From Oscillospiraceae bacterium (GTDB taxonomy: Bacteria > Bacillota > Clostridia > Oscillospirales > WRJC01), in NCBI GenBank assembly GCA_009780985.1, contig WQYZ01000001.1:4030-68029 (forward strand): a stretch of 64,000 bases of DNA, in the 5' to 3' direction. Below the pieces are notes generated by a model that saw nothing but the letters and a program-made list of their open reading frames with translations, was not told where the DNA came from and made no database searches. The translations under genes were made by a program, and so were the position numbers. This document shows, one piece after another, positions 1-64,000 of this stretch. Position 1 is the first letter of the stretch; every line of letters begins with the position of its first letter.

Positions 1-141
1 CGCGGCGGTATTGATTTGATGAAGCAGAACGGCTGCGTATACGATATAACGCTGAAAGACGTTGAAACCGTATCAGGCGACGCATCCGCTATTATCAATT
101 GGACGCGAATCGTCAGGGATGAAATAAACAGAGCATATTAG
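1..141 (+). CDS. 3' end of an unidentified CDS entering from upstream of the window
   Basis: Frame 1 is open from base 1 to TAG at 139-141 (...GIDLMKQNGCVYDITLKDVETVSGDASAIINWTRIVRDEINRAY*). It is too short to assign a family. Confidence 0.4.
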   Translation, partial: RGGIDLMKQNGCVYDITLKDVETVSGDASAIINWTRIVRDEINRAY

Positions 142-199
142 AGTTTGTTTTTTATTTACACATATAATCTAAAATTTAAATCAGAGAGGGAGGTTAAAT

Positions 200-1300
200 A
201 TGAAACAATTAAAAGTAGCAATTTTAGGGCAGGGGCGCAGCGGGAGGGATATTCACGCCGCCACTTTACAAAACTTAAAAGACAGATTTCAAATCGCGGC
301 TATTGTCGAGCCGCTCGAAAAGAGGCGCGAACGCGCAAAAAAGGAAGTCGGCGGCGTTCTGTATACAGATTACAGGGAATTATTCGGCAAGTCAGATGAA
401 ATAGATTTGGTGATAAACGCCACTCCCAGTTATTTACATGTGCCTGTCACGCTTGATTTGTTGAGAAACGGCTTTAACGTTTTATGCGAAAAGCCTTTTG
501 CGCGGACGGCTGAGGAAGTGGATTCAATGATAACGACAGCAAAAGAGAATAACAAAGTATTGGCAGTTTTTCAGCAATCGCGGTTCAATGCGGCTTACAG
601 GGAAATCAAGCGGATTATTGAATCGGGCATATTAGGGCGTATCATACAGATAAGCGAGCAGTACAGCGGTTTTAACAGAAGATGGGACTGGCAGACTCTG
701 CAGGAATGCAATGCGGGAAGTCTGTACAATACCGGTCCTCACCCCGTCGATCATCTGCTTCAGCTCCTCAATTATGACGGAATGCCCGAAGTAAAATGTT
801 ATATGAATAGGGTCAATACTTTCGGCGACGCGGAAGATTATGTGAAACTTATTATGACCGCGCCCGACAGACCAGTTATTGATTTGGAAATTTCCTGCTG
901 CAATCCCTATCCGAAATTCCAATATTCGGTTCAGGCTCAATACGGCGGTTTGTGCGGCGACGACTCGCATTTGGATTATAAGTACTATGTGCGCGAAACC
1001 GCCCCCGAACAGCATCTGACAAGAGTGCCGATTGAAAACGCAGACGGAACGCCCGCATACTGCAATGAAAAGCTCGAATGGGTTGAAAAATCATGGAATA
1101 TCAATGATGTTACAACGAGTTCCGACGCGTCTTATGTCCCAAGCGCGCCCCGTCAGGAACCAGCCGCGGCATTTTATGAAATGTTGTACAACCATATTGT
1201 GAATAATGCTCCGCTGGAAATCACTCCGCAGCAGGTGCGTCAGCAAATCGCGGTAATGGAGGAATGTCACAGGCAGAACCCAATGAGCAGGCTTTCTTGA
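200..1300 (+). CDS. Gfo/Idh/MocA family oxidoreductase
   Basis: N-terminal Rossmann motif KVAILGQGRSG and the LCEKPFA (EKP) motif. SD GGGAGG lies just upstream of the ATG. 366 aa. Confidence 0.85.
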   Translation: MKQLKVAILGQGRSGRDIHAATLQNLKDRFQIAAIVEPLEKRRERAKKEVGGVLYTDYRELFGKSDEIDLVINATPSYLHVPVTLDLLRNGFNVLCEKPFARTAEEVDSMITTAKENNKVLAVFQQSRFNAAYREIKRIIESGILGRIIQISEQYSGFNRRWDWQTLQECNAGSLYNTGPHPVDHLLQLLNYDGMPEVKCYMNRVNTFGDAEDYVKLIMTAPDRPVIDLEISCCNPYPKFQYSVQAQYGGLCGDDSHLDYKYYVRETAPEQHLTRVPIENADGTPAYCNEKLEWVEKSWNINDVTTSSDASYVPSAPRQEPAAAFYEMLYNHIVNNAPLEITPQQVRQQIAVMEECHRQNPMSRLS

Positions 1301-1366
1301 TTTATAGTGCATTAACGAAGAAATAATAATTCTAACCATGAACAATGAATGGAGGAGGAAAAAGCT

Positions 1367-2305
1367 ATGAAAAAAACTGTACTTGGACGAACAGGATTAG
1401 AGGTCAGCGTTGCGGGGCTTGGAGCGGGAGGACATTCGAGGCTCGGCATTGCGCAGTATGGATTACAGCACTCGGCTATGATAGTTAAAACTGCCTTCGA
1501 AAACGGCGTAACTTATTTTGACACTGCGACCGCATATGGCACAGAAGAGGCAGTCGGGCTCGGTCTCAAAGGCATACCGCGGGAACAATATGTGTTATCG
1601 ACTAAGTTCCCGTACAGAAACGAGCAGGGTATAAATACGCCGGACAGGGTGGAACAGGTACTGGGCGAAAGTCTCCGGGCTTTACACACCGATTACATAG
1701 ATATATACAATCTTCACGGCGTTGCTCCGGAAGATTACGAAAAGACTGTTGACATGCTGCTTCCCGCCATGCAAAAAGCGCAGAAACAGGGGAAAGTCCG
1801 TTTCCTTGGAATTACGGAGTTATTCGGCAGCGACACAAATCATACGATGCTGAAAAGGGCTTTGCCGGACGATTTCTTTGACGTTATTATGTTAGGGTAC
1901 AGCATTATCAACCCGTCGGCGGCTAAAACGATTATGCCGTTGGCAACGGAAAAAAATGTAGGCTTGCAATGTATGTTTGCCGTGCGGAAAGCCTTGTCAA
2001 ATCCTGAACAGTTGAAGACCGACATAAAACGTATTCTTGAAAAAAATCAGGCAGATCCGTCATTAATGGCGTCTCACGGCACATTGGATTTTCTGGTAAA
2101 CGAAGGAGCGGCGGGAAGTATTATGGAAGCGGCATACCGTTTTTGCAGTAATGCGCCGGGTATTCATATCACTCTGACAGGTACAGGAAATGTCGGACAT
2201 CTGATTGATAACTTAAAAGCTATACAAATGCCAGCCTTGCCGGAAGATATATTAAAACAGCTTGACGTAATGTTCGGCAATGTTGACTGCGTAAGCGGTC
2301 AGTGA
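1367..2305 (+). CDS. aldo/keto reductase
   Basis: LGRTGLEVSVAGLGAGG N-terminus, YFDTATAYG and YIDIYNLHG motifs. I prefer ATG 1367 (SD GGAGGAGG 8 nt upstream) over the ORF-track start at 1349. Confidence 0.8.
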   Translation: MKKTVLGRTGLEVSVAGLGAGGHSRLGIAQYGLQHSAMIVKTAFENGVTYFDTATAYGTEEAVGLGLKGIPREQYVLSTKFPYRNEQGINTPDRVEQVLGESLRALHTDYIDIYNLHGVAPEDYEKTVDMLLPAMQKAQKQGKVRFLGITELFGSDTNHTMLKRALPDDFFDVIMLGYSIINPSAAKTIMPLATEKNVGLQCMFAVRKALSNPEQLKTDIKRILEKNQADPSLMASHGTLDFLVNEGAAGSIMEAAYRFCSNAPGIHITLTGTGNVGHLIDNLKAIQMPALPEDILKQLDVMFGNVDCVSGQ

Positions 2306-2557
2306 TGTTTTAGACAGATAAAAATTCAAATATAGTTTACATTTAAGGTATTTACAAAACGCATATATTACGATATACTCTAAGTGACAGTTTCACAAAC
2401 GTCTTATAAAATTTAATATCGTTAAACGGTCATAATGATTTTTAACGTTGCAATGTGTTTCCATTATTTGGGAATACATTGTAACGTTATTTTGTTTTTT
2501 ATGGCTGTTTTATCGAAGATCGAAAGTACAAATAAAATTAACGAAAGAGGTAAAATC

Positions 2558-3970
2558 ATGAAAAATCTGTCAAGAAGCGCGCCGGAAAAACAAGGCGTAA
2601 AATCACAGGCAATTATTAACTTTTTAAATGCTGTAAAAGAAAACAATCAGGAACTTCACTCGTTTATGCTGTTGAAAAACGGTTATGTAATCAGCGAATG
2701 TTGGTGGGAGCCGTATGCTCCGCAATACCGTCACCCAGTATATTCACTGGCTAAAAGTATAACATCAACCGGAATAGGGGTGGCTGTTGATGAGGGGCTT
2801 CTCACTGTCGATACGCTTGTCGCTGATATATTCAAAAAAGAAATGGACGAGCTCGGGGATCATATTGACGAAAAAATCAGGAAGATGACAATCAAACATC
2901 TTTTGACTATGACTACTGGTATGGAATATGATGATTGGAGTTGGGGCAATAATAATATAAAAAATTTTTTATCGTCGCATATCAAAAATGAGCCGGGCAG
3001 CAAATTCTACTATCACTCGTTTCTTGCGGCTTATATGGAATCTGCGGCAATCACAAGATTGACTGGACAGACAATGTTTGATTATCTCAAACCGCGCCTT
3101 TTTGAGCCGCTCGGAATTGAAGCTGGGTGGGGAGATATTGACGGGGTGACTTTTGGGTGCAACTATATAGATATGACGACAGAGGAAATCGCGAAATTCG
3201 GTCAATTATGCCTGCAAAAAGGTAACTGGAATGGTAGACAGCTTGTATCGGAAAAGTGGATTGAAGAAGCGACGACGCGCAAGCAAGTTGACAATCGCGG
3301 AGATGTATTTGGTTATCACTTTGGGATATGCAAACTAGACGGCGTATATAATGCAGGCGGGTGGCGCGGACAGTATTCCATTGTGATGCCAAATGAAAAC
3401 AGCGTTATCGCTGTTACAAGCAATACGGAGGGGCAGGTTTTAGATTTAATCTGGGATATACTGCTCCCCGCTTTAAGAGAGAATAATATGCCGAACGACG
3501 ATATTGCCGGCTATGAAAAGATGAAAAAAGCGCAGAAAAATCTCACTCATTTGAATGTAAATGAGCACGCTGAGCCTTTCCCGAAATTCAGCGGCGAATA
3601 TAAAATAACTGATGAAAAAAACGTATATCACGGCGTAAAGAAAATTTATATTGAATCTATGGCTGATGAGTGCGTATTGGCAATACACTATAAGAACAGC
3701 GAAATAGCCGGTCTGCTACGCATGAAAAACAATGAATGGTTTGAGAACACGTCAGCAATTCATGGCTTCGGTTATAACGGCGGCTGTTACAGAAATAAAA
3801 CTTTCGGCGAGTGGAAAACAGACTCGAACGGCGATATTTTCACAGTAACGCATTGGCATTACGAAAATCATGAAAAAAACACTATAAAAATAAGATTCAG
3901 CGGAGATAAATTAAAATTCACATTGCAGTTTGACGATGAAGCAATATCAGAAATGTATGCAAAAATATAG
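2558..3970 (+). CDS. serine hydrolase, beta-lactamase/transpeptidase-like family
   Basis: SxxK motif in YSLAKSITSTG, with size and layout of class-C-like esterases. I prefer ATG 2558 (SD AAGAGG), because the ORF-track N-terminal extension from 2435 has no RBS. Confidence 0.7.
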   Translation: MKNLSRSAPEKQGVKSQAIINFLNAVKENNQELHSFMLLKNGYVISECWWEPYAPQYRHPVYSLAKSITSTGIGVAVDEGLLTVDTLVADIFKKEMDELGDHIDEKIRKMTIKHLLTMTTGMEYDDWSWGNNNIKNFLSSHIKNEPGSKFYYHSFLAAYMESAAITRLTGQTMFDYLKPRLFEPLGIEAGWGDIDGVTFGCNYIDMTTEEIAKFGQLCLQKGNWNGRQLVSEKWIEEATTRKQVDNRGDVFGYHFGICKLDGVYNAGGWRGQYSIVMPNENSVIAVTSNTEGQVLDLIWDILLPALRENNMPNDDIAGYEKMKKAQKNLTHLNVNEHAEPFPKFSGEYKITDEKNVYHGVKKIYIESMADECVLAIHYKNSEIAGLLRMKNNEWFENTSAIHGFGYNGGCYRNKTFGEWKTDSNGDIFTVTHWHYENHEKNTIKIRFSGDKLKFTLQFDDEAISEMYAKI

Positions 3971-4005
3971 CAAATTAAAATGAAATTAACGAAAGAGGCA
4001 AAATT

Positions 4006-4920
4006 ATGAAAAAATTAGTTTTGAAAGCGCTTGCCGAATTTGGCATAAATGAAGTTGAATCAATGACCCGTATAGAAGATAAAGATATGTGGAATATAGA
4101 TGATGAATATTTTATAAAAACATATACTGATTTTAATCATCTTGAAAGAGTATTATTAATATATGGCGAATTGCATAACGCAGGAGTACCGGTCGCCGTA
4201 TATAATAAAATTAACACAGGCGAATTGTACCTTAAAGTTGATACTCTTTATTATACAGTTATGAATAAAGCTACAGGTTCACATATTGACTATCAAAAAG
4301 AGGCTTGTTCATTTTCATTCGGTCAAAATATGGCAAAATTACATAATGGCTTAAAAAATTTAACAGACAAAATTCAATACTCAGGGATAAATGCGGATTT
4401 AATTGAATCGGTACATGGCTGGATATTAAATGAAATCACAGAGAAAAATTTAAATATAAAAAAGAAGATTATAGATTATTGCATAAGTTTTGACGAACTG
4501 TATCATAAATTACCGAGGCAAATAATTCATCGAGATTTACATGGAGGAAATATGATGTTTGAAAACGGTGAATTATCTGCATTTTTAGATTTTGATATAA
4601 GCGAAATAAATGCAAGATTATTTGACGTCTGTTATTGTATGGATTTAGGCGTCGGCAATAATATAAATAATGAAGCCATTACAAAATGGCTTAGAACGTT
4701 TAAAAGTTTTCTTACGGGTTATAACTCGGTTTCTGAGTTTACAGACGAAGAACTTGAGGCTATACCATATATGTTTGTATCTGTTCAATTGCTCACCACT
4801 GCTTTCTTTTCAAAAGTAGGTAAATCAAAAGAATTCGTTGATGAATATATTGAATATTTAAAGTGGTTATATGACAGCAGGAGCAGATTTTTGTTTTCTA
4901 AACAGGATATAAATATTTAA
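4006..4920 (+). CDS. phosphotransferase enzyme family protein (APH/choline-kinase fold)
   Basis: Brenner/catalytic loop IIHRDLHGGNMMF followed by FLDFD (DFD metal motif). 304 aa and AT-rich. Confidence 0.7.
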   Translation: MKKLVLKALAEFGINEVESMTRIEDKDMWNIDDEYFIKTYTDFNHLERVLLIYGELHNAGVPVAVYNKINTGELYLKVDTLYYTVMNKATGSHIDYQKEACSFSFGQNMAKLHNGLKNLTDKIQYSGINADLIESVHGWILNEITEKNLNIKKKIIDYCISFDELYHKLPRQIIHRDLHGGNMMFENGELSAFLDFDISEINARLFDVCYCMDLGVGNNINNEAITKWLRTFKSFLTGYNSVSEFTDEELEAIPYMFVSVQLLTTAFFSKVGKSKEFVDEYIEYLKWLYDSRSRFLFSKQDINI

Positions 4921-4934
4921 GAAATTAGTCGTGT

Positions 4935-4965
4935 AGGGACGCAAAATTTTGTGTCCCTGTTTTTT
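4935..4965 (+). terminator. rho-independent terminator of the 4006-4920 gene
   Basis: AGGGACGC-AAAATTTT-GTGTCCCT stem-loop followed by GTTTTTT. The stem resembles a degenerate GTAGGG..CCCT repeat unit. Confidence 0.7.
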
Positions 4966-4995
4966 ATATGATGGCCTTATTTATGGTTAAAATAA

Positions 4996-5022
4996 TTTAA
5001 GTAATCTGTGAAAAAAACCATA
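4996..5022. repeat. left terminal inverted repeat / putative att half of the 12.3-kb element
   Basis: TTTAAGTAATCTGTGAAAAAAACCATA matches the reverse complement of 17250-17276 at 25 of 27 positions. Confidence 0.7.
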
Positions 5023-5152
5023 GTCTGAATATTGGCGAGAAATCGGCATATTCGGGCTATTTTGCTTTTATTTGTAAAATTTCGCATTAAACCTTTTTCG
5101 ACTTTTTTCATACAATTTAATAACGATATTATTTTTAAGGGGTTGTTATTAA

Positions 5153-5326
5153 ATGGAAAAAGAAAAGAAGATTAATCCACCAAAAGACAGCATAAAGGAT
5201 ATTGAGTTGCCGAAAGACATTCAAAAAAGAATGTTGGAGTTCTTTATGCAGACGTCTATTCCACGAAAAAAAGCAAATAATATGAAATCTTTGTCTGATA
5301 AAACAGAGAAAGGTGATTATTATTAA
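5153..5326 (+). CDS. small hypothetical protein (57 aa) overlapping the recombinase start
   Basis: ATG 5153 with SD AAGGGG 10 nt upstream. Product is MEKEKKINPPKDSIKDIELPKDIQKRMLEFFMQTSIPRKKANNMKSLSDKTEKGDYY. It is below the ORF-track size cut-off, and its stop TAA at 5324-5326 overlaps the recombinase ORF. Confidence 0.4.
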   Translation: MEKEKKINPPKDSIKDIELPKDIQKRMLEFFMQTSIPRKKANNMKSLSDKTEKGDYY

Positions 5327-6803
5327 AACAGGTATCTATGTACGGGTTAGCACAGAGGAACAGGCAAAAGAGGGTTTTTCAATCAGAGCACAGCAGGAAA
5401 AACTAAAAGATTATATTAAAATTAAGGGTTGGGAATTATACGACGTTTACACAGATGAGGGAATAAGCGGAAAAAATATCACAGAACGACCCGCCATTAA
5501 CAGGCTTATTGCCGATATTATGAAAAAGAAAGTAGAAAATGTGCTTGTATTCAAAATCGACCGACTGACGAGAAGTACAAAAGATTTGATTGAATTAACA
5601 GAATTATTTAACGAAAATAACTGTACTTTTAATTCATTAATGGAAAGTATCGACACGCAAACAGCGTCGGGGCGAATGTTTTTAAAAATAATCGGCATAT
5701 TTGCCGAATTTGAACGCGAAAATTTAATTGAGCGCATAAGCGTAGCGATGGAAAAGAAAGTCAGAGAGGGTTATACTCTACCCACTTTCGGAGTGCCTTA
5801 CGGCTATTCAAGAGAAATCAAAAATCGGGAAATAACCATTGACGAAGAACAAAGCAAAATCATCAAAGAAATATTTTCAATGTATTTAAATAAGCACATG
5901 ACATTTAATGCTATAGCGAGCACTTTAAATCTGCGAAAAATCGAAACAAATAATAATGCAACATGGGGAGGCAGTACAATCAGATATATATTAACCAATC
6001 CAATATATATTGGGAAAGTGCGTTATTCAATCCATGACGAAAGTAAATATTTTGAAACAGAGGGCAAACACGAGGCAATTATATCAGAAGAAATATTTAC
6101 CGCCGTTCAGAATAAATTATCAAAAATGGAAACAAGGGTATATAAAAAGCGACCAAAAGAAGAAAATTATTACTGCGGGACGCTGATGTGCGGGATATGT
6201 GGCGCGAAAATGTCAACGCATGGCATTTATAACAAAGATAAAGACGGTAACCAACTTTATTACAGCAGTTACAGATGTACGAATGTTATAAAAGGCAAAT
6301 GTCAAACAGGGGTTATCAGTCATAATAAAGTTGAGACTGCATTTAAAGAATATATTGAACATATTAAGGATTTTGAGGTCGAAAATGAAATTGAAGTAAA
6401 TAAAAATCAAAATGCTGAGCCTGATAATTTATTATTAAAATCGGAATATGAAACTTCACTATCTAAGCTGTTACAAAAAGAGCAAAATATAATGACTTTA
6501 TATATTAACGATAAAATCGACTACGACGAATACAATAAAATGCTTTCTTTGATAAAAATAGCGAAAGCAGAATACGAGGCAAAAATAGCCGAGATAGAAA
6601 ATACAGAAATTATAGACGTAAAATTACAAAAAGAAGATATTGTAACGAATTTCAAGGAAAATTGGGATTTACTGACACAGATAGAACGGTTACAGTTTTT
6701 AAAAACTTATATAAAAGCGATATATATAACAAGTGAGCCCGACAATGAGCAACCGCCGAAAAAACTTGTTAAAGTCAAAAAAGTAGAATTTCATCAAAAC
6801 TAA
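5313..6803 (+). CDS. large serine recombinase
   Basis: Resolvase catalytic domain (YVRVSTEEQ with the Ser nucleophile, DRLTRS), a recombinase domain, a Cys-rich zinc ribbon (CGTLMCGICGAKM...YRCTNVIKGKC) and a C-terminal coiled coil. 496 aa with a GTG start. Confidence 0.9.
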   Translation: MIIIKTGIYVRVSTEEQAKEGFSIRAQQEKLKDYIKIKGWELYDVYTDEGISGKNITERPAINRLIADIMKKKVENVLVFKIDRLTRSTKDLIELTELFNENNCTFNSLMESIDTQTASGRMFLKIIGIFAEFERENLIERISVAMEKKVREGYTLPTFGVPYGYSREIKNREITIDEEQSKIIKEIFSMYLNKHMTFNAIASTLNLRKIETNNNATWGGSTIRYILTNPIYIGKVRYSIHDESKYFETEGKHEAIISEEIFTAVQNKLSKMETRVYKKRPKEENYYCGTLMCGICGAKMSTHGIYNKDKDGNQLYYSSYRCTNVIKGKCQTGVISHNKVETAFKEYIEHIKDFEVENEIEVNKNQNAEPDNLLLKSEYETSLSKLLQKEQNIMTLYINDKIDYDEYNKMLSLIKIAKAEYEAKIAEIENTEIIDVKLQKEDIVTNFKENWDLLTQIERLQFLKTYIKAIYITSEPDNEQPPKKLVKVKKVEFHQN

Positions 6804-6808
6804 CAAAG

Positions 6809-6846
6809 CCTTATTGCTCTACCTAACGCAATAAGGTTCTTTTTTA
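6809..6846 (+). terminator. rho-independent terminator after the large serine recombinase
   Basis: CCTTATTGC-N10-GCAATAAGG stem followed by TTCTTTTTT. Confidence 0.7.
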
Positions 6847-6871
6847 GGTATAATAAAGTTATAATTAAAAC

Positions 6872-6899
6872 TTGATAAAAATAATATTTAGCTTATAAT
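6872..6899 (+). promoter_or_regulatory. sigma-A-type promoter for the 6922-8651 cassette
   Basis: TTGATA, a 16-nt spacer, then TATAAT, located 23 nt upstream of the ATG at 6922. Confidence 0.4.
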
Positions 6900-6921
6900 A
6901 ATTTTCAATGGAGATGAAAGT

Positions 6922-7485
6922 ATGTTTAAAGAAACAAAGTTAATATCTGAAAATTGTGAAGGACAATTTGGGATAATAGAAAATAGCATTTATTTAATTG
7001 ACTACAATGAATTTTTTAATATAGAATATGGTAATAGCGAAAAAGCGATTCTAAATGAAATAAGACGCTTTTCAAATGATAAACAAGAGTTAATTGCAAA
7101 ATTGGATATTATATCCTGTTTAAATAATGCAAGGGAAAAAATATTTTTATATCCAAACCCAGATAATTCTTTTAGGAATATAGAATTTTCAAAATCTACG
7201 CCAAGAGATGATTATGGTAAGCTAAATGGTGAATACTATTATTTTAGTTGCGGAATTAATAATTGTGAACATACTAAAAATGGAATTAAAATAACTGCTG
7301 ATACCTATGCAATAGCAAGAAATATAATAAGCTCAATGTTTAATTATAATAAAGAATACGACATAAGTGAAATATTGGCGTTAATACCGAATATTAAAGC
7401 CGATCCAGAAGAATATGAAGTTATTATACATTTGAAAAATTTTCTTGAAGAACAACAAAAACAGAAAAAACATATGAAAGGATAA
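6922..7485 (+). CDS. hypothetical protein, no recognisable domain (187 aa)
   Basis: Good SD (GGAGA, 7-nt spacer). It has its own promoter and is the first cargo gene after the recombinase terminator. Confidence 0.6.
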   Translation: MFKETKLISENCEGQFGIIENSIYLIDYNEFFNIEYGNSEKAILNEIRRFSNDKQELIAKLDIISCLNNAREKIFLYPNPDNSFRNIEFSKSTPRDDYGKLNGEYYYFSCGINNCEHTKNGIKITADTYAIARNIISSMFNYNKEYDISEILALIPNIKADPEEYEVIIHLKNFLEEQQKQKKHMKG

Positions 7486-7619
7486 CAAAAATAATTGTTG
7501 TCTTTTTTATAAAATAATTGTTTTAAATATATTAACATAAAATTTGTAGAAATATGTCGCTAAATCTTTTATACTTACAGTCAAATAAAGCTATATTAAG
7601 ATAAGGAGTTTTACACTAT

Positions 7620-8651
7620 ATGAACGAAAGAATGACGATTATTTTTGCAATACTTGGATTATTTATTCCAGCAGCAATAACAAGTTTCTCTATTTTATTC
7701 GCAATGAGGTCATTTAAAAAGACAATACAAAGAGAAGATAAAAGAGATGAAAAAACAGATAAATCCTCTTATGAAAAATGCAGACCTGAAGTTGAATTAT
7801 CAAGTTTAACTTTATATCCTAATGAATTTGAGGTATATGTAGGGGAAAAAGTTGAATGGTGGAAAGGAGCTTCAAGACCCGAATTTGATAAATCAATAAT
7901 TGGGCAACGTAATAAATATGAAAGAGATGAGAAAGATGAAAATAAAAATAAAACATATATAAAAATAATAGAAGATCGTATAAGAAAAGATACTGTATTA
8001 CGTCACGAAAATTCTAAAGGAACAGAAAAAGAATATATGTTTATAAATTTATGCAAAGAGAGTGATTTCGGTAATTTGGCTAATGATGTAGTATTAGCCT
8101 TTGATGTACTAAAATTTAGATTAAAATTTAATAATAATAAAGTTGATAAAGTCAGAATTAAGAAAGCCTATTCAATGATAAAAGAAGATGAAAGTTTTGG
8201 TAATGATATTAAGATAAATGTTACATTTCCAGTTTCTGGAGATTTTCTGGAAATACCGGTTGCATATGCTTACATAAATTTAGAAACTTCCTCTGTAAAA
8301 ATAAATAATATATACACTAAACTTGCAGAGCAAGGAAAAAAAGAAATCGATTTTTTACAATCAAGAAATAATGCAGGGGATTATATAGGATTTATTGAAA
8401 CTGCATATTTGATAGAATGTTTAACAACAGATGATGAAGTTTATGAATATTCTTTGTTTTTAGAAGTAGATAAAAGTGGATGGCTTATACCACGCAAAAT
8501 ACGAAATGGTGATAATTTTTTTAACAAAAAGGCAGATATAGTAAATAATCGAATTAGAAAAAACACTAAAAATGATAAAGCAAATGTTATTCAAGTTTGC
8601 GTTTATGACCCTGATTTTGATACTGCAAAATCTCATTCCACCGCCCCATGA
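7620..8651 (+). CDS. membrane-anchored hypothetical protein (343 aa)
   Basis: SD AAGGAG. Single N-terminal TM helix (MTIIFAILGLFIPAAITSFSILFAM), then a charged linker and a beta-rich domain with no motif I recognise. Confidence 0.6.
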   Translation: MNERMTIIFAILGLFIPAAITSFSILFAMRSFKKTIQREDKRDEKTDKSSYEKCRPEVELSSLTLYPNEFEVYVGEKVEWWKGASRPEFDKSIIGQRNKYERDEKDENKNKTYIKIIEDRIRKDTVLRHENSKGTEKEYMFINLCKESDFGNLANDVVLAFDVLKFRLKFNNNKVDKVRIKKAYSMIKEDESFGNDIKINVTFPVSGDFLEIPVAYAYINLETSSVKINNIYTKLAEQGKKEIDFLQSRNNAGDYIGFIETAYLIECLTTDDEVYEYSLFLEVDKSGWLIPRKIRNGDNFFNKKADIVNNRIRKNTKNDKANVIQVCVYDPDFDTAKSHSTAP

Positions 8652-8740
8652 AAAACTATTCTGCTGACAAAAGACATTGCTTGATGCCAAAACAAAAATA
8701 TAAAACAGACTTTAAAAATATATTCTGCTTAAACCTCCCC

Positions 8741-8835
8741 TTGTCAAGTCCCTATGCTTGGCGGTGGAGATTTTTTTGCGTCTTGCTTTATAGTAATGAC
8801 CCGCGCGAAAAATACAACCGCTTGGGACTTGACAA
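8741..8835. repeat. 12-bp inverted repeat enclosing about 70 nt, upstream of the Replic_Relax-like gene (candidate oriT or structured RNA)
   Basis: TTGTCAAGTCCC (8741-8752) pairs with GGGACTTGACAA (8824-8835). An inner GCGGT/ACCGC pairing extends the stem. The region is more GC-rich than its surroundings. Confidence 0.45.
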
Positions 8836-8990
8836 AGAACCCTAAATATAATGGTTACAGGTGAAAACATATCTTTGTTTTCGCCTTATCAACAATTTAT
8901 TTATTATTTTATTCGCGCCTGTTATATGTCGCATTATGAGAACATATACATATAAATATCATATATTGTCGAATTATCGGGGCGATTTGT

Positions 8991-9599
8991 ATGCGGTTAA
9001 TGGATAGAGACTTGAAAATATTAAAAGAGGTTGAACGCTGGCGCGTGATTTTTGGCAGGCATATTAAAGAACTAACAGGCTTCACAGGGACACGGGCTTG
9101 TGATAACCGATTGAAAATCTTAATTGATAACGGTTATCTTAAAAGGAAAAAAATTTTGTTTGAATATCCTTATATTTATTCTTTAACAAGCAAAAGCCAA
9201 AAGCTATTAAATATAATCCCTAAAGATAATGAAATACGTTTAGACCAATTCCGGCATAATATCGCCGTTTTAGATGTGTTAATTTCGCTGATAAAACAAA
9301 AAATAATAACTCTTGCTGATGTTGTCAGCGAAAAGGAAATGCACAGCTTAGAGGGGTTTGGCGTTCGCAAGCATAAACCCGATTTTATATTCAGTCATGA
9401 AAATAATAAAATCGCCGTCGAAATAGAAATGTCTTTAAAATCCCTATACCGTTTAGAAGCGAATATAAAAGACAATTTTTTGAATTATGACGGTCAAATA
9501 TGGTACATTGATAGCCAAAACAATAAACTTAAAAATGCTCTGGCAAAATTCAGCGAACAATATACCAACATGCGCATTAGAAATTTAGAGGAAGTTTAG
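8991..9599 (+). CDS. replication-relaxation (Replic_Relax, PF13814-like) family protein
   Basis: N-terminal winged-helix pattern MRLMDRDLKILKEVERWRVIFGRHIKELTG...RLKILIDNGYLKRK. Then FRHNIAVLDV and a PD-(D/E)xK-like KPDFIF...IAVEIEMSLKS. Confidence 0.55.
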   Translation: MRLMDRDLKILKEVERWRVIFGRHIKELTGFTGTRACDNRLKILIDNGYLKRKKILFEYPYIYSLTSKSQKLLNIIPKDNEIRLDQFRHNIAVLDVLISLIKQKIITLADVVSEKEMHSLEGFGVRKHKPDFIFSHENNKIAVEIEMSLKSLYRLEANIKDNFLNYDGQIWYIDSQNNKLKNALAKFSEQYTNMRIRNLEEV

Positions 9600-9606
9600 A
9601 GGAAGT

Positions 9607-10983
9607 ATGCAAATAATAGATATATTCGGTATAATTGTAATTTTAATATTCGCAGGAGCTTTTTATATTATGTTTAAATTTTTAAATAGAAATAAAGGCG
9701 AAATATTTGATTTTGAGCGCGACCATAAAGAGGCGTTACATAACCCGACATTTAAAGGCAAAAAACCGCAAGGCGAGGCTACTTTACTTGGCACTTCGGG
9801 AAAAAAAGATGTATTTATATCAAACAATGCAAAACACGTTTTTGTATGCGGTACGACTGGGAGCGGGAAAACAATCGCTCTATCTAATTTTATTAAATCG
9901 GGCGCAAATTATAATTATCCCATGCTGATTGTTGACGGCAAAGGCGATACCGACACTGGCTCTATTTTGGAAATTACAAAAACTATCTGCACAAACCGTA
10001 AAATATATGTTATTAATTTCAATGACCCTAAAACAAGCAATAAATACAACCCTTTTAAAAATACAAATATCGATGTCATAAAAGATATGCTTATCAATAT
10101 GACTAAGTGGAGCGAGGAACATTATAAACTTAACACCGAGCGTTATATACAGCGTCTTTGTAAACTCCTTGAAAAGCAGGATATTATTATATCGCTTGAA
10201 AGTTTAACAAATTATTTACCCTCTGACAATTTTCTGAAATTGAGCAAGGAATTAATGGGAAAAGGCTTTATTAGTAAGACAGAATACACGGAAGATATAG
10301 AACTCACTAAAACAAGCGGACAGATTGCCGAAAGTGCGGCGGCACGGTTCGCCACGATAAAAGAAAGTAACTTAGGGACTATTTTTGACGCTTCGGGTAT
10401 TGATATATATACGGCTTTGTCTGAAAATGCGATAATCTTATTTATATTAAACCCGCTTTTATATCCTGAAATGTCGCCCTTAATCGGCAATCTTATCATA
10501 ATCGACAGTAAAAAAGCCGTCAGCAATTTTTATAACAACAAGAAAAACCGCATTTTTTATCTGCTCGATGAAATTAATGTTTATACGTCGCCCGCGCTAC
10601 TTGATTTAGTCAATAAATCACGCTCGGCAAATATCACTTGTATATTGGCAACGCAGAGTTTATCGGATTTAGATAAGGTCGCCCCCGAATTTAAAGAGCA
10701 GGTCGTTGAAAATTGCAACAATTACATTGTATTAAGACAAAACAGCCCGACAAATGCCGAATACTGGGCAAATGTACTGGGGACACGTCAGACCATGCAG
10801 GCGACATATCAAATGAAACAGGAAAACGGCGGAGCAACAAGTACGGATTTAGGGTCATTACGTAAAACCCGCGAATTTTTATATCACCCCGACGAGATAA
10901 AATCACTGCAACAGGGCAATGCAATTTTCCTCTCTCGTGATGAAAATTTTCATACTAAAATCAAAGTCAATAAACCTTATTGA
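9607..10983 (+). CDS. type IV coupling protein-like ATPase (TraD/TraG/VirD4 family)
   Basis: N-terminal TM helix, Walker A GTTGSGKT, Walker B-like IFYLLDEIN, and an ATQSLSDL motif of the TraG-D_C type. 458 aa. Confidence 0.7.
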   Translation: MQIIDIFGIIVILIFAGAFYIMFKFLNRNKGEIFDFERDHKEALHNPTFKGKKPQGEATLLGTSGKKDVFISNNAKHVFVCGTTGSGKTIALSNFIKSGANYNYPMLIVDGKGDTDTGSILEITKTICTNRKIYVINFNDPKTSNKYNPFKNTNIDVIKDMLINMTKWSEEHYKLNTERYIQRLCKLLEKQDIIISLESLTNYLPSDNFLKLSKELMGKGFISKTEYTEDIELTKTSGQIAESAAARFATIKESNLGTIFDASGIDIYTALSENAIILFILNPLLYPEMSPLIGNLIIIDSKKAVSNFYNNKKNRIFYLLDEINVYTSPALLDLVNKSRSANITCILATQSLSDLDKVAPEFKEQVVENCNNYIVLRQNSPTNAEYWANVLGTRQTMQATYQMKQENGGATSTDLGSLRKTREFLYHPDEIKSLQQGNAIFLSRDENFHTKIKVNKPY

Positions 10984-10998
10984 AATAGGTATAATTTT

Positions 10999-12204
10999 AT
11001 GAGTAAAAAAACTTTTTTTCAGCAGATTCACGACGCTATTAATAATGCTGATGATAACGAAGATAATACTAAAAAAACTTATAATTTTGAAAAAGTTATT
11101 TATAACGGCAATAAAACAAGAATTGGAACACCGATAAATTTTGAAAAAGGAATTGAATTTCAAATAGTAGGACATTTTGAAGAAATGATAAATGGCTCGC
11201 AAAGAACATTTTATATATTAAGCGACCCTGTTACAAAGACTATTCTGGACGGTGAATACGATTCTTTTTGTTTTGATGTTAAAACGTCCGATAATCCCAT
11301 TGATGAAATACCGCCGAAGAATGACGAAGATGATTTATATATTGAATATAGTAAAAATAGCGGCAATAGTATAAATTGGCTCTGTATATTTTATTTTGCC
11401 TTTTATGTTTTGTTATTTTCGTTATTGCTTTGGCTGATAATCGGCGGACGTTTTTATATAAGTTTTCTGATAATATTGGGGATTTATTTAATAACAATCG
11501 TCTTTTCGCTTACGCCGATCGCCGAATCACTAATGCGGTTTTTATTGGGGGTTAGACCGCTTAGAATTAATCATGAAAAATCAAAACTATTACCGTTATT
11601 TGAGGAAGTGTACTCCGAAGTGGTAAAAACCGACCACGATTTATCAAGAAACATAAGATTATACATAACCGAAAATATGAGCGTTAATGCTTTCGCTTTC
11701 GGCAGAAATACAATTACTGTTTATAGGGGTAGTTTGGAACGACTGAATGATGAATGTATCAAGGGATTAATGGCGCATGAGTTCGGACACATTTCCCATG
11801 AAGATACAATCATATCCTTAATAATGACAATCGGCAATTTTTTCTACTCCCTGTTAATGATACTTTTAACCAATATCAAAAATAAAATTGATACACATAA
11901 AGATTCAATCATCATGGGACTTATAAAATTTTTCTTTGATATTATTTTTTATGTTTTTAGAGGTATTGAGATTATCAGCAATTTACTAATAATGCACGCA
12001 AGCAGACAAAACGAATATAAGGCGGATTTATTCGCCCTTAATTGCGGTTTCGGGGAAGAAATAACCGCCGTATTAAACGAACTTTATCAAATGACAACTA
12101 CTAAGCCGGAAACCATTAAGAAAATCATAAACAGCAGTCACCCGCCAATCACAAAAAGGATTGAGCGGTTGGAAAATGTGCTTGCAGACTTTTCTAATAA
12201 ATGA
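10999..12204 (+). CDS. membrane-embedded M48 family zinc metalloprotease (HtpX-like) with a unique N-terminal domain
   Basis: HEFGH (HExxH), then YKADLFA and the C-terminal SHPPITKRIERL typical of M48. Two hydrophobic helices lie before the HExxH and two after it. The roughly 125-aa N-terminal soluble region has no motif I recognise. Confidence 0.75.
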   Translation: MSKKTFFQQIHDAINNADDNEDNTKKTYNFEKVIYNGNKTRIGTPINFEKGIEFQIVGHFEEMINGSQRTFYILSDPVTKTILDGEYDSFCFDVKTSDNPIDEIPPKNDEDDLYIEYSKNSGNSINWLCIFYFAFYVLLFSLLLWLIIGGRFYISFLIILGIYLITIVFSLTPIAESLMRFLLGVRPLRINHEKSKLLPLFEEVYSEVVKTDHDLSRNIRLYITENMSVNAFAFGRNTITVYRGSLERLNDECIKGLMAHEFGHISHEDTIISLIMTIGNFFYSLLMILLTNIKNKIDTHKDSIIMGLIKFFFDIIFYVFRGIEIISNLLIMHASRQNEYKADLFALNCGFGEEITAVLNELYQMTTTKPETIKKIINSSHPPITKRIERLENVLADFSNK

Positions 12205-12485
12205 TTTTTTTGCTGTCCCGTTCGTCCTCATTCGTTTTTTAAGACTGCCAAAGGCAGGCGATTCTCTTACTTCTTTCTTTCTTTTTGGCAGTACCTTTTT
12301 TGGCGTTCATAAATGAACGCCAATGCTTTCTTTAAAATAGAATCAACCCACCTAATTTTAAAGTAAAGAAAAAGGTACTCTACTACTCACTAACAGAACT
12401 ATAATAACTCACGTTTTTAAATTAAAAATAAAATACTTATGTCTGACAAATAATATAAAAATCATAACGATATATAATAGACGTA

Positions 12486-12535
12486 GATATAGAGGGGTCT
12501 CGCGTGCCTAAATGTGCGCGAGACCCCTCTATATC
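12486..12535. repeat. perfect 19-bp GC-rich inverted repeat (hairpin) in a 640-nt non-coding stretch
   Basis: GATATAGAGGGGTCTCGCG, a 12-nt loop, then CGCGAGACCCCTCTATATC. A second inverted-repeat pair ATATAAAAATCA (12453-12464) / TGATTTTTATAT (12545-12556) flanks it. Confidence 0.8.
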
Positions 12536-12702
12536 GGCTATTTGTGATTTTTATATACTCCGACTGTGTTGGAGTACCTTTGTCACGACATAAGAGAATA
12601 GTTTATTTTCGATAATTTAAAAACGCCTGATTGAGTAATAATTTATAGTCCGCCAGTCTTATGCTATTACACAAACGATAAAAAACCGTTTTAAAATGTC
12701 TA

Positions 12703-12831
12703 TTAATCTTCACTAATACATAAACGGTTATTTTCGACCGTAATAATAATTTTAGCTTTGGGATTAGTTTCCGCCGAAACTAATAATATATCAGTTTCTT
12801 TAACAATAATAACTTTTATATCTTTTGCCAT
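12703..12831 (-). CDS. small hypothetical protein (42 aa) immediately downstream of the resolvase
   Basis: ATG 12831 is preceded by a strong SD (AAGGGGG, 6-nt spacer). Product is MAKDIKVIIVKETDILLVSAETNPKAKIIITVENNRLCISED. Below the ORF-track cut-off. Confidence 0.35.
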   Translation of the reverse strand: MAKDIKVIIVKETDILLVSAETNPKAKIIITVENNRLCISED

Positions 12832-12845
12832 GAAGCACCCCCTTT

Positions 12846-13451
12846 CTACAAATTTTTTATATCATTGCATAGTTTATAAAATGCTGTCTTTTTAATATTC
12901 AGCAGGGATAAAGCGTCATCTAAAGTTATATCCTTATTCTGATATTGCCGAACAACCTTTATTTTTTCGGCTGTCGGTTCTTTCTTTGGTCGTCCGAGTA
13001 GCTTTCCGCTTGCTTTAGCAACCGCTATCCCTTGCGCCTGTCTTGTTTTTATTTTCTGCCATTCATACTCGGATTGAAACGCCTGTATCATTAGTAAAAT
13101 ATCCCGCATAAATCGGCTTAATAAATCGTTGCTTGTCTGGTCGGTATCAAGTAGCGGGGTATCTAAGAACTTTACAATAATGCCTTTTTGTTTGGTTAAG
13201 ATGTTCCACTGTTCAAGTATGCCGTTATAGTCCCGACCCAAGCGGTCAATATTTTCAATATAGAGCGTGTCACCTGTTTTAAGCCGTTTGACAAGGCTTT
13301 TATATTTGTTTCTGACTGGGCTTTTCCCGCTTTCCTTTTCAATAATGATATTTTTTTCATTAATCCCCAGTTTTGTCATTTCTATTAATTGCCTTGTTTC
13401 GTTCTGTTCCTCTGTCGAAACGCGAATTAGCGCATAAGTATCACCTGACAT
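12846..13451 (-). CDS. small serine recombinase (resolvase/invertase type)
   Basis: YALIRVSTEEQ catalytic motif, DRLGRD, and a C-terminal HTH. 201 aa. Confidence 0.9.
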   Translation of the reverse strand: MSGDTYALIRVSTEEQNETRQLIEMTKLGINEKNIIIEKESGKSPVRNKYKSLVKRLKTGDTLYIENIDRLGRDYNGILEQWNILTKQKGIIVKFLDTPLLDTDQTSNDLLSRFMRDILLMIQAFQSEYEWQKIKTRQAQGIAVAKASGKLLGRPKKEPTAEKIKVVRQYQNKDITLDDALSLLNIKKTAFYKLCNDIKNL

Positions 13452-13761
13452 AAAAAATCCTCCAAAATTAAATTAAAAATAAGTCATTATAACAGATAAA
13501 TTAGTCCGCGAAACCTATGGTTTTTGCGGACTGTTTTATTACTCTCTATATTATAGTTTATTTTGAAATTTCTGTCAATATAGCGTAAATAAAATCGGCA
13601 CTTTGAACAAAAATGCAACTCTTTTTTGTCTATTTTTAACAAAAATATCATTCCGTTTAAGGTATAGTTTTAGCGGAATTGCACAAAATTTCTATCACTT
13701 AACAACTTCATATTTTTATGAGGTTTTTATTTGGCTAAAAATAATTAAAGGTAATTGGAAA

Positions 13762-14457
13762 ATGAGAAAAAAGTATCTAATATATACGTTCGGTATAGCG
13801 TTTATAATTTTAATGCTGTTAAGTTCTTGCTCAAATAATAACAACGTTACGCAAACGGAATTTTTAAATTCGTCGGAAAATACCTCTCAATCAGTAAATA
13901 ACGAACCAACAGAAAAAGAAACGGCATATACACCGCTGTTACAGTTAGGAAGCGATTTAACAAGTTTCAATATTGAGATAGAGGGCGATATTTATCACTT
14001 ACCCGCTCCAATTTCGGCGTTTCTTGACAACGGTTGGGAAATCACAGGAAAAACAGTTGATACGATTGAAGCAAATGACTATAAGACTTCGGCTGTCAGT
14101 ATAACGAAAAATAACAAAACTTTATCCGATATTGATTTAAACAATTACAGTAACGAAGTTAAACCAGTAGAACAATGTTTTGTTTACGGCATTACGGCTA
14201 AAAAATACACCTTTTGGGGTGAAAGTGACGATATTGCCGTCATATTACCCGACGGGGTAACAATCGGGACATCAGAAAATGAAGTTACCGAAAAATATAA
14301 ATCTTTGCTTGACAATGGCGAGTTAAAAACAAGAATTGATAATAACGATTATATTTTATATGAATATGTCGGCATTTATAACCATACGATCCAGATTTAC
14401 ATAAATAAAGAAACAAAACTTGTTTATAACATTATGATTCAAAATTTAGAAAATTAA
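13762..14457 (+). CDS. lipoprotein, function unknown
   Basis: Signal peptide plus lipobox (IILMLLSSC) when started at the internal ATG 13762. The 53-codon upstream extension in the ORF track has no RBS. Confidence 0.6.
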   Translation: MRKKYLIYTFGIAFIILMLLSSCSNNNNVTQTEFLNSSENTSQSVNNEPTEKETAYTPLLQLGSDLTSFNIEIEGDIYHLPAPISAFLDNGWEITGKTVDTIEANDYKTSAVSITKNNKTLSDIDLNNYSNEVKPVEQCFVYGITAKKYTFWGESDDIAVILPDGVTIGTSENEVTEKYKSLLDNGELKTRIDNNDYILYEYVGIYNHTIQIYINKETKLVYNIMIQNLEN

Positions 14458-14488
14458 TAAAAACATTAAAAACAGAGGGGTATTATTT

Positions 14489-16936
14489 ATGAAAAAAATA
14501 ATGAGTTTTTGCATGGGGATAATTATTTTAATAACATCACTTACTTTTACAATACCTGTACAAGCAGACTATACAATTAATATAAATGTTGAGAATGTTT
14601 TAAAAGACCCTGACAGTGAACAATTATTTGCCAATTATACGAATTTTAAATTAAAGTATGTAAATGAAGTTAAAACTTGGGACGTTTTTTTATTTTTTTT
14701 CGGTAATCCCGAAGCAATGTTAAAAAATATTGCAACAACAGGGCAAATACCTGATAGTAATGCAACAAGATTTATGAATGATGTCGAAGCTGTAAAACCT
14801 ATTTTAAGAGACGCAATAGGGGCAATGACTAATAATAAAGATATAGAACTGATTTCTAAAGATGATAAAAATAATTTGAAACTTATAGCAGGCGATAAAA
14901 TTTTGGACAAATTTTTTAAAGATTCTGGCTATGATAATACAAAGACATTCCTTGATGATTTGATTAAAACATCTGATACTATTGAAGCTGTTATAAATAT
15001 ATTTAATGATTATGCGCCTAATATTTTAATGTTGGAATCAATAAAAGATATATTCCCAGCTGATAGCGCAAGTATAAAAATGATTGACGAATTGGAACAA
15101 GATTATTCAAATCCATTTTTTGCCGCCATTAACGTTTGCTTAGAAAAAGGTATAAAAAAAGTTTTTGATAAGGTACTTGACCCATTGGGGATATATGGTG
15201 CAATTCAAAAAGTAGTTAATAATAAAAAAGCTGTTAAAGGGTTAGAATATGTAATTTATTCGAGTACATTGCAGACCCAAGCCGTTTTAGCATATAGAAA
15301 GACCGTCGTAAAAATTCAAAGCGGGAATTATACTGATTTAGATGTAATTAATTACATAAATGCCTTTGAATTAGCTCGAACGCTCACTTTAAAACTATAT
15401 GAAAAAATGTTAGGGAATTACAATATTAGCGACGAATACGTTTATATAGCGGAACAAATTTCTAATTTAAATAAAATGACCTATGACAGACCTATTAAAA
15501 CAGTAACATTTAGCGAATGGCTTAAAACTAAAACTAACTTAAACACTGTGATGTATGCGATTAAAGATGATGTTCCAGTTCGTGCTAAAGCTGATTCCGC
15601 AGATACAATTATTAAATATCTAAAAAAAGATACGACAGTAACCGTTATTGACCGTACCATAAATTCAAAAGGGAATTTATGGTATAAGGTAGCAAATGGT
15701 AACTGGATTTTTTGCGATAATCTCACGCCGGCAAAACCTGTGCCTGCCAACGGCGGTGCTTTTGGGGGTGACAATAATAGTGGCGGTGGTGGTTTTAGAG
15801 GTTCTGCAAACATTGACGCACCCACAGTCACAGCTACACAAGCGACAGATACAACGGGCAAGGTATCATGGAACGCGGTTTCTGGAGCGTCTTATTATGA
15901 AGCACAATATCAAAGTCCGAATACCAATAATTCATGGGTAAATGATACTGATTATAAAAACAATACGGCGACCTTTTACAATCCGACGAGAATGGGAAAC
16001 GGGATTACTTATTATTTTCGTGTGCGGGCTGTAAGCTCAACGGGTGAAACATCGGATTGGTCGAATATCGCGTCATATACACATATAAAATCTACAGTAA
16101 TCACACAATCGCCATTGACGGTTATAAGCACTATTGACGGTCAATATAATATTACTATACCTGCCAATTATACGCTTGACTGCTATTCTAACCCTACCGA
16201 TAAAACGAGAACAACAATTATGTCCGCAAAGTCATATTCTTATAATTTATATTGCACTAAACAGGTAAATATGTCTGACGGCACAACATGGTATTTTTTC
16301 CATTCTGGGGATAATTTAGATTTATACTTTAAATTTATAAATTCTATGAGTTTGGGAACTAAACCGACACCAACACAACAAACAACACTTCCACCGCCGA
16401 CTACGACAACACCTGTAACAACCGTACCAACGGCGGGAATGGTAACAATTCAATACAATGCAAACGGTGGGAGCGGTGCGCCGTCCAGTCAAACTGTGCA
16501 AAAAGATAATAACGGTAATGCAGTTTATACCTTATCTACAGTACAACCTACAAAAAATGGCTATACTTTCAACGGCTGGCTTCTCTTTAATGATGTTTCT
16601 TATGGTATGGATTATGCGGGATATAATATTCGTTTCAATAATGGCAATGTAACGAGTAGCGAAACTCTTATCTATTACGCGCAATGGCAGGCTGTAGTTT
16701 CAACAACGACCACTCCGAATGATAATAAACAATGGGACGACGCTGTAATTTTAAATTCTGTAGCAATAACAGTCCCTTATAGTGACGGAACAATCGGATA
16801 TATGTACAATGTATTTGATTCGACTAAAAATGTAACCCTTAATAATGCGATTCTTATAAACGGCAGTCTTAAAGCAGGTGATAACATAAAAATCTCTTTA
16901 AATGCAAATGGAACTTACGACGTTAAAACTCAATAA
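14489..16936 (+). CDS. secreted multidomain surface protein (unknown N-domain, SH3b, FN3, Thr/Pro linker, Listeria-Bacteroides repeat)
   Basis: Signal peptide. SH3b-like VRAKADSADTIIKYLKKDTTVTVIDRT...LWYKV. FN3-like APTVTATQATDTTGKVSWNAVSGASYYEAQY...YYFRVRAVS. PTPTQQTTLPPPTTTTPVTTVPT linker. Flg_new-like VTIQYNANGGSGAPS...NGYTFNGW. Confidence 0.7.
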   Translation: MKKIMSFCMGIIILITSLTFTIPVQADYTININVENVLKDPDSEQLFANYTNFKLKYVNEVKTWDVFLFFFGNPEAMLKNIATTGQIPDSNATRFMNDVEAVKPILRDAIGAMTNNKDIELISKDDKNNLKLIAGDKILDKFFKDSGYDNTKTFLDDLIKTSDTIEAVINIFNDYAPNILMLESIKDIFPADSASIKMIDELEQDYSNPFFAAINVCLEKGIKKVFDKVLDPLGIYGAIQKVVNNKKAVKGLEYVIYSSTLQTQAVLAYRKTVVKIQSGNYTDLDVINYINAFELARTLTLKLYEKMLGNYNISDEYVYIAEQISNLNKMTYDRPIKTVTFSEWLKTKTNLNTVMYAIKDDVPVRAKADSADTIIKYLKKDTTVTVIDRTINSKGNLWYKVANGNWIFCDNLTPAKPVPANGGAFGGDNNSGGGGFRGSANIDAPTVTATQATDTTGKVSWNAVSGASYYEAQYQSPNTNNSWVNDTDYKNNTATFYNPTRMGNGITYYFRVRAVSSTGETSDWSNIASYTHIKSTVITQSPLTVISTIDGQYNITIPANYTLDCYSNPTDKTRTTIMSAKSYSYNLYCTKQVNMSDGTTWYFFHSGDNLDLYFKFINSMSLGTKPTPTQQTTLPPPTTTTPVTTVPTAGMVTIQYNANGGSGAPSSQTVQKDNNGNAVYTLSTVQPTKNGYTFNGWLLFNDVSYGMDYAGYNIRFNNGNVTSSETLIYYAQWQAVVSTTTTPNDNKQWDDAVILNSVAITVPYSDGTIGYMYNVFDSTKNVTLNNAILINGSLKAGDNIKISLNANGTYDVKTQ

Positions 16937-17014
16937 CTGATTAATTAAGTTTATATGAAATCTCTTTTTTGCATATTATGGCATAAAGATAACTTTTAAA
17001 AGGGGTGATTTCTT

Positions 17015-17149
17015 ATGAAATCAAAAGAACAAATAAAAATCATTGTTATCAATAGACCGACAAAAGAACAGGCAAAAATAAAAACTAAAGAATTATGCGA
17101 ATTTTTAGAAAAAACATGGTTTGTGCCAATAAATACTAAATCCAAATAG
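17015..17149 (+). CDS. small hypothetical protein (44 aa)
   Basis: ATG 17015 with SD AAAGGGGTGA. Product is MKSKEQIKIIVINRPTKEQAKIKTKELCEFLEKTWFVPINTKSK. It is the last ORF inside the element. Confidence 0.3.
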   Translation: MKSKEQIKIIVINRPTKEQAKIKTKELCEFLEKTWFVPINTKSK

Positions 17150-17249
17150 AAAATGATTAAAGCTCTATAAATGGGAGCTTTAATCATTTTTATTAATACA
17201 TATTTAATAAGACTATGGTATAATATGGTTAGATAAAGATTTTTTATTT

Positions 17250-17276
17250 TATGGTTTTCTTAACAGATTACTTAAA
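17250..17276. repeat. right terminal inverted repeat / putative att half of the 12.3-kb element
   Basis: The reverse complement reads TTTAAGTAATCTGTTAAGAAAACCATA, matching 4996-5022 at 25/27. Confidence 0.7.
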
Positions 17277-17361
17277 CTGTTTTCGGTATATACATAATAT
17301 AAAAAATCCTGTATAATTTAAGTTATAATGTTTTAATTTAATGTTGGAGGAAATGTAATTT

Positions 17362-18171
17362 ATGTATAAAAACCATGAAAAAATAAAAGACGAGTGGAAT
17401 GCGGAATCGGACGAATATTTTAAGGGTTGTGCGTCTGAACGTGAAATAAATATAATTATGAATGACCCGTCGCGCGCTTTTCCTGAGGAAGTATTTGATA
17501 TGATAAAAAAGCATTTTCCTACCCTGAAAGGAAGAAAAGTGCTTGTTCCGTCAAGCGGAGATAATATGGCGGTTTTTGCGTTCAATTTGTTGGGCGCAAA
17601 TGTAACGTCGCTTGATATAGCGGAACGGCAGTTGTTTAACGCGAAGCAGATTTCTGACAGGCATGGATGGGAAAATATTGAATACATCGTTGACGACAGC
17701 ATGTATTTAAATAAAATCAACGATGATATATATGATTTAATATATACGTCAAACAGTGTTCACACATGGATTTTTGACTTAAACTGCATGTATAAAAATT
17801 TCTACAGGGTTTTACGGCAAAACGGTAAATATATTATGTTTGAAACTCACCCCATGGTACGCTGCGTCGATGAAAAGGATAATAAAATAGTCCCGGTCAG
17901 ACCATATGGAAAATTTGAACCACATTATTGGAGTGAGGACACTGCGCCATGTTATTATTGGCGGACGCAGGATTTCTTAAATGCTCTGATAGAATCGGAA
18001 TTCATATTAACGCACGTGGAGGAATTCCATGCCAGCCCCAAGGCACTAGATAATTTTAGCTTTTGGTATGGGTCGGCAGAAGCCGAAGCGGATAACTATC
18101 GTAAATTTGATTGGAAATTAAATGAGTATGAGGTATTGCCGGAGTGGTTGGGATTATGTGCGGAAAAATAA
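17362..18171 (+). CDS. class I SAM-dependent methyltransferase
   Basis: Motif I-like VLVPSSGDNMAVFAFNLLGANVTSLDIAERQL and motif IV-like LIYTSNSV. SD GGAGG. 269 aa. Confidence 0.6.
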   Translation: MYKNHEKIKDEWNAESDEYFKGCASEREINIIMNDPSRAFPEEVFDMIKKHFPTLKGRKVLVPSSGDNMAVFAFNLLGANVTSLDIAERQLFNAKQISDRHGWENIEYIVDDSMYLNKINDDIYDLIYTSNSVHTWIFDLNCMYKNFYRVLRQNGKYIMFETHPMVRCVDEKDNKIVPVRPYGKFEPHYWSEDTAPCYYWRTQDFLNALIESEFILTHVEEFHASPKALDNFSFWYGSAEAEADNYRKFDWKLNEYEVLPEWLGLCAEK

Positions 18172-18242
18172 AATAAGGAGTAATTTTTTATGGATGATAA
18201 ATTAAAACAAAAGCTGATGGAAAAAATAAAAAGCTGATTGAT

Positions 18243-19238
18243 ATGGTAATTGAGCGGGTTAAACGAGATTTCCCCGATGAAATTGAGTTTATCGGACTTA
18301 CAGGGTCTTTTTCCAAAAACGATTTTCACGAAAAAAGCGATTTAGACTTGGTTATCTTAAACAACACAGATAAAGGTCGAGGAATTGCGGACGGTTTCAT
18401 CTTCGACGATGTGGGATATGATATTTATTGCGCGTCTTGGGATAATATTTCAAAGATAACCGATATGCAGATATTATATTGTTCAAAGCAGGAATACATA
18501 GAAAAATATAATAAAATAAAAGAACAAACATTGCAAAAATTTGCGGAACCCATAGGCATTAATTGTATTAACCGCGCAAAAGAATGTATTGACCGTGCTA
18601 AACAGGAATACGCAAATACAATGCTATTTAACGATTTGTGTAGAGTAAGATATGCTTCAGGGGAGTTTTTAGGTCATATAGTACACGTTATTGCAGACCT
18701 TAACAATTCTTGTATTGATAAGCACGGCATTAAAAGATTTCTCGAAGAACTTTTAAGATATAAATATCTGCCGGAAAATTTTGAAAAGTTATATATGACG
18801 GTAATCGAGGCAAAGAATATTCAGGAAATAAGAGAATCATCGTTTTCGCTGTTAAACGGGGTAGCTCGGCTTTACGACGAAATGCACCGGGATTTTACAG
18901 AACAACCCGTTCCGACATACGATAATCTTTGGGGGACATACGAAGAACTTTGGTGCGACTGCCGGAACAAAGTTATTCGCAGCGCCAGCCTGAAAGATAA
19001 ATCCTACGCATTTTACGCAGCTATTGGCGCGCAAAGTTATTTCGATGAAATGACGGCGGAAAAAGGAACGAAAAAATTCGATTTACTGCAATACTTTGAT
19101 GCAGATAATCTTGATATATTCAAAAACGCTTTTTTAAAAGCAATGGACGAATATCTAACGGAATATGATAAAGTAGGGCGGAAAGTATTGAAATTTGATA
19201 AATTTGAAGAATTGTATGATTTTTATATGAAAAGATAA
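18243..19238 (+). CDS. nucleotidyltransferase-domain protein (pol-beta superfamily), 5' end possibly frame-disrupted
   Basis: GLTGSFSKNDFHEKSDLDLVIL (GS...DxD) followed by a helical C-terminal domain. There is no SD before ATG 18243. A good SD plus ATG sits at 18190 in another frame (see findings). Confidence 0.65.
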   Translation: MVIERVKRDFPDEIEFIGLTGSFSKNDFHEKSDLDLVILNNTDKGRGIADGFIFDDVGYDIYCASWDNISKITDMQILYCSKQEYIEKYNKIKEQTLQKFAEPIGINCINRAKECIDRAKQEYANTMLFNDLCRVRYASGEFLGHIVHVIADLNNSCIDKHGIKRFLEELLRYKYLPENFEKLYMTVIEAKNIQEIRESSFSLLNGVARLYDEMHRDFTEQPVPTYDNLWGTYEELWCDCRNKVIRSASLKDKSYAFYAAIGAQSYFDEMTAEKGTKKFDLLQYFDADNLDIFKNAFLKAMDEYLTEYDKVGRKVLKFDKFEELYDFYMKR

Positions 19239-19252
19239 AAGGCGGCGATATT

Positions 19253-21061
19253 ATGGAAAAAATAAACAGACGAATTATAAATAATATTATATATTCGTTC
19301 AAAGCCGTATGGAAAATTGATAAATTCGTCGTGTTTCTTTACGGACTAAACGTACTGCTTGAAAAAGTGCAGCCATTCCTGTATATTTTTTTGCCGAAAG
19401 TATTGATTGACGAATTAACGTCCGACGATGCCGACTGGTTTAAAACAATCGGAATTATTCTTGCGTTTCTTATAGCAATTACGGCGGCTAATTTTATTCA
19501 GCGTTCAACTTACAGTCAGACGTCGGCAAGGTTAATAAAGTATAAATTGGAAAAAAGAAAAGAATTAGCCTTAAAAATCATTGATATTGATTATTCGTAT
19601 ATGGAAAATTCAAAAACCTTAAACGAATATACTCTCGCTCAGAATGCCGTAGGCAATTATTGCAACGGCATGGAGGGTATGATGCGTGAAATGTTTGGGT
19701 TTATATTTTCTGTACTAACAGTTATAGGCTATGTATCAATATTGGCGACTTTGAATATTTTTGTTGTATTGGCATTGATAATAATTACAGTTGTCAGCTA
19801 TTTTATAAAACAAAGAATTGCGTCACAAAACATGTCTAAAAGGGAAGAAACGGAAAACTGTGAAAGAAGATCGTCATATTATTCAAATGTTATGTCTGAT
19901 TTCTCTTATGGAAAAGAAATACGTATCTATAACGCAAAAAAATTTTTGACTGATAAATATAATCTTTTTAACGAAATGGGTATTGGAATCAGGAAAAAAG
20001 TAATTTTACAAAGGACAAAATGGAATTTTTTGCTGAATATTATCAATTTGATTAAAGGCTTAATATGTTACGGCTATCTGTTGTCGGCGGCTTTGAACGG
20101 CAATATACAAATCGGTTCGTTTCTTATGTATTTCGTAGCGTTAGGAGGATTTACGGGCTGGATTGAAGATGTTACCGAATCGCTTGCTCAACTGCGGAGA
20201 ATTGATATACAGGTTGACGATTACAGAAATTTTATGACTATTCCTGATATGAAAAATGGAAATGAACACAAAGATATAAAAACTGTTAATAAAATCGAAT
20301 TTAAAAATGTATGGTTCAAATATCCGGGTACTGAAAATTATGTTCTGAAAAATATAAACCTGTGTTTAGATACTGGGGATAAACTTGCTGTCGTTGGCAA
20401 AAACGGCGGCGGTAAAACGACGCTGATAAAATTATTATGCGGATTATATGAGCCTGACAAAGGCGAAATATTATACGACGGGATAAATCTGCGCGATTTG
20501 AACAGAGCGGATTATGTAAATCAGTTAGCCGTTATTTTTCAGACAATAAATATATTTGCTTTTTCGGTCAAGGCAAACGTCGCGTTATGCGCCAAAGATA
20601 ATATAAACGCGGAAAAAGTATCGGAGAGCTTAAAATCCTCTGATGTTGATTATATCCTGTCAAAAAGCCACAACGGATTGGATATGAGTCTGTCAAAAAT
20701 ATTGGACGACGAGGGTATCGAATTGTCGGGCGGGGAAAATCAGAAAATCGCTTTAGCGAGAGCGATATATAAAAACGGAAGCGTAATAATTCTTGACGAA
20801 CCTACTTCGCATTTAGACGCTATCGCTGAAAAGCGTATATATGACAACTATCTGCAAATTGCCGGCAATAAAATATCCGTCTTTATTTCTCACCGCTTGG
20901 CAAGCACTAAATTCTGCGACAATATTATTATGATTGAGGACGGTGAAATCATAGAAACAGGCACGCATGATTTTTTGATTGAACAAGACGGCAAATACGC
21001 CGAAATGTTCAATATACAATCTGTTTATTATAAAGACGAGGGAGCGGAAATATTAGAATGA
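19253..21061 (+). CDS. ABC transporter, fused permease/ATP-binding subunit (exporter half)
   Basis: Six-TM N-terminal domain, Walker A GKNGGGKTTL, signature LSGGENQK, Walker B IILDEPTS. Confidence 0.9.
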   Translation: MEKINRRIINNIIYSFKAVWKIDKFVVFLYGLNVLLEKVQPFLYIFLPKVLIDELTSDDADWFKTIGIILAFLIAITAANFIQRSTYSQTSARLIKYKLEKRKELALKIIDIDYSYMENSKTLNEYTLAQNAVGNYCNGMEGMMREMFGFIFSVLTVIGYVSILATLNIFVVLALIIITVVSYFIKQRIASQNMSKREETENCERRSSYYSNVMSDFSYGKEIRIYNAKKFLTDKYNLFNEMGIGIRKKVILQRTKWNFLLNIINLIKGLICYGYLLSAALNGNIQIGSFLMYFVALGGFTGWIEDVTESLAQLRRIDIQVDDYRNFMTIPDMKNGNEHKDIKTVNKIEFKNVWFKYPGTENYVLKNINLCLDTGDKLAVVGKNGGGKTTLIKLLCGLYEPDKGEILYDGINLRDLNRADYVNQLAVIFQTINIFAFSVKANVALCAKDNINAEKVSESLKSSDVDYILSKSHNGLDMSLSKILDDEGIELSGGENQKIALARAIYKNGSVIILDEPTSHLDAIAEKRIYDNYLQIAGNKISVFISHRLASTKFCDNIIMIEDGEIIETGTHDFLIEQDGKYAEMFNIQSVYYKDEGAEILE

Positions 21062-22845
21062 AAAAAAGATTACAGAACCTAAAAAAGAATATCGCGCTGA
21101 TATTATATTTCGTTAAAACTTCCTATTCAATTTCAAAGTCTTATATATGGGGAATGATATTTTCGTCAATTATAGGGATAATCGCCGGTTATAATTTTAT
21201 TATCATGCCGAAGTTTTTTATAGGCGAACTGATGAATCTTAAGAGAATCAATGTGATTGCGCTTTATTTGGTTATCTTTGTCTCAATTATTTTTATAACG
21301 AAAAACATATCTGATATTATATCAAACATGATGGAAATAGAAAAAACAAAATTGTTGAAAGGTTTGCAAAACATTATCGACCGCAGTATCATGGAAATGG
21401 ACTATGAACATATCGAGGATCCAAAAATTTTGGATTTGCGCGAGCAAGTAATGGAGTCAATACACGGGGATTTTTTTTACCGTATGTTTGACTGCCTGAC
21501 AAGCATTGTAACCGAAAGTATAAATTTAATATCGCTTGGCATATTAATTTCTTTTTTGAACCCAATAATTATTGTGATTCTCGTGTTAATTGTTTTAATG
21601 AACAATATATTCAATAAAAAAATCAATGAAACAACTTTTTTCTGGGACAAGATATTCGGCGTATTTAACCGCCGGCTCGGTTATTTCCATTCGATTACCA
21701 ACGATTTTTCAATCGGCAAGGATTCGAGGATTTATGACATAAAAGGGTTGTTAAATGACGAATTCGACGATTTCAATAAAAAATCATATGAGGCAAATAT
21801 GCGCGGTATGAAAAAGTCAGGATTATTTTACGGGCTTATTTCGATAAACGAACAGATACAATTACTGATTGTATATATTTACATAACATATAAAGTATTT
21901 ACAGGCGTAATAGGCATAGGCGGTTTTTCTATGTATGTAAGCGCGGCAAGCCAGTTCGGGAAATCAATTTTTAGGATTATGGACAGTTTTGTCGGATTCA
22001 GATTAATAAGCAATTATATTGATATGTATATGCAGCTGCTGAAACTTGGCGAAAACAAAAAACGCGGCGGTTTAAAAATTGTTGATACAGACGATATATG
22101 TATTGAATTTCGCAATGTTTCTTTTAAATATCCCCGTGCGGAGCAATACACGCTGAAAAATATAAACATTACAGTATATCCTCACGAGAAATTATCTGTC
22201 ATAGGTGAAAACGGCGCAGGTAAAACCACGTTTATAAAATTGCTTTGCGGGTTGTATAGACCAACATCAGGAGAAATATTAGTAAACGGCATTAATATAA
22301 CCGAGCTTGATTATGAAAGCTATATTCAAAAAATATCGGCGGTTTTTCAGGATTTCAAGCTGTTCGCGTGCAGTATAAAAGAAAATATTGCGTTCGATGA
22401 CTTTAATAACGACGAGGAAAAAATCATAGGAACATTGAATAAAAGCGGTATTCTGGAAAAGATAAATACTTTAAGCAATGGGATTGACACGCAGTTATAT
22501 AAATATTTCGACGAAAATGGCATTGAACTGTCAGGGGGTGAAAATCAGAAACTGGTTATATCGAGAGCTATATATAAAAATTCACCCGTGATTGTACTTG
22601 ACGAACCTACCGCTTCTCTCGACCCGTATGCCGAATATGAAATATTCAGCAAATTAAACGATATAAGTCAGGGCAAAACCGTCATCTTTATTTCGCACAG
22701 GTTGTCGAGTTGCAGAATATGCGATAAAATCGCCGTATTTCATAAAGGCGAAATTGTTCAATACGGCACGCATGACGAGCTTATAGGTTTTCCTGACGGG
22801 AAATACTATGAGATGTATACCGCACAGGCGCAATATTATATCTGA
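21058..22845 (+). CDS. ABC transporter, fused permease/ATP-binding subunit (second exporter half)
   Basis: A 4-nt overlap with the previous gene. GENGAGKTTF, LSGGENQK, IVLDEPTA. Probably a heterodimeric exporter. Confidence 0.9.
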   Translation: MKKRLQNLKKNIALILYFVKTSYSISKSYIWGMIFSSIIGIIAGYNFIIMPKFFIGELMNLKRINVIALYLVIFVSIIFITKNISDIISNMMEIEKTKLLKGLQNIIDRSIMEMDYEHIEDPKILDLREQVMESIHGDFFYRMFDCLTSIVTESINLISLGILISFLNPIIIVILVLIVLMNNIFNKKINETTFFWDKIFGVFNRRLGYFHSITNDFSIGKDSRIYDIKGLLNDEFDDFNKKSYEANMRGMKKSGLFYGLISINEQIQLLIVYIYITYKVFTGVIGIGGFSMYVSAASQFGKSIFRIMDSFVGFRLISNYIDMYMQLLKLGENKKRGGLKIVDTDDICIEFRNVSFKYPRAEQYTLKNINITVYPHEKLSVIGENGAGKTTFIKLLCGLYRPTSGEILVNGINITELDYESYIQKISAVFQDFKLFACSIKENIAFDDFNNDEEKIIGTLNKSGILEKINTLSNGIDTQLYKYFDENGIELSGGENQKLVISRAIYKNSPVIVLDEPTASLDPYAEYEIFSKLNDISQGKTVIFISHRLSSCRICDKIAVFHKGEIVQYGTHDELIGFPDGKYYEMYTAQAQYYI

Positions 22846-22864
22846 ATTACAAATTTAAAATAAA

Positions 22865-22893
22865 TTGACTTTTTATGTAATATGTGTTATAAT
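22865..22893 (+). promoter_or_regulatory. sigma-A promoter of the glucan phosphorylase operon
   Basis: TTGACT, a 17-nt spacer, then TGTTATAAT (extended -10), about 48 nt upstream of ATG 22941. Confidence 0.6.
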
Positions 22894-22940
22894 ATTACCG
22901 AATTAAGGTGTTTTAACACTATTTATCGGAGGAAAATCAA

Positions 22941-24563
22941 ATGGATAAAAAAATAAAGTGTTCATATTTTTGTATGGAATATGCGATAGACAGCGCACTC
23001 AAAACATATGCGGGCGGTCTCGGAATCTTAGCCGGGGATTACCTCAAAGGCGCGGTCCGAGACGGGTTGCCTGTCACCGGAGTCGGCATCAAATGGAAAC
23101 AGGGCTACGGCGAACAGTATATCGGCAAAGATATGCGCCCATACGACGCATACAAACAAAACGATTATACCGGAAAACTTGAGGATACCGGCGAGGAAGT
23201 GGAAGTAAAAATACGCCGCCGGAAAGTCAAAGTAAAAATATGGCGTTATAACGCTGATGGCGTTGATAATCTATATCTTTTGGATACCGACGTTGAAGGC
23301 AATGCGGGCGACGATCGCTGGATATGCGGTCAGCTCTACGGCTGGTTTGAAGAGGAGCGGTTAGCGCAGGAGATTGTTCTCGGCGTGGGCGGCGTACGCG
23401 CTCTTGAAAAGCTCGGCATAAAAACGGACGTTTATCATTTCAACGAGGGGCACGCCGTTTTCGCGGGGCTGGAACTCCTGTCAAAACAAATGGCTTCCGG
23501 TCATACTTTTGAGGAAGCCATGTCTGAGGTCAGGAAAAAAGTGGTATTCACCACGCACACTCCGGTAAAAGAGGGCAACGAATCGCATTCGTTTAACGCA
23601 ATGCAATATATGGGCGCGGACTGCGAACTGAAAAGAAACCAGCTTAAAGTCATCGGCGGCAATCCGTTCAATATGACCGTAGCCGCGCTGAGACTGTCGC
23701 GCAAGACAAACGGCGTAGCGCAGCTGCACGGCGAGACCGCCAACAAAATGTGGGAAAAAGTCGGCGGACGCTCTGAAATCATCGGCATAACCAACGCAAT
23801 CTACGCTCCCGTATGGACGGACGAAAGTATGAAAGAACTTGCCAAAGCAAAAAAATTCGGCGAACTCTATGAACGGCATATGGAAAACAAACGCAAATTG
23901 ATAGATTTTGTCAAAGACCGCACAGGCGTTGTACTGCGTGAAAACGTCATGCTCATAGGCTTCAGCAGGAGGGCTGCGCCGTATAAACGCTCTAATCTCA
24001 TATTCAGGGACGAGAGGTTTATACGCAGTCTGTTCAAAAAAGATAAAATTCAGATAATTTTTTCGGGAAAGTCTCACCCGTTGGACGACAACGGTAAAAA
24101 TATCGTCGAGGACATAGTTAAAATGGCTGCGCAATATCCCGACAACGTCGTTTTCCTTGAAAACTACGATATGGAAATCGGCGCGGCGCTGACGAGAGGC
24201 TGCGACGTCTGGCTCAACAACCCTGTGCGTCCGCTCGAGGCATCGGGAACTTCAGGAATGAAAGCGGCAATGAACGGCGTTATCAACGTTTCCGTGCTTG
24301 ACGGCTGGTGGCCCGAAATATGCGACGACGGCAGGAACGGCTGGCAGTTCGGCGGCGGCAAAGAGTTTAAATCATGGAAAGAATCCGACATACACGATTA
24401 CAGGGAGCTTAGAAAAATTCTGACCGAAAAGGTTATCCCCATGTATTATGAAAATCAGGACGAATGGCGTATCATGATGGCAAATTCTATCAACGACACC
24501 AAAGAAAAATTTGAAGTGGCGAGAATGCTTAAAGAATATTACGAAAAGTTATATAAAAATTGA
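22941..24563 (+). CDS. glgP: alpha-glucan family phosphorylase (GT35)
   Basis: YAGGLGILAGD N-terminal motif and the pyridoxal-phosphate lysine motif EASGTSGMKAAMNG. 540 aa. Confidence 0.85.
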   Translation: MDKKIKCSYFCMEYAIDSALKTYAGGLGILAGDYLKGAVRDGLPVTGVGIKWKQGYGEQYIGKDMRPYDAYKQNDYTGKLEDTGEEVEVKIRRRKVKVKIWRYNADGVDNLYLLDTDVEGNAGDDRWICGQLYGWFEEERLAQEIVLGVGGVRALEKLGIKTDVYHFNEGHAVFAGLELLSKQMASGHTFEEAMSEVRKKVVFTTHTPVKEGNESHSFNAMQYMGADCELKRNQLKVIGGNPFNMTVAALRLSRKTNGVAQLHGETANKMWEKVGGRSEIIGITNAIYAPVWTDESMKELAKAKKFGELYERHMENKRKLIDFVKDRTGVVLRENVMLIGFSRRAAPYKRSNLIFRDERFIRSLFKKDKIQIIFSGKSHPLDDNGKNIVEDIVKMAAQYPDNVVFLENYDMEIGAALTRGCDVWLNNPVRPLEASGTSGMKAAMNGVINVSVLDGWWPEICDDGRNGWQFGGGKEFKSWKESDIHDYRELRKILTEKVIPMYYENQDEWRIMMANSINDTKEKFEVARMLKEYYEKLYKN

Positions 24564-24585
24564 AATTTTGTGAAGGCGGGATATA

Positions 24586-25404
24586 TTGATTGTAAATATC
24601 GCAAATTACGATTTTCCGGGGATGTGGGATAATACATATTATTTCGCTCTGTCTGACTATCCCACCATTTCCGATTGGGAATTAAGAAAACTTATTTTAT
24701 TTGTAGATTACGAAAAAAGTCATGGCAGAGAAACGGAAATTATTTGTGAGAGCAACGAAATTACTCAGGCTGTCAATAACGCTCTCGCAAACCCCGCATC
24801 ATTTTTATCAGCACAAAAACCGGATATAATTACCGAATGTACAGCCTGTCGGCAAAAAGGCTGTTTGGCCGATTATCTCTGTCATACGGCAAGTATCGAA
24901 AATGCGAAGTCAATATTCAGATGCGGCAAACTTTTATCGGCAGTAAAGGCGAGAAACAAAACAAGAGAAGAACTTGCCGAAGAACCGAGAAACGCCGCAA
25001 AAGACCCGCCCGACTATTTCGATTATATAATGATGGCGTGGGGGAACTGCCAAGCCGGCGACAGGCTTGTTATGGAACGACTTCTATGCAGATTCCCGGA
25101 TGAATATGATTTAAGCGTTGATTTCAAACCGGGAGTGCGTTTCTACTTTAAGTATACGGTCTTAGAGAATCACAGGGATTTCACAAACGACGGTATGCAT
25201 CCTGCAAAGATAAAAAATGAACTCCTGCTCTCGGATTATTTATATTGCTGTATAATCCCTGAAAATAACAGGTCGGAGTTTGAAAATATTATTCCGCCGT
25301 ATCTTGTAAACAGAATTTTCTATATAGAAAATGACTGCAGGGATATTTGGGACTGGTCGGAAAAAGTCTATAACTTTGTGTTAAAACAAAAAGTCGTATT
25401 ATAA
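24586..25404 (+). CDS. hypothetical protein with an ADP-ribosyltransferase-like (H-Y-E class) motif set
   Basis: LCHTASIENAKSIFRCGKLLS, then DYFDYIMMAW, then KNELLLSDYLYCCIIP. These resemble the beta1-alpha1, Tyr and catalytic Glu segments of DarT/DUF4433-type ARTs. TTG start. Tentative call. Confidence 0.35.
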   Translation: MIVNIANYDFPGMWDNTYYFALSDYPTISDWELRKLILFVDYEKSHGRETEIICESNEITQAVNNALANPASFLSAQKPDIITECTACRQKGCLADYLCHTASIENAKSIFRCGKLLSAVKARNKTREELAEEPRNAAKDPPDYFDYIMMAWGNCQAGDRLVMERLLCRFPDEYDLSVDFKPGVRFYFKYTVLENHRDFTNDGMHPAKIKNELLLSDYLYCCIIPENNRSEFENIIPPYLVNRIFYIENDCRDIWDWSEKVYNFVLKQKVVL

Positions 25405-25464
25405 ATATTTTATTAGATATTATAATATAGTCATCTATTTAATCGGCAGGAGGTAAGATAACAA

Positions 25465-26460
25465 ATGAGCAAAAAAGCTATTTTAGGACTGGAAACCGGA
25501 GGAACATATACACGCGCCGCAATTACCGATACATACGGCGCCCTGCTTTCGTATGTCAAATGGAAGGGCGGCGGCAATCCAAACAGAGAACCCAACGCAA
25601 AAGAAAATGTTTTTAACGCAGTACATGAAGCCGTGAAAAAGGCAAGTTGCGAACTCGGCGACATAATCGCAATGTGCGGAGGAATGGGCGGATATGACAA
25701 CGAGACCGATCTAAAATGGGTACGCGAACTGACAAATATCGACGGCTTGAACTGTCCGATTAAGCATGTGAACGATCTTGTCGTGGCTCAGAGAGGCGCG
25801 TTTATCATGAAGCCCGGAATAATTGCCGTGTCAGGCACCGGTTCGCTCACATTGGGCATAACGGAATCAGAGCGGCATATCAATAATTATTATAATTTCT
25901 GGTGGTACGAAAACACATCGGCGAACGGTATTGCCTACAACAGCATATATAAGATAATCGCGGGTGAAACCGATGAAACTGATAATGATTTCGTAAAAAT
26001 AGCGTTCAGGCATTTCGGGGCAAACAACTTATCAGATTTAATAGAACTGGGGATAAAAGGTTTCATAGACAATTATGTTCAAAGAGATAAACTCTTTGGA
26101 AATTTAGCTCCTGCGGTTACTGACGCCGCGTTAAAAGGCAGCCATCTTGCCGAAAAAGTCTGCGAAAAGGCGGCGGAGGATATAGTCACAAGCATCAGAT
26201 TAGTCGGAGCTTGTTTTGAATCTGAATCAGTTTTGACGGCTTTAGTCGGCAGTGTGGCGAACAGCGCGTTTATCAGAAACCGCGTCACTCAGATACTAAT
26301 CGAAGAAAGTAACAACAGAAAATATCTGCTTGTAGAGCCTGAATTACCTCCGGTGCTCGGCGCTGTAATCATGGCAATGCAGCTTGTTGAAATAGCTCTG
26401 AGCGACGAAATCTTGAACAATTTACATAAAAGCGCGGAAACCATAAAACAGGAGGCGTAA
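25465..26460 (+). CDS. BadF/BadG/BcrA/BcrD-type ATPase (N-acetylglucosamine kinase-like)
   Basis: ILGLETGGTYTRAAITD phosphate-1 motif and IAVSGTGS. 331 aa. Confidence 0.7.
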   Translation: MSKKAILGLETGGTYTRAAITDTYGALLSYVKWKGGGNPNREPNAKENVFNAVHEAVKKASCELGDIIAMCGGMGGYDNETDLKWVRELTNIDGLNCPIKHVNDLVVAQRGAFIMKPGIIAVSGTGSLTLGITESERHINNYYNFWWYENTSANGIAYNSIYKIIAGETDETDNDFVKIAFRHFGANNLSDLIELGIKGFIDNYVQRDKLFGNLAPAVTDAALKGSHLAEKVCEKAAEDIVTSIRLVGACFESESVLTALVGSVANSAFIRNRVTQILIEESNNRKYLLVEPELPPVLGAVIMAMQLVEIALSDEILNNLHKSAETIKQEA

Positions 26461-26462
26461 GC

Positions 26463-27044
26463 ATGTTTTCGTTTTTTCATATGCAAGCAAAACAGATTTT
26501 TACAGGCAATGTACTGTTCGTCGTCTGTTGCGGATTTTATCTCGCGTGGTGGCTCACAGCTTTCAGCCCGTCCGGCGCAACCCAGAGCACGAAAACAAAC
26601 TGGTTGCTGCTTCCCGCCATATTGGCAGGCTTACTGGGTGTAATTCTGATCGTACGAGGTATCATTACAAAAACACAGGTCAATAAGTCGCTCCCCGGAA
26701 TATATATTCTGCTGGGTGGTATCGTTGCGTTCATTATCCTGCTCTATGTTACCGTATCGCTGTTCAAACGTCCGGCAACTTCGGAATTGCTCCTGATTAT
26801 CGGGTGGGGTGCGCTCATGCTGGCGGAGATTAATGCGCTGTTCGGGTCAGGGTTATTTTCCCATAGGCAGTCTGTTGTGTTCGTCGTGATAATATGTGCG
26901 GCTGTAGTAATATCTTTGGTCTGCTACATACTATACTTTCGGTTAGGCAGCCGCGCCGGATATATCGACGGTATGATTCCTCTGGTGCTGGCGGCTCTGA
27001 CTATGCTGGCTATTTCCTGTTATATGGCGATTCCGGGGAAATAA
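26463..27044 (+). CDS. integral membrane protein (about 6 TM), unknown function
   Basis: Hydrophobic throughout. Starts 2 nt after the kinase stop. Confidence 0.6.
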   Translation: MFSFFHMQAKQIFTGNVLFVVCCGFYLAWWLTAFSPSGATQSTKTNWLLLPAILAGLLGVILIVRGIITKTQVNKSLPGIYILLGGIVAFIILLYVTVSLFKRPATSELLLIIGWGALMLAEINALFGSGLFSHRQSVVFVVIICAAVVISLVCYILYFRLGSRAGYIDGMIPLVLAALTMLAISCYMAIPGK

Positions 27045-27148
27045 ATAGACGTAGAATTCATAACAATTTTTAATGATTTTTTCAGCAACTATATTGGCAG
27101 AAATATTACCCGTGTCTATTTTATGTACGCTTCTTATTTTGGTTAATC

Positions 27149-28003
27149 TCATATCGTTTGCAAGACTATTCCTGCTACGATAAACGCAATGGCTATCCCG
27201 TCTTTTATTTTAGGAGAACGCGATTTACTCAACTCTGCACTTTGTCCGTATAATAAGGATTTATTTTTGACAAACATCGCTATTAATATACATATGGCAA
27301 GTTCTATTGGTCGTATAAAGGAATAAGCGGTGACTGATTGCTGCGTTACCATATTACCTAAAAACAAAACGATAAAACCTAAAAACTGCTGTATGATAAC
27401 AAGTTTTATGACAGTTATATTCTTTTTATGGTCGCTGAGTTTGTATTTCCAGCTGAAAATCAGAACAATGATTGAATTCAGTAAAAGTATAAATAAAGCA
27501 TTTGAGCAATACGACAGAGCGTATCGCGTACAATAAGCCAAGCCAACGTCGCATAAAATTCTTATAATTATTCCTTTTTGCAGATTTTTTATTTTTAGTT
27601 TGACATCAGCTATCAGAAAAACGCCTAAAAGTGTTATAACAATTGATAAAACACCAAAAAGTGAAAAAGCTTTAACCCCTATCAGACAATCAATCACATA
27701 TGCCAAAATTACGCTCAAACACATATACGATTCAGACTCATAAGGAACCAAATGCTTCATAGTTGCTACAATAGCCGCCATTTTTCCGTATCTGAATAAC
27801 AAAGCTCCAGCGAAAATAGGAATAAGCCAATAACTAAGACTAAAATAAAAAGGCGTGACAAAAACCATTATTGCGGCAAAGGGGATTAAAAACAGGCAGG
27901 AATAATAAAAGAAGTCGCGGCGCGACGGACCTGCGCTGACGGTTCTTTTTTCTGCAAACGACTGTACAGCCCAAAACAATGATGTAAGAACAGCTAATGG
28001 CAA
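27149..28003 (-). CDS. polytopic membrane protein, possibly DMT/EamA-like permease
   Basis: About 9-10 hydrophobic helices. TTG start with SD GAGGGG 8 nt upstream. AT-rich. Confidence 0.5.
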   Translation of the reverse strand: MPLAVLTSLFWAVQSFAEKRTVSAGPSRRDFFYYSCLFLIPFAAIMVFVTPFYFSLSYWLIPIFAGALLFRYGKMAAIVATMKHLVPYESESYMCLSVILAYVIDCLIGVKAFSLFGVLSIVITLLGVFLIADVKLKIKNLQKGIIIRILCDVGLAYCTRYALSYCSNALFILLLNSIIVLIFSWKYKLSDHKKNITVIKLVIIQQFLGFIVLFLGNMVTQQSVTAYSFIRPIELAICILIAMFVKNKSLLYGQSAELSKSRSPKIKDGIAIAFIVAGIVLQTI

Positions 28004-28161
28004 AATATATCCCCTCGGTTCTTTCGTTTTTTATAACATTGGCAGAACATTATATAAAATTCAACACAAAATTAGATGAAGATTAAGATGAAGATAAAAA
28101 TAAAAATCCCAAACCTGCCAGTGTTTTCTGCGAAAACCGGAAGTATAGGATTTAATATAAA

Positions 28162-28233
28162 TGACCCGTACGAGAATCGAACTCGTGTTACTGCCGTGAA
28201 AGGGCGGTGTCTTAGCCTCTTGACCAACGGGCC
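28162..28233 (-). tRNA. tRNA-Glu (anticodon UUC)
   Basis: The reverse complement reads GGCCCGTTGGTCAAGAGGCTAAGACACCGCCCTTTCACGGCAGTAACACGAGTTCGATTCTCGTACGGGTCA. It has a 7-bp acceptor stem, a CTTTCAC anticodon loop and a T-arm ACGAG/CTCGT. No CCA is encoded. Confidence 0.9.
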
Positions 28234-28295
28234 TTATAAATTTCTGAGCGTGCCCAGAATCTGAACGCGTTCATACTGAATTTGTTCAGTATAAA

Positions 28296-28369
28296 TAGCG
28301 GAAGTTGGATTTGAACCAACGACCTGTCGGGTATGAACCGAATGCTCTAGCCAACTGAGCTATTCCGCC
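28296..28369 (-). tRNA. tRNA-Met, elongator type (anticodon CAU)
   Basis: The reverse complement reads GGCGGAATAGCTCAGTTGGCTAGAGCATTCGGTTCATACCCGACAGGTCGTTGGTTCAAATCCAACTTCCGCTA. It has a D-arm GCTC/GAGC, a T-arm GTTGG/CCAAC and a TTCATAC loop. It lacks initiator features. A lysidine-modified tRNA-Ile2 cannot be excluded. Confidence 0.85.
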
Positions 28370-28424
28370 ATAATCACTGAATTTATTCAGTATATTCACA
28401 TTTACTTAAAAAGAACACTTATAT

Positions 28425-28453
28425 AGTTTATCATAAATTAGAGCATTTGTCAA
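28425..28453 (-). promoter_or_regulatory. sigma-A promoter of the tRNA-Met/tRNA-Glu operon
   Basis: On the minus strand: TTGACA, a 17-nt spacer, then TGATAAACT (extended -10), about 55 nt upstream of tRNA-Met. Confidence 0.5.
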
Positions 28454-28497
28454 CACCTAATTTTCATTTTTATATATTTTTTTATAACTTAATATTA

Positions 28498-28995
28498 TTA
28501 TATATATTTCCCGAAATTTAAAATATACAGCATTTCGCCGCTTGTATGTGTTCCGATATGCCGAAATCCCATACGGGTATATAAACTCTGCCCGCGTATA
28601 TTTGCAAATGACGTCGTCAGCATTACGCCTCCGTATTTATATTCATGCAAATAGTTTGTCAAATGCTGTATAAGCAGTCGTCCCAATCCGTGACCTTTGT
28701 ATTCCTCTCTGACCGCTATACCCAAAGTAGGCACGCATAAATCCATATCCCATGCAAATATGTATCCTGTCATTATTTCTCTGCCGTCTTCATTTCTGAC
28801 TGACGACAGAAATCTTACTCTGTCAGGCTCATCGCCGCTTTTATCAAAATATGACAGCGCGTCGTTTTCATTGCCGCTCCCTCTGTTGAAAAATCCGCGG
28901 CTCTCCCCGCCCATCTGCCCGAAAAACTCGACAACGAGGTTTTTATCCTCAACCGAAAATTTCCGGATTATATGATTATTTATGTCTACTAACAT
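28498..28995 (-). CDS. GNAT family N-acetyltransferase
   Basis: Acetyl-CoA motif A in REEYKGHGLGRLLIQHL and a C-terminal YTRMGF. 165 aa. Confidence 0.8.
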   Translation of the reverse strand: MLVDINNHIIRKFSVEDKNLVVEFFGQMGGESRGFFNRGSGNENDALSYFDKSGDEPDRVRFLSSVRNEDGREIMTGYIFAWDMDLCVPTLGIAVREEYKGHGLGRLLIQHLTNYLHEYKYGGVMLTTSFANIRGQSLYTRMGFRHIGTHTSGEMLYILNFGKYI

Positions 28996-29008
28996 TTTTC
29001 TTTCTCCT

Positions 29009-29821
29009 TTAAAAAAACTTTTTCAGGTATTCCCCGGCTTCGATATATTCTTCTTTTGTGGATAAATGCTCTAACATAAGAGGGATATTTTCGTCAAGTT
29101 TGCGTACTTCTTCAACCAAACATCTGTGGCTGAAATTGCCTTTCCCCGCGATAACCTCGCTCAAGTGAACGGTCATTTCCTGCGAGAGAGTTATATCTTT
29201 TACATGAATACTTTTTATATATTTGCCGAGTTTTGAAAAGCAGTCTTTGATAACTTCTTCCGTGCTGTAATATTTCAAGGGACTGTTTATTGTGTTTACT
29301 ATATCGAGATGCGCGGCAAACTGCTTGCGGTCGATTGCGCGAATCAAATCCAAATAGCTGTCCGCATCGTACGGATACATCCACTGCATCATTTCAAGAG
29401 TATAAAACGACCTTTTGGGGTTTACCGAATCTATTATATCTCTTGTTGTTTCGACTATCATATCAAACGCTTTTTTTGTGAAATTTTCTGGGGAATGACC
29501 GTCCCACTTATCGCCAAGATTCCCCGCAATATTGACGCAGCATTTCGTGTTGCTTTCATCTGCGATAAATAATTGTTCTTTGCAATGTTCGATTGCTTTT
29601 TTTCTTTCTTCGGGATTTAACGACATTGGATTGCACCAAGCTCCGATTTCTGCTAACATAATATCATGTTTTTCAGCCGCGTTTATAAAATCTTTTTTTG
29701 TATTCAGTTCGCTGATGCTGTGTATCCAACAGTACGCAGCCCTGTAGCCATATTTTTGATGAAGATAAACCCATTCTTCAGGGGTTCCAATTCCTTCCAT
29801 TATAGGTCCGCCAAGTCTCAT
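29009..29821 (-). CDS. sugar phosphate isomerase/epimerase (xylose isomerase-like TIM barrel)
   Basis: Size and pattern (AEIGAW..., HLDIVN, HVKD, MLEH) typical of the AP endonuclease 2/xylose isomerase-like fold. Confidence 0.65.
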   Translation of the reverse strand: MRLGGPIMEGIGTPEEWVYLHQKYGYRAAYCWIHSISELNTKKDFINAAEKHDIMLAEIGAWCNPMSLNPEERKKAIEHCKEQLFIADESNTKCCVNIAGNLGDKWDGHSPENFTKKAFDMIVETTRDIIDSVNPKRSFYTLEMMQWMYPYDADSYLDLIRAIDRKQFAAHLDIVNTINSPLKYYSTEEVIKDCFSKLGKYIKSIHVKDITLSQEMTVHLSEVIAGKGNFSHRCLVEEVRKLDENIPLMLEHLSTKEEYIEAGEYLKKFF

Positions 29822-29863
29822 AAAAATTACCCTCTCTTAATTTATTTTTCGTACTTATGTTAA

Positions 29864-30280
29864 TTAGAAAATATTTGTTTTTTTTATATTGTCTAAATTA
29901 TCTTTAACTTTATTATTTATATAATTCATAATTTTTAAGGCATCCCGTGCTTCAGTTTCTGTTAATTCGAAATAATTATCACCCGGATATCTTGTTTCCC
30001 GGTAATAATCAGCGAGTTTAGCCATTTCAAATGCCGTATCTTTATCAAACTTTTCAAAACCTAACTCACAGCACTTTTCGTATAATCGGCGGGGATTATG
30101 TGCAGACAAAGCTAATAAATCCGCTTCGCTCCCAAATTCTGAAATATAAGCTTTTAAAGATTTTTCTACGGATTGCTCACACAATTGACCGCACCCGGTA
30201 TATTCTTTAATGTTATATGCCGAATTTGCCAATTTAGCGTCCCGCTCTGCTATATAAAAGAAACTGCCTATCTTTGCCAT
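29864..30280 (-). CDS. HEPN domain protein (toxin partner of a HEPN/MNT pair)
   Basis: EQSVEKSLKAY, AHNPRRLYE and YYRETRYP segments typical of PF05168 HEPN proteins. It overlaps the upstream MNT gene by 13 nt. Confidence 0.75.
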   Translation of the reverse strand: MAKIGSFFYIAERDAKLANSAYNIKEYTGCGQLCEQSVEKSLKAYISEFGSEADLLALSAHNPRRLYEKCCELGFEKFDKDTAFEMAKLADYYRETRYPGDNYFELTETEARDALKIMNYINNKVKDNLDNIKKTNIF

Positions 30281-30507
30281 AACACAACGCCTTCTTTCTT
30301 TATCCAGTAATTAACATCCGACCATTTGTCTGCCGAATTTAACCGCTCCTCGGTTGTATAAACAACATCAATTTTTGTCATGAATTCTGAAACGATCCAC
30401 GCAACAGATAGCCTGTCTATTTTATCAATATCGGCGCAAACAATAGCCAAATCCACATCGGACATTAGATTGGCGGTACCCTTAGCCTGACTGCCAAAAA
30501 GAATCAC
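30268..30507 (-). CDS. minimal nucleotidyltransferase (MNT) domain protein, antitoxin partner; true start probably upstream of 30507
   Basis: ILFGSQAKGTANLMSDVDLAIV (GSxxxG...DxD). The frame stays open upstream to about 30591 and encodes domain-like sequence (TRQIVKDAWGKLKPVVEETENCRK) without an ATG/GTG/TTG. Confidence 0.7.
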   Translation of the reverse strand: MILFGSQAKGTANLMSDVDLAIVCADIDKIDRLSVAWIVSEFMTKIDVVYTTEERLNSADKWSDVNYWIKKEGVVLWQR

Positions 30508-30630
30508 TTTCCGGCAGTTTTCTGTTTCTTCGACTACAGGTTTGAGTTTTCCCCAAGCGTCTTTAACAATTTGCCTCGTAAAAATTACCCTCCCGATATA
30601 TTTCTAAAATTTTACATTTTTAATTTTATA

Positions 30631-30981
30631 TCATTCTGCATTGTGCGTATAATTTAATATTTTAATCATGTTCTCACCATCTGAAATATCCGAAGCAACT
30701 GTTTCCGCCATCTTTTTGGCAAACGGGCACGGATATCCGATAGGCGTTCCTTTTTGTATGCATGACGCAAATGCAATGGTGTCCGCGCCTCTTTCCAAAA
30801 ATTCACGCGCTCTCAGAACAGCTTTTTTCCCGGGACAGCCGCCGCAGTTTATAAATCCGATTATTTCGATATCCTCTGTGACATCAGAAAACGCGCCGCC
30901 TTTTTCCCGAATCATTCTGAAACATGTCGTTCCCGGACAAAAATCTTCTGTTTGCATACATCTGATAATCCCGACTTTCAC
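30631..30981 (-). CDS. CGGC domain-containing protein
   Basis: FINCGGCPGKK motif plus additional conserved Cys residues (IRCMQTEDFCPGTTC, ASCIQ). 116 aa. Confidence 0.7.
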   Translation of the reverse strand: MKVGIIRCMQTEDFCPGTTCFRMIREKGGAFSDVTEDIEIIGFINCGGCPGKKAVLRAREFLERGADTIAFASCIQKGTPIGYPCPFAKKMAETVASDISDGENMIKILNYTHNAE

Positions 30982-31082
30982 TTTATATTCCCCCCTCGCA
31001 TTATCTTCATTTTACACCTTTTCTCCCATTTTGTCAATACTCAGCCCTTCTATTTTATCCGCACTCATTTTAATTAACTGTA

Positions 31083-31111
31083 TTGACATAAATCGACACG
31101 GGTGGTATAAT
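31083..31111 (+). promoter_or_regulatory. consensus sigma-A promoter of the SIR2-TPR gene
   Basis: TTGACA, a 17-nt spacer, then TGGTATAAT. Both hexamers are perfect and a TGn extension is present. Confidence 0.65.
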
Positions 31112-31135
31112 ATACACAGAGGAATATAATGGAAT

Positions 31136-32401
31136 ATGGAGGTAAAAACTGTGGAATATATAAATTTATCCGAACTTATTGATACAGTTTATAATTGTAA
31201 ACCAAACGAACGGTTTTGTTTTATTTTAGGCGCAGGTGCGTCTGTGTCGTCCGGGATTCCTACCGGTGCACAAATGGCGACTAAATGGTTAAAGGAACTT
31301 GAAGACTTTGGACACGAAAAAACGGAAGACTGGCTCGACGCCCTAAAAGAAGAAGGAAAAAATATTGCGGAAAATCCGGGTATATACTATTCCGAATTGT
31401 ATGACCGCCGATTTGAAAATCCATTAGACGGATATTTAAGATTACAAAAAGAAATGGAATCAATTACGCCAAGTATAGGATATTATTATCTATCTTGTAT
31501 TCTCGCAAACACAAAAAATAATCTTGTTATTACGACAAATTTCGATAGTCTTACAGAGGACGCCGTTTATACGTTTACTGGAAGAAAAGCATTAACTATC
31601 ACTCATGAAGCGTTAGCAAAATATATTTTTATAAAATCCGGCAAAAGGACTAAAATACCAGACAGACCGATTGTTGCAAAAATTCACAGGGATTTATTTC
31701 TTCAGCCAAAAAGCAAAGCGGAAGATATAAAAGAATTATCTGAAGAATGGAAAAACGTTTTAAAAGAGATTATGGATATTTGTACGCCTATCATAATCGG
31801 ATATGGCGGGAACGACGGAAGTCTCATGGGATTTTTAGAGAGCTTAGACGATAACAAAAAAATATACTGGTGTTGCATAAGTAATCCTAATGATAGAATA
31901 CATAATCTTCTTGAAAAATACGATGGCTATTTAGTTCATATTGAGGATTTCGACAAAACAATGTATTCATTCGGAGTAAAATTCAAGTATAAATTTTCGG
32001 AAGAAAAACTTAAAAACGATATAGAAAAACGTGTTCAAAAATACAACATTCAGATTGAAAGTCTTGATCCCGAACGAAATATCGAAGAAGCAAAGCAGTA
32101 TTTTCAAAACGGAAAAACACATCATTTAAATAAAAAATATTTCGAAGCGATTATAGATTATACAAAAGCTATTTACCTTAACCCCGGTAATGATGCATAT
32201 TATAATGGGCGCGGCGTCGCTTACTACAACCTTGAAGAATATGATACAGCTCTTATAGACTTTACAAAAGCTATTGAACTTGCCTCAGATAATGCTAAGT
32301 ATTATTATGATCGTGGCAACACTAACAAATATCTCAAAAAAAATAAAGAAGCAGAATCAGATTTTGCAAAAGCAAAAGAACTTGGCTATACACCTACATA
32401 A
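31136..32401 (+). CDS. SIR2-like (SIR2_2, NADase-type) domain protein fused to C-terminal TPR repeats
   Basis: FILGAGASVSSGIP, VITTNFDSLTE (Asn), VAKIHRD (His) and IIIGYGGNDGS occur in canonical order, followed by three TPRs at the C-terminus. The functional start may be the in-frame GTG 31151 (SD GGAGG 8 nt upstream). Confidence 0.75.
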   Translation: MEVKTVEYINLSELIDTVYNCKPNERFCFILGAGASVSSGIPTGAQMATKWLKELEDFGHEKTEDWLDALKEEGKNIAENPGIYYSELYDRRFENPLDGYLRLQKEMESITPSIGYYYLSCILANTKNNLVITTNFDSLTEDAVYTFTGRKALTITHEALAKYIFIKSGKRTKIPDRPIVAKIHRDLFLQPKSKAEDIKELSEEWKNVLKEIMDICTPIIIGYGGNDGSLMGFLESLDDNKKIYWCCISNPNDRIHNLLEKYDGYLVHIEDFDKTMYSFGVKFKYKFSEEKLKNDIEKRVQKYNIQIESLDPERNIEEAKQYFQNGKTHHLNKKYFEAIIDYTKAIYLNPGNDAYYNGRGVAYYNLEEYDTALIDFTKAIELASDNAKYYYDRGNTNKYLKKNKEAESDFAKAKELGYTPT

Positions 32402-34580
32402 CAAACAAATCTTCCTGCGCGTCGTAATACTCCGTGAATGTCCCCTCAATTTTTTCATAATTGCCGCTCGGCAGGAGTTCGCGGGATTTCACGTTGTCCT
32501 TCCAATAACAGTCAAACATTCTTTCAAGCTCGGCTTTTATATCTTCGTGGAATACCGGAAAGGCAATTTCAAGACGCCTCGTGGTATTTCTCGTCATCAA
32601 ATCCGCCGAACTCATATAAACTTGCGGTTCGCCGCCATTTTTATTGTCTCCGAATATAAATATCCTCGAATGTTCCAGAAACCGTCCCACTATACTTATC
32701 ACTCTTATGTTGTCAGTTTTGCCCGGTATTCCCGGCAGCAGACAGCATATGCCGCGTATAAGCAAATCTATCTTTACCCCGCTCTGAGAGGCTCTGACTA
32801 ATTCCTCTATAATATCTTTATCTGTAAGAGAGTTCATTTTTAATCTAATGCGTCCCGTTTTGCCGCTCTCAGTTTTTCGTATCTCTTCGCCTATAAATTT
32901 TATTATTTCGCTCTTGAATTGAAAAGGCGCGACTAAAAAGCATGAATAGTCGTCGGTCGGGTCCGAAGTTGTTATGGAGTTGAAAAATTTCATCGCGTCT
33001 TTGCCTATCTGCAAATCTGATGTGATAATTCCTATGTCCGTATACAATTTAGCGGTCTTTTCGTTGTAATTGCCTGTTGCTAAATGAGTTATATATGTTA
33101 TATCGTTTCCGCTTTTTTTTGTGATAAGCGTTATTTTCGAATGTATTTTATATCCCTCCACGCCGTATATGACGTTGCAGCCGGCTTCTTCAAGTCTTTT
33201 TGACCAGTTGATGTTGTTTTCCTCGTCGAAGCGCGCCTGAAGTTCAACCACTGCCGTAACGTGTTTTCCGGCTTCTGAAAGACGGCATAGATAATTTATA
33301 ATCTGCGAGTTTTCGCTGAGCCTGTAGAGGGTTATTTTTACGCTGACTACATCGGGTTCAAATACGGCTTCTTCCAAAAGCTTTAGATACGCTTTAATCG
33401 TATGCTTGGGGAAAGACAGGAATATATCTTTCTTATCTTTTTCGACCGTTTCCATAACGGATTTATTCCCGTCGATTTCTTTTGGAAACACAGGATGTAT
33501 CGGCGTATAGAGCATATCGTCCGAGAGAATTTTGTTGTCTGTTTTGTCTATTTTATTTTTAAGTTCGAATATAAAATTCTGATCCAACGGAACGCACGTA
33601 ATAAAAGCCTGCTCTTCAAGTATGTTTAATTTCGCGCACAGATATTTTTTCATCGCGTTTAATTTGCTCCTGCTGAACTTGTTCATGGGGCTTTTACTTA
33701 TTTCAAGTCTGACGGGGGATAGCTTCCCTCTTCTTTTAAGAATATCGTTCATATATGTCCTGTAGTCAATATTCGCGTTGTAACTTTCATAGTCCGAAAA
33801 AGATTCTTCAACGGTGATATCCGCATTTCTTGTTATTCTTATTATGAATTTAGACGAGACTTTATGCTTTTTGAAAAGCTCTTTCGCATACTGATATATA
33901 ACATCTTCGGATAAAATATATTTGTATTCCTGTGCGGATTGCGTATCCTGCGCTGCAGATTTTTTTTTGCCTTTACCGTCTTTCTTGTCTTTAATGTCAA
34001 GATTAGCGGGTATTTCTATTATTCTGTCTGTATTTTTATTCTGCGAGATGATTCCGTATGAATTTTTATTTTCGTAATTCAGCTCTAAAATAATATATAC
34101 GCTTTTGTTGAACAAATGCGGAAACGGGTGTTTTGTATCTATTATCTGAGGCGAGAGCAGCGGCATAATTTCACGTTTGAAATAACTTTTAAGCCATTTC
34201 TTCTCGTCTTTGGACAGTTCGCCGAATTTGCAGTATTTTATGCCGTGGGCTTCAAGCTGACGCGAAACGTTCAAAAACATCTTATCGGCTTCGGGATAAA
34301 GTTCTTTTGTCATTCTGAAAATTTCTTTAAGCTGCCTTTCCGGACTCCAGCCGGTTTTATTGTCGTTTAACCCAATGTCTTTGAGCAGAGACTTATCATA
34401 TAGGCTGCCTACCCTAATCATATAAAATTCGTCCAAATTAGAGTGGAAAATAGAGACAAACTTAAATCTCTCAAATAGAGGCACGGAATTATCCCCGGCT
34501 TCTTCCAATACTCTTTTGTTGAATTTCAAAAATGACAACTCTCTGTTTATATAATAGTCGTTTGTTTTCATAATAATCAC
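32394..34580 (-). CDS. ppk1: polyphosphate kinase 1
   Basis: YINRELSFLKFNKRVLEEA N-terminal signature, phospho-His region YKIHSKITLI and a second PLD-like HSRIFIF. The probable start is the ATG at 34571 (MKTNDYY). Confidence 0.9.
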   Translation of the reverse strand: MIIMKTNDYYINRELSFLKFNKRVLEEAGDNSVPLFERFKFVSIFHSNLDEFYMIRVGSLYDKSLLKDIGLNDNKTGWSPERQLKEIFRMTKELYPEADKMFLNVSRQLEAHGIKYCKFGELSKDEKKWLKSYFKREIMPLLSPQIIDTKHPFPHLFNKSVYIILELNYENKNSYGIISQNKNTDRIIEIPANLDIKDKKDGKGKKKSAAQDTQSAQEYKYILSEDVIYQYAKELFKKHKVSSKFIIRITRNADITVEESFSDYESYNANIDYRTYMNDILKRRGKLSPVRLEISKSPMNKFSRSKLNAMKKYLCAKLNILEEQAFITCVPLDQNFIFELKNKIDKTDNKILSDDMLYTPIHPVFPKEIDGNKSVMETVEKDKKDIFLSFPKHTIKAYLKLLEEAVFEPDVVSVKITLYRLSENSQIINYLCRLSEAGKHVTAVVELQARFDEENNINWSKRLEEAGCNVIYGVEGYKIHSKITLITKKSGNDITYITHLATGNYNEKTAKLYTDIGIITSDLQIGKDAMKFFNSITTSDPTDDYSCFLVAPFQFKSEIIKFIGEEIRKTESGKTGRIRLKMNSLTDKDIIEELVRASQSGVKIDLLIRGICCLLPGIPGKTDNIRVISIVGRFLEHSRIFIFGDNKNGGEPQVYMSSADLMTRNTTRRLEIAFPVFHEDIKAELERMFDCYWKDNVKSRELLPSGNYEKIEGTFTEYYDAQEDLFVM

Positions 34581-34592
34581 TTACGTTTCTTT

Positions 34593-35519
34593 TTATATTT
34601 CCTTTTTTAGTATATTTTTTATGAGATACCCTTCGCGCACGCCGAACGAGCTTATTTTAATATATTCGCTTTTTACGAATTTCATGATTCGGGTGTATAA
34701 TATAAGTCCCGGAACGACAGTGTGAATTCTGTCCGGAGCCTCTCTTATAATCTCTTCGGCAAAATTCCTTTTGTTTGAGCAGAACGAATAAAGCATCTTA
34801 TATAAATCATCTGTTTTGATCATATATCCATTTATGGGAGCAGTTAAACTGTTGCTTTGCAGCCTGTGAATTTTTGCGATTGCCCTCGCTGTCCCGCCGA
34901 TAAAAAACACCTCGTCGAACTTATCTTTAATCCATGGTATTTTCTCCAATTTTTTGTCGGAGTATTTTATCATTGCCGAAATTTCATCCTTTTGAGGCAG
35001 AATTTTCGACACGAATTTTTTTTGAAGCGCAAGGCTCGCAATCGGCTCGCTGGTTAATTTTAAAGGCTCCCCGTTTGAAAAGCTTAAAAATTCTGTGGAG
35101 CCTCCGCCCATATCCATTAAAAGTCCTTTTTCGCCCGCAAGATTAAAATATTTTTTAATCCCATAAAAATCGTATAAAGCCTCGTTTTCTCCGCTTATTA
35201 AATCGACTTCTATTCCAAGAGAATTTTTTATTTTCATCATAACGTCATCTTTGTTTAAAATCCCTCTCAGACTTGCCGTCGCAAAACACGTAAAACAGTT
35301 GCTCAGCACGCTGTCCGAACATCTTTTAAATGACGAAAGTGTGGAAAGCAATTTTTCTATGCCTTCCTCTGCCAAAAGTCCGTCCTCGATAAAATTTATT
35401 ATTCCGAGCATTTCTTTTTCCGAAAACAGAAGCGCAAAAGTACCATCTTCCTGATTTATATCGTAAACGTTCATTCGAACGGAATTCGAACCGACGTCAA
35501 CAAGCGCGTGCCTTGTCAT
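34593..35519 (-). CDS. ppx: exopolyphosphatase (Ppx/GppA family)
   Basis: VDVGSNSVRMNVYD and DMGGGSTEF ASKHA-fold motifs. Immediately upstream of ppk1. Confidence 0.85.
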   Translation of the reverse strand: MTRHALVDVGSNSVRMNVYDINQEDGTFALLFSEKEMLGIINFIEDGLLAEEGIEKLLSTLSSFKRCSDSVLSNCFTCFATASLRGILNKDDVMMKIKNSLGIEVDLISGENEALYDFYGIKKYFNLAGEKGLLMDMGGGSTEFLSFSNGEPLKLTSEPIASLALQKKFVSKILPQKDEISAMIKYSDKKLEKIPWIKDKFDEVFFIGGTARAIAKIHRLQSNSLTAPINGYMIKTDDLYKMLYSFCSNKRNFAEEIIREAPDRIHTVVPGLILYTRIMKFVKSEYIKISSFGVREGYLIKNILKKEI

Positions 35520-35570
35520 TTTTTATAAAATCTCCGTTTCTTTTTTGCCAATTAAATAATTTGTGAACCC

Positions 35571-35660
35571 GTAGGGGCGCGCATTGCGAATCCGTATAAT
35601 ACATTGCCCGTCGGCGAAACTTGTGCTGTATCGACGGACGGGCGGAGTGCCCGCCCCTAC
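35571..35660. repeat. GTAGGGGC...GCCCCTAC REP-like nested palindrome (copy B)
   Basis: GTAGGGGCGCGCATTGCGAATCCGT...CGACGGACGGGCGGAGTGCCCGCCCCTAC. The termini pair, and the left arm is nearly identical to the left arm of the copy at 50162. Confidence 0.75.
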
Positions 35661-35672
35661 GGTCTTATTCTA

Positions 35673-37184
35673 TTATCCCACTCTTTCGACTGTATAGCCT
35701 TCGTCGATTAAAATTTTTACAACGCCGTAATCGCCTATAATATGCGCCGCTCCGACTGCTATGAAATAATCCCCGCCGGAATCTGCGTCGGATAAAAACG
35801 ACTCTATTTTTTCAGCCATTGCCTTGTTCCTGTCGATAATAAATTTATTGTTATATTCCGTAATAATCGGGTTGTCTGATTCAAGCGAATTTAATCCTAA
35901 ATAATCAACCAGAGTGGTATCGTCGCCTTTTTTTATCATATCCAGCATCTGCAAAAATTGTTGGTGTACGATACTCGCCTGGTCTTCCGCCGAAACCGCC
36001 GCAGACGACGAATCAGACGAGTTTGCGGCGGCATCGGCATCGGTGCTGTTCGTCTGCGGCGACACAAGCGAGTTGAGCAGATATTCTTGCAACTCGGGGG
36101 AGAAAGAATCTAACAGATCGACTTGAAATTTCAAACTCTCAAGTGAAATTATATTTTTATTTCCGTCTGCGGCAGCCTCATTCAAAAAGTGCATATCAAT
36201 GCCCAGAAGCGCGTCTTTTTGAGCAGCCGCCATTGCGTCCGACCCCGTATCTGAACTTGAACCTGATGCTGTCATCATATCGCTGAGCAGCAAATACGCC
36301 ATCCACGGCTGCAGATAATCATACGTCGTTTCAGGCAGCCCCAGTTTCTGGCATGCATCCGCATATAATTTATAAGTGTCCGCAGAAATCAAATCTTCTA
36401 TCGTTGTCCCGTCTTTTATAAATCCTTTATCCATCATATATTGCTGATCTTCCTGGCTGACAGCAGAAATATCCGCTTCAACGCCGAGATTTTTCGAACT
36501 GGCAAATGCGTCTTCGATTGCTTTGCTCAATGGATAAAGAGAACTGTCCCCGAAGTGTATTGTCCCGAATAAATATACTGTATTTACATCGTTATCGCCC
36601 GTGCCCGTAACTTTCCAGCAAAAACCTTTTGAATCAAGACCCAATGCATATGACAGATTTTCATAAACTCTTTTCGCAAACACAATCATTTCCTGAACCG
36701 TACAGGTCTGATCAAGCTGATAATCTCCGTCTGCCCTTCCGTTTATAAGCCCGTTCTGCACAAAATAGTCGCACGCTGAAACTGTGTCCATATTGTCGAG
36801 TTTAAGCGCCGCGCCGATAATCTTATATAATTCGTCTATAACTTCGCCCCTTGTGACCGCGTCCGGATCTTTGTACTCCGTCTTTTCGTCTGTGCCGAAT
36901 TTGCTGTTCAGACTGTCGATAACAGCCTGAAATTTTGGCTCGGAAAGAACGCCTCTGAAATTTGAATAAGTCCCTTCGTTTCCCAAACCGTATACATCCT
37001 GCGCCATACTGACATCCCAGTAAGCCCATGAACTGTATATATCGGTTGTCGCTGCTCCGGGAGGGGGCGCGTCAGACGCGGATACAACAACATATGCCGA
37101 GCTTGTTATTAACATTACCGCTACGATAAGTAAACTCAAAATTTTTTTAATTTTAACATTCTTCATATTTTTCTCCTTTTTCAC
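35673..37184 (-). CDS. secreted TraB/GumN family protein
   Basis: Signal peptide. GTIHFGD and AVGAAHIIG motifs of the TraB/GumN family. The N-terminal region has repeat-like wall-association sequence. Confidence 0.65.
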   Translation of the reverse strand: MKKEKNMKNVKIKKILSLLIVAVMLITSSAYVVVSASDAPPPGAATTDIYSSWAYWDVSMAQDVYGLGNEGTYSNFRGVLSEPKFQAVIDSLNSKFGTDEKTEYKDPDAVTRGEVIDELYKIIGAALKLDNMDTVSACDYFVQNGLINGRADGDYQLDQTCTVQEMIVFAKRVYENLSYALGLDSKGFCWKVTGTGDNDVNTVYLFGTIHFGDSSLYPLSKAIEDAFASSKNLGVEADISAVSQEDQQYMMDKGFIKDGTTIEDLISADTYKLYADACQKLGLPETTYDYLQPWMAYLLLSDMMTASGSSSDTGSDAMAAAQKDALLGIDMHFLNEAAADGNKNIISLESLKFQVDLLDSFSPELQEYLLNSLVSPQTNSTDADAAANSSDSSSAAVSAEDQASIVHQQFLQMLDMIKKGDDTTLVDYLGLNSLESDNPIITEYNNKFIIDRNKAMAEKIESFLSDADSGGDYFIAVGAAHIIGDYGVVKILIDEGYTVERVG

Positions 37185-37337
37185 TTAAAATAAATTTTAT
37201 ATTAACTTTTATTGCTCTTATTATTTTGCCTGGTATTTGCCCGTTTATGTAGGCAACCTCTGCTTGTTCCCATAAATTCACCCACAGGCGAATATGCCGA
37301 ACATGTTCGGCGGAACTGCGTGAAGCTGCCTATGGCG

Positions 37338-38606
37338 TTAGCCTTTCATCAGCGGCAGTTTGACGCAGAATTCAGAGCCTTTTTCAAGTTCGCTCTCCAC
37401 TGAAATCGTCCCGCCGTGTTCGTCCGCAATCACTTTGGCAATGCTTAACCCGAGCCCCAGACCTCCTGTAGCCGCAGTTTTCGCACGGGATTTGTCGATC
37501 CTGAAAAATCTCTCGAAGATTTTTTCCTTCATATCCGCGGGGATTCCAACCCCAGTGTCTTTTATATACATATATGCAAAATTGTCGTCTTTTTCAAGCC
37601 TTACCGAAATCCCGCCCTCTTTTGTATATTTCATCGCGTTGTCCAATAATATTGTGATAAGCTGCTTCATGCTGAATTCGTTCGCGTATACATGCACGCC
37701 TTCAGTTATCTCCGCTTTCCCGTCCGTAAGTTTGTTTTCTTCCAAAAGAAGTTTAAACGAATCATACGTATCTGCCGCAAGTCTGCTTAAATCAATATCT
37801 TCTTTGGGGACTTCGTTTTTTGCGTCCGCATGGGATAGCAGAAGCAAATCTTCCGTCATTTTGCCCATCCGTTTGGACTCGTCGTATATATATTTCAGCC
37901 ATTTCATATTCTCTTCGATAGTCATTTCGGGAGAATCCATAATCATTTCCGCATTTGACCTGATAACCGCAATAGGCGTCCGCAGTTCGTGAGAGGCGTC
38001 TGCGACAAATTTTTTCTGTTTCTCCATAGATTCTCTTATAGGCTTTATAGCCTTTCCGGCTAAGAACATACTTATTAAAAATACGCACGCTACCGCTCCG
38101 ACTAAAAGAAACACTGCCGTATACATATATCTCGACATTGTGCTTTCCCTGTCGGCTCTGTCTATAAACGCGTATATTTTCCCGTCAAGCCTGTCTTCGA
38201 CGAGAAACGAGAGTTTCAGATCAAATAAATCCACATCGCCCGTGCTTTTATCCAAATCGTCTACTTTTTGTAAGAGAAGCATTAAATTGTCTTTGTTTTG
38301 AATAATATTATCTGATACGGCGGTAATTGCGCCCATGACATCCACTTTTACATAAAACAGACTTGCTAAAAGCTCCTCGTTTGAATCTAAAATCGTATAT
38401 GATTTGTCGTCGTTGTTTTTAATATAGCCCGGCACTTGTGTATTTTCGCTATCGCTTAAAGCTACGCCTCTGTTTAACAGACTTTCTTCCTGCTTTAACA
38501 GCTGTGATTTAATGGAAAAATACATGGATATAAATATAACGAGAAGAACCACAGTCAGCGATATAACATTTATCAGCACTAATTGTAATCTCAGCTTTTG
38601 CAACAT
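37338..38606 (-). CDS. sensor histidine kinase
   Basis: Two TM segments, H-box ASHELRTPI, N box DNAMKYT, and G boxes DTGVGI and GGLGLGLSI. Confidence 0.9.
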   Translation of the reverse strand: MLQKLRLQLVLINVISLTVVLLVIFISMYFSIKSQLLKQEESLLNRGVALSDSENTQVPGYIKNNDDKSYTILDSNEELLASLFYVKVDVMGAITAVSDNIIQNKDNLMLLLQKVDDLDKSTGDVDLFDLKLSFLVEDRLDGKIYAFIDRADRESTMSRYMYTAVFLLVGAVACVFLISMFLAGKAIKPIRESMEKQKKFVADASHELRTPIAVIRSNAEMIMDSPEMTIEENMKWLKYIYDESKRMGKMTEDLLLLSHADAKNEVPKEDIDLSRLAADTYDSFKLLLEENKLTDGKAEITEGVHVYANEFSMKQLITILLDNAMKYTKEGGISVRLEKDDNFAYMYIKDTGVGIPADMKEKIFERFFRIDKSRAKTAATGGLGLGLSIAKVIADEHGGTISVESELEKGSEFCVKLPLMKG

Positions 38607-38640
38607 TTTTCACCTTTAAACTTTCGGTTTGCTGTTCAAA

Positions 38641-39324
38641 TTATAAAATCTTTATTTTATAACCTACGCTCCTTTGCGTAACTATTGAGAAACCGCACAA
38701 ATCCGCTTTTATCTTTTTACGCATATACGAAACAAACACTTCCACAATGTTTACGTCCCCGTCGTTTTCCGGACCCCACAGCTTTTGAAGCATATCTGTT
38801 TTTGTGACTGCGAGGTTGTTATTTTTTGCGAGCATTTCCAGAATTCCCGTCTCTTTCAAAGTCAGATTCACAGAATCGCCGTAACCCGGACCGAATTTGA
38901 GTTCGCCTTTGCGCGGCAGGAATTTGGACCTGCCTATAACAATTTCCTCGTTTTCCACAACTTCGGAGTTTCTCCTCGCAAGAGCCCTCACTCTTGCCAA
39001 AAGCTCCTCGTTTGAAAACGGTTTTATCAGATAGTCGTCCGCGCCCGCGTCGAGGCCTTCGATTTTATCTGCGATAGTATGTTTTGCCGTCAGGAATAAA
39101 ACAGGGGTTTTCAGGTTGTTTTTTCTTATTTTTTTAAGCACGTCTATTCCGTCCTGTTCGGGCAGCATTCTGTCAAGAATAATAAGGTCGTATACTCCGG
39201 TCATCGCTTTTTGTTCGCCCTCTTTGCCGTCGTATGCGGCGTCGGCTTCGTACTTGTTTCTCTTGAAAAGATGTATCAAAGTTTCCGATAGATTTACTTC
39301 ATCCTCGACAAGCAGTAATCTCAT
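38641..39324 (-). CDS. OmpR/PhoB-type response regulator
   Basis: Receiver domain (LLVEDE, ILDRMLP, LTAK) plus a winged-helix C-terminus (VSYMRKK...GYKI). Confidence 0.9.
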   Translation of the reverse strand: MRLLLVEDEVNLSETLIHLFKRNKYEADAAYDGKEGEQKAMTGVYDLIILDRMLPEQDGIDVLKKIRKNNLKTPVLFLTAKHTIADKIEGLDAGADDYLIKPFSNEELLARVRALARRNSEVVENEEIVIGRSKFLPRKGELKFGPGYGDSVNLTLKETGILEMLAKNNNLAVTKTDMLQKLWGPENDGDVNIVEVFVSYMRKKIKADLCGFSIVTQRSVGYKIKIL

Positions 39325-39615
39325 TTCTTTTTCTCCTCCAAAATTTCGTTAAATTCTTTTATTTTTATTCTTTTATATAAATTTATTTATTGCCTTTTTT
39401 ATGACTTCAATAGCGGCTGGCATTTTTGATTCGTCGAATATGCCGTGCAAAAGCATATCGCCTTTGTAAATTTTTAATTTTCGCAAACAGCTTGTCGGCA
39501 TTTGCCGACTTCAAACCGCCGGAACATATTCCTACTCTCATGACATATGAAATCCTTTTTTATAACGAAAATTAGTATTATTTAGTAAAGTTTATTTATT
39601 TTGTTCAGTGCCAAC

Positions 39616-40416
39616 CTAAAATTCATATTTGCTTCCGCCATGACTTGCTACGACTTGACCGGTTATCCATTTTGCATAAGAGCTATGCAAGAAAAGCGCC
39701 AAATCAGCGGCATCATCCGGCGTTCCCCAATGTCCTGACGAAAACGATTTTGCCACGGTTTCATATACTTCTCCGAAACAATAACCTGTGTCGTTCGGTC
39801 CCGGGTCTATGCAATTTACCCGTATATTTTTATCCCCAAGTAATTGCGCCGTTCCGCGGGTTAAGCAAATAACAGCGTCTTTTGATACGCTGTAAGCCAT
39901 TAAACTTGTATCAATATGTTTGTATTGCCCGCTGCTAAAAGTTGTGATTGCATTATCTTTTGTAATATCAACCAAATTAGCGAAAGATTGTATCATCATC
40001 ATGGCAGCGCGGACATTTACGCTTAGATGAGAATCAATATCTTCCTCTGTCCATTGATCTATTTCCACAGTTGTGCCGTAACAATGGTTCAAAATCAAAC
40101 CGTCAAGTCCGTTTAATTTTTCCGCGGCTTCTTCCACCGCCTTTACAGCAGTTCCGTGTTTTTCAAAATCCGACGGCGTAACTAATGTTACGTTTAATCC
40201 CATATCTTGATATTGCTTTACTAAAATTTCCGTGCCGTTTGGAGTAGCAGAATTATGTTCGCCAGCTGTTAAATCATAAGTTGAATATCCATGAACGGCA
40301 ACCGCCGCCCCCGCTTCCGCAAACCGTTTGGCAAGCGTAGCGCCGATACCCAAAGGGCGACTTACGCCCGTAATTAAAATCTTTTTTCCATCTAACCTTA
40401 TTGAAGAATTGTTCAT
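39616..40416 (-). CDS. SDR family oxidoreductase
   Basis: ITGVSRPLGIGATLAKRF glycine-rich motif and the YSVSK catalytic YxxxK. Confidence 0.85.
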   Translation of the reverse strand: MNNSSIRLDGKKILITGVSRPLGIGATLAKRFAEAGAAVAVHGYSTYDLTAGEHNSATPNGTEILVKQYQDMGLNVTLVTPSDFEKHGTAVKAVEEAAEKLNGLDGLILNHCYGTTVEIDQWTEEDIDSHLSVNVRAAMMMIQSFANLVDITKDNAITTFSSGQYKHIDTSLMAYSVSKDAVICLTRGTAQLLGDKNIRVNCIDPGPNDTGYCFGEVYETVAKSFSSGHWGTPDDAADLALFLHSSYAKWITGQVVASHGGSKYEF

Positions 40417-40449
40417 GCTTACCGCCGTTCAAAATACAAATTTCCTCCG

Positions 40450-41262
40450 CTATTTAATCCTCACTGCCAGTCCTACCGCTATGTTTCCCGACTGCAAATC
40501 AATATCAGGATTGAGTTTAATCAGGTCGTCCGCGCTTATTTCCGCCATTTTTGCCAATCCGTCCAAAGTGTCGCCGAAATATGTATAGATAAACTTTGTT
40601 TGACTTGTAACCACTGTATTGGGATATGAATCTTTCGTGGGAATTTCTTTTTTCAATGCTTCCCTCAAATTCCAATAATCCATATTATATCCCGGACCGT
40701 AATAAATTTTCACCGTCGTGCCGACGCCGCAGTTTACTCTTATCCATTCGGCTTGTCTGGGCCACAATCTGATGCAGCCGTGACTTGCAGGCTGTCCCAT
40801 CAATTTCATATCCGGCAGGCTTATATATTTATAATCCGGTTTTGTGTACGGCACGCTGTGAAAACAAATCGACGGGGTGATTTGCGTCACGCTGTTCACA
40901 TAACAGGAAGCATAACTTCTGAATCTTACCCACTCGCCCGTGCCGTCCGGATCATAGGGCTTGTCTATTGGCCACAGCTTTGTAGTAAACGTGCCTGTCG
41001 GCGTAGGCGTCGAATCCTTTCCGGGGGAGCAGAGAAAAACGTGTTCGGTAGGGACGTATGCCTGCGAATCTGAGTCCCACTCGTCAATAAAAACAAGGTT
41101 TTCCGTCAGATCAACCCTGATTTGGTATTTCGCGTGCACTTTATCAGTCTGCGCGGCTTCCACAGGCTGCATATACGGAAACATAACCAACGTCATAAAT
41201 ATGATAATAACTGCCGAAATAAGTGATTTTACTATTCTACGCATAACCAAATAACCTCCCAT
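40450..41262 (-). CDS. L,D-transpeptidase (YkuD) with C-terminal LysM domain
   Basis: SHGCIRLW catalytic motif and a LysM-like YTYFGDTLDGLAKMAEISADDLIKLNPDI. N-terminal anchor. An alternative start is Met7. Confidence 0.85.
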   Translation of the reverse strand: MGGYLVMRRIVKSLISAVIIIFMTLVMFPYMQPVEAAQTDKVHAKYQIRVDLTENLVFIDEWDSDSQAYVPTEHVFLCSPGKDSTPTPTGTFTTKLWPIDKPYDPDGTGEWVRFRSYASCYVNSVTQITPSICFHSVPYTKPDYKYISLPDMKLMGQPASHGCIRLWPRQAEWIRVNCGVGTTVKIYYGPGYNMDYWNLREALKKEIPTKDSYPNTVVTSQTKFIYTYFGDTLDGLAKMAEISADDLIKLNPDIDLQSGNIAVGLAVRIK

Positions 41263-41294
41263 TTGATATAATTAATTTAATTTCAGCTAATCAT

Positions 41295-43346
41295 TTACCC
41301 CAGATTTGATATTCTCCCGACTGCCGTAGCGTTTACTGCGGTATTGAGCAAAAATCCGGAATTGCCACGCAGTTTCGCGTTGTTTTCCACAACTTTTGAC
41401 TTGACTGTTATATTTCCGACTGCTCCGCGCCGTATCGCTTCTTCATACGCATATTTTTCAGCTTCGGCTGTCGCAAACTCTATGGCTTTGGCATAATCCG
41501 TCCCGTGCAGATTTCCGGACTTGCCGAAAACTATATATTCTTCAAGACCGCCGGAACCGTAAACCGGTTTGACTTCTATATCACATGAAACCGTTATGTT
41601 CCCCATGACCGCGCCTACGGCGTTCGCAACGCCCGCATTTCCTGGGATAACGCACTTTACTCCGAGGCGTTTTGCAACGTCCGGCAGAAATATATGAATC
41701 GGAGCGCCTACTCCGACAATTGATAACGGCGTGCTTATATTTACCGAAAAATCCGGAATATCGTTTTCCCAGCTGTGCTTAAACAGATTATATAAATCGC
41801 GCGTAAGGGGATAGTTATGTATATTGTCAACCCTGTATACGTTTGTATAATCTTCGGGTTTATTATGCTCCCACAGTATGCGCAGTATATTAATATACAG
41901 TTTTTGTTTAATCTCATCGTATATTTTATCGCAAAATTCAGCTTCTGTCAAATCAACGCATCTCGACATATATTTCACAGTCAGTTTCGCGGCTTCGGGA
42001 CCATACGCATTATAATCGCCTTTTATGCACATTATATCAGTCGGGGTAAGCCCGCACCTGATTATAATTCCCTCTCGCTCTAAGCGTGCAAAATTTAATT
42101 TATATACGTCGCTGTCCATTTTTTCCGCCGCTTCGCTGTATATAAGCGGCGATTTTTTTAGCAGGCGGCAGAATCTTCTTTCTTCATCTGTGTAATAATT
42201 ATTAATTTCTTCCGAAATATCTTTTAAAAGATAAAAGAATTCATGCAATAAATACGTGTGTATTTTGTCAGACTCCGCAAGTTCCCGTAATTTTTCCACG
42301 ATTTCAGGATATTCATTGGAGATTATTGAAATCGGAACCACTCTTGTTGAATCAAGATATAAAACGTGATTTTTGTCGTATCTTACTGCGCTGTCTCCTC
42401 CGAGTCCGAATGTATCGATATATATGCCTTTTACAAACGTTCTCCATTTGCCGATATTTATCCCGTCATTTGATTTTAACGGCGTTCCGTCTTTGACTAT
42501 CGCGATATCCGTGGTTGTGCCTCCCATATCTACGACGAGGCAGTTTTCCTCGCCGCTCAGGGCAATACCGCCCATAACGCTCGCGCACGGTCCGCATAAA
42601 AGAGTTTCGACCGGACGCACAGCCGTGAAGTTCTCAGACATCAGACTGCCGTCGCTGCGCACTAAAACAACCGGCGCGTTTATGTTATATTTATTCAAAG
42701 ACTGTTTTATCGCGTCGATGAAATCGCATATGATAGGAATTAACCGTGCGTTCAGGAGAGCTGATGAGCCTCTTTTTACAGAATTTAAATCGTCGAACAG
42801 TTCGCTCCCGCATATAACCTGCTTGTCAAATTTATCGGAATTTAATATTATATCTTTTGCTTTTTTTTCAAATACTGCTCCGTTATTCATCGCATGGATA
42901 TCGACTATTCCTACAGAATCCGCGTCTGAGAGGAAATCAAATATTTCTTTTGAAAATTTATCCCAGTCGGGATATGTGATTATATCCCCATTGTGTTTGC
43001 CGTTATAATCCAGAAAGTATATCTCGTCGGCGTCCGGCAGTCCGTAATTTGACCCTACGTCGCATACTACGTTTTTATCCACGCCGATAAAAATCAGTTT
43101 GGCGCGTCCGCCTTTGTTTTCAACGCAGGCATTAGTCGCAAGAGTAGTCGAGAGCGAAACTATTTCTATCTTATTTAAATCCGTGTTATCCTGCTCTGCA
43201 ATTTTGCCGAGAGAGTTTGATATTCCGACAGACAAATTTTCATGAGTTGTAAGGGATTTTGCCGAACATAAAATTTTCTTTGAATCAAAGTCGTATATAA
43301 CAGCGTCTGTATAGGTTCCTCCGGTATCGATTCCTAATCCGTACAT
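41295..43346 (-). CDS. hydantoinase/oxoprolinase family protein
   Basis: MYGLGIDTGGTYTDAVIYD N-terminus and the DMGGTTTDIA second phosphate motif. 683 aa. Confidence 0.7.
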   Translation of the reverse strand: MYGLGIDTGGTYTDAVIYDFDSKKILCSAKSLTTHENLSVGISNSLGKIAEQDNTDLNKIEIVSLSTTLATNACVENKGGRAKLIFIGVDKNVVCDVGSNYGLPDADEIYFLDYNGKHNGDIITYPDWDKFSKEIFDFLSDADSVGIVDIHAMNNGAVFEKKAKDIILNSDKFDKQVICGSELFDDLNSVKRGSSALLNARLIPIICDFIDAIKQSLNKYNINAPVVLVRSDGSLMSENFTAVRPVETLLCGPCASVMGGIALSGEENCLVVDMGGTTTDIAIVKDGTPLKSNDGINIGKWRTFVKGIYIDTFGLGGDSAVRYDKNHVLYLDSTRVVPISIISNEYPEIVEKLRELAESDKIHTYLLHEFFYLLKDISEEINNYYTDEERRFCRLLKKSPLIYSEAAEKMDSDVYKLNFARLEREGIIIRCGLTPTDIMCIKGDYNAYGPEAAKLTVKYMSRCVDLTEAEFCDKIYDEIKQKLYINILRILWEHNKPEDYTNVYRVDNIHNYPLTRDLYNLFKHSWENDIPDFSVNISTPLSIVGVGAPIHIFLPDVAKRLGVKCVIPGNAGVANAVGAVMGNITVSCDIEVKPVYGSGGLEEYIVFGKSGNLHGTDYAKAIEFATAEAEKYAYEEAIRRGAVGNITVKSKVVENNAKLRGNSGFLLNTAVNATAVGRISNLG

Positions 43347-43521
43347 TTTTATATTATTCCTTAAATAAAATTTAAAAGCTTTATAAATTTAATAAATTTA
43401 TAAACAAGCATAGATAGTTTACCATTTTACGCGAATTTTGTCAATTACTTACGTTAAATATTAACAAATATTTTTCAGAAAACATTAACAATATTTTATT
43501 AAGATGATTTTCGCTGTATTT

Positions 43522-44787
43522 CTATTTTATTGAATTCACGACCGCCGCCGTTTCATACAGCATAACGCCGCTCAGTTGCACAGTCAAATCAACGCTTGTT
43601 TTGTCTTTAGGAGCTTTGCTCCATAACCTGCCGTATAATCCGCCGCTGTTTGTGCCCTGTGAGCGCAGTATATCGACGTTATTATTGAGCGTATCTTTTA
43701 TTAAAATAAAATCGGGTTTGACTTCATACAATTCAGCCAGATAACGTATAAGTATGCCTTTGAACAGCCCGCCGTCTCCCGCGCCTTCGTCTGCAAAACA
43801 GCCGTTTTTGACGAATTTGTCAAGCGCAAATCCGGCTGTTTTAACCGCTTTGTCAAGATAAGACCGGTCCTGTGTGATTTTATACAGTTCCACAGCCGCG
43901 CCGATATATACTCCATGACAGTATGTAAAACACCAGTCTTTGTCGATTTTACCGTCGCCCTGACGGTTTATACCATCCCACACCTGACCGGTTTGCCGAT
44001 CTATAAGATTCTCGTCCTCAAAGGCGAATATCTTTTTTGCCCATGTTAAATACACTTCGTTGCCGGTCGTGTTATATAATCTCGCCGCGAGAATAGCCGC
44101 GGGAGCGTTTGCAGGCGTATTCTTGTAGTCGCGCTGTTCTTTCCGCCACGCTATCCCCCCGCCCATTGTGTCGTTCCAGCCTGTCGTAATATCTGCCCAT
44201 AAATCCTCGACGTAACTTATATATTTTCTTTCGCCGGTTATATCGTACAGTCTTAAAAGTGCAAGAGCCATCCATTCCATATCGTCGTAATAGCCGTTGA
44301 TAATTTTTCCGCCGTTCTTTTTAACCACGGTCGTCAGGACTTTATCCGCGTATTCTTTATATTTTTCGTCGCCGGTTCTGATATACGCGTCTGTGAGAAC
44401 GTCGATAGCGTGAGCCATCCACCAGTAGTTTAACCCGCCGGACGTACTATTCGGATATTTATCAAAAAATATATTCCCGTTGTCGTTCCAGTAGTTTTTT
44501 AATAGATTTGCCTGCGCGTCGTCCGCGTACTGATAGTATGCCGACGTTTTATCAAAAGTTATATCTGTTATATTTGCCATAGTAGTAGTTTCCTCCGTTA
44601 TATTTGTTGTGTTTGGCACTCGTTTCACTTCTCCGAGTTCGTTGGTTATATCAGTATAACCGTCATTGTCAGCAAGACCACATGGAGTATGAACATTAAT
44701 AGAAATTAATATTGCAATCAAAATTGCACCGACAATTATAACTGCGCTTATCAGCAATATAGGTGTTTTCCACTTTGAGTTCATCAT
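43522..44787 (-). CDS. membrane-anchored glycoside hydrolase family 76 (alpha-1,6-mannanase-like)
   Basis: GYYDDMEWMALALLRLYDITG and GGIAWRKE motifs. A TM anchor appears when started at ATG 44787 (MMNSKWKTPILLISAVIIV). ATGA overlap with the upstream GNAT stop. Confidence 0.7.
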   Translation of the reverse strand: MMNSKWKTPILLISAVIIVGAILIAILISINVHTPCGLADNDGYTDITNELGEVKRVPNTTNITEETTTMANITDITFDKTSAYYQYADDAQANLLKNYWNDNGNIFFDKYPNSTSGGLNYWWMAHAIDVLTDAYIRTGDEKYKEYADKVLTTVVKKNGGKIINGYYDDMEWMALALLRLYDITGERKYISYVEDLWADITTGWNDTMGGGIAWRKEQRDYKNTPANAPAAILAARLYNTTGNEVYLTWAKKIFAFEDENLIDRQTGQVWDGINRQGDGKIDKDWCFTYCHGVYIGAAVELYKITQDRSYLDKAVKTAGFALDKFVKNGCFADEGAGDGGLFKGILIRYLAELYEVKPDFILIKDTLNNNVDILRSQGTNSGGLYGRLWSKAPKDKTSVDLTVQLSGVMLYETAAVVNSIK

Positions 44788-45281
44788 AAAATCAGCTCCA
44801 TTTTTCTGCTGCGCGTGGACATTCCGCACTTCTCGTAAAATTTCATCGCGCTTTGGTTGAATTCCCAGACGTTCAAATCCATACAATAACAGTCCTGCTC
44901 TGTCGCGTTCTTTCTGCAATGTTCAAACAACAGCGTGCCTATGCCGCTATGTCGGTATTTTTCATCGACGCATATATCGTCGATATAAAACGACTTAAAA
45001 TTATTATATACTTTGTGATTCTCATAATTTATAATTTCGCATATAGCATACCCCACGACGGCACCGTCCCCGTATGACGTATCGACTGCGACGAATAACG
45101 GTTTTTCCGGGCTTTTCATAATTTCATTCAAATAATCCCGGTCAAATTTTATCAAATCATATCTGAACATATCCGGACGACCGTCGCAGTGAAGTTTTCT
45201 TATCTGTTTTAGAAGGTCTATTATTCTGTCGATATCTCCGATAACAGCTGTTCTTACTTTTATATTCTTTATATCAGGCAT
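44784..45281 (-). CDS. GNAT family N-acetyltransferase
   Basis: VDEKYRHSGIGTLLFEH motif A and FYEKCGM. 165 aa. Confidence 0.8.
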   Translation of the reverse strand: MPDIKNIKVRTAVIGDIDRIIDLLKQIRKLHCDGRPDMFRYDLIKFDRDYLNEIMKSPEKPLFVAVDTSYGDGAVVGYAICEIINYENHKVYNNFKSFYIDDICVDEKYRHSGIGTLLFEHCRKNATEQDCYCMDLNVWEFNQSAMKFYEKCGMSTRSRKMELIL

Positions 45282-45397
45282 TGCGCTTTACCCCGCCTAT
45301 CTTTTTTTATTAATATTTTAACATTTTCATGTTAAAAATTCTATGTTATTATTTAAAATAATAATCATAGCTTAAAATAATCCTGAAAGGTAATATT

Positions 45398-47254
45398 ATG
45401 AGCAACATCACAAACGCAATTTTAAGCGCGGACGAAACTTTTTTAATCACACTGTCAAACAAGGGAATATATAACAGAGCGTTGAAAGAATATGAAACGT
45501 CCGTGTCAAATATAGAAGTCGCCGACAATACAGTTAAAGCTGAATTTTCGGACGGCACATTTACTACTATAACCGATTCGATTCAAAATCATAAATGCAC
45601 ATGCCCGTCAAGAACGGTGTGCAAACATCTTGTAATGGCGGTTATCGCCGTGCAAAATAAACTTAAACAAGAGACTGATAGTGCGGTAGAGGCGAACATT
45701 GTTCGCCCGGATACCAGCGCAGATATTCCCGATTTTGATTTTGTCGCGGAAATAACCCCGCAGCAGCTCGAAAAGCTCGCGTCAAAAAAAATATATACAG
45801 AGGCTTTATTTAATATAAAAACCGGCTCGAAAGCCGAAATCGAAATATCCTCCGTTTTATCCGTGACCGCCGCCCACAACCAAATAACCCAGACCGTGCG
45901 TTTTCTTCCCGCAAACAATAATCTGAAAACTTCAACAGACCTTGCAAACTGGGCGAATACTTCCGTCTGCACCTGCAAATCCTCTAATTTCTGCGCGCAT
46001 AAAACGTCGGGCGTCTTGCATTTTATACTTCATAAAAAAGGCGAAGCCGAGTTTAACCAAAAGTTTTTCCCTGAGAGCTCCAGCGAAGCAAGCATCGAGT
46101 TCGGCGCATATGTTATACCGTATATAAAACAATTTGCAGCCGATATTTTTTCAAGCGGACTTGCGAGAAATTCAGATGCCGTATCGCAAAGATTTTTACA
46201 GCTTTCGACGATATGCCACAGCCAGAATTTGGCGAATATGGAGCGTTCCTGCGACAGAATAGCCGGACAATACGAACTGTTTGAAAAGAAAAGCGCGATT
46301 TTTTCTGTAAACAATCTTATGAGCGAACTGTGCAGTTTAATTTTACAGTGCGACACTTTAGAGAAATTAAATACCAGCGCAACGGGGAAAAATACAGCAA
46401 ATATAGTCGGGGTATTCAGGGAGCAGTATAATCAAATCCCGCCTGCCGATTTTTACGGTCTCGGAGCGTATCAATGGCACTCTATGAGCGGGTATACAGG
46501 AGTGACGGCGATATTCTATTCGCCGGAATTATCGGATTTCGCAGTATATACGACCGCCATGCCCGACGCAAACAAACCGGACGCAATTCAGATGTACAAT
46601 AGTCCCGCCCCGTGGGGAATAGCCACGAAATTGAGCGAAATAACGGATATAAATTTTACTTTAAAAAACGCTAAGATAAACTCCAGAAACAACATATCGT
46701 CGTCTGCCGAAACTACCGCGCACATCAACGGCAAAACGAATATATTCGACGCAAAACTGTCAAAAATCAGATACGATAACTTTACGTCGCTTGTTGAAAA
46801 TTTATGGGAAAAATACGACGGCGGCGAAAATCAGAATCAAAATCAGCCGAGAAGTCTTACAGCTTTGATTTTCCCGAAAAAATACGATAAAGCGAATTTC
46901 AACTCAATCACGCAGATATATTCTTTTGCAGTCTATGACAAAGACGGCAGGAAAATAAATATATCCGTAAAATACGAGCCTGCGACAAATCTGTTGATTG
47001 AAAACCTGAAAAAACTTGAAAACAGGAAATTACTCTACGGTCCGATTCTGTTGCGGGTTTATATAGAAAACGGGAAACTGAAAGCGTTCCCCATAGCTTT
47101 ATATGTCGATTATATCAACGAAGAAGAATTTATATCAAACGGTAAATTGGAATTGGAAGTGGTAAATTTAAGTCTGGACGATTTAGATAAGATAGATAAA
47201 AAGGGCAAAAAAGATAAAAATGCAAACAAAGGCTCAAAATATTTTAACTGGTGA
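45398..47254 (+). CDS. double SWIM zinc-finger protein, otherwise uncharacterised (618 aa)
   Basis: Two CxCxnCxH SWIM motifs: CTCPSRTVCKH (about aa 68-78) and CTCKSSNFCAH (about aa 191-201). The remaining roughly 400 aa have no motif I recognise. Confidence 0.65.
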   Translation: MSNITNAILSADETFLITLSNKGIYNRALKEYETSVSNIEVADNTVKAEFSDGTFTTITDSIQNHKCTCPSRTVCKHLVMAVIAVQNKLKQETDSAVEANIVRPDTSADIPDFDFVAEITPQQLEKLASKKIYTEALFNIKTGSKAEIEISSVLSVTAAHNQITQTVRFLPANNNLKTSTDLANWANTSVCTCKSSNFCAHKTSGVLHFILHKKGEAEFNQKFFPESSSEASIEFGAYVIPYIKQFAADIFSSGLARNSDAVSQRFLQLSTICHSQNLANMERSCDRIAGQYELFEKKSAIFSVNNLMSELCSLILQCDTLEKLNTSATGKNTANIVGVFREQYNQIPPADFYGLGAYQWHSMSGYTGVTAIFYSPELSDFAVYTTAMPDANKPDAIQMYNSPAPWGIATKLSEITDINFTLKNAKINSRNNISSSAETTAHINGKTNIFDAKLSKIRYDNFTSLVENLWEKYDGGENQNQNQPRSLTALIFPKKYDKANFNSITQIYSFAVYDKDGRKINISVKYEPATNLLIENLKKLENRKLLYGPILLRVYIENGKLKAFPIALYVDYINEEEFISNGKLELEVVNLSLDDLDKIDKKGKKDKNANKGSKYFNW

Positions 47255-47277
47255 GGATAAATCTATTTTGAATTATT

Positions 47278-47355
47278 GTAGGGGCAACCCTTGCGGTTGC
47301 CCTTAGATTACAGCAAATTTTGTAGGTTTAGGGCAACCGCAAGGGTTGCCCCTAC
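47278..47355. repeat. GTAGGGGC...GCCCCTAC REP-like nested palindrome (copy C)
   Basis: Perfect 25-bp arms GTAGGGGCAACCCTTGCGGTTGCCC / GGGCAACCGCAAGGGTTGCCCCTAC with a 28-nt spacer. Each arm is itself a hairpin (GGGCAACC-CTTGC-GGTTGCCC). Confidence 0.85.
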
Positions 47356-47387
47356 GGATAAAATTGTGAAACGGAGATTATAATTTT

Positions 47388-47735
47388 ATGGATAATATAA
47401 CAGTAAGCAATACAGATTGCGCACACATTCGGTCAATTTTAAATGATGGGAAATTTGAATTGACGTCGGCATATGAGCGCGGACTTTTCAACGCAAGTCA
47501 ATTTTATGAAAATTTTAAACGTCTGTCCGATAAATTCGCCGAATGCGGATTGGAATACGGCGCGGAAAAATTCAGGGAATTATTTGAAATTACAGCCGCG
47601 TCGAGATTTGAGGCAAAATGGCAGACAGCCACGGCTGTTTTAAAAATAGCCGAAATCTGGAATTATGTAGACCTCTGCATGGACAGATTGAATTTTTACG
47701 AGATACTCGACGAAATGAACGCGGATATTGATTAA
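47388..47735 (+). CDS. hypothetical protein (115 aa)
   Basis: ORF with SD-like GGAGA upstream. No recognisable motif. Bracketed by two REP-like elements. Confidence 0.5.
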   Translation: MDNITVSNTDCAHIRSILNDGKFELTSAYERGLFNASQFYENFKRLSDKFAECGLEYGAEKFRELFEITAASRFEAKWQTATAVLKIAEIWNYVDLCMDRLNFYEILDEMNADID

Positions 47736-47752
47736 TATACGGGGATCTGTAT

Positions 47753-47790
47753 GTAGGGGCAGGAAAACCCCGCCCCTACGCATTTTTTCA
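47753..47790 (+). terminator. short GTAGGGGC/GCCCCTAC hairpin acting as a terminator (copy C2)
   Basis: GTAGGGGCAGG-AAAA-CCCCGCCCCTAC followed by GCATTTTTT. It lies between convergent genes. Confidence 0.65.
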
Positions 47791-49296
47791 ACTCCCCGAA
47801 TTGCTGCTGAATACTGCGATTGTTTTGTCAAGACCGCTCTGCATTTTATCTTTCGTTGCGTCTAAAACTGAGGTAAACGGCTGATTTTTATACATGCTGT
47901 CAAGCAGTTTTGTATAGTTTCCGCCCCAGTCGTATATCGGACCGAAATCGTAACTCGCGTTTTCGCAGATTATGTCGAGCATTTGCGCAGAATAATCGTC
48001 TCTCGTGAACTTCGTTTTAAGCGTGACGTCGTACTCCGCCGGAGTTGACGTGTATTTCCCGACGGCGGCAAGAGCTTCAACTATCATTCCCGTTCTGCCT
48101 ACGTCTTCGTTTGTCTTGGGAATCGCCACGGCGACCGCTCCCCACGGATTGCAGTACGAATAATAACTGTCTTGATTTTCGTCGAATTTTGGCATCGGCA
48201 ATATCCCGTAATCGTAATTCAAATCTCTGAACAGCGCCAGATTGCCGGTGGTCTGACCTAAAATCAATACTCTGCCATCTTTGAACGGAGGCCCTTCTGT
48301 ATACGACGTATATGTCGGGTCAACGTGAGCGTCGTTTGTCGATAACAACTGCGAGAGTTTGTCTATAACGTTAAGGCTTTTTTCACTGCCTATTTCAATA
48401 TACGGGTTGCCGTCTTTTATTGCAATCATGTTTTCCCCGCAGCCTCTGTACATACTGAACGCCGTCATTCCCTCGCACATAAGTCCGTAAAAGTCGTTCA
48501 TGTCAAATTTGCCGTCGCCGTTTACATCTTTTCCTTTATCCTTGATTATCTGACTCAGAGCGTCAATAGTCCATTTGCCGTCCAAAACCTGCTGATAAGG
48601 ATATTCAAGCCCGTAATCTTGAAACAACTGCTTGTTGAACATCAGAAGATACGGCGACAAAGTGAATCTTGGGGTTATATCCCCGGTCGGGAAATAGAAT
48701 TTGCCGTCGATAGTCAAATCCCTTGTCGCGTATTTGCTCCACCATGGTTTGGACAAATCGACGTTAGGCACGGTATTAAAATCATATATGGCTCCCGTTT
48801 GCGCCAAAGCGCATGTCACATTCTGAAAGTCTCCGATAACAATATCAAAAGAATTGTCGCCTGCCATAACGGATTTTTTTGCTTTGTTAGTCATTTGTGT
48901 TACGTCGTCTATTATAGTGTACGTGATTTTTATATTATATTTGTCCTCAATCAGACGGTCTCTTGTATAAAGAGCGTCGTTGATGGGTTCGCCGTTTTGT
49001 TCTGTTTCAGGAGCCTGTCTTATTTCCAAAGTTGAGTTAGGGCGGTTTGACGTCCAGAACTTAAATTCATATCCTCCGTAATCGGCGTCAGGCAGAGACG
49101 CCAATACAGAAGTTGCGTCGACCGCCGCCGTCGTAGTTTCCGCGCTACTGTCAGCCGCGCCGCCGCCCGTGTTTGAATCTGACGGCGTATTATTGGCATT
49201 GCCGCCGTTATTATTGCTTGAACAGGAAAATAATCCGAACAGAATAAATACAGCAATCATAAGCGCAAATATCCTTGAAAATCTTATTTTCTGCAT
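47788..49296 (-). CDS. ABC transporter extracellular solute-binding lipoprotein (carbohydrate type)
   Basis: Lipobox LFGLFSC and a Ser/Asn/Gly-rich linker. 502 aa, with size and composition of a family-1 sugar-binding protein. Confidence 0.7.
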   Translation of the reverse strand: MQKIRFSRIFALMIAVFILFGLFSCSSNNNGGNANNTPSDSNTGGGAADSSAETTTAAVDATSVLASLPDADYGGYEFKFWTSNRPNSTLEIRQAPETEQNGEPINDALYTRDRLIEDKYNIKITYTIIDDVTQMTNKAKKSVMAGDNSFDIVIGDFQNVTCALAQTGAIYDFNTVPNVDLSKPWWSKYATRDLTIDGKFYFPTGDITPRFTLSPYLLMFNKQLFQDYGLEYPYQQVLDGKWTIDALSQIIKDKGKDVNGDGKFDMNDFYGLMCEGMTAFSMYRGCGENMIAIKDGNPYIEIGSEKSLNVIDKLSQLLSTNDAHVDPTYTSYTEGPPFKDGRVLILGQTTGNLALFRDLNYDYGILPMPKFDENQDSYYSYCNPWGAVAVAIPKTNEDVGRTGMIVEALAAVGKYTSTPAEYDVTLKTKFTRDDYSAQMLDIICENASYDFGPIYDWGGNYTKLLDSMYKNQPFTSVLDATKDKMQSGLDKTIAVFSSNSGS

Positions 49297-49341
49297 TTTA
49301 AAATAATCCCCCCACGCGTATAATATTTTATATTTTTTTGA

Positions 49342-50118
49342 TTATTTATTATATTTCGCCTTTTGTTCATTTACCATTTTCATAATAGACGGAACTTCTT
49401 CTTCCATCAATTCTTTGAAAAAGTCTGTATAATTATATGTCAAATCCTCAATCGGACGCTCTTTTATGCCTTTTATATAGCCTTTGATTAAATCAAAATC
49501 TTTTTCATAACAGTGCATAGAGTTCGACCGATGAGTATATGTGCCGACTTCCACGCCCAACTCCTCCGCGATTTTTTCCTGCAGACGTATCAAAGCAAAT
49601 GCGTTGTAAAAAAACGCTTCGGCCAAATCGTTGCTTCTGAATAAAATCTTGCAGTGAAGTGCGCGGCTTCCGTCCGCAGTATCGCGCATAAAATACTGTA
49701 TCGATTGTAAACAAGCCGGGTCGTCGTTTGACGAATCCACTTTAAAGTCCCTGATATTCATGATTGCCCTGCGCGAATATGGATTGCGTTTCAGCTCCGA
49801 TATAATAAACGGCACCTGATACGCATACCTGTCGTGATATGTATACTCCCATACGTTTTCAGCCGCGCTTATCATAAAATCCAATATGCCGTCTAAAATT
49901 TCAAGCTCGTACTGCTTGATTTCATGCGCTCCGCCGATAATAAGACGGCTTACGCGCGGCTCTGCGAGAGGTTCCTCGACGCACACAGTTATACTCGCTT
50001 CTTTTTGCAGCTGTTTGTAATCGGGACAATCGACGATTTCGCCGTTTTCATAGAGTTCTGTCAATGCTTTGTGATACGCTTCGGGCAGGGTTTTCCCCGT
50101 GACAAAAATTTCTTTCAT
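49342..50118 (-). CDS. thymidylate synthase family protein (archaeal/methanogen-type ThyA-like)
   Basis: YTYHDRY, NPYSRRAIM, DPACLQSIQYF (catalytic Cys), LFRSNDL and a late H.Y motif, in the order seen in archaeal-type TS. Confidence 0.6.
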   Translation of the reverse strand: MKEIFVTGKTLPEAYHKALTELYENGEIVDCPDYKQLQKEASITVCVEEPLAEPRVSRLIIGGAHEIKQYELEILDGILDFMISAAENVWEYTYHDRYAYQVPFIISELKRNPYSRRAIMNIRDFKVDSSNDDPACLQSIQYFMRDTADGSRALHCKILFRSNDLAEAFFYNAFALIRLQEKIAEELGVEVGTYTHRSNSMHCYEKDFDLIKGYIKGIKERPIEDLTYNYTDFFKELMEEEVPSIMKMVNEQKAKYNK

Positions 50119-50161
50119 AATAAAATTATATAATATTACCTTTCAATAAAAATAATTTATT

Positions 50162-50272
50162 GTAGGGGCGCGCAATGCGCGTCCGTGACCCGGTAACGTC
50201 TTTACGGACGCGCATTGCGCGCCCCTACAGAAAGGGCGGATACTGAACTCTGCTCAGTGTTGCCGCCCCTAC
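50162..50272. repeat. GTAGGGGC...GCCCCTAC REP-like element, composite (copy D: full palindrome plus an extra right end)
   Basis: Perfect 25-bp arms GTAGGGGCGCGCAATGCGCGTCCGT / ACGGACGCGCATTGCGCGCCCCTAC with a 17-nt spacer, followed by AGAAAGGGCGG...GCCGCCCCTAC (50229-50272). Confidence 0.85.
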
Positions 50273-50290
50273 AATTTCGTTTTGGTTTCT

Positions 50291-51283
50291 TTATTTTATT
50301 GTGACAGTTGCGCCTGTTTTGTGTGAGATATACGCGTTTTCGAGAAGCTCCGCAAGCCCGATTGCATCTTTTATGCCGAACACAACCGGATCGCCTTTCT
50401 CTATGGCATTAAACCACGTCTGCATCGGAGACGGCAGACCTTTCGGCAGTTTTGTAACTTCGATAAATCCGTCGCGTAACTTTCTCGTTTCGGGAGTCGA
50501 CAATCTGACTTGATTGTCCGTAGCGAGAAGCATACCATCTGTCCCGTAAATTTCAAACGCCCACGGAGAAACAGGCGTTACAAAACTTGTTTCGACCATT
50601 GCGATAATTTTGTTCTTGAACTCTATAACGTTTACGGCGTTGTCCTCTATACCGTTGTCGATCGCTTTTTTTGTCGTGGCGTTATATATAGACGTTATTC
50701 TCGCGGGCGCGCCCAAGAGATAGTTTGCAATATACATCGGGTGACAGCCCAAGTCCATCATTGCGCCGCCGCAGGCGTCCTTTTCGATATACCAGTAGTC
50801 CGGAAGCCAGTTTCCGCTTGCGCCGTTGTGCGCGTTCCTGAATCTCGCGGTGTTTACCTGTCCCAACACGCCGGAATCTATCACCTGTTTAGCGTATAAG
50901 ACAACCGGAGACGTTCTCTGCGGGAAAGAAATTGTGAATATAACTTTGTTTTTCTCGATTGCCTTCTCTATTTCGAGAGCTTCTTTTTTTGTGGGTGCGA
51001 CGGTTTTTTCGGTGTAAATATGTTTCTTAGCATTGGCGGCGGCTATCATAACATCTTTGTGTTTTGACTTTTCTGTATCGACTACGACAGCGTCTATATC
51101 GCTTCTCGCTAGAACTTTTGCCAAATCTTTTTCATAGTCGCATCCGAGTTCTTTCGCCCAAGCCGAGCCTCTGTTTTCGTCCTCGTCCCAGACGACGGGA
51201 ATCTCATGTCCGGAATTTTTTACTTCATTTGCGTAACCGCCTGCATGAACGTGCCATTTACTGAGCATTGCCACTTTAAGCAT
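50291..51283 (-). CDS. Gfo/Idh/MocA family oxidoreductase
   Basis: N-terminal Rossmann region and a YTEKT (EKP-like) motif. 330 aa. Confidence 0.8.
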   Translation of the reverse strand: MLKVAMLSKWHVHAGGYANEVKNSGHEIPVVWDEDENRGSAWAKELGCDYEKDLAKVLARSDIDAVVVDTEKSKHKDVMIAAANAKKHIYTEKTVAPTKKEALEIEKAIEKNKVIFTISFPQRTSPVVLYAKQVIDSGVLGQVNTARFRNAHNGASGNWLPDYWYIEKDACGGAMMDLGCHPMYIANYLLGAPARITSIYNATTKKAIDNGIEDNAVNVIEFKNKIIAMVETSFVTPVSPWAFEIYGTDGMLLATDNQVRLSTPETRKLRDGFIEVTKLPKGLPSPMQTWFNAIEKGDPVVFGIKDAIGLAELLENAYISHKTGATVTIK

Positions 51284-51416
51284 AATTTTATCCTCGCTTT
51301 ATTTATAAATTTTATAATTTATATGGATTTTTAGATATTTATAGATTACAGTAACTATATCATAAATATATATAAATTTTGTGAAATTTTATTAATTTTG
51401 ATATGAAATTTATAAA

Positions 51417-52625
51417 TTATTCCGCCGCCTTGAAATTATATACCGGCGTGATTGTCTTGTAAATCTCGACTGTGCCGCCGATGTGTTTTATAATTTCCTC
51501 CATGGGTTTATATGCCATAGGAGCTTCGTCAATCGTGGAGTTTGATATCGTTGTCGAATATATGCCGTCCATCTGTTTTCTGAACTCGCTTAAAATCAGG
51601 CTGTGTTTTGCCTCGCTCCGGCTCATAATACGCCCCGCGCCGTGCGGAGCGGAAAAATTCCAGTCAGGATTACCTTTGCCTATGCAGATTAGACTGCCGT
51701 CGCGCATGTTCATGGGAATCAACAGTTTTTCGCCGTCTTTTGCCGAAACCGCGCCTTTGCGCAGTATCATTGTCTCAGTTTCGATATAGTTGTGCACGGT
51801 CATAAACTGTTCGATTATATCAAACTTCATCTTTTTGCGGATTTCCTCGACCATCGCTTTTCTGTTTATATCCGCGAATTTCTGCACGATTTTCATGTCG
51901 TGAATATAATCGTCGAATAAATAATCTTCGGCATATGCGAGAGCTTTCGGAATACTTGTCAGCTCGTTCAGCTTCGATTCTTCGAGAGCCTGTTGAATAT
52001 CTTTATCTCTGCCTTGTCTTTTTAACTCTTTTATAAGCTCGTCAATATCTTTTTTTGAATTTTTGTTTAAACGTCTGTATGCCTCGTTCTGATAATAAGT
52101 CGCGACTTCTGTACCGAGATGACGGCTGCCCGAATGTACGACAAAATATAAAATCCCGTCACTGTCTTTGTCAGCTTCGATAAAATGATTGCCGCCGCCG
52201 AGAGTGCCGATACTTCTTCTCGCCCTGTCAAGATTTACCTGACGCTTGCATTTCAGTTCATCCAGCTCGATTAAATCATTGAATTTATGCTCCCTGCTGC
52301 GGATTTCAAAACCGCAGGGGATATTTTCATTTATTGCCTTGTCTAATTCCGGCAGATTTATGCGTTTGTTGTCAAGACGTACGACTTCCATTCCGCAACC
52401 TATGTCAACACCGACAAGATTTGGCACAACTTTGTCCCGGATTGTCATAGTTGTGCCGATAGTACAGCCCGCGCCCGCGTGAACGTCGGGCATAATCCTG
52501 ATTTTCGCACCTTTTGTGAATTCCTGATTGCATAACTGCATAATCTGGCTGTAAGCCGTGTTTTCCATTGTTTCGTAATCGCTGAAAACGATGGCTTCGT
52601 TATATTTTCCTGTTATTGTATACAT
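51417..52625 (-). CDS. rtcB: RNA 3'-phosphate ligase RtcB
   Basis: DVHAGAG, GGGNHFIE, HSGSRHLG and PHGAGR metal/GTP-binding motifs. 402 aa. Confidence 0.9.
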   Translation of the reverse strand: MYTITGKYNEAIVFSDYETMENTAYSQIMQLCNQEFTKGAKIRIMPDVHAGAGCTIGTTMTIRDKVVPNLVGVDIGCGMEVVRLDNKRINLPELDKAINENIPCGFEIRSREHKFNDLIELDELKCKRQVNLDRARRSIGTLGGGNHFIEADKDSDGILYFVVHSGSRHLGTEVATYYQNEAYRRLNKNSKKDIDELIKELKRQGRDKDIQQALEESKLNELTSIPKALAYAEDYLFDDYIHDMKIVQKFADINRKAMVEEIRKKMKFDIIEQFMTVHNYIETETMILRKGAVSAKDGEKLLIPMNMRDGSLICIGKGNPDWNFSAPHGAGRIMSRSEAKHSLILSEFRKQMDGIYSTTISNSTIDEAPMAYKPMEEIIKHIGGTVEIYKTITPVYNFKAAE

Positions 52626-52684
52626 GTTTTTACCTCATATATTATTAGTATAATATTATCTTTATGTTAAAGCGAGGTGGTTTC

Positions 52685-52715
52685 GCCCAAGCCCTCTTTC
52701 AAAGAGGGCTTGGGC
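52685..52715. repeat. perfect 15-bp-arm palindrome between the XRE gene and rtcB
   Basis: GCCCAAGCCCTCTTT-C-AAAGAGGGCTTGGGC. There is no U-run on the transcribed (minus) strand, so it is not a canonical intrinsic terminator. Confidence 0.7.
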
Positions 52716-52719
52716 ACTG

Positions 52720-52938
52720 TCACCTGCGTTCTCTCACGTCCGACAATCCGAGCAAATAGTCGGCAGATACATTGAAATATAGACAGAATTTAATTAGATT
52801 ATCTATAGTAGGTTTAGTTTTGCCATATTCATAACTTTGATAATGACTGGTTGATATTCCAATGTTACTAGATAATTGTTTTTGAGAAATATTTTTTTCT
52901 ATGCGCAGGTCTTTTAATATTTCGTGAAATGTTTTCAT
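52720..52938 (-). CDS. XRE-family helix-turn-helix transcriptional regulator (72 aa)
   Basis: LRIEKNISQKQLSSNIGISTSHYQSYEYGKTKPTIDNLIKF is an HTH_3 pattern. The start is set at the internal ATG 52938. The longer ORF-track form runs through the promoter region. Confidence 0.8.
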   Translation of the reverse strand: MKTFHEILKDLRIEKNISQKQLSSNIGISTSHYQSYEYGKTKPTIDNLIKFCLYFNVSADYLLGLSDVRERR

Positions 52939-52982
52939 AAAATAAATTTCTCCAAAAAATAAAAAATTTTTATAAAAACTCC

Positions 52983-53035
52983 TTGACAACCTAAATATAG
53001 TGTGATATAATATACGCATACAAACCTAAATATAG
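52983..53035 (+). promoter_or_regulatory. consensus promoter with two 13-bp direct repeats (putative XRE operators)
   Basis: TTGACA (52983), a 17-nt spacer, then TGATATAAT (53006). AACCTAAATATAG occurs at 52988-53000, inside the spacer, and again at 53023-53035, just downstream of -10. Confidence 0.6.
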
Positions 53036-53055
53036 GGTATAAGGAGATATAACTC

Positions 53056-53364
53056 ATGGAAATCAACATAAAAGAGATATTTGAACGCGCGAATATGCAC
53101 CAGATACGCGAGTTTCTGGTATCTGGTCTTGAACTTGACGGCGAACTCGATAAACGTTCATACAGCGAGCGTTTGGAAGAGGGAAGTCTGCATATAGTCA
53201 ACAGAATTAAAAATACTGCAAAAGACGAGGCAGAACTCGACAGAGTTTATTCGGAATTTACCGACGCAACAGACGAGTATATGCAGGTTTTCCTCGAGAT
53301 AGGCATGAAAGTCGGCGCAAGGTTGTTAGCTCAAATGTTGTTTCAGGACGATTATGATAAATAG
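53056..53364 (+). CDS. hypothetical protein (102 aa), divergent from the XRE regulator
   Basis: SD AAGGAG. Acidic helical protein with no motif I recognise. Confidence 0.55.
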   Translation: MEINIKEIFERANMHQIREFLVSGLELDGELDKRSYSERLEEGSLHIVNRIKNTAKDEAELDRVYSEFTDATDEYMQVFLEIGMKVGARLLAQMLFQDDYDK

Positions 53365-53388
53365 ATAAGTCCGGAAACCCCGATTTAC

Positions 53389-53446
53389 GTAGGGGCGGAT
53401 GGTAATCCGCCCGTGATTTTACGGGACGATTACCATCGTCCCCTAC
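53389..53446. repeat. GTAGGGGC...CCCCTAC REP-like nested palindrome (copy E)
   Basis: GTAGGGGCGGATGGTAATCCGCCCGT-GATTTT-ACGGGACGATTACCATCGTCCCCTAC. Three internal hairpins are closed by GTAGGGG/CCCCTAC, and CCGGAAAC/GTTTCCGG flanks the whole element. Confidence 0.85.
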
Positions 53447-53469
53447 AGTTTCCGGACAGATCTAATAAT

Positions 53470-54264
53470 TCACAGCCCAAATAATTTTTCCGCATTGGCA
53501 TATAATATTTTCTCCGTTAAATTGTAGTTTAAACGCAACTTATCAATATATTCGCACTCTGTTTTCGCCGTGCTTACGGGATAATCCGTGCCGAATAAAA
53601 TTCTCTCCGGGTCGTAATTTATTATAATCTCTCGCGCACGTTCGAGCGGCATTGCCCACGATGTGCTCGACGTGTCGATATATATGTTCTTATCCCTGTA
53701 TATTTTCTCAAACGTTTCCCACCGTTGATAACCGCCCAAATGCGCGGCGATTATCTCCAATCTTGGGAATAACTTCTTTATTTTCACTATTTTTTCAGGC
53801 AGGGAATAATCGTATCTGCTGTCGCCCGCGTGAAAATACATGATTCCGCACCCCTGAAGCGTCTCATACAACGGCATAAGTTTTTCTGAATCAATATCGA
53901 TTTGCTGAATATCCGGGTGGATTTTTACTCCCTTGAATCCCATCGCGAGAGTTCTGTCAACCTCGCCGGCTTTGTCCGCAAAATCATGGTGCATTGCGGT
54001 AAAACATACGATTTTCATGCTTTCATCCGAATATTTAATTTTTACTTCGTCAAGCCAGTTATTTATTTTGATTACCTGCTCCGGCGAAGTTGCGACTGAA
54101 AACAGCGCGAATCCCGACGAGCCGCTTTCTTTTTCGGATTTAATCAGAGCATCCACAGTTCCCGCATTATGTACTGTGAACTCGTAGAATTTCCCCAGAT
54201 TTATACACGCCTTTTCCGCAATGTCATCGGGATACGCGTGCGTGTGCGCGTCAAATATTTTCAT
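53470..54264 (-). CDS. amidohydrolase-family metal-dependent hydrolase (TIM barrel)
   Basis: MKIFDAHTHAYPD (HxH) N-terminus, HPD and AAHLGG histidines, and a late FGTDYP Asp. Confidence 0.75.
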   Translation of the reverse strand: MKIFDAHTHAYPDDIAEKACINLGKFYEFTVHNAGTVDALIKSEKESGSSGFALFSVATSPEQVIKINNWLDEVKIKYSDESMKIVCFTAMHHDFADKAGEVDRTLAMGFKGVKIHPDIQQIDIDSEKLMPLYETLQGCGIMYFHAGDSRYDYSLPEKIVKIKKLFPRLEIIAAHLGGYQRWETFEKIYRDKNIYIDTSSTSWAMPLERAREIIINYDPERILFGTDYPVSTAKTECEYIDKLRLNYNLTEKILYANAEKLFGL

Positions 54265-54306
54265 TATTTTGATTTTACCTTTCTATCTGTATCTATCACC
54301 CATCTG

Positions 54307-56145
54307 TCATAATATATCAATCGAAAAAATATGGGCGTAATTTTTATATTCTTCGTCGGATTTTCCAGTAGTTTTTACAGGGATTATCACAATTTCTTTC
54401 GCGCCGTTTATTTTTTCATCGAACATAACGTTTACAAACCTCTGATAATTACCCCTCACCGACGCGATATTTTTTCGCACACCGTTTGCGAAAACCGCGT
54501 ATATGTCAATATCCGAAACCAACGTTTCAGGCAATTCTATTCCGTCGAAATCAACCGTCCTGTTTGACATCATATTGTGAGTGAGCGCGCTCCAGCCGTT
54601 ATTTTCGGGATTTGCATATTTCACAGTTTTTCTGTCTAAATCGCTGTCGAATACGAAACGTATACCGTTTACCGTTTGCAGGCTGTCAAACATAAACTTA
54701 ATTTCTTCTCCGAGCTTGATATATGCCCCGTTATCGTCGAAGTCCGTGATGTTCAGATTATCCAAACTTTTAGGCGTAGGTCTGTCGAAACCGTTGCGTA
54801 GGACTTCAAACTTTCCGTCCAGCTTTGCGGTTTTCGTCAAATCCGTGACTTCGCGTTTTATGTACGGCAAAAAACTGTCGTTATATTGGAGTATATTCTG
54901 CAACTCTTTCAGGAGCTTTTTATTTTGATATATTTCTCTTGGGGACGCGCTATTTTTGATCGCGACATATGCCGCAGTTCCCGCCGCCTGACCCAATAGC
55001 GCGCACGTCGCCATAACCCGTGTGGAACTTAATGCAGAGTGCGTCACGCTTATATTGCGCCCCGCAAAGAACAGATTTGCGATATTCCTCGAGTATATGC
55101 ACCTATACGCTATACCGTAAGGGGACGGCGCGGAATGGTATATTGTAGGCTGGTCCGGGGACAAAAATCCACCCGGATTATGGTCGTCCATAGTCCAGCC
55201 GCCGTAGGCGATTATATCCTCAAATTTGCCTCCGCTTCTTACGTCGTTCTGAGTCATGATATAATCCCCGACATACCGCAGACTCTCGCGTTTGCCCGGC
55301 AAAAATCCTAACCAGTCTAATTCCCAGACATCCGAGTTCGGATAATCGCCGCTGTTTTTGATATAATCCCATATGCCGAACGCCGTTTTCAGCAGTTCGT
55401 CGCGCAGAATCTCAGTGTCTTTTATACTGTCGTCCATGCCGCCGAGCTCTATATACCAGAAATTTTCGTCGTTAAGATTTTTATTCGGCGTTCTGTACGG
55501 CAAATCGTCTTTCGTGTATTTATACGCGCGTTTCGGCGGGGTAAACTTGGATTTTCTGCCAGTGTTTCTGATTTGCAATAAACACGACATACCCATTGTG
55601 TGTTTGTCCGCAATCTGCGGCGCAATATTCTCGCCAAATTCGCCTGAAGCTTCCCTGCCCTTTCTGTACTCAGCGCCGGTTAAATCGGCGAGTACGCTGT
55701 CGCCGGAGCAGTCGCAGAAATATTTCGCGTTTACAATATGATGCGTCTGTGTAGTCGATTGATAGCCTTCAACAGATTTTATAACTCCGTTCTCCATTTC
55801 CGCTTCATAACACACGCAGTTCAGCAGAATTTCTATATTTTTTTCGGCGGCGACTTTTTCATACAGAACAGAATCCCATAAAGAATAATTGCGCATTGGA
55901 TTTATATAAAAATTTTCGAGCGTAAATTCTTCGACAAGTCCGGTTTCTCTGTTATTTTCGCCGTGCGCGCCGCAAATCCACATTCTTATTTCGCTTGACG
56001 CGTTTCCGCCGAACATGGGTCTGTCCTGCATTATGACGACTTTTAATCCGAGACGCGCCGCCGAAATTGCGGCACATATGCCGGAAAGTCCGCCGCCGAC
56101 TACGCATAAATCCGCATTATGCTGTATTGTGTTATTATTTGACAT
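54307..56145 (-). CDS. FAD-dependent oxidoreductase
   Basis: DLCVVGGGLSGICAAISAARLG dinucleotide-binding motif. The start is set at ATG 56145 (SD AGGGG), not the ORF-track 56214. Confidence 0.75.
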   Translation of the reverse strand: MSNNNTIQHNADLCVVGGGLSGICAAISAARLGLKVVIMQDRPMFGGNASSEIRMWICGAHGENNRETGLVEEFTLENFYINPMRNYSLWDSVLYEKVAAEKNIEILLNCVCYEAEMENGVIKSVEGYQSTTQTHHIVNAKYFCDCSGDSVLADLTGAEYRKGREASGEFGENIAPQIADKHTMGMSCLLQIRNTGRKSKFTPPKRAYKYTKDDLPYRTPNKNLNDENFWYIELGGMDDSIKDTEILRDELLKTAFGIWDYIKNSGDYPNSDVWELDWLGFLPGKRESLRYVGDYIMTQNDVRSGGKFEDIIAYGGWTMDDHNPGGFLSPDQPTIYHSAPSPYGIAYRCIYSRNIANLFFAGRNISVTHSALSSTRVMATCALLGQAAGTAAYVAIKNSASPREIYQNKKLLKELQNILQYNDSFLPYIKREVTDLTKTAKLDGKFEVLRNGFDRPTPKSLDNLNITDFDDNGAYIKLGEEIKFMFDSLQTVNGIRFVFDSDLDRKTVKYANPENNGWSALTHNMMSNRTVDFDGIELPETLVSDIDIYAVFANGVRKNIASVRGNYQRFVNVMFDEKINGAKEIVIIPVKTTGKSDEEYKNYAHIFSIDIL

Positions 56146-56161
56146 AACTTTAATACCCCTC

Positions 56162-57301
56162 TTATAAATCAATAATCCTCGCGATATTTTCCGCTGTTCT
56201 CCGCAAATCCTCAAAACATGTCTGTTTTATTTCACCGAAACTTGTATAAACCCCCGAGCATGCGCTGAAAACCGCCTGTATTCCCAAATCATAGATTTCA
56301 TCGCCGTACTCGCGCGTGTCGCCCGCTATGACTATCACGGGCTTATTTTGTTTTTTCGCCCTTTTAGCAATCCCGGACACGGCTTTTCCGCGCAAACTCT
56401 GCGAATCGAATTTCCCCTCGCCGGTGATAATCAAATCTGCGTCTTTTATAATTTCGTCAAATCCCGCCGTATCTAAAATTATATCAATTCCCGGACAGAT
56501 TTTACAATTAATAAAATCAGGAAAACTTAAAAGCGACGCTAAAACTCCGCCTGCGGCTCCCGTTCCGGGAATATTCCTGACTTCTTTGTCCGTATGTTCA
56601 AACAATATATCGGCGTATCGCGACAGGTTTTCGTCCAATATTTTTACTGTATTTTTGTCCGCGCCTTTCTGCGGTCCGAAGATATACGACGCTCCATTTT
56701 GTCCGCATAATATATTATCGACATCGCAAGCGACTACAAATTCTGCAGATTTCAAACGGTTGTCAAGTCCCGTATCGTCAATATACTTTAAATTGCGAAG
56801 TCCTCTGTTTGACGGCATTATGTCGCGCATATTCACGTCAAGAAATTTCACGCCCAACGCTGTTGCAATGCCGATTCCGCCGTCATTCGTCGCGCTCCCG
56901 CCAAGTCCCAGAATAATTTTTGTACAGCCTTTATCTAAAGCGTCTTTTATCAGAAGTCCGGTTCCGAAAGTCGAAGCGTCGAGCGGATTTTTTCTGTCCT
57001 CAATCAAAGGCAGACCCGAAGCCGCCGCCATTTCTATTACGGCGGTTTTTCGGTCTTTCAATATACAATAAAAAGAATCTATATCCTCAAACAGAGGATT
57101 TTTTACCTTGACAAATACTTTTTCCCCGCCGACTGCGTATAAAAACGCATCGACTGTTCCCTCGCCTCCGTCGGCTATCGGGATTTTCACAGTTTCAACG
57201 TCGGGCTTTATCGTTCTGAATGCTTTATCCATTATGTCGCAGACTTCTATTGAACTCATCGTCCCTTTGAACGAATCAGGAGCAAACACAATTTTTTTCA
57301 T
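56162..57301 (-). CDS. glxK: glycerate kinase
   Basis: MKKIVFAPDSFKGT N-terminus, PIADGGEGT and GGSATNDGG motifs. The start is set at ATG 57301. Confidence 0.85.
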   Translation of the reverse strand: MKKIVFAPDSFKGTMSSIEVCDIMDKAFRTIKPDVETVKIPIADGGEGTVDAFLYAVGGEKVFVKVKNPLFEDIDSFYCILKDRKTAVIEMAAASGLPLIEDRKNPLDASTFGTGLLIKDALDKGCTKIILGLGGSATNDGGIGIATALGVKFLDVNMRDIMPSNRGLRNLKYIDDTGLDNRLKSAEFVVACDVDNILCGQNGASYIFGPQKGADKNTVKILDENLSRYADILFEHTDKEVRNIPGTGAAGGVLASLLSFPDFINCKICPGIDIILDTAGFDEIIKDADLIITGEGKFDSQSLRGKAVSGIAKRAKKQNKPVIVIAGDTREYGDEIYDLGIQAVFSACSGVYTSFGEIKQTCFEDLRRTAENIARIIDL

Positions 57302-57311
57302 TTTTACCACT

Positions 57312-57788
57312 TTACCACCCAAATATTGAAAACGGTATATCAGCTTTATAATTATTTATCGCAGCCCGTATATAATCTATTGTATTATCAGGGAGTTTAT
57401 CTATATCAACCCAAATTAATTCATCACATTTATCAGGCTCCATTATCGAAATATTCCCAATCCAGTTATCACAAACAAAAAAATAATCAATTCTTTCTTC
57501 ATCTATCTTTTTTCTGTGCATAACCTGAACGATTTTAAGATTGTTCAATAAAATGTCTACCCCTGCTTCTTCTTTAGCTTCCCGAATCATGGCGGCGCAC
57601 ACATCTTCGCCGCCGTCAATATGTCCGGCAACAACACTATAATTCCCATCTTCATAGCCAGTATTGAATCGCCTTAATAGCAAAATTTTATTATCTTTTC
57701 GCAAGAATAAATGTACAGCTACAGGGAAAGTCATTCGAGCCAAAGTAATCACTCCTTTTAAAAGCTCCGGATTGAATCTTCTATTCAC
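57312..57788 (-). CDS. NUDIX hydrolase
   Basis: Nudix box GHIDGGEDVCAAMIREAKEEAGV. Confidence 0.85.
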   Translation of the reverse strand: MNRRFNPELLKGVITLARMTFPVAVHLFLRKDNKILLLRRFNTGYEDGNYSVVAGHIDGGEDVCAAMIREAKEEAGVDILLNNLKIVQVMHRKKIDEERIDYFFVCDNWIGNISIMEPDKCDELIWVDIDKLPDNTIDYIRAAINNYKADIPFSIFGW

Positions 57789-57903
57789 TCTCTAAAAAAT
57801 TATTATATCACAATTCTGCTATAAAATCAAGTCAAAATTTAACACAAAATAAAAGAAACACGGTTGTGTTCTGCAACCATATCTCATAAAATCTTATGAC
57901 AAG

Positions 57904-58668
57904 TCATTTTTTCTTAGCCCAGATTATCGCATAAAAAGTTTCTTCGCTTACAGGAGCTTGCCATTCGATTTCCCAGCCGTATTTTTCAAGCCATGAAGTA
58001 ACTTCATCATAATTCGAAAAATGTTTGATTACCTCATTATTGACAGATTTGAACATTTCGCCGTCTTTAGGCGTAATTTCCCAACGCCGATAACTCCTGT
58101 CAATGCGTGTTTTACTGTTGTACTCTCCGCCTACAAGAATATATTTCCCGTATGTGCCGAGGTCATCAGTACCTTCAAAAATAATTACTTCGTCACCCTT
58201 GTCGGGCGACGGCGAATCCTCTCCGCCTATACAGTCAAAATCAAGATACATGTGCCCGCCTTTTTTCACGCATGACGCAGCTTTTTTGATAAACAATTCC
58301 TGCGCTTCCTGAAAACCCCCGTTAGTCACGATATTATTTAAAAGATTGCCCGATAAAACGACAACATCAAACCCGGTTCCCCAATCATCTGAAATAGCGT
58401 CTGCTTTGTAGTAATTAAAATTTGTCAGGCCGGCTGCTTTTTCCGGTATTCTTTCAAGCATAGATTCATCAATATCAAAACCTGTAACAAAGTGTCCCGT
58501 CTGAGCCAACGGAATAGATATTCTTCCGCTTCCGCAAGCGACTTCCAGAATATTAAGCGGAGAAGTTCCTACAATAGAAAGAACATGTTGAACGTCCTCA
58601 TCCTCTTGCGTTAGTTTTTGGTCATAAATATATGTTATCCAATGTTCTTTTAAATCATTTTGATTCAT
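57904..58668 (-). CDS. class I SAM-dependent methyltransferase
   Basis: Motif I ILEVACGSGRISIPLA and post-I FDIDESML. Confidence 0.8.
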   Translation of the reverse strand: MNQNDLKEHWITYIYDQKLTQEDEDVQHVLSIVGTSPLNILEVACGSGRISIPLAQTGHFVTGFDIDESMLERIPEKAAGLTNFNYYKADAISDDWGTGFDVVVLSGNLLNNIVTNGGFQEAQELFIKKAASCVKKGGHMYLDFDCIGGEDSPSPDKGDEVIIFEGTDDLGTYGKYILVGGEYNSKTRIDRSYRRWEITPKDGEMFKSVNNEVIKHFSNYDEVTSWLEKYGWEIEWQAPVSEETFYAIIWAKKK

Positions 58669-58722
58669 ATTGCCTCATATTATCCCCTTTCGTTTATATT
58701 AAAATAATTATATCATGTATAT

Positions 58723-58770
58723 GAAAAAAACACAAGGTAAAGAATAATTTATAACCAATCTTTACCTTGT
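58723..58770 (-). terminator. rho-independent terminator of uvrA
   Basis: On the minus strand: ACAAGGTAAAG, a 17-nt loop, CTTTACCTTGT, followed by GTTTTTTT. Confidence 0.75.
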
Positions 58771-58780
58771 TCAAACCGCA

Positions 58781-61771
58781 CTACATTTTTATCTTTTTCT
58801 CTTTGTCAAAGATTTTTTTCAGATACTGCCCTGTGTAAGACTCCGGACGCGCCGCAACTTCCTCTGGAGTGCCCTGCGTCACAATCTGACCTCCGTTGTC
58901 GCCGCCTTCCGGTCCTAAATCTATTATATAATCCGCAGTTTTAATCATATCTAAATTGTGTTCTATGACAATAACGGTGTTTCCTGCCTCGACCAATTTT
59001 TGCAGAACCTCTATTAATTTTTCAACGTCGGCGATATGAAGACCCGTCGTCGGCTCGTCCAGAACGTAAATCGTCCTGCCGGTCGCGCGTTTTGACAGCT
59101 CCGTCGAGAGCTTGACCCTCTGCGCTTCGCCGCCCGATAAAGTCGTGGACGACTGCCCTATTTTTATATAGCCCAGACCCACGTCGTTGAGCGTCCTCAG
59201 TCTGTTGCTGATTCTCGGGATATTCGCGAAAAACTCTACTCCCTCTTCGACAGTCATGTCAAGCACGTCGAATATATTCTTGCCTTTGTATTTGACTTCG
59301 AGGGTTTCGCGGGAATACCGTCTGCCTTTGCACACGTCGCACGTGACGTAAACGTCGGGGAGAAAGTGCATTTCGATTTTTATAACGCCGTCGCCCTCGC
59401 ATGCTTCGCACCGTCCGCCTTTCATGTTGAACGAAAACCTGTCGGGTTTAAACCCGCGCATTTTCGCGTCCTGCGTTTCGGCGAACAGCATTCTGATGTC
59501 CGCGAATAATCCCGTGTATGTCGCGGGATTTGAACGCGGTGTTCTGCCTATCGGCGACTGGTCGATCGCGATTATTTTATCAAGGGCTTCCGTTCCCTCT
59601 ATCCTGTCGAAATTTCTTGCCCGCGTGTACGCGCCGTTGAGTTCGTTCGCGAGCTTTTTATATAATATCTCGTTAATCAGCGACGATTTGCCCGACCCAG
59701 ATACACCGGTTATACAGACAAACATGCCGAGCGGAATAGTAACATCTATATGTTTCAGATTGTTTTCGTGGGCGTTGATTATTTTTACAAAACTGCCGTT
59801 GCCTTTGCGCCGTTCTTCGGTAGACGGCGTTTTTATCCTGCGTTTGCCGCTCAAAAATTGCCCTGTTATAGAATTTTCTATAGTTTTTATCTCGGCTACA
59901 GTACCCTGCGCGACGACTTCGCCGCCGTTCACGCCAGCATACGGACCCAAATCCACGACATAGTCCGCTTCTTCGATAGTTTCTTCGTCATGTTCAACGA
60001 CGATAACAGTATTGCCGACGTCGCGAAGTCTTTTCAGGGCGTTTATTAACTTGGAGTTATCCCTCTGGTGCAAACCGATTGACGGCTCGTCGAGTATATA
60101 TAAAACTCCCATAAGCGACGAACCTATCTGCGTCGCAAGCCGTATTCTCTGGCTTTCGCCGCCGGATAAAGTCCCGGCGCGGCGTTCGAGAGTGAGATAA
60201 TCAAGCCCCACGCTAACAAGAAATCCCAGACGCTCGCGTATTTCTTTTACTATATCTTTGGCTATAACCGCTTCTTTTTTGCTGAACGTCACTGCGTCGA
60301 AGAATTTTTTCGATTCAAGTATAGACAGTGAACACATTTCGTATATGTTCATATTTTTTACGCGTACGGACAGAGATTCTTGTTTCAGGCGTTTACCGCC
60401 GCAGGCAGAGCAGTTTACATCTTCCATGAGGTTTTCAAGCTCCGCTTTTATTCCGGAGCTTCCGGTCTGATTATACCTGCGCATGATAGTGTTTACTATG
60501 CCGTCGTGCCTGAATTTAAACCTGTGATTCCCCTTCTGCGCCCAGTATTCTTTAGAACCGGTGCCGAAAAGCAGAGCACTTAACGCGGGTTCGGAATAAT
60601 TTGATATGGGCGTGTCGAGCGTGAACCCGTTTTCCGCGCCGACGGCTTCAAGCATGACTTCGCCGTATGTGTCGTTGTCCATTGTTTTGAACCCGTTGGC
60701 GACGATTGCGCCGTTTCTGATAGATTTTGTTCTGTCGAACAGCAATTTATCAACTGAAACCTGCTGTTTTACTCCCAGACCGGAACATTCGGGACACGCT
60801 CCAAACGGCGAGTTGAACGAAAACATACGCGGCGCAAGTTCTCCTATGCTTATCCCGTGTTCCTCGCACGCATAATTCTGCGAAAAAACCATTTCTTCCG
60901 GTTTATCATCTTCATTTTCGGCATTCCCGCCGTCTTGAACATTCTCGTCTTTTAAAATAGATATGACAACTATGCCGTTTGATAAATTTGACGCGGTTTC
61001 GACTGAATCAGTCAGACGGGTTTTCATATCTTCCCTGTCTTTGCGCATTACAAGACGGTCAACTAAAATATCTATATCGTGCTTTTTATTTTTGTCGAGC
61101 GCTATTTGCTCCGTTAAATCATATATGCTGCCGTCTGCGCGCACTCTCGCGAAACCGCCTTTTTTCGCGTCCTCGAATATTTTTTCGTGCATGCCTTTTT
61201 TGCCCTTTACAACCGGCGATAACACGTAAAACTTTTCTCCGTCGTCGATTTCTTCCATAATCTGGTCGATAATCTGGTCGATAGTCTGCTGTTTTATGAT
61301 TTTGCCGCAGACGGGGCAGTGCGGTATGCCGACACGGGCAAACAATAATCTGAGATAGTCGTAGATTTCTGTGATTGTGCCGATAGTCGAGCGGGGATTT
61401 CTCGACGTTGTTTTCTGGTCGATAGAGACTGCGGGCGAAAGCCCCTCTATATAATCGACGTCGGGTTTGTCAAGCTGTCCCAGAAACTGCCGCGCATACG
61501 ACGAGAGGGATTCCACAAATCTTCTGTGTCCCTCGGCGTAAATAGTGTCGAACGCGAGGGACGATTTCCCCGAGCCTGAAAGCCCGGTAAAAACTACAAA
61601 TTTGTCTCTCGGAATCCGCACGCTTATATTTTTGAGATTATGCACTCTTGCGCCTTTTATAGTTATATAATTTTTTGACGACTCAAGATTTTTATCTATT
61701 TTATTTTCAAATTCCTGTTCTTTATCAATCTCCTTTTCCAATTCCAAATCGGCTGTTTCAATCTTCATCAT
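58781..61771 (-). CDS. uvrA: excinuclease ABC subunit A
   Basis: Two ABC modules ([14 protein letters not shown] and [13 protein letters not shown], each with an LSGGE signature) and zinc-finger Cys clusters ([25 protein letters not shown]). The annotated start gives an acidic N-terminal extension of about 35 aa. Confidence 0.95.
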
Positions 61772-61993
61772 AATTATATTTGTTCCTCGCTATTCAAAAT
61801 TTATCTTTATATATCGTAATTATATAATTATACTCTGATACAAAAATGTTTTCAATCTTATCGTGGAACAACTTTTCAAAAGTTTTATTTCCAAATAATA
61901 TCTTGTTTTTTAACTTTTTATATAAAAACAGACTGTATCATGGTTGAAAAAGACATAAAGAGTTCGTGTTGGAAATCTGTGCCAATTAATTGT

Positions 61994-62072
61994 GTAGGGG
62001 CGCACTGTGCGCGCCCGCGAATTTGAACCCAATTTAGGTTTAAACATGCGGGCGCACACAGTGCGCCCCTAC
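61994..62072. repeat. GTAGGGGC...GCCCCTAC REP-like nested palindrome (copy F)
   Basis: GTAGGGGCGCACTGTGCGCGCCCGC, a 29-nt spacer, then GCGGGCGCACACAGTGCGCCCCTAC (24/25). The inverted repeat extends outward through TTAATTGT/ACAATTAA. Confidence 0.85.
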
Positions 62073-62103
62073 ACAATTAAAATTTTTATGTTTTACAAAA
62101 ACT

Positions 62104-63249
62104 CTAATTAACAACCGCCATTTCCGTATCTTTATCGAAAAGATAAATCTTCTCCCGATTTATACCGACTTTAATTTTATCGCCGCTGCGAGCTGTAAAG
62201 TCCGGCATAAAAGCTGGTAATACACGGACAGTAAACGGCTGGGTTCCGTTTACGCAATAAAGATAAATACTGTCGCCCAGAAATTCCCTGACTTGAACTT
62301 CTGCGTCAATAATAGCCAAATGCGGCGCGTTAAAGTTATCTGAACTCGCTTCAAGTCCATACATATCTTCCGGTCTGACACCCACAAAAACTTCTTTACC
62401 TATGTATTCTCTGACTTTGCTGTATTTAGATTCCGGCAGTTTTATTTTAATACCGTTAAAATTTATAAAAATACCGCCGTTATCTTCATTAACATTGGCA
62501 TTTATAAAATTTATCATCGGAGTGCCGATAAATCCCGCAACAAATAAATTACATGGGTGCGTATAAATTTCTTCGGGCGTTCCAACCTGCTGAATCATGC
62601 CATTTTTCATAACCACAAGTCTGTCGGCTATCGTCATAGCTTCCGATTGGTCGTGCGTTACATATATAAACGTCATATCAAATTTCTGATGCAGTTTTGT
62701 AAGCTCCGTCCTCATAGAGGTTCGCAGTCTTGCGTCCAAATTTGAAAGCGGTTCGTCCAGTAAAACGACTTTATGCTCCTTAACCAGAGCGCGTGCTAAC
62801 GCTACGCGCTGTTTCTGCCCTCCAGACAATTCGCGCGGTTTACGGGTAAACAAGTGAGTGATGTCCGTAATCCGGGCAACCTTTTCAACTTTTTCTTTTA
62901 TTTCAGCGTCGGACATATCGGTCGGCTGTAATCCGAAAGCGATATTCTCGAAAACCGTCATATGCGGAAATAGTGCGTAATTCTGGAACACCATTGCGAT
63001 ACCCCTGTCTTTAGGCTCGACTCCGTTTACCAATTTGCCGTCAATATACAGTTCGCCCATGTTGATATTTTCAAGCCCCGCTATCATGCGAAGCGTGGTA
63101 GATTTCCCGCATCCGGACGGTCCGACTAAGACAATCACTTCATGGTCTTTTATATCCAAGTTAAAATCTCTGACCGCGACAAGCTCGTCGTTCGGATTGG
63201 GCCAATTATAATATTTTTTATAAACATTTTTTAATGTTACGCTTGCCAT
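62104..63249 (-). CDS. ABC transporter ATP-binding protein, MalK/MsmK/UgpC type
   Basis: GPSGCGKST Walker A, LSGGQKQR signature, LLDEPLSNLD Walker B and a C-terminal regulatory (TOBE-like) domain. Confidence 0.9.
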   Translation of the reverse strand: MASVTLKNVYKKYYNWPNPNDELVAVRDFNLDIKDHEVIVLVGPSGCGKSTTLRMIAGLENINMGELYIDGKLVNGVEPKDRGIAMVFQNYALFPHMTVFENIAFGLQPTDMSDAEIKEKVEKVARITDITHLFTRKPRELSGGQKQRVALARALVKEHKVVLLDEPLSNLDARLRTSMRTELTKLHQKFDMTFIYVTHDQSEAMTIADRLVVMKNGMIQQVGTPEEIYTHPCNLFVAGFIGTPMINFINANVNEDNGGIFINFNGIKIKLPESKYSKVREYIGKEVFVGVRPEDMYGLEASSDNFNAPHLAIIDAEVQVREFLGDSIYLYCVNGTQPFTVRVLPAFMPDFTARSGDKIKVGINREKIYLFDKDTEMAVVN

Positions 63250-63250
63250 T

Positions 63251-63940
63251 TTAATACACCTCTTTTAAATTGATCACGCCCTGTATAACGGCGGTTTCTA
63301 TAAGCGAACAGTCGATATACGGTCCCATAACTTTTATTAATTTTACGCTATTTTGACCTTTCATTATTTTATCTAAAACCGAATAAATCGAATCACTGTC
63401 GAGGAATGGAATCAACCGTTCCAAGAGCTTGTCGTCCAATCTGTCAAGACTGCTGTTCTGGAACAGTTTGACAATACTTTCGTCGTTCATAAATTCCGCC
63501 AACTCGATTATTTTGCCGATATTTATATTTTGTTTTGCCAACTGTTCCGCAATCGCCGATAAAGTCGATACTTTCAGATAAGGCGCGATATTTAATATGT
63601 CCTGAATTACGTTTTTATCTTCAAATACTTCTTTTGCTATCTCCTGATTCTGTGTCACAGAAGATAAAATCGCCGCCTCGTTATTCGACGCCTCGCCCGC
63701 GTTCAGAAGCGTATCGACCGTTACGCCGAACGTTTCAGCTATCGAACACAGAATCGAAATATCGGGGAAACCTTCGCCGCGCTCCCATTTTGACACAGCC
63801 TGCCGCGTGACGTTCAATGTGTCCGCCAGCTTTGACTGAGGCATATCGCGTTCTTTTCTCAGACGCGATATGTACGCTCCGAATTTTACAATGTTCATAT
63901 AATCAACCGCCTTCTTTAATTCAATTATTTGCATGTTCAT
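63251..63940 (-). CDS. XRE-family HTH domain protein with a roughly 150-aa C-terminal domain
   Basis: MPQSKLADTLNVTRQAVSKWERGEGFPDISILCSIAETFGV is an HTH_3 pattern. Its stop lies 1 nt before the ABC ATPase start. Confidence 0.75.
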   Translation of the reverse strand: MNMQIIELKKAVDYMNIVKFGAYISRLRKERDMPQSKLADTLNVTRQAVSKWERGEGFPDISILCSIAETFGVTVDTLLNAGEASNNEAAILSSVTQNQEIAKEVFEDKNVIQDILNIAPYLKVSTLSAIAEQLAKQNINIGKIIELAEFMNDESIVKLFQNSSLDRLDDKLLERLIPFLDSDSIYSVLDKIMKGQNSVKLIKVMGPYIDCSLIETAVIQGVINLKEVY

Positions 63941-64000
63941 TTTAAATCACCGCCAATTTTTTATAGAAATATAATATATCTGTACATGTACAATTATATT

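Follow-up and report, generated by a model that had tools for sequence, protein, structure and literature searches.

A stand-alone SIR2-TPR protein in an Oscillospiraceae bacterium as a candidate single-protein NADase defence

Main finding

Within the window, the whole 64-kb stretch of DNA that was analysed, one gene encodes a SIR2 domain fused to tetratricopeptide repeats (TPRs), here called SIR2-TPR. We consider it somewhat probable (roughly 55%) that SIR2-TPR is a self-contained, DSR2-like, abortive-infection-type NADase defence in which the TPR array would be the sensor. The argument for a defence role comes from the carriage of its relatives in a phage hotspot and on plasmids, rather than from the defence-island argument of the preliminary description of this DNA, which proved weak.

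Results

Gene model and promoter

The gene and its expression signals are as follows.

31136..32401, + strand: SIR2-TPR ORF, 421 aa from the ATG at 31136, intact, TAA stop at 32399-32401
31083..31111, + strand: promoter of the sigma-70/SigA type, TTGACA at 31083-31088, 17-nt spacer, TATAAT at 31106-31111, TG at -15/-14
31138..31153, + strand: probable RBS GGAGG (31138-31142) and in-frame GTG (31151-31153), read from the sequence, 8-nt gap

The 421-aa ORF of the preliminary description was present, while the interval given for it there, 30631-32401, starts too early and takes in the opposite-strand CGGC gene. The perfect consensus promoter with a 17-nt spacer was likewise recovered, matching the consensus at 12/12 positions with the TG in addition; three such perfect sites occur in the 64-kb window, compared with 0.04 expected from shuffles. 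The start is probably GTG 31151 rather than ATG 31136, giving a 416-aa product, because GGAGG lies 8 nt before it and P0001, called independently from a metagenome with an identical locus, is also 416 aa. The gene had been described as AT-rich; this is mildly so (33.6% GC, compared with 38.9% for the window), but the dip is small and a weak sign of accessory DNA. The AlphaFold2 model of the protein has a mean pLDDT of 91.2.

The SIR2 domain and its catalytic residues

31190..32032, + strand: SIR2 (SIRim/SIR2_2) domain of the NADase type, aa ~19-299, predicted NADase
31220..31261, + strand: cofactor/nucleotide-binding loop FILGAGASVSSGIP, aa 29-42, aligning with FLGAGTSRSAGLP of GsSir2
31532..31546, + strand: TTNFD motif (in VITTNFDSLTE), with the predicted catalytic Asn N135 at 31538-31540, and D137
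31685..31687, + strand: H184, predicted catalytic His (KIHRD, in VAKIHRD), invariant, aligned with H186 of GsSir2
31799..31816, + strand: GYGGND motif (in IIIGYGGNDGS), aa 222-227, with D227 at 31814-31816, equivalent to GYSGRD of GsSir2

Judged by its sequence, the enzyme part belongs to the SIR2_2/'SIRim' superfamily, and NAD+ hydrolase activity is predicted because the catalytic residues are conserved. Pfam SIR2_2 matched aa 130-243 at E=6e-6 and 26.8 bits, barely over the cut-off of 24.5, and the PADLOC Aga_SIR2-PNTD (SIR2-APAZ) profile matched aa 19-299 at E=4e-29. For 10 members of the SIR2-TPR family the closest PADLOC profile was likewise a pAgo-associated SIR2. A phmmer comparison with GsSir2 (8in8/8jkz) gave E=6e-8, and the best Foldseek match of the SIR2 part was SPARSA 8y80_E (1.8e-9), followed by DSR2 and KomBC. 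In the BFVD viral fold library, matches were found to the TPR part only and none to the SIR2 part. The catalytic Asn had first been compared with that of ThsA and DSR2; the nearest relatives are instead the pAgo-associated SIR2 domains (SPARSA), not ThsA or DSR.

The four SIR2_2 motifs previously listed in canonical order (FILGAGASVSSGIP, VITTNFDSLTE, VAKIHRD and IIIGYGGNDGS) were all found. Across the family G32, G34 and S36 of the loop are invariant, as are N135, D137, H184, G222, Y223, G225 and D227; N135 shows no variation in a set of 45 homologues or in one of 120. The alignment of the catalytic residues, which had been named as a check, came out positive: N135 and H184 align with N142 and H186 of GsSir2, which have been proven catalytic by experiment (PMC11452484). 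The AlphaFold2 model contains a low-confidence 'catalytic loop' directly after H184 (aa 185-195), with pLDDT below 50 at aa 187-193 only.

A classical sirtuin deacylase (CobB/Sir2) was considered and rejected, the NCBIfam NAD-dependent deacylase model reaching 17.7 bits where its cut-off is 243. The SIR2-TPR sequence has no CxxC pair and so no Zn-binding Cys4 module.

The TPR array

32069..32395, + strand: three tetratricopeptide repeats, aa 312-420, Pfam TPR_1/2/8/11/17

The fusion of SIR2 with three C-terminal TPRs, as first described, was seen both with Pfam (TPR_1/TPR_2, E ~1e-13) and in the AlphaFold2 model, where six helices at aa 312-415 form three TPRs and are joined to the SIR2 part solely by a helix of ~20 residues (aa 289-309). 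By Foldseek, the TPR part resembles the 3-TPR peptide-binding domains of PP5, CHIP, SGT and RPAP3 with an rmsd of 0.6-1 Å. The C-terminus coincides with a repeat boundary and has no capping helix; the closest homologue (P0002, 56% identical) continues for two extra repeats beyond this point.

Of the 70 complete genomic family members (362-941 aa, median ~632), 69 are longer than the window copy (416-421 aa); the exception, L077 with 362 aa, aligns over a shortened SIR2 stretch and is possibly a miscall. The family also has further complete short members, of 461-502 aa. As the window copy carries three TPRs compared with a family median of ~9, it would recognise a narrow range of ligands, or its recognition may be impaired.

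A widespread, stand-alone family

The SIR2-TPR family was defined as a pAgo-type SIR2 with a C-terminal TPR array, stand-alone and without a conserved partner gene. The same SIR2 domain is present in ~2,000 cluster representatives, most of them with TPR arrays, and TPRs were detected in 107 of the 140 top SIR2-domain representatives by a family TPR profile, which was used because a single-sequence TPR search under-detected them (39/140). Homologues match 94-99% of the query length at 35-57% identity, and the family proteins range from 362 to 941 aa in total. The motifs TTNFD, K[IL]HR and GYGGxD are invariant in the family, and the window protein fits its definition. The distribution is patchy, with 166 matches among 185,579 species in many phyla; paralogues occur within several MAGs, including a tandem pair (L074). 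Literature searches for 'SIR2-TPR', 'TPR-SIR2' and 'PDC-S65' found nothing under these names, and broader searches returned only papers on DSR2, SPARSA, SIR2-HerA, Avs5 and SIRim.

All-against-all clustering of 601 neighbours from 78 genome loci gave no conserved partner gene, and the neighbours of P0002 are unrelated to those of the window copy. SIR2-TPR therefore stands alone. This agrees with the earlier statement that the usual partners are neither fused to it nor adjacent, as none was found in the protein, in its neighbours or as a conserved gene across the 78 genomes.

For the proposed enrichment in defence islands, PADLOC and Pfam were run on 110 (±1) and 150 (±2/3) neighbours of the 78 genomic relatives. 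The 260 chromosomal neighbours (±3 genes, ~70 genomes) were overwhelmingly housekeeping genes, such as those for NusG, PhoH, PGI, ribosomal proteins and F420 ligase, with only ~6 convincing defence matches, and there was no enrichment over a control of 49 ordinary genes from the window. The control genes gave equally many weak PADLOC matches (mad2/3/8, HTH_VI, RmrA, AriA, ATPase), so the weak matches among neighbours are non-specific, and the island proposal failed this check. Across species of Nannocystis and of Flavonifractor the gene keeps its synteny, and there it behaves as a stable chromosomal gene. A link with polyphosphate was considered and rejected: one relative (L104) lies 3 kb from ppx-ppk1, but this is 1 of ~85 loci, its ppk1 is 30% identical, and the proximity can be explained by chance.

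Carriage on phages, plasmids and a provirus

One tailed-phage backbone, with terL, portal and DnaC 97-99% identical, carries SIR2-TPR on the opposite strand, between the replication module and the packaging module. In the sister phages L112 and L117 the same site is empty, and in L113 and L114 it holds another opposite-strand cargo, a 676-aa P-loop NTPase. SIR2-TPR relatives are cargo of a variable phage hotspot, and the three alleles of this site (empty, SIR2-TPR and P-loop NTPase) provide natural isogenic comparisons. SIR2+TPR proteins were also found on Photobacterium and Rhizobium plasmids and adjoining the integrase region of the archaeal Haloferax provirus Halfgib1. Beside the integrase of two Vibrio prophages lie SIR2 proteins whose C-terminus is unknown. 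The annotation of a Vibrio prophage labels its solitary SIR2 gene as a partial 'pAgo SIR2-APAZ' system.

A conserved enzyme beside a fast-changing array

Between the phage alleles, the SIR2 part is 95-99% identical compared with 70-92% for the C-terminus, and dN/dS is 0.12-0.28 compared with 0.55-0.69. A dN/dS above 1 was not found in the TPR region of these alleles, where dS is raised and recombination, relaxed constraint and positive selection are inseparable. The same pattern was seen between Nannocystis species (SIR2 92-98%, TPR 42-65% identity) and in the L041/L063 pair (SIR2 93%, TPR 37%). That the TPR module would act as the sensor had been proposed from the single protein; this gains support from the hypervariability of the TPRs across the family, with sensing itself predicted. 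Should the family not be a defence, a near-invariant enzyme beside a fast-changing TPR array would still need explaining.

The neighbourhood in the window

32394..34580, - strand: ppk1, convergent with SIR2-TPR
32394..32401: overlap of the SIR2-TPR and ppk1 stops, 8 nt
30631-30981, - strand: CGGC gene, divergent, without a PADLOC match
31037-31009, - strand: divergent promoter of the CGGC gene, 11/12 match
29864-30280: HEPN gene, adjoining
30268-30507: MNT gene, adjoining, start codon looks damaged
28162-28233, - strand: tRNA-Glu
28295-28370, - strand: tRNA-Met, ~2.77 kb from SIR2-TPR

The layout was largely as previously reported, with the 8-nt stop overlap with the convergent ppk1 on the minus strand and, by Pfam, the adjoining HEPN/MNT pair and divergent CGGC gene. 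No terminator-like site was found in 29800-32900, so none lies between SIR2-TPR and ppk1. A ppk1-ppx pair adjoins SIR2-TPR in the window.

The interpretation of this layout as accessory DNA fared less well. The tRNA pair does lie at about the distance given (~2.7 kb), but it is no sign of an island, as the two tRNAs are encoded on the minus strand, with 3' ends facing away from SIR2-TPR. No att-like repeats or integrase flank SIR2-TPR, with only short AT-rich chance repeats in 27-35 kb, and no MGE genes were found around the window copy. Taken with the small GC dip, the accessory-DNA context is weak. The gene had also been read as an insertion squeezed against a core gene; genomes with ppk1 relatives of 75-80% identity share no synteny with the window, so that an insertion is not demonstrable.

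Discussion

From these features we infer NADase activity, a trigger, oligomerisation and an anti-phage outcome for SIR2-TPR. The protein would be made constitutively from its strong promoter and ordinarily held inactive. The groove of the C-terminal TPRs would be the sensor, binding a phage-derived protein or peptide, and this binding could lift autoinhibition and/or drive SIR2-SIR2 oligomerisation, comparable to the tetramers of SPARSA and DSR2. The oligomer would order the loop after H184, allowing N135 and H184 to hydrolyse NAD+, and the loss of NAD+ would stop both the infected cell and the phage. Such a defence requires tight autoinhibition, as a perfect promoter drives a potentially lethal NADase. 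The housekeeping nature of the chromosomal neighbours, the synteny in Nannocystis and Flavonifractor, the near-threshold SIR2_2 score and a possibly truncated array may also count against it.

Relatives are found as phage-hotspot and plasmid cargo, within an archaeal provirus and beside prophage integrases, while chromosomal copies lie outside defence islands, which could also reflect a role in mobile-element conflict other than host defence. The protein would then chiefly serve the elements carrying it, for example through superinfection exclusion between phages, as an addiction/toxin module, or by host NAD+ manipulation or ADP-ribosylation of host proteins, the window copy being domesticated or stranded. 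We regard this as unlikely, as no MGE genes surround the window copy and those prophage morons that have been tested usually turn out to be defences that benefit the lysogen as well (Rousset et al., PMC9122126); for the latter reason this explanation overlaps heavily with that of a single-protein defence. A housekeeping or regulatory enzyme, meaning a sirtuin-like deacylase or ADP-ribosyltransferase docked by its TPRs in, for example, stress, sporulation or polyphosphate metabolism, is rather unlikely. It would fit the chiefly core metabolic and translation genes nearby, the synteny inside some genera, the strong constitutive promoter and the likeness of the 3-TPR module to chaperone-peptide-binding TPR domains. 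However, the domain falls in the SIR2_2/SIRim branch and not with classical sirtuins, the deacylase model being far under its cut-off; the family is patchy, lacks a conserved neighbour and is carried by phages and plasmids; and hypervariable TPRs by a near-invariant enzyme would be unexpected if the cellular partner were fixed. The adjoining ppk1-ppx and the L104 locus could also be cited for such a role, although ppk1 proximity in one of ~85 other loci, at 30% ppk1 identity, is compatible with chance.

That the window copy is a decaying remnant, in which a deletion against ppk1 took most of the TPRs and left a sensor-dead or inert protein, is suggested by its short length, the two further repeats of P0002, its end at a TPR boundary without a capping helix, the stop overlap and the apparently damaged start of the adjoining MNT gene. 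We think this quite improbable: the frame is intact, all catalytic and family-invariant residues are kept, the fold is confident through the final repeat, and the perfect promoter is followed by a good RBS. Three TPRs are moreover the standard minimal functional TPR domain, and the complete forms of 461-502 aa are further short members. The notion that SIR2-TPR works in a multi-gene system together with the divergent CGGC gene and/or the HEPN-MNT pair draws on the adjoining position of these genes and the 11/12 divergent promoter, and is very improbable, since CGGC, HEPN and MNT lie beside 0 of the 78 genomic and 0 of the 8 viral relatives, the neighbours of P0002 are unrelated, and CGGC has no PADLOC match.

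If the SIR2-TPR family is a defence, as we prefer, the known NADase defences gain a compact single-gene system of 416-940 aa, and the single-helix join of sensor and effector with canonical, engineerable TPRs would make it a simple model of NADase switching by a repeat-bound ligand. It would also explain why solitary SIR2 genes are automatically called as partial 'pAgo SIR2-APAZ' systems. More tentatively, at a little short of even odds, SIR2-TPRs could be widespread, unnamed one-protein immune receptors, whose hypervariable TPRs recognise phage proteins and switch on a SPARSA-type NADase without an Argonaute, NTPase or second-messenger partner, and which are traded among phages, plasmids, archaeal viruses and chromosomes. 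If this is true, the 3-TPR window protein would be a natural 'minimal' receptor suited to studying the mechanism of activation.

Comparison with known systems

ThsA of Thoeris and SIR2-HerA likewise rely on a NADase effector of the SIR2_2 type, whose Asn/His chemistry is the one predicted for SIR2-TPR. The ThsA model gave no match, with the generic PADLOC 'SIR2' models reaching only ~22 bits, and the ThsB model had no PADLOC match in the 49 other genes of the window. No SLOG or TIR domain was found in SIR2-TPR (Pfam, PADLOC, NCBIfam) or in its immediate neighbours (Pfam, PADLOC), the Pfam batch of window genes comprising the top 25 of 74 families, in which TIR families might not surface. No HerA-type ATPase adjoins SIR2-TPR here or in related loci. 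The unvalidated PADLOC candidate PDC-S65 has a related SIR2 (E=2e-12 here, down to 1e-21 in family members) but differs in that its 592-position profile matches only from about 30 to 290, its C-terminal part being unrelated.

Like Avs5 (SIR2-STAND-TPR, AVAST type 5), SIR2-TPR joins a SIR2 effector to a TPR-type sensor within a single protein, and a hypervariable repeat sensor is described for Avs5 and NLR-like SIR2 proteins (PMC12931631; PMC9122126). Unlike Avs5, it has no STAND/P-loop NTPase between effector and repeats by Pfam, PADLOC, NCBIfam or the model. With DSR2, the second-best fold match, it shares an N-terminal SIR2 and C-terminal alpha-solenoid repeats in one polypeptide, and sensing is proposed by this analogy. 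In DSR2 the repeat sensor binds the phage tail tube protein, which activates the NADase in a tetramer (PMC11850899). DSR2 of Bacillus subtilis, however, has ~1,000 aa and contains a MID domain as well as HEAT-like repeats, whereas SIR2-TPR has 421 aa and three canonical 34-residue TPRs, and the PADLOC DSR1/DSR2 models gave no match to it at E<=0.1.

The nearest SIR2 by profile, sequence and predicted fold is that of SPARSA (GsSir2/Ago; 8in8, 8jkz, 8y80). Both have the GAG loop, the GYxGxD motif and the aligned catalytic Asn and His, and the mobile catalytic loop that follows the His in SPARSA corresponds to the only low-confidence part of the SIR2-TPR model. In contrast to SPARSA, SIR2-TPR lacks APAZ, the profile match ending at about position 303 of 1010, and no pAgo match was found among the 49 PADLOC-scanned window genes. 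SPARSA senses with a guide RNA and target DNA, whereas the sensor of SIR2-TPR would be a protein-binding TPR array. Enrichment near defence systems is reported for the entire 'SIRim' clade, and eukaryotic SIRim-TPR-like proteins branch with the pAgo sirims (bioRxiv 10.1101/2024.09.18.613514). The SIR2-TPR class may be a pool for the Argonaute-associated SIR2 module and possibly for the eukaryotic SIRim-TPR-like proteins.

The SIR2-TPR gene and its surroundings

All of the motifs quoted in the preliminary description were present in the SIR2-TPR ORF and the observation as a whole was confirmed, including the perfect consensus promoter, the 8-nt stop overlap with ppk1 and the neighbours named there (CGGC, MNT, HEPN and the tRNA pair).

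Features of the SIR2-TPR locus
31136-32401, plus strand: SIR2-TPR ORF, 421 aa
31138-31142, plus strand: GGAGG, 8 nt before an in-frame GTG at 31151
31083-31111, plus strand: promoter TTGACA-17-(TG)-TATAAT, 12/12 match
31037-31009, minus strand, divergent: promoter of the CGGC gene, 11/12 match
32394-34580, convergent with the SIR2-TPR gene: ppk1, stops overlapping by 8 nt with no terminator-like structure; its product is 100% identical to an NCBI MAG protein, which identifies the host as an uncultured Oscillospiraceae bacterium

A product of 416 aa is likelier than one of 421 aa, because the GTG at 31151 agrees with the public-metagenome gene call of the identical locus (P0001, 416 aa); residues are numbered here from the 421-aa form. 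Three perfect promoter sites were found in the window, compared with 0.04 expected from shuffling. One of the other two (TTGACA-17-TATAAT with an upstream TG; 52983-53011, plus strand) precedes a small ORF at 53056-53364, and one (13550-13578, minus strand) lies inside an AT-rich block at 4000-23000 (GC 0.26-0.37 vs 0.39 for the window). This block, encoding a 496-aa large serine recombinase (5313-6803, plus strand) and a 201-aa resolvase/invertase (12846-13451, minus strand), is probably an integrated mobile element; it is ~8-18 kb from the SIR2-TPR gene, with normal-GC genes in between.

The proposal that the gene sits in accessory DNA fared less well. Its GC content is 33.6% (window 38.9%), and leading away from it are CGGC, MNT, HEPN, a xylose-isomerase-like TIM barrel, GNAT, tRNA-Met and tRNA-Glu. 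No integrase or att-like repeat was found flanking it in the window, and the 3' ends of both tRNAs are directed away from it. Synteny with the window was absent in relatives at 75-80% ppk1 identity, therefore insertion at this site cannot be demonstrated.

The neighbouring MNT ORF (nucleotidyltransferase antitoxin-like; region 30268-30600, minus strand) gives only 79 aa when counted from the GTG at 30507. Upstream of this GTG the frame is still open and codes for a typical MNT N-terminus, with an ACG (30581-30579) in the expected start position. The ACG sits in an 18-nt context of ribosome-binding site plus start, GAGGGTAATTTTTA[C/T]GAG (30575-30592). The AP_endonuc_2 gene, 758 nt away, has the other copy (29817-29834) around its ATG, identical except at the start-codon C/T. 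This suggests either that a non-canonical start is used or that the start codon has mutated, in which case the antitoxin beside the intact HEPN may be crippled.

The enzyme domain

In Pfam, SIR2_2 matched aa 130-243 at 26.8 bits, narrowly exceeding its cut-off of 24.5; the TPR matches, to several families, had E about 1e-13. The top PADLOC matches were Argonaute-associated SIR2-APAZ profiles (E=4e-29, aa 19-299); a SIR2-pAgo fusion profile (E=7e-24) and the unvalidated candidate PDC-S65 (E=2e-12, limited to its SIR2 part) also matched. Generic SIR2 models scored about 22 bits, and ThsA, DSR1 and DSR2 models were absent from the PADLOC matches. Ten family members gave the same pattern. A classical sirtuin was rejected, as the deacylase model, whose cut-off is 243 bits, scored 17.7 and the sequence has no Cys4 zinc module.

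SIR2 matches in a PDB sequence search were limited to the Geobacter Sir2-APAZ chains of SPARSA, the short prokaryotic Argonaute with SIR2-APAZ (E=6e-8), with TTNFD, KIH.D and GY.G.D in register. Counting along the alignment, the Asn and His proposed earlier as catalytic (N135 and H184) align with N142 and H186 of GsSir2, which were proven catalytic by mutation and cryo-EM (PMC11452484). An AlphaFold2 model built from 45 homologues had a mean pLDDT of 91.2; the sole poorly predicted stretch was aa 185-195, after the catalytic-His position, the SPARSA counterpart of which is the 'catalytic loop' repositioned upon tetramerisation (PMC11452484). Foldseek ranked SPARSA (1.8e-9) before DSR2 and KomBC, and superposed the C-terminal third at 0.6-1 Å on three-repeat peptide-binding TPR domains (PP5, CHIP, SGT, RPAP3).

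A coherent, stand-alone family

Searching with the full-length protein gave 2,582 relatives, the best 120 of which nearly all carried SIR2_2 and many TPR families (373-732 aa, 32-57% identical). The SIR2 domain alone, searched exhaustively across 1.84 billion cluster representatives, matched 2,030 at E<=1e-3, of which 517 reached E<=1e-30, and was nearly always N-terminal. With a family TPR profile, TPRs were scored in 107 of the 140 new top representatives, the remainder being mostly fragments or proteins with HAT/TPR-like repeats; SIR2-TPR is therefore a coherent family. N135, D137, H184, D227 and the G-loop are invariant in it. In GTDB contigs (one genome per species, 185,579 species) there were 166 matches, scattered over Clostridia, Bacteroidota, Myxococcota (Nannocystis), Spirochaetes, Planctomycetota, Verrucomicrobiota, Chlorobi, Gammaproteobacteria and others. 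A Pyrinomonadaceae MAG (L074) has two paralogues in tandem (6530-8389, 619 aa, and 8846-10711, 621 aa), and several other MAGs hold two diverged paralogues on separate contigs (L029/L056, L051/L057, L045/L072).

Complete family proteins have 362-941 aa (median about 632), placing the window protein near the lower limit. Its last residues coincide exactly with the close of TPR3, and its closest relative (P0002, 56% identical, 494 aa) runs on for two more repeats; the window copy has the shortest putative sensor, and its array may be truncated.

When the 601 neighbours (±5 genes) of 78 loci were clustered, no gene was found to travel with SIR2-TPR and no window neighbour recurred near any relative. 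The gene is therefore stand-alone, as originally described. Enrichment in defence islands was not borne out. The ±1 and ±2/3 neighbours were mixed housekeeping genes (e.g. NusG, PhoH, PGI, aconitase, ribosomal proteins, F420 ligase, SurA), one close relative adjoining the rpoBC ribosomal-protein cluster, and PADLOC matches were mostly the same non-specific ones obtained from 49 ordinary window genes as background control. Only about 6 of 260 neighbours were convincing defence genes (Type IIG RM, a Type II specificity subunit, IetA, LmuA, PD-Lambda-2_B and a second SIR2). The gene is syntenic across species within Nannocystis and within Flavonifractor.

Two individual loci can be described here. 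In the P0017 locus (L102/L103, 9561-15639), a gene for a 142-aa retropepsin-like protein (Asp_protease_2) stops 12 nt short of the SIR2-TPR start, and a coupling protein of the TraG/VirD4 type follows 2 kb downstream; this block is wedged against an rpoBC-L7/L12-L10-L1-L11-NusG-SecE cluster. In the P0024 locus (L104/L105, 10001-17218), a 638-aa relative precedes a ppx-ppk1 pair by 3 kb, an arrangement similar to the window, where ppk1-ppx adjoins the SIR2-TPR gene; a polyphosphate link was judged coincidental, with this ppk1 only 30% identical and only 1 of ~85 loci showing it.

Mobile carriage and a variable putative sensor

By tblastn, SIR2+TPR proteins were located on plasmids and in a virus. 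A 32-kb plasmid of Photobacterium toruni carries one of 716 aa, a conjugative plasmid of Rhizobium phaseoli carries one with FRG, S8 peptidase and NERD-kinase genes on its flanks, and the Haloferax pleolipovirus Halfgib1 has one of 555 aa in an accessory region close to its integrase. Related SIR2 proteins whose C-terminus has no Pfam match adjoin the integrase of two Vibrio prophages. These are solitary 612-624-aa SIR2_2 proteins (L089, 1354-3228, and L091, 4974-6812; PQ189367, PQ189330), one of them auto-annotated 'pAgo__SIR2APAZ' without any Argonaute, which is pipeline mislabelling of a stand-alone pAgo-type SIR2 gene.

Eight IMG/VR viral contigs carried relatives (37-40% identical). On one tailed-phage backbone (PHROGs), SIR2-TPR is read from the opposite strand and separates a replication module with a DnaC loader from a 'lipoprotein'-terS-terL-portal packaging module. 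Among sister phages recovered with terS, this junction was empty in two (L112 and L117, the genes on either side being about 100 nt apart) and held other opposite-strand cargo, a 676-aa P-loop NTPase, in two more (L113 and L114). Such a site matches the pattern of phage accessory hotspots that serve as reservoirs of anti-phage systems (PMC9122126). The NTPase (4145-6175, minus strand of the locus) has the Walker A motif GEWGCGKT and plasmid homologues named 'P-loop NTPase fold protein' by PGAP; judged by eye it may be KAP-like, and it could represent a further single-gene defence candidate.

Phage alleles set in backbones of 97-99% gene identity agreed with each other at 95-99% over the SIR2 part but at 70-92% over the TPR part, which also varied in length; dN/dS was 0.12-0.28 and 0.55-0.69, respectively. 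As dS was also raised, recombination is suggested to add to the TPR divergence. The same contrast was found between Nannocystis species (SIR2 92-98%, TPR 42-65%), between L041 and L063 (93% vs 37%), and likewise in Flavonifractor and Thomasclavelia. A conserved SIR2 with a hypervariable TPR part is, by analogy, the pattern of immune receptors with repeat sensors, and is hard to reconcile with a single fixed cellular TPR partner.

A candidate defence protein and its known counterparts

The candidate itself therefore stands, while the contextual arguments first offered for it are weak and are replaced by better evidence from mobile carriage, the hotspot and TPR divergence. With its domains, residues, stand-alone architecture, mobility and sensor-type evolution established, we give single-protein SIR2 NADase defence with a repeat sensor slightly better than even odds (about 0.55). 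We infer every biochemical step by analogy with DSR2 and SPARSA. The protein would be produced constitutively and held inactive until its TPR groove binds a phage protein or peptide; binding could free or oligomerise the SIR2 domains, ordering the aa 185-195 loop, and N135 and H184 would then hydrolyse NAD+, aborting the infection.

Among the papers searched, none was found that names or tests a SIR2-TPR protein, and PADLOC v2 holds no full-length model for it; plausibly it is a variant of a known design in which one polypeptide joins a SIR2 NADase to a repeat sensor. DSR2, a SIR2 with an alpha-solenoid sensor, captures the phage tail tube protein, which activates its NADase in a tetramer (PMC11850899); the SIR2-TPR protein appears to share this working logic, but matches no DSR model and has no MID/HEAT region. 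In SPARSA, H186 is aligned through SIR2 tetramerisation (PMC11452484); the SIR2 domain here is of the SPARSA type, but comes without APAZ or pAgo. The SLOG domain of ThsA and the HerA of SIR2-HerA are both absent and, having no STAND NTPase, the protein resembles Avs5 minus its NTPase.
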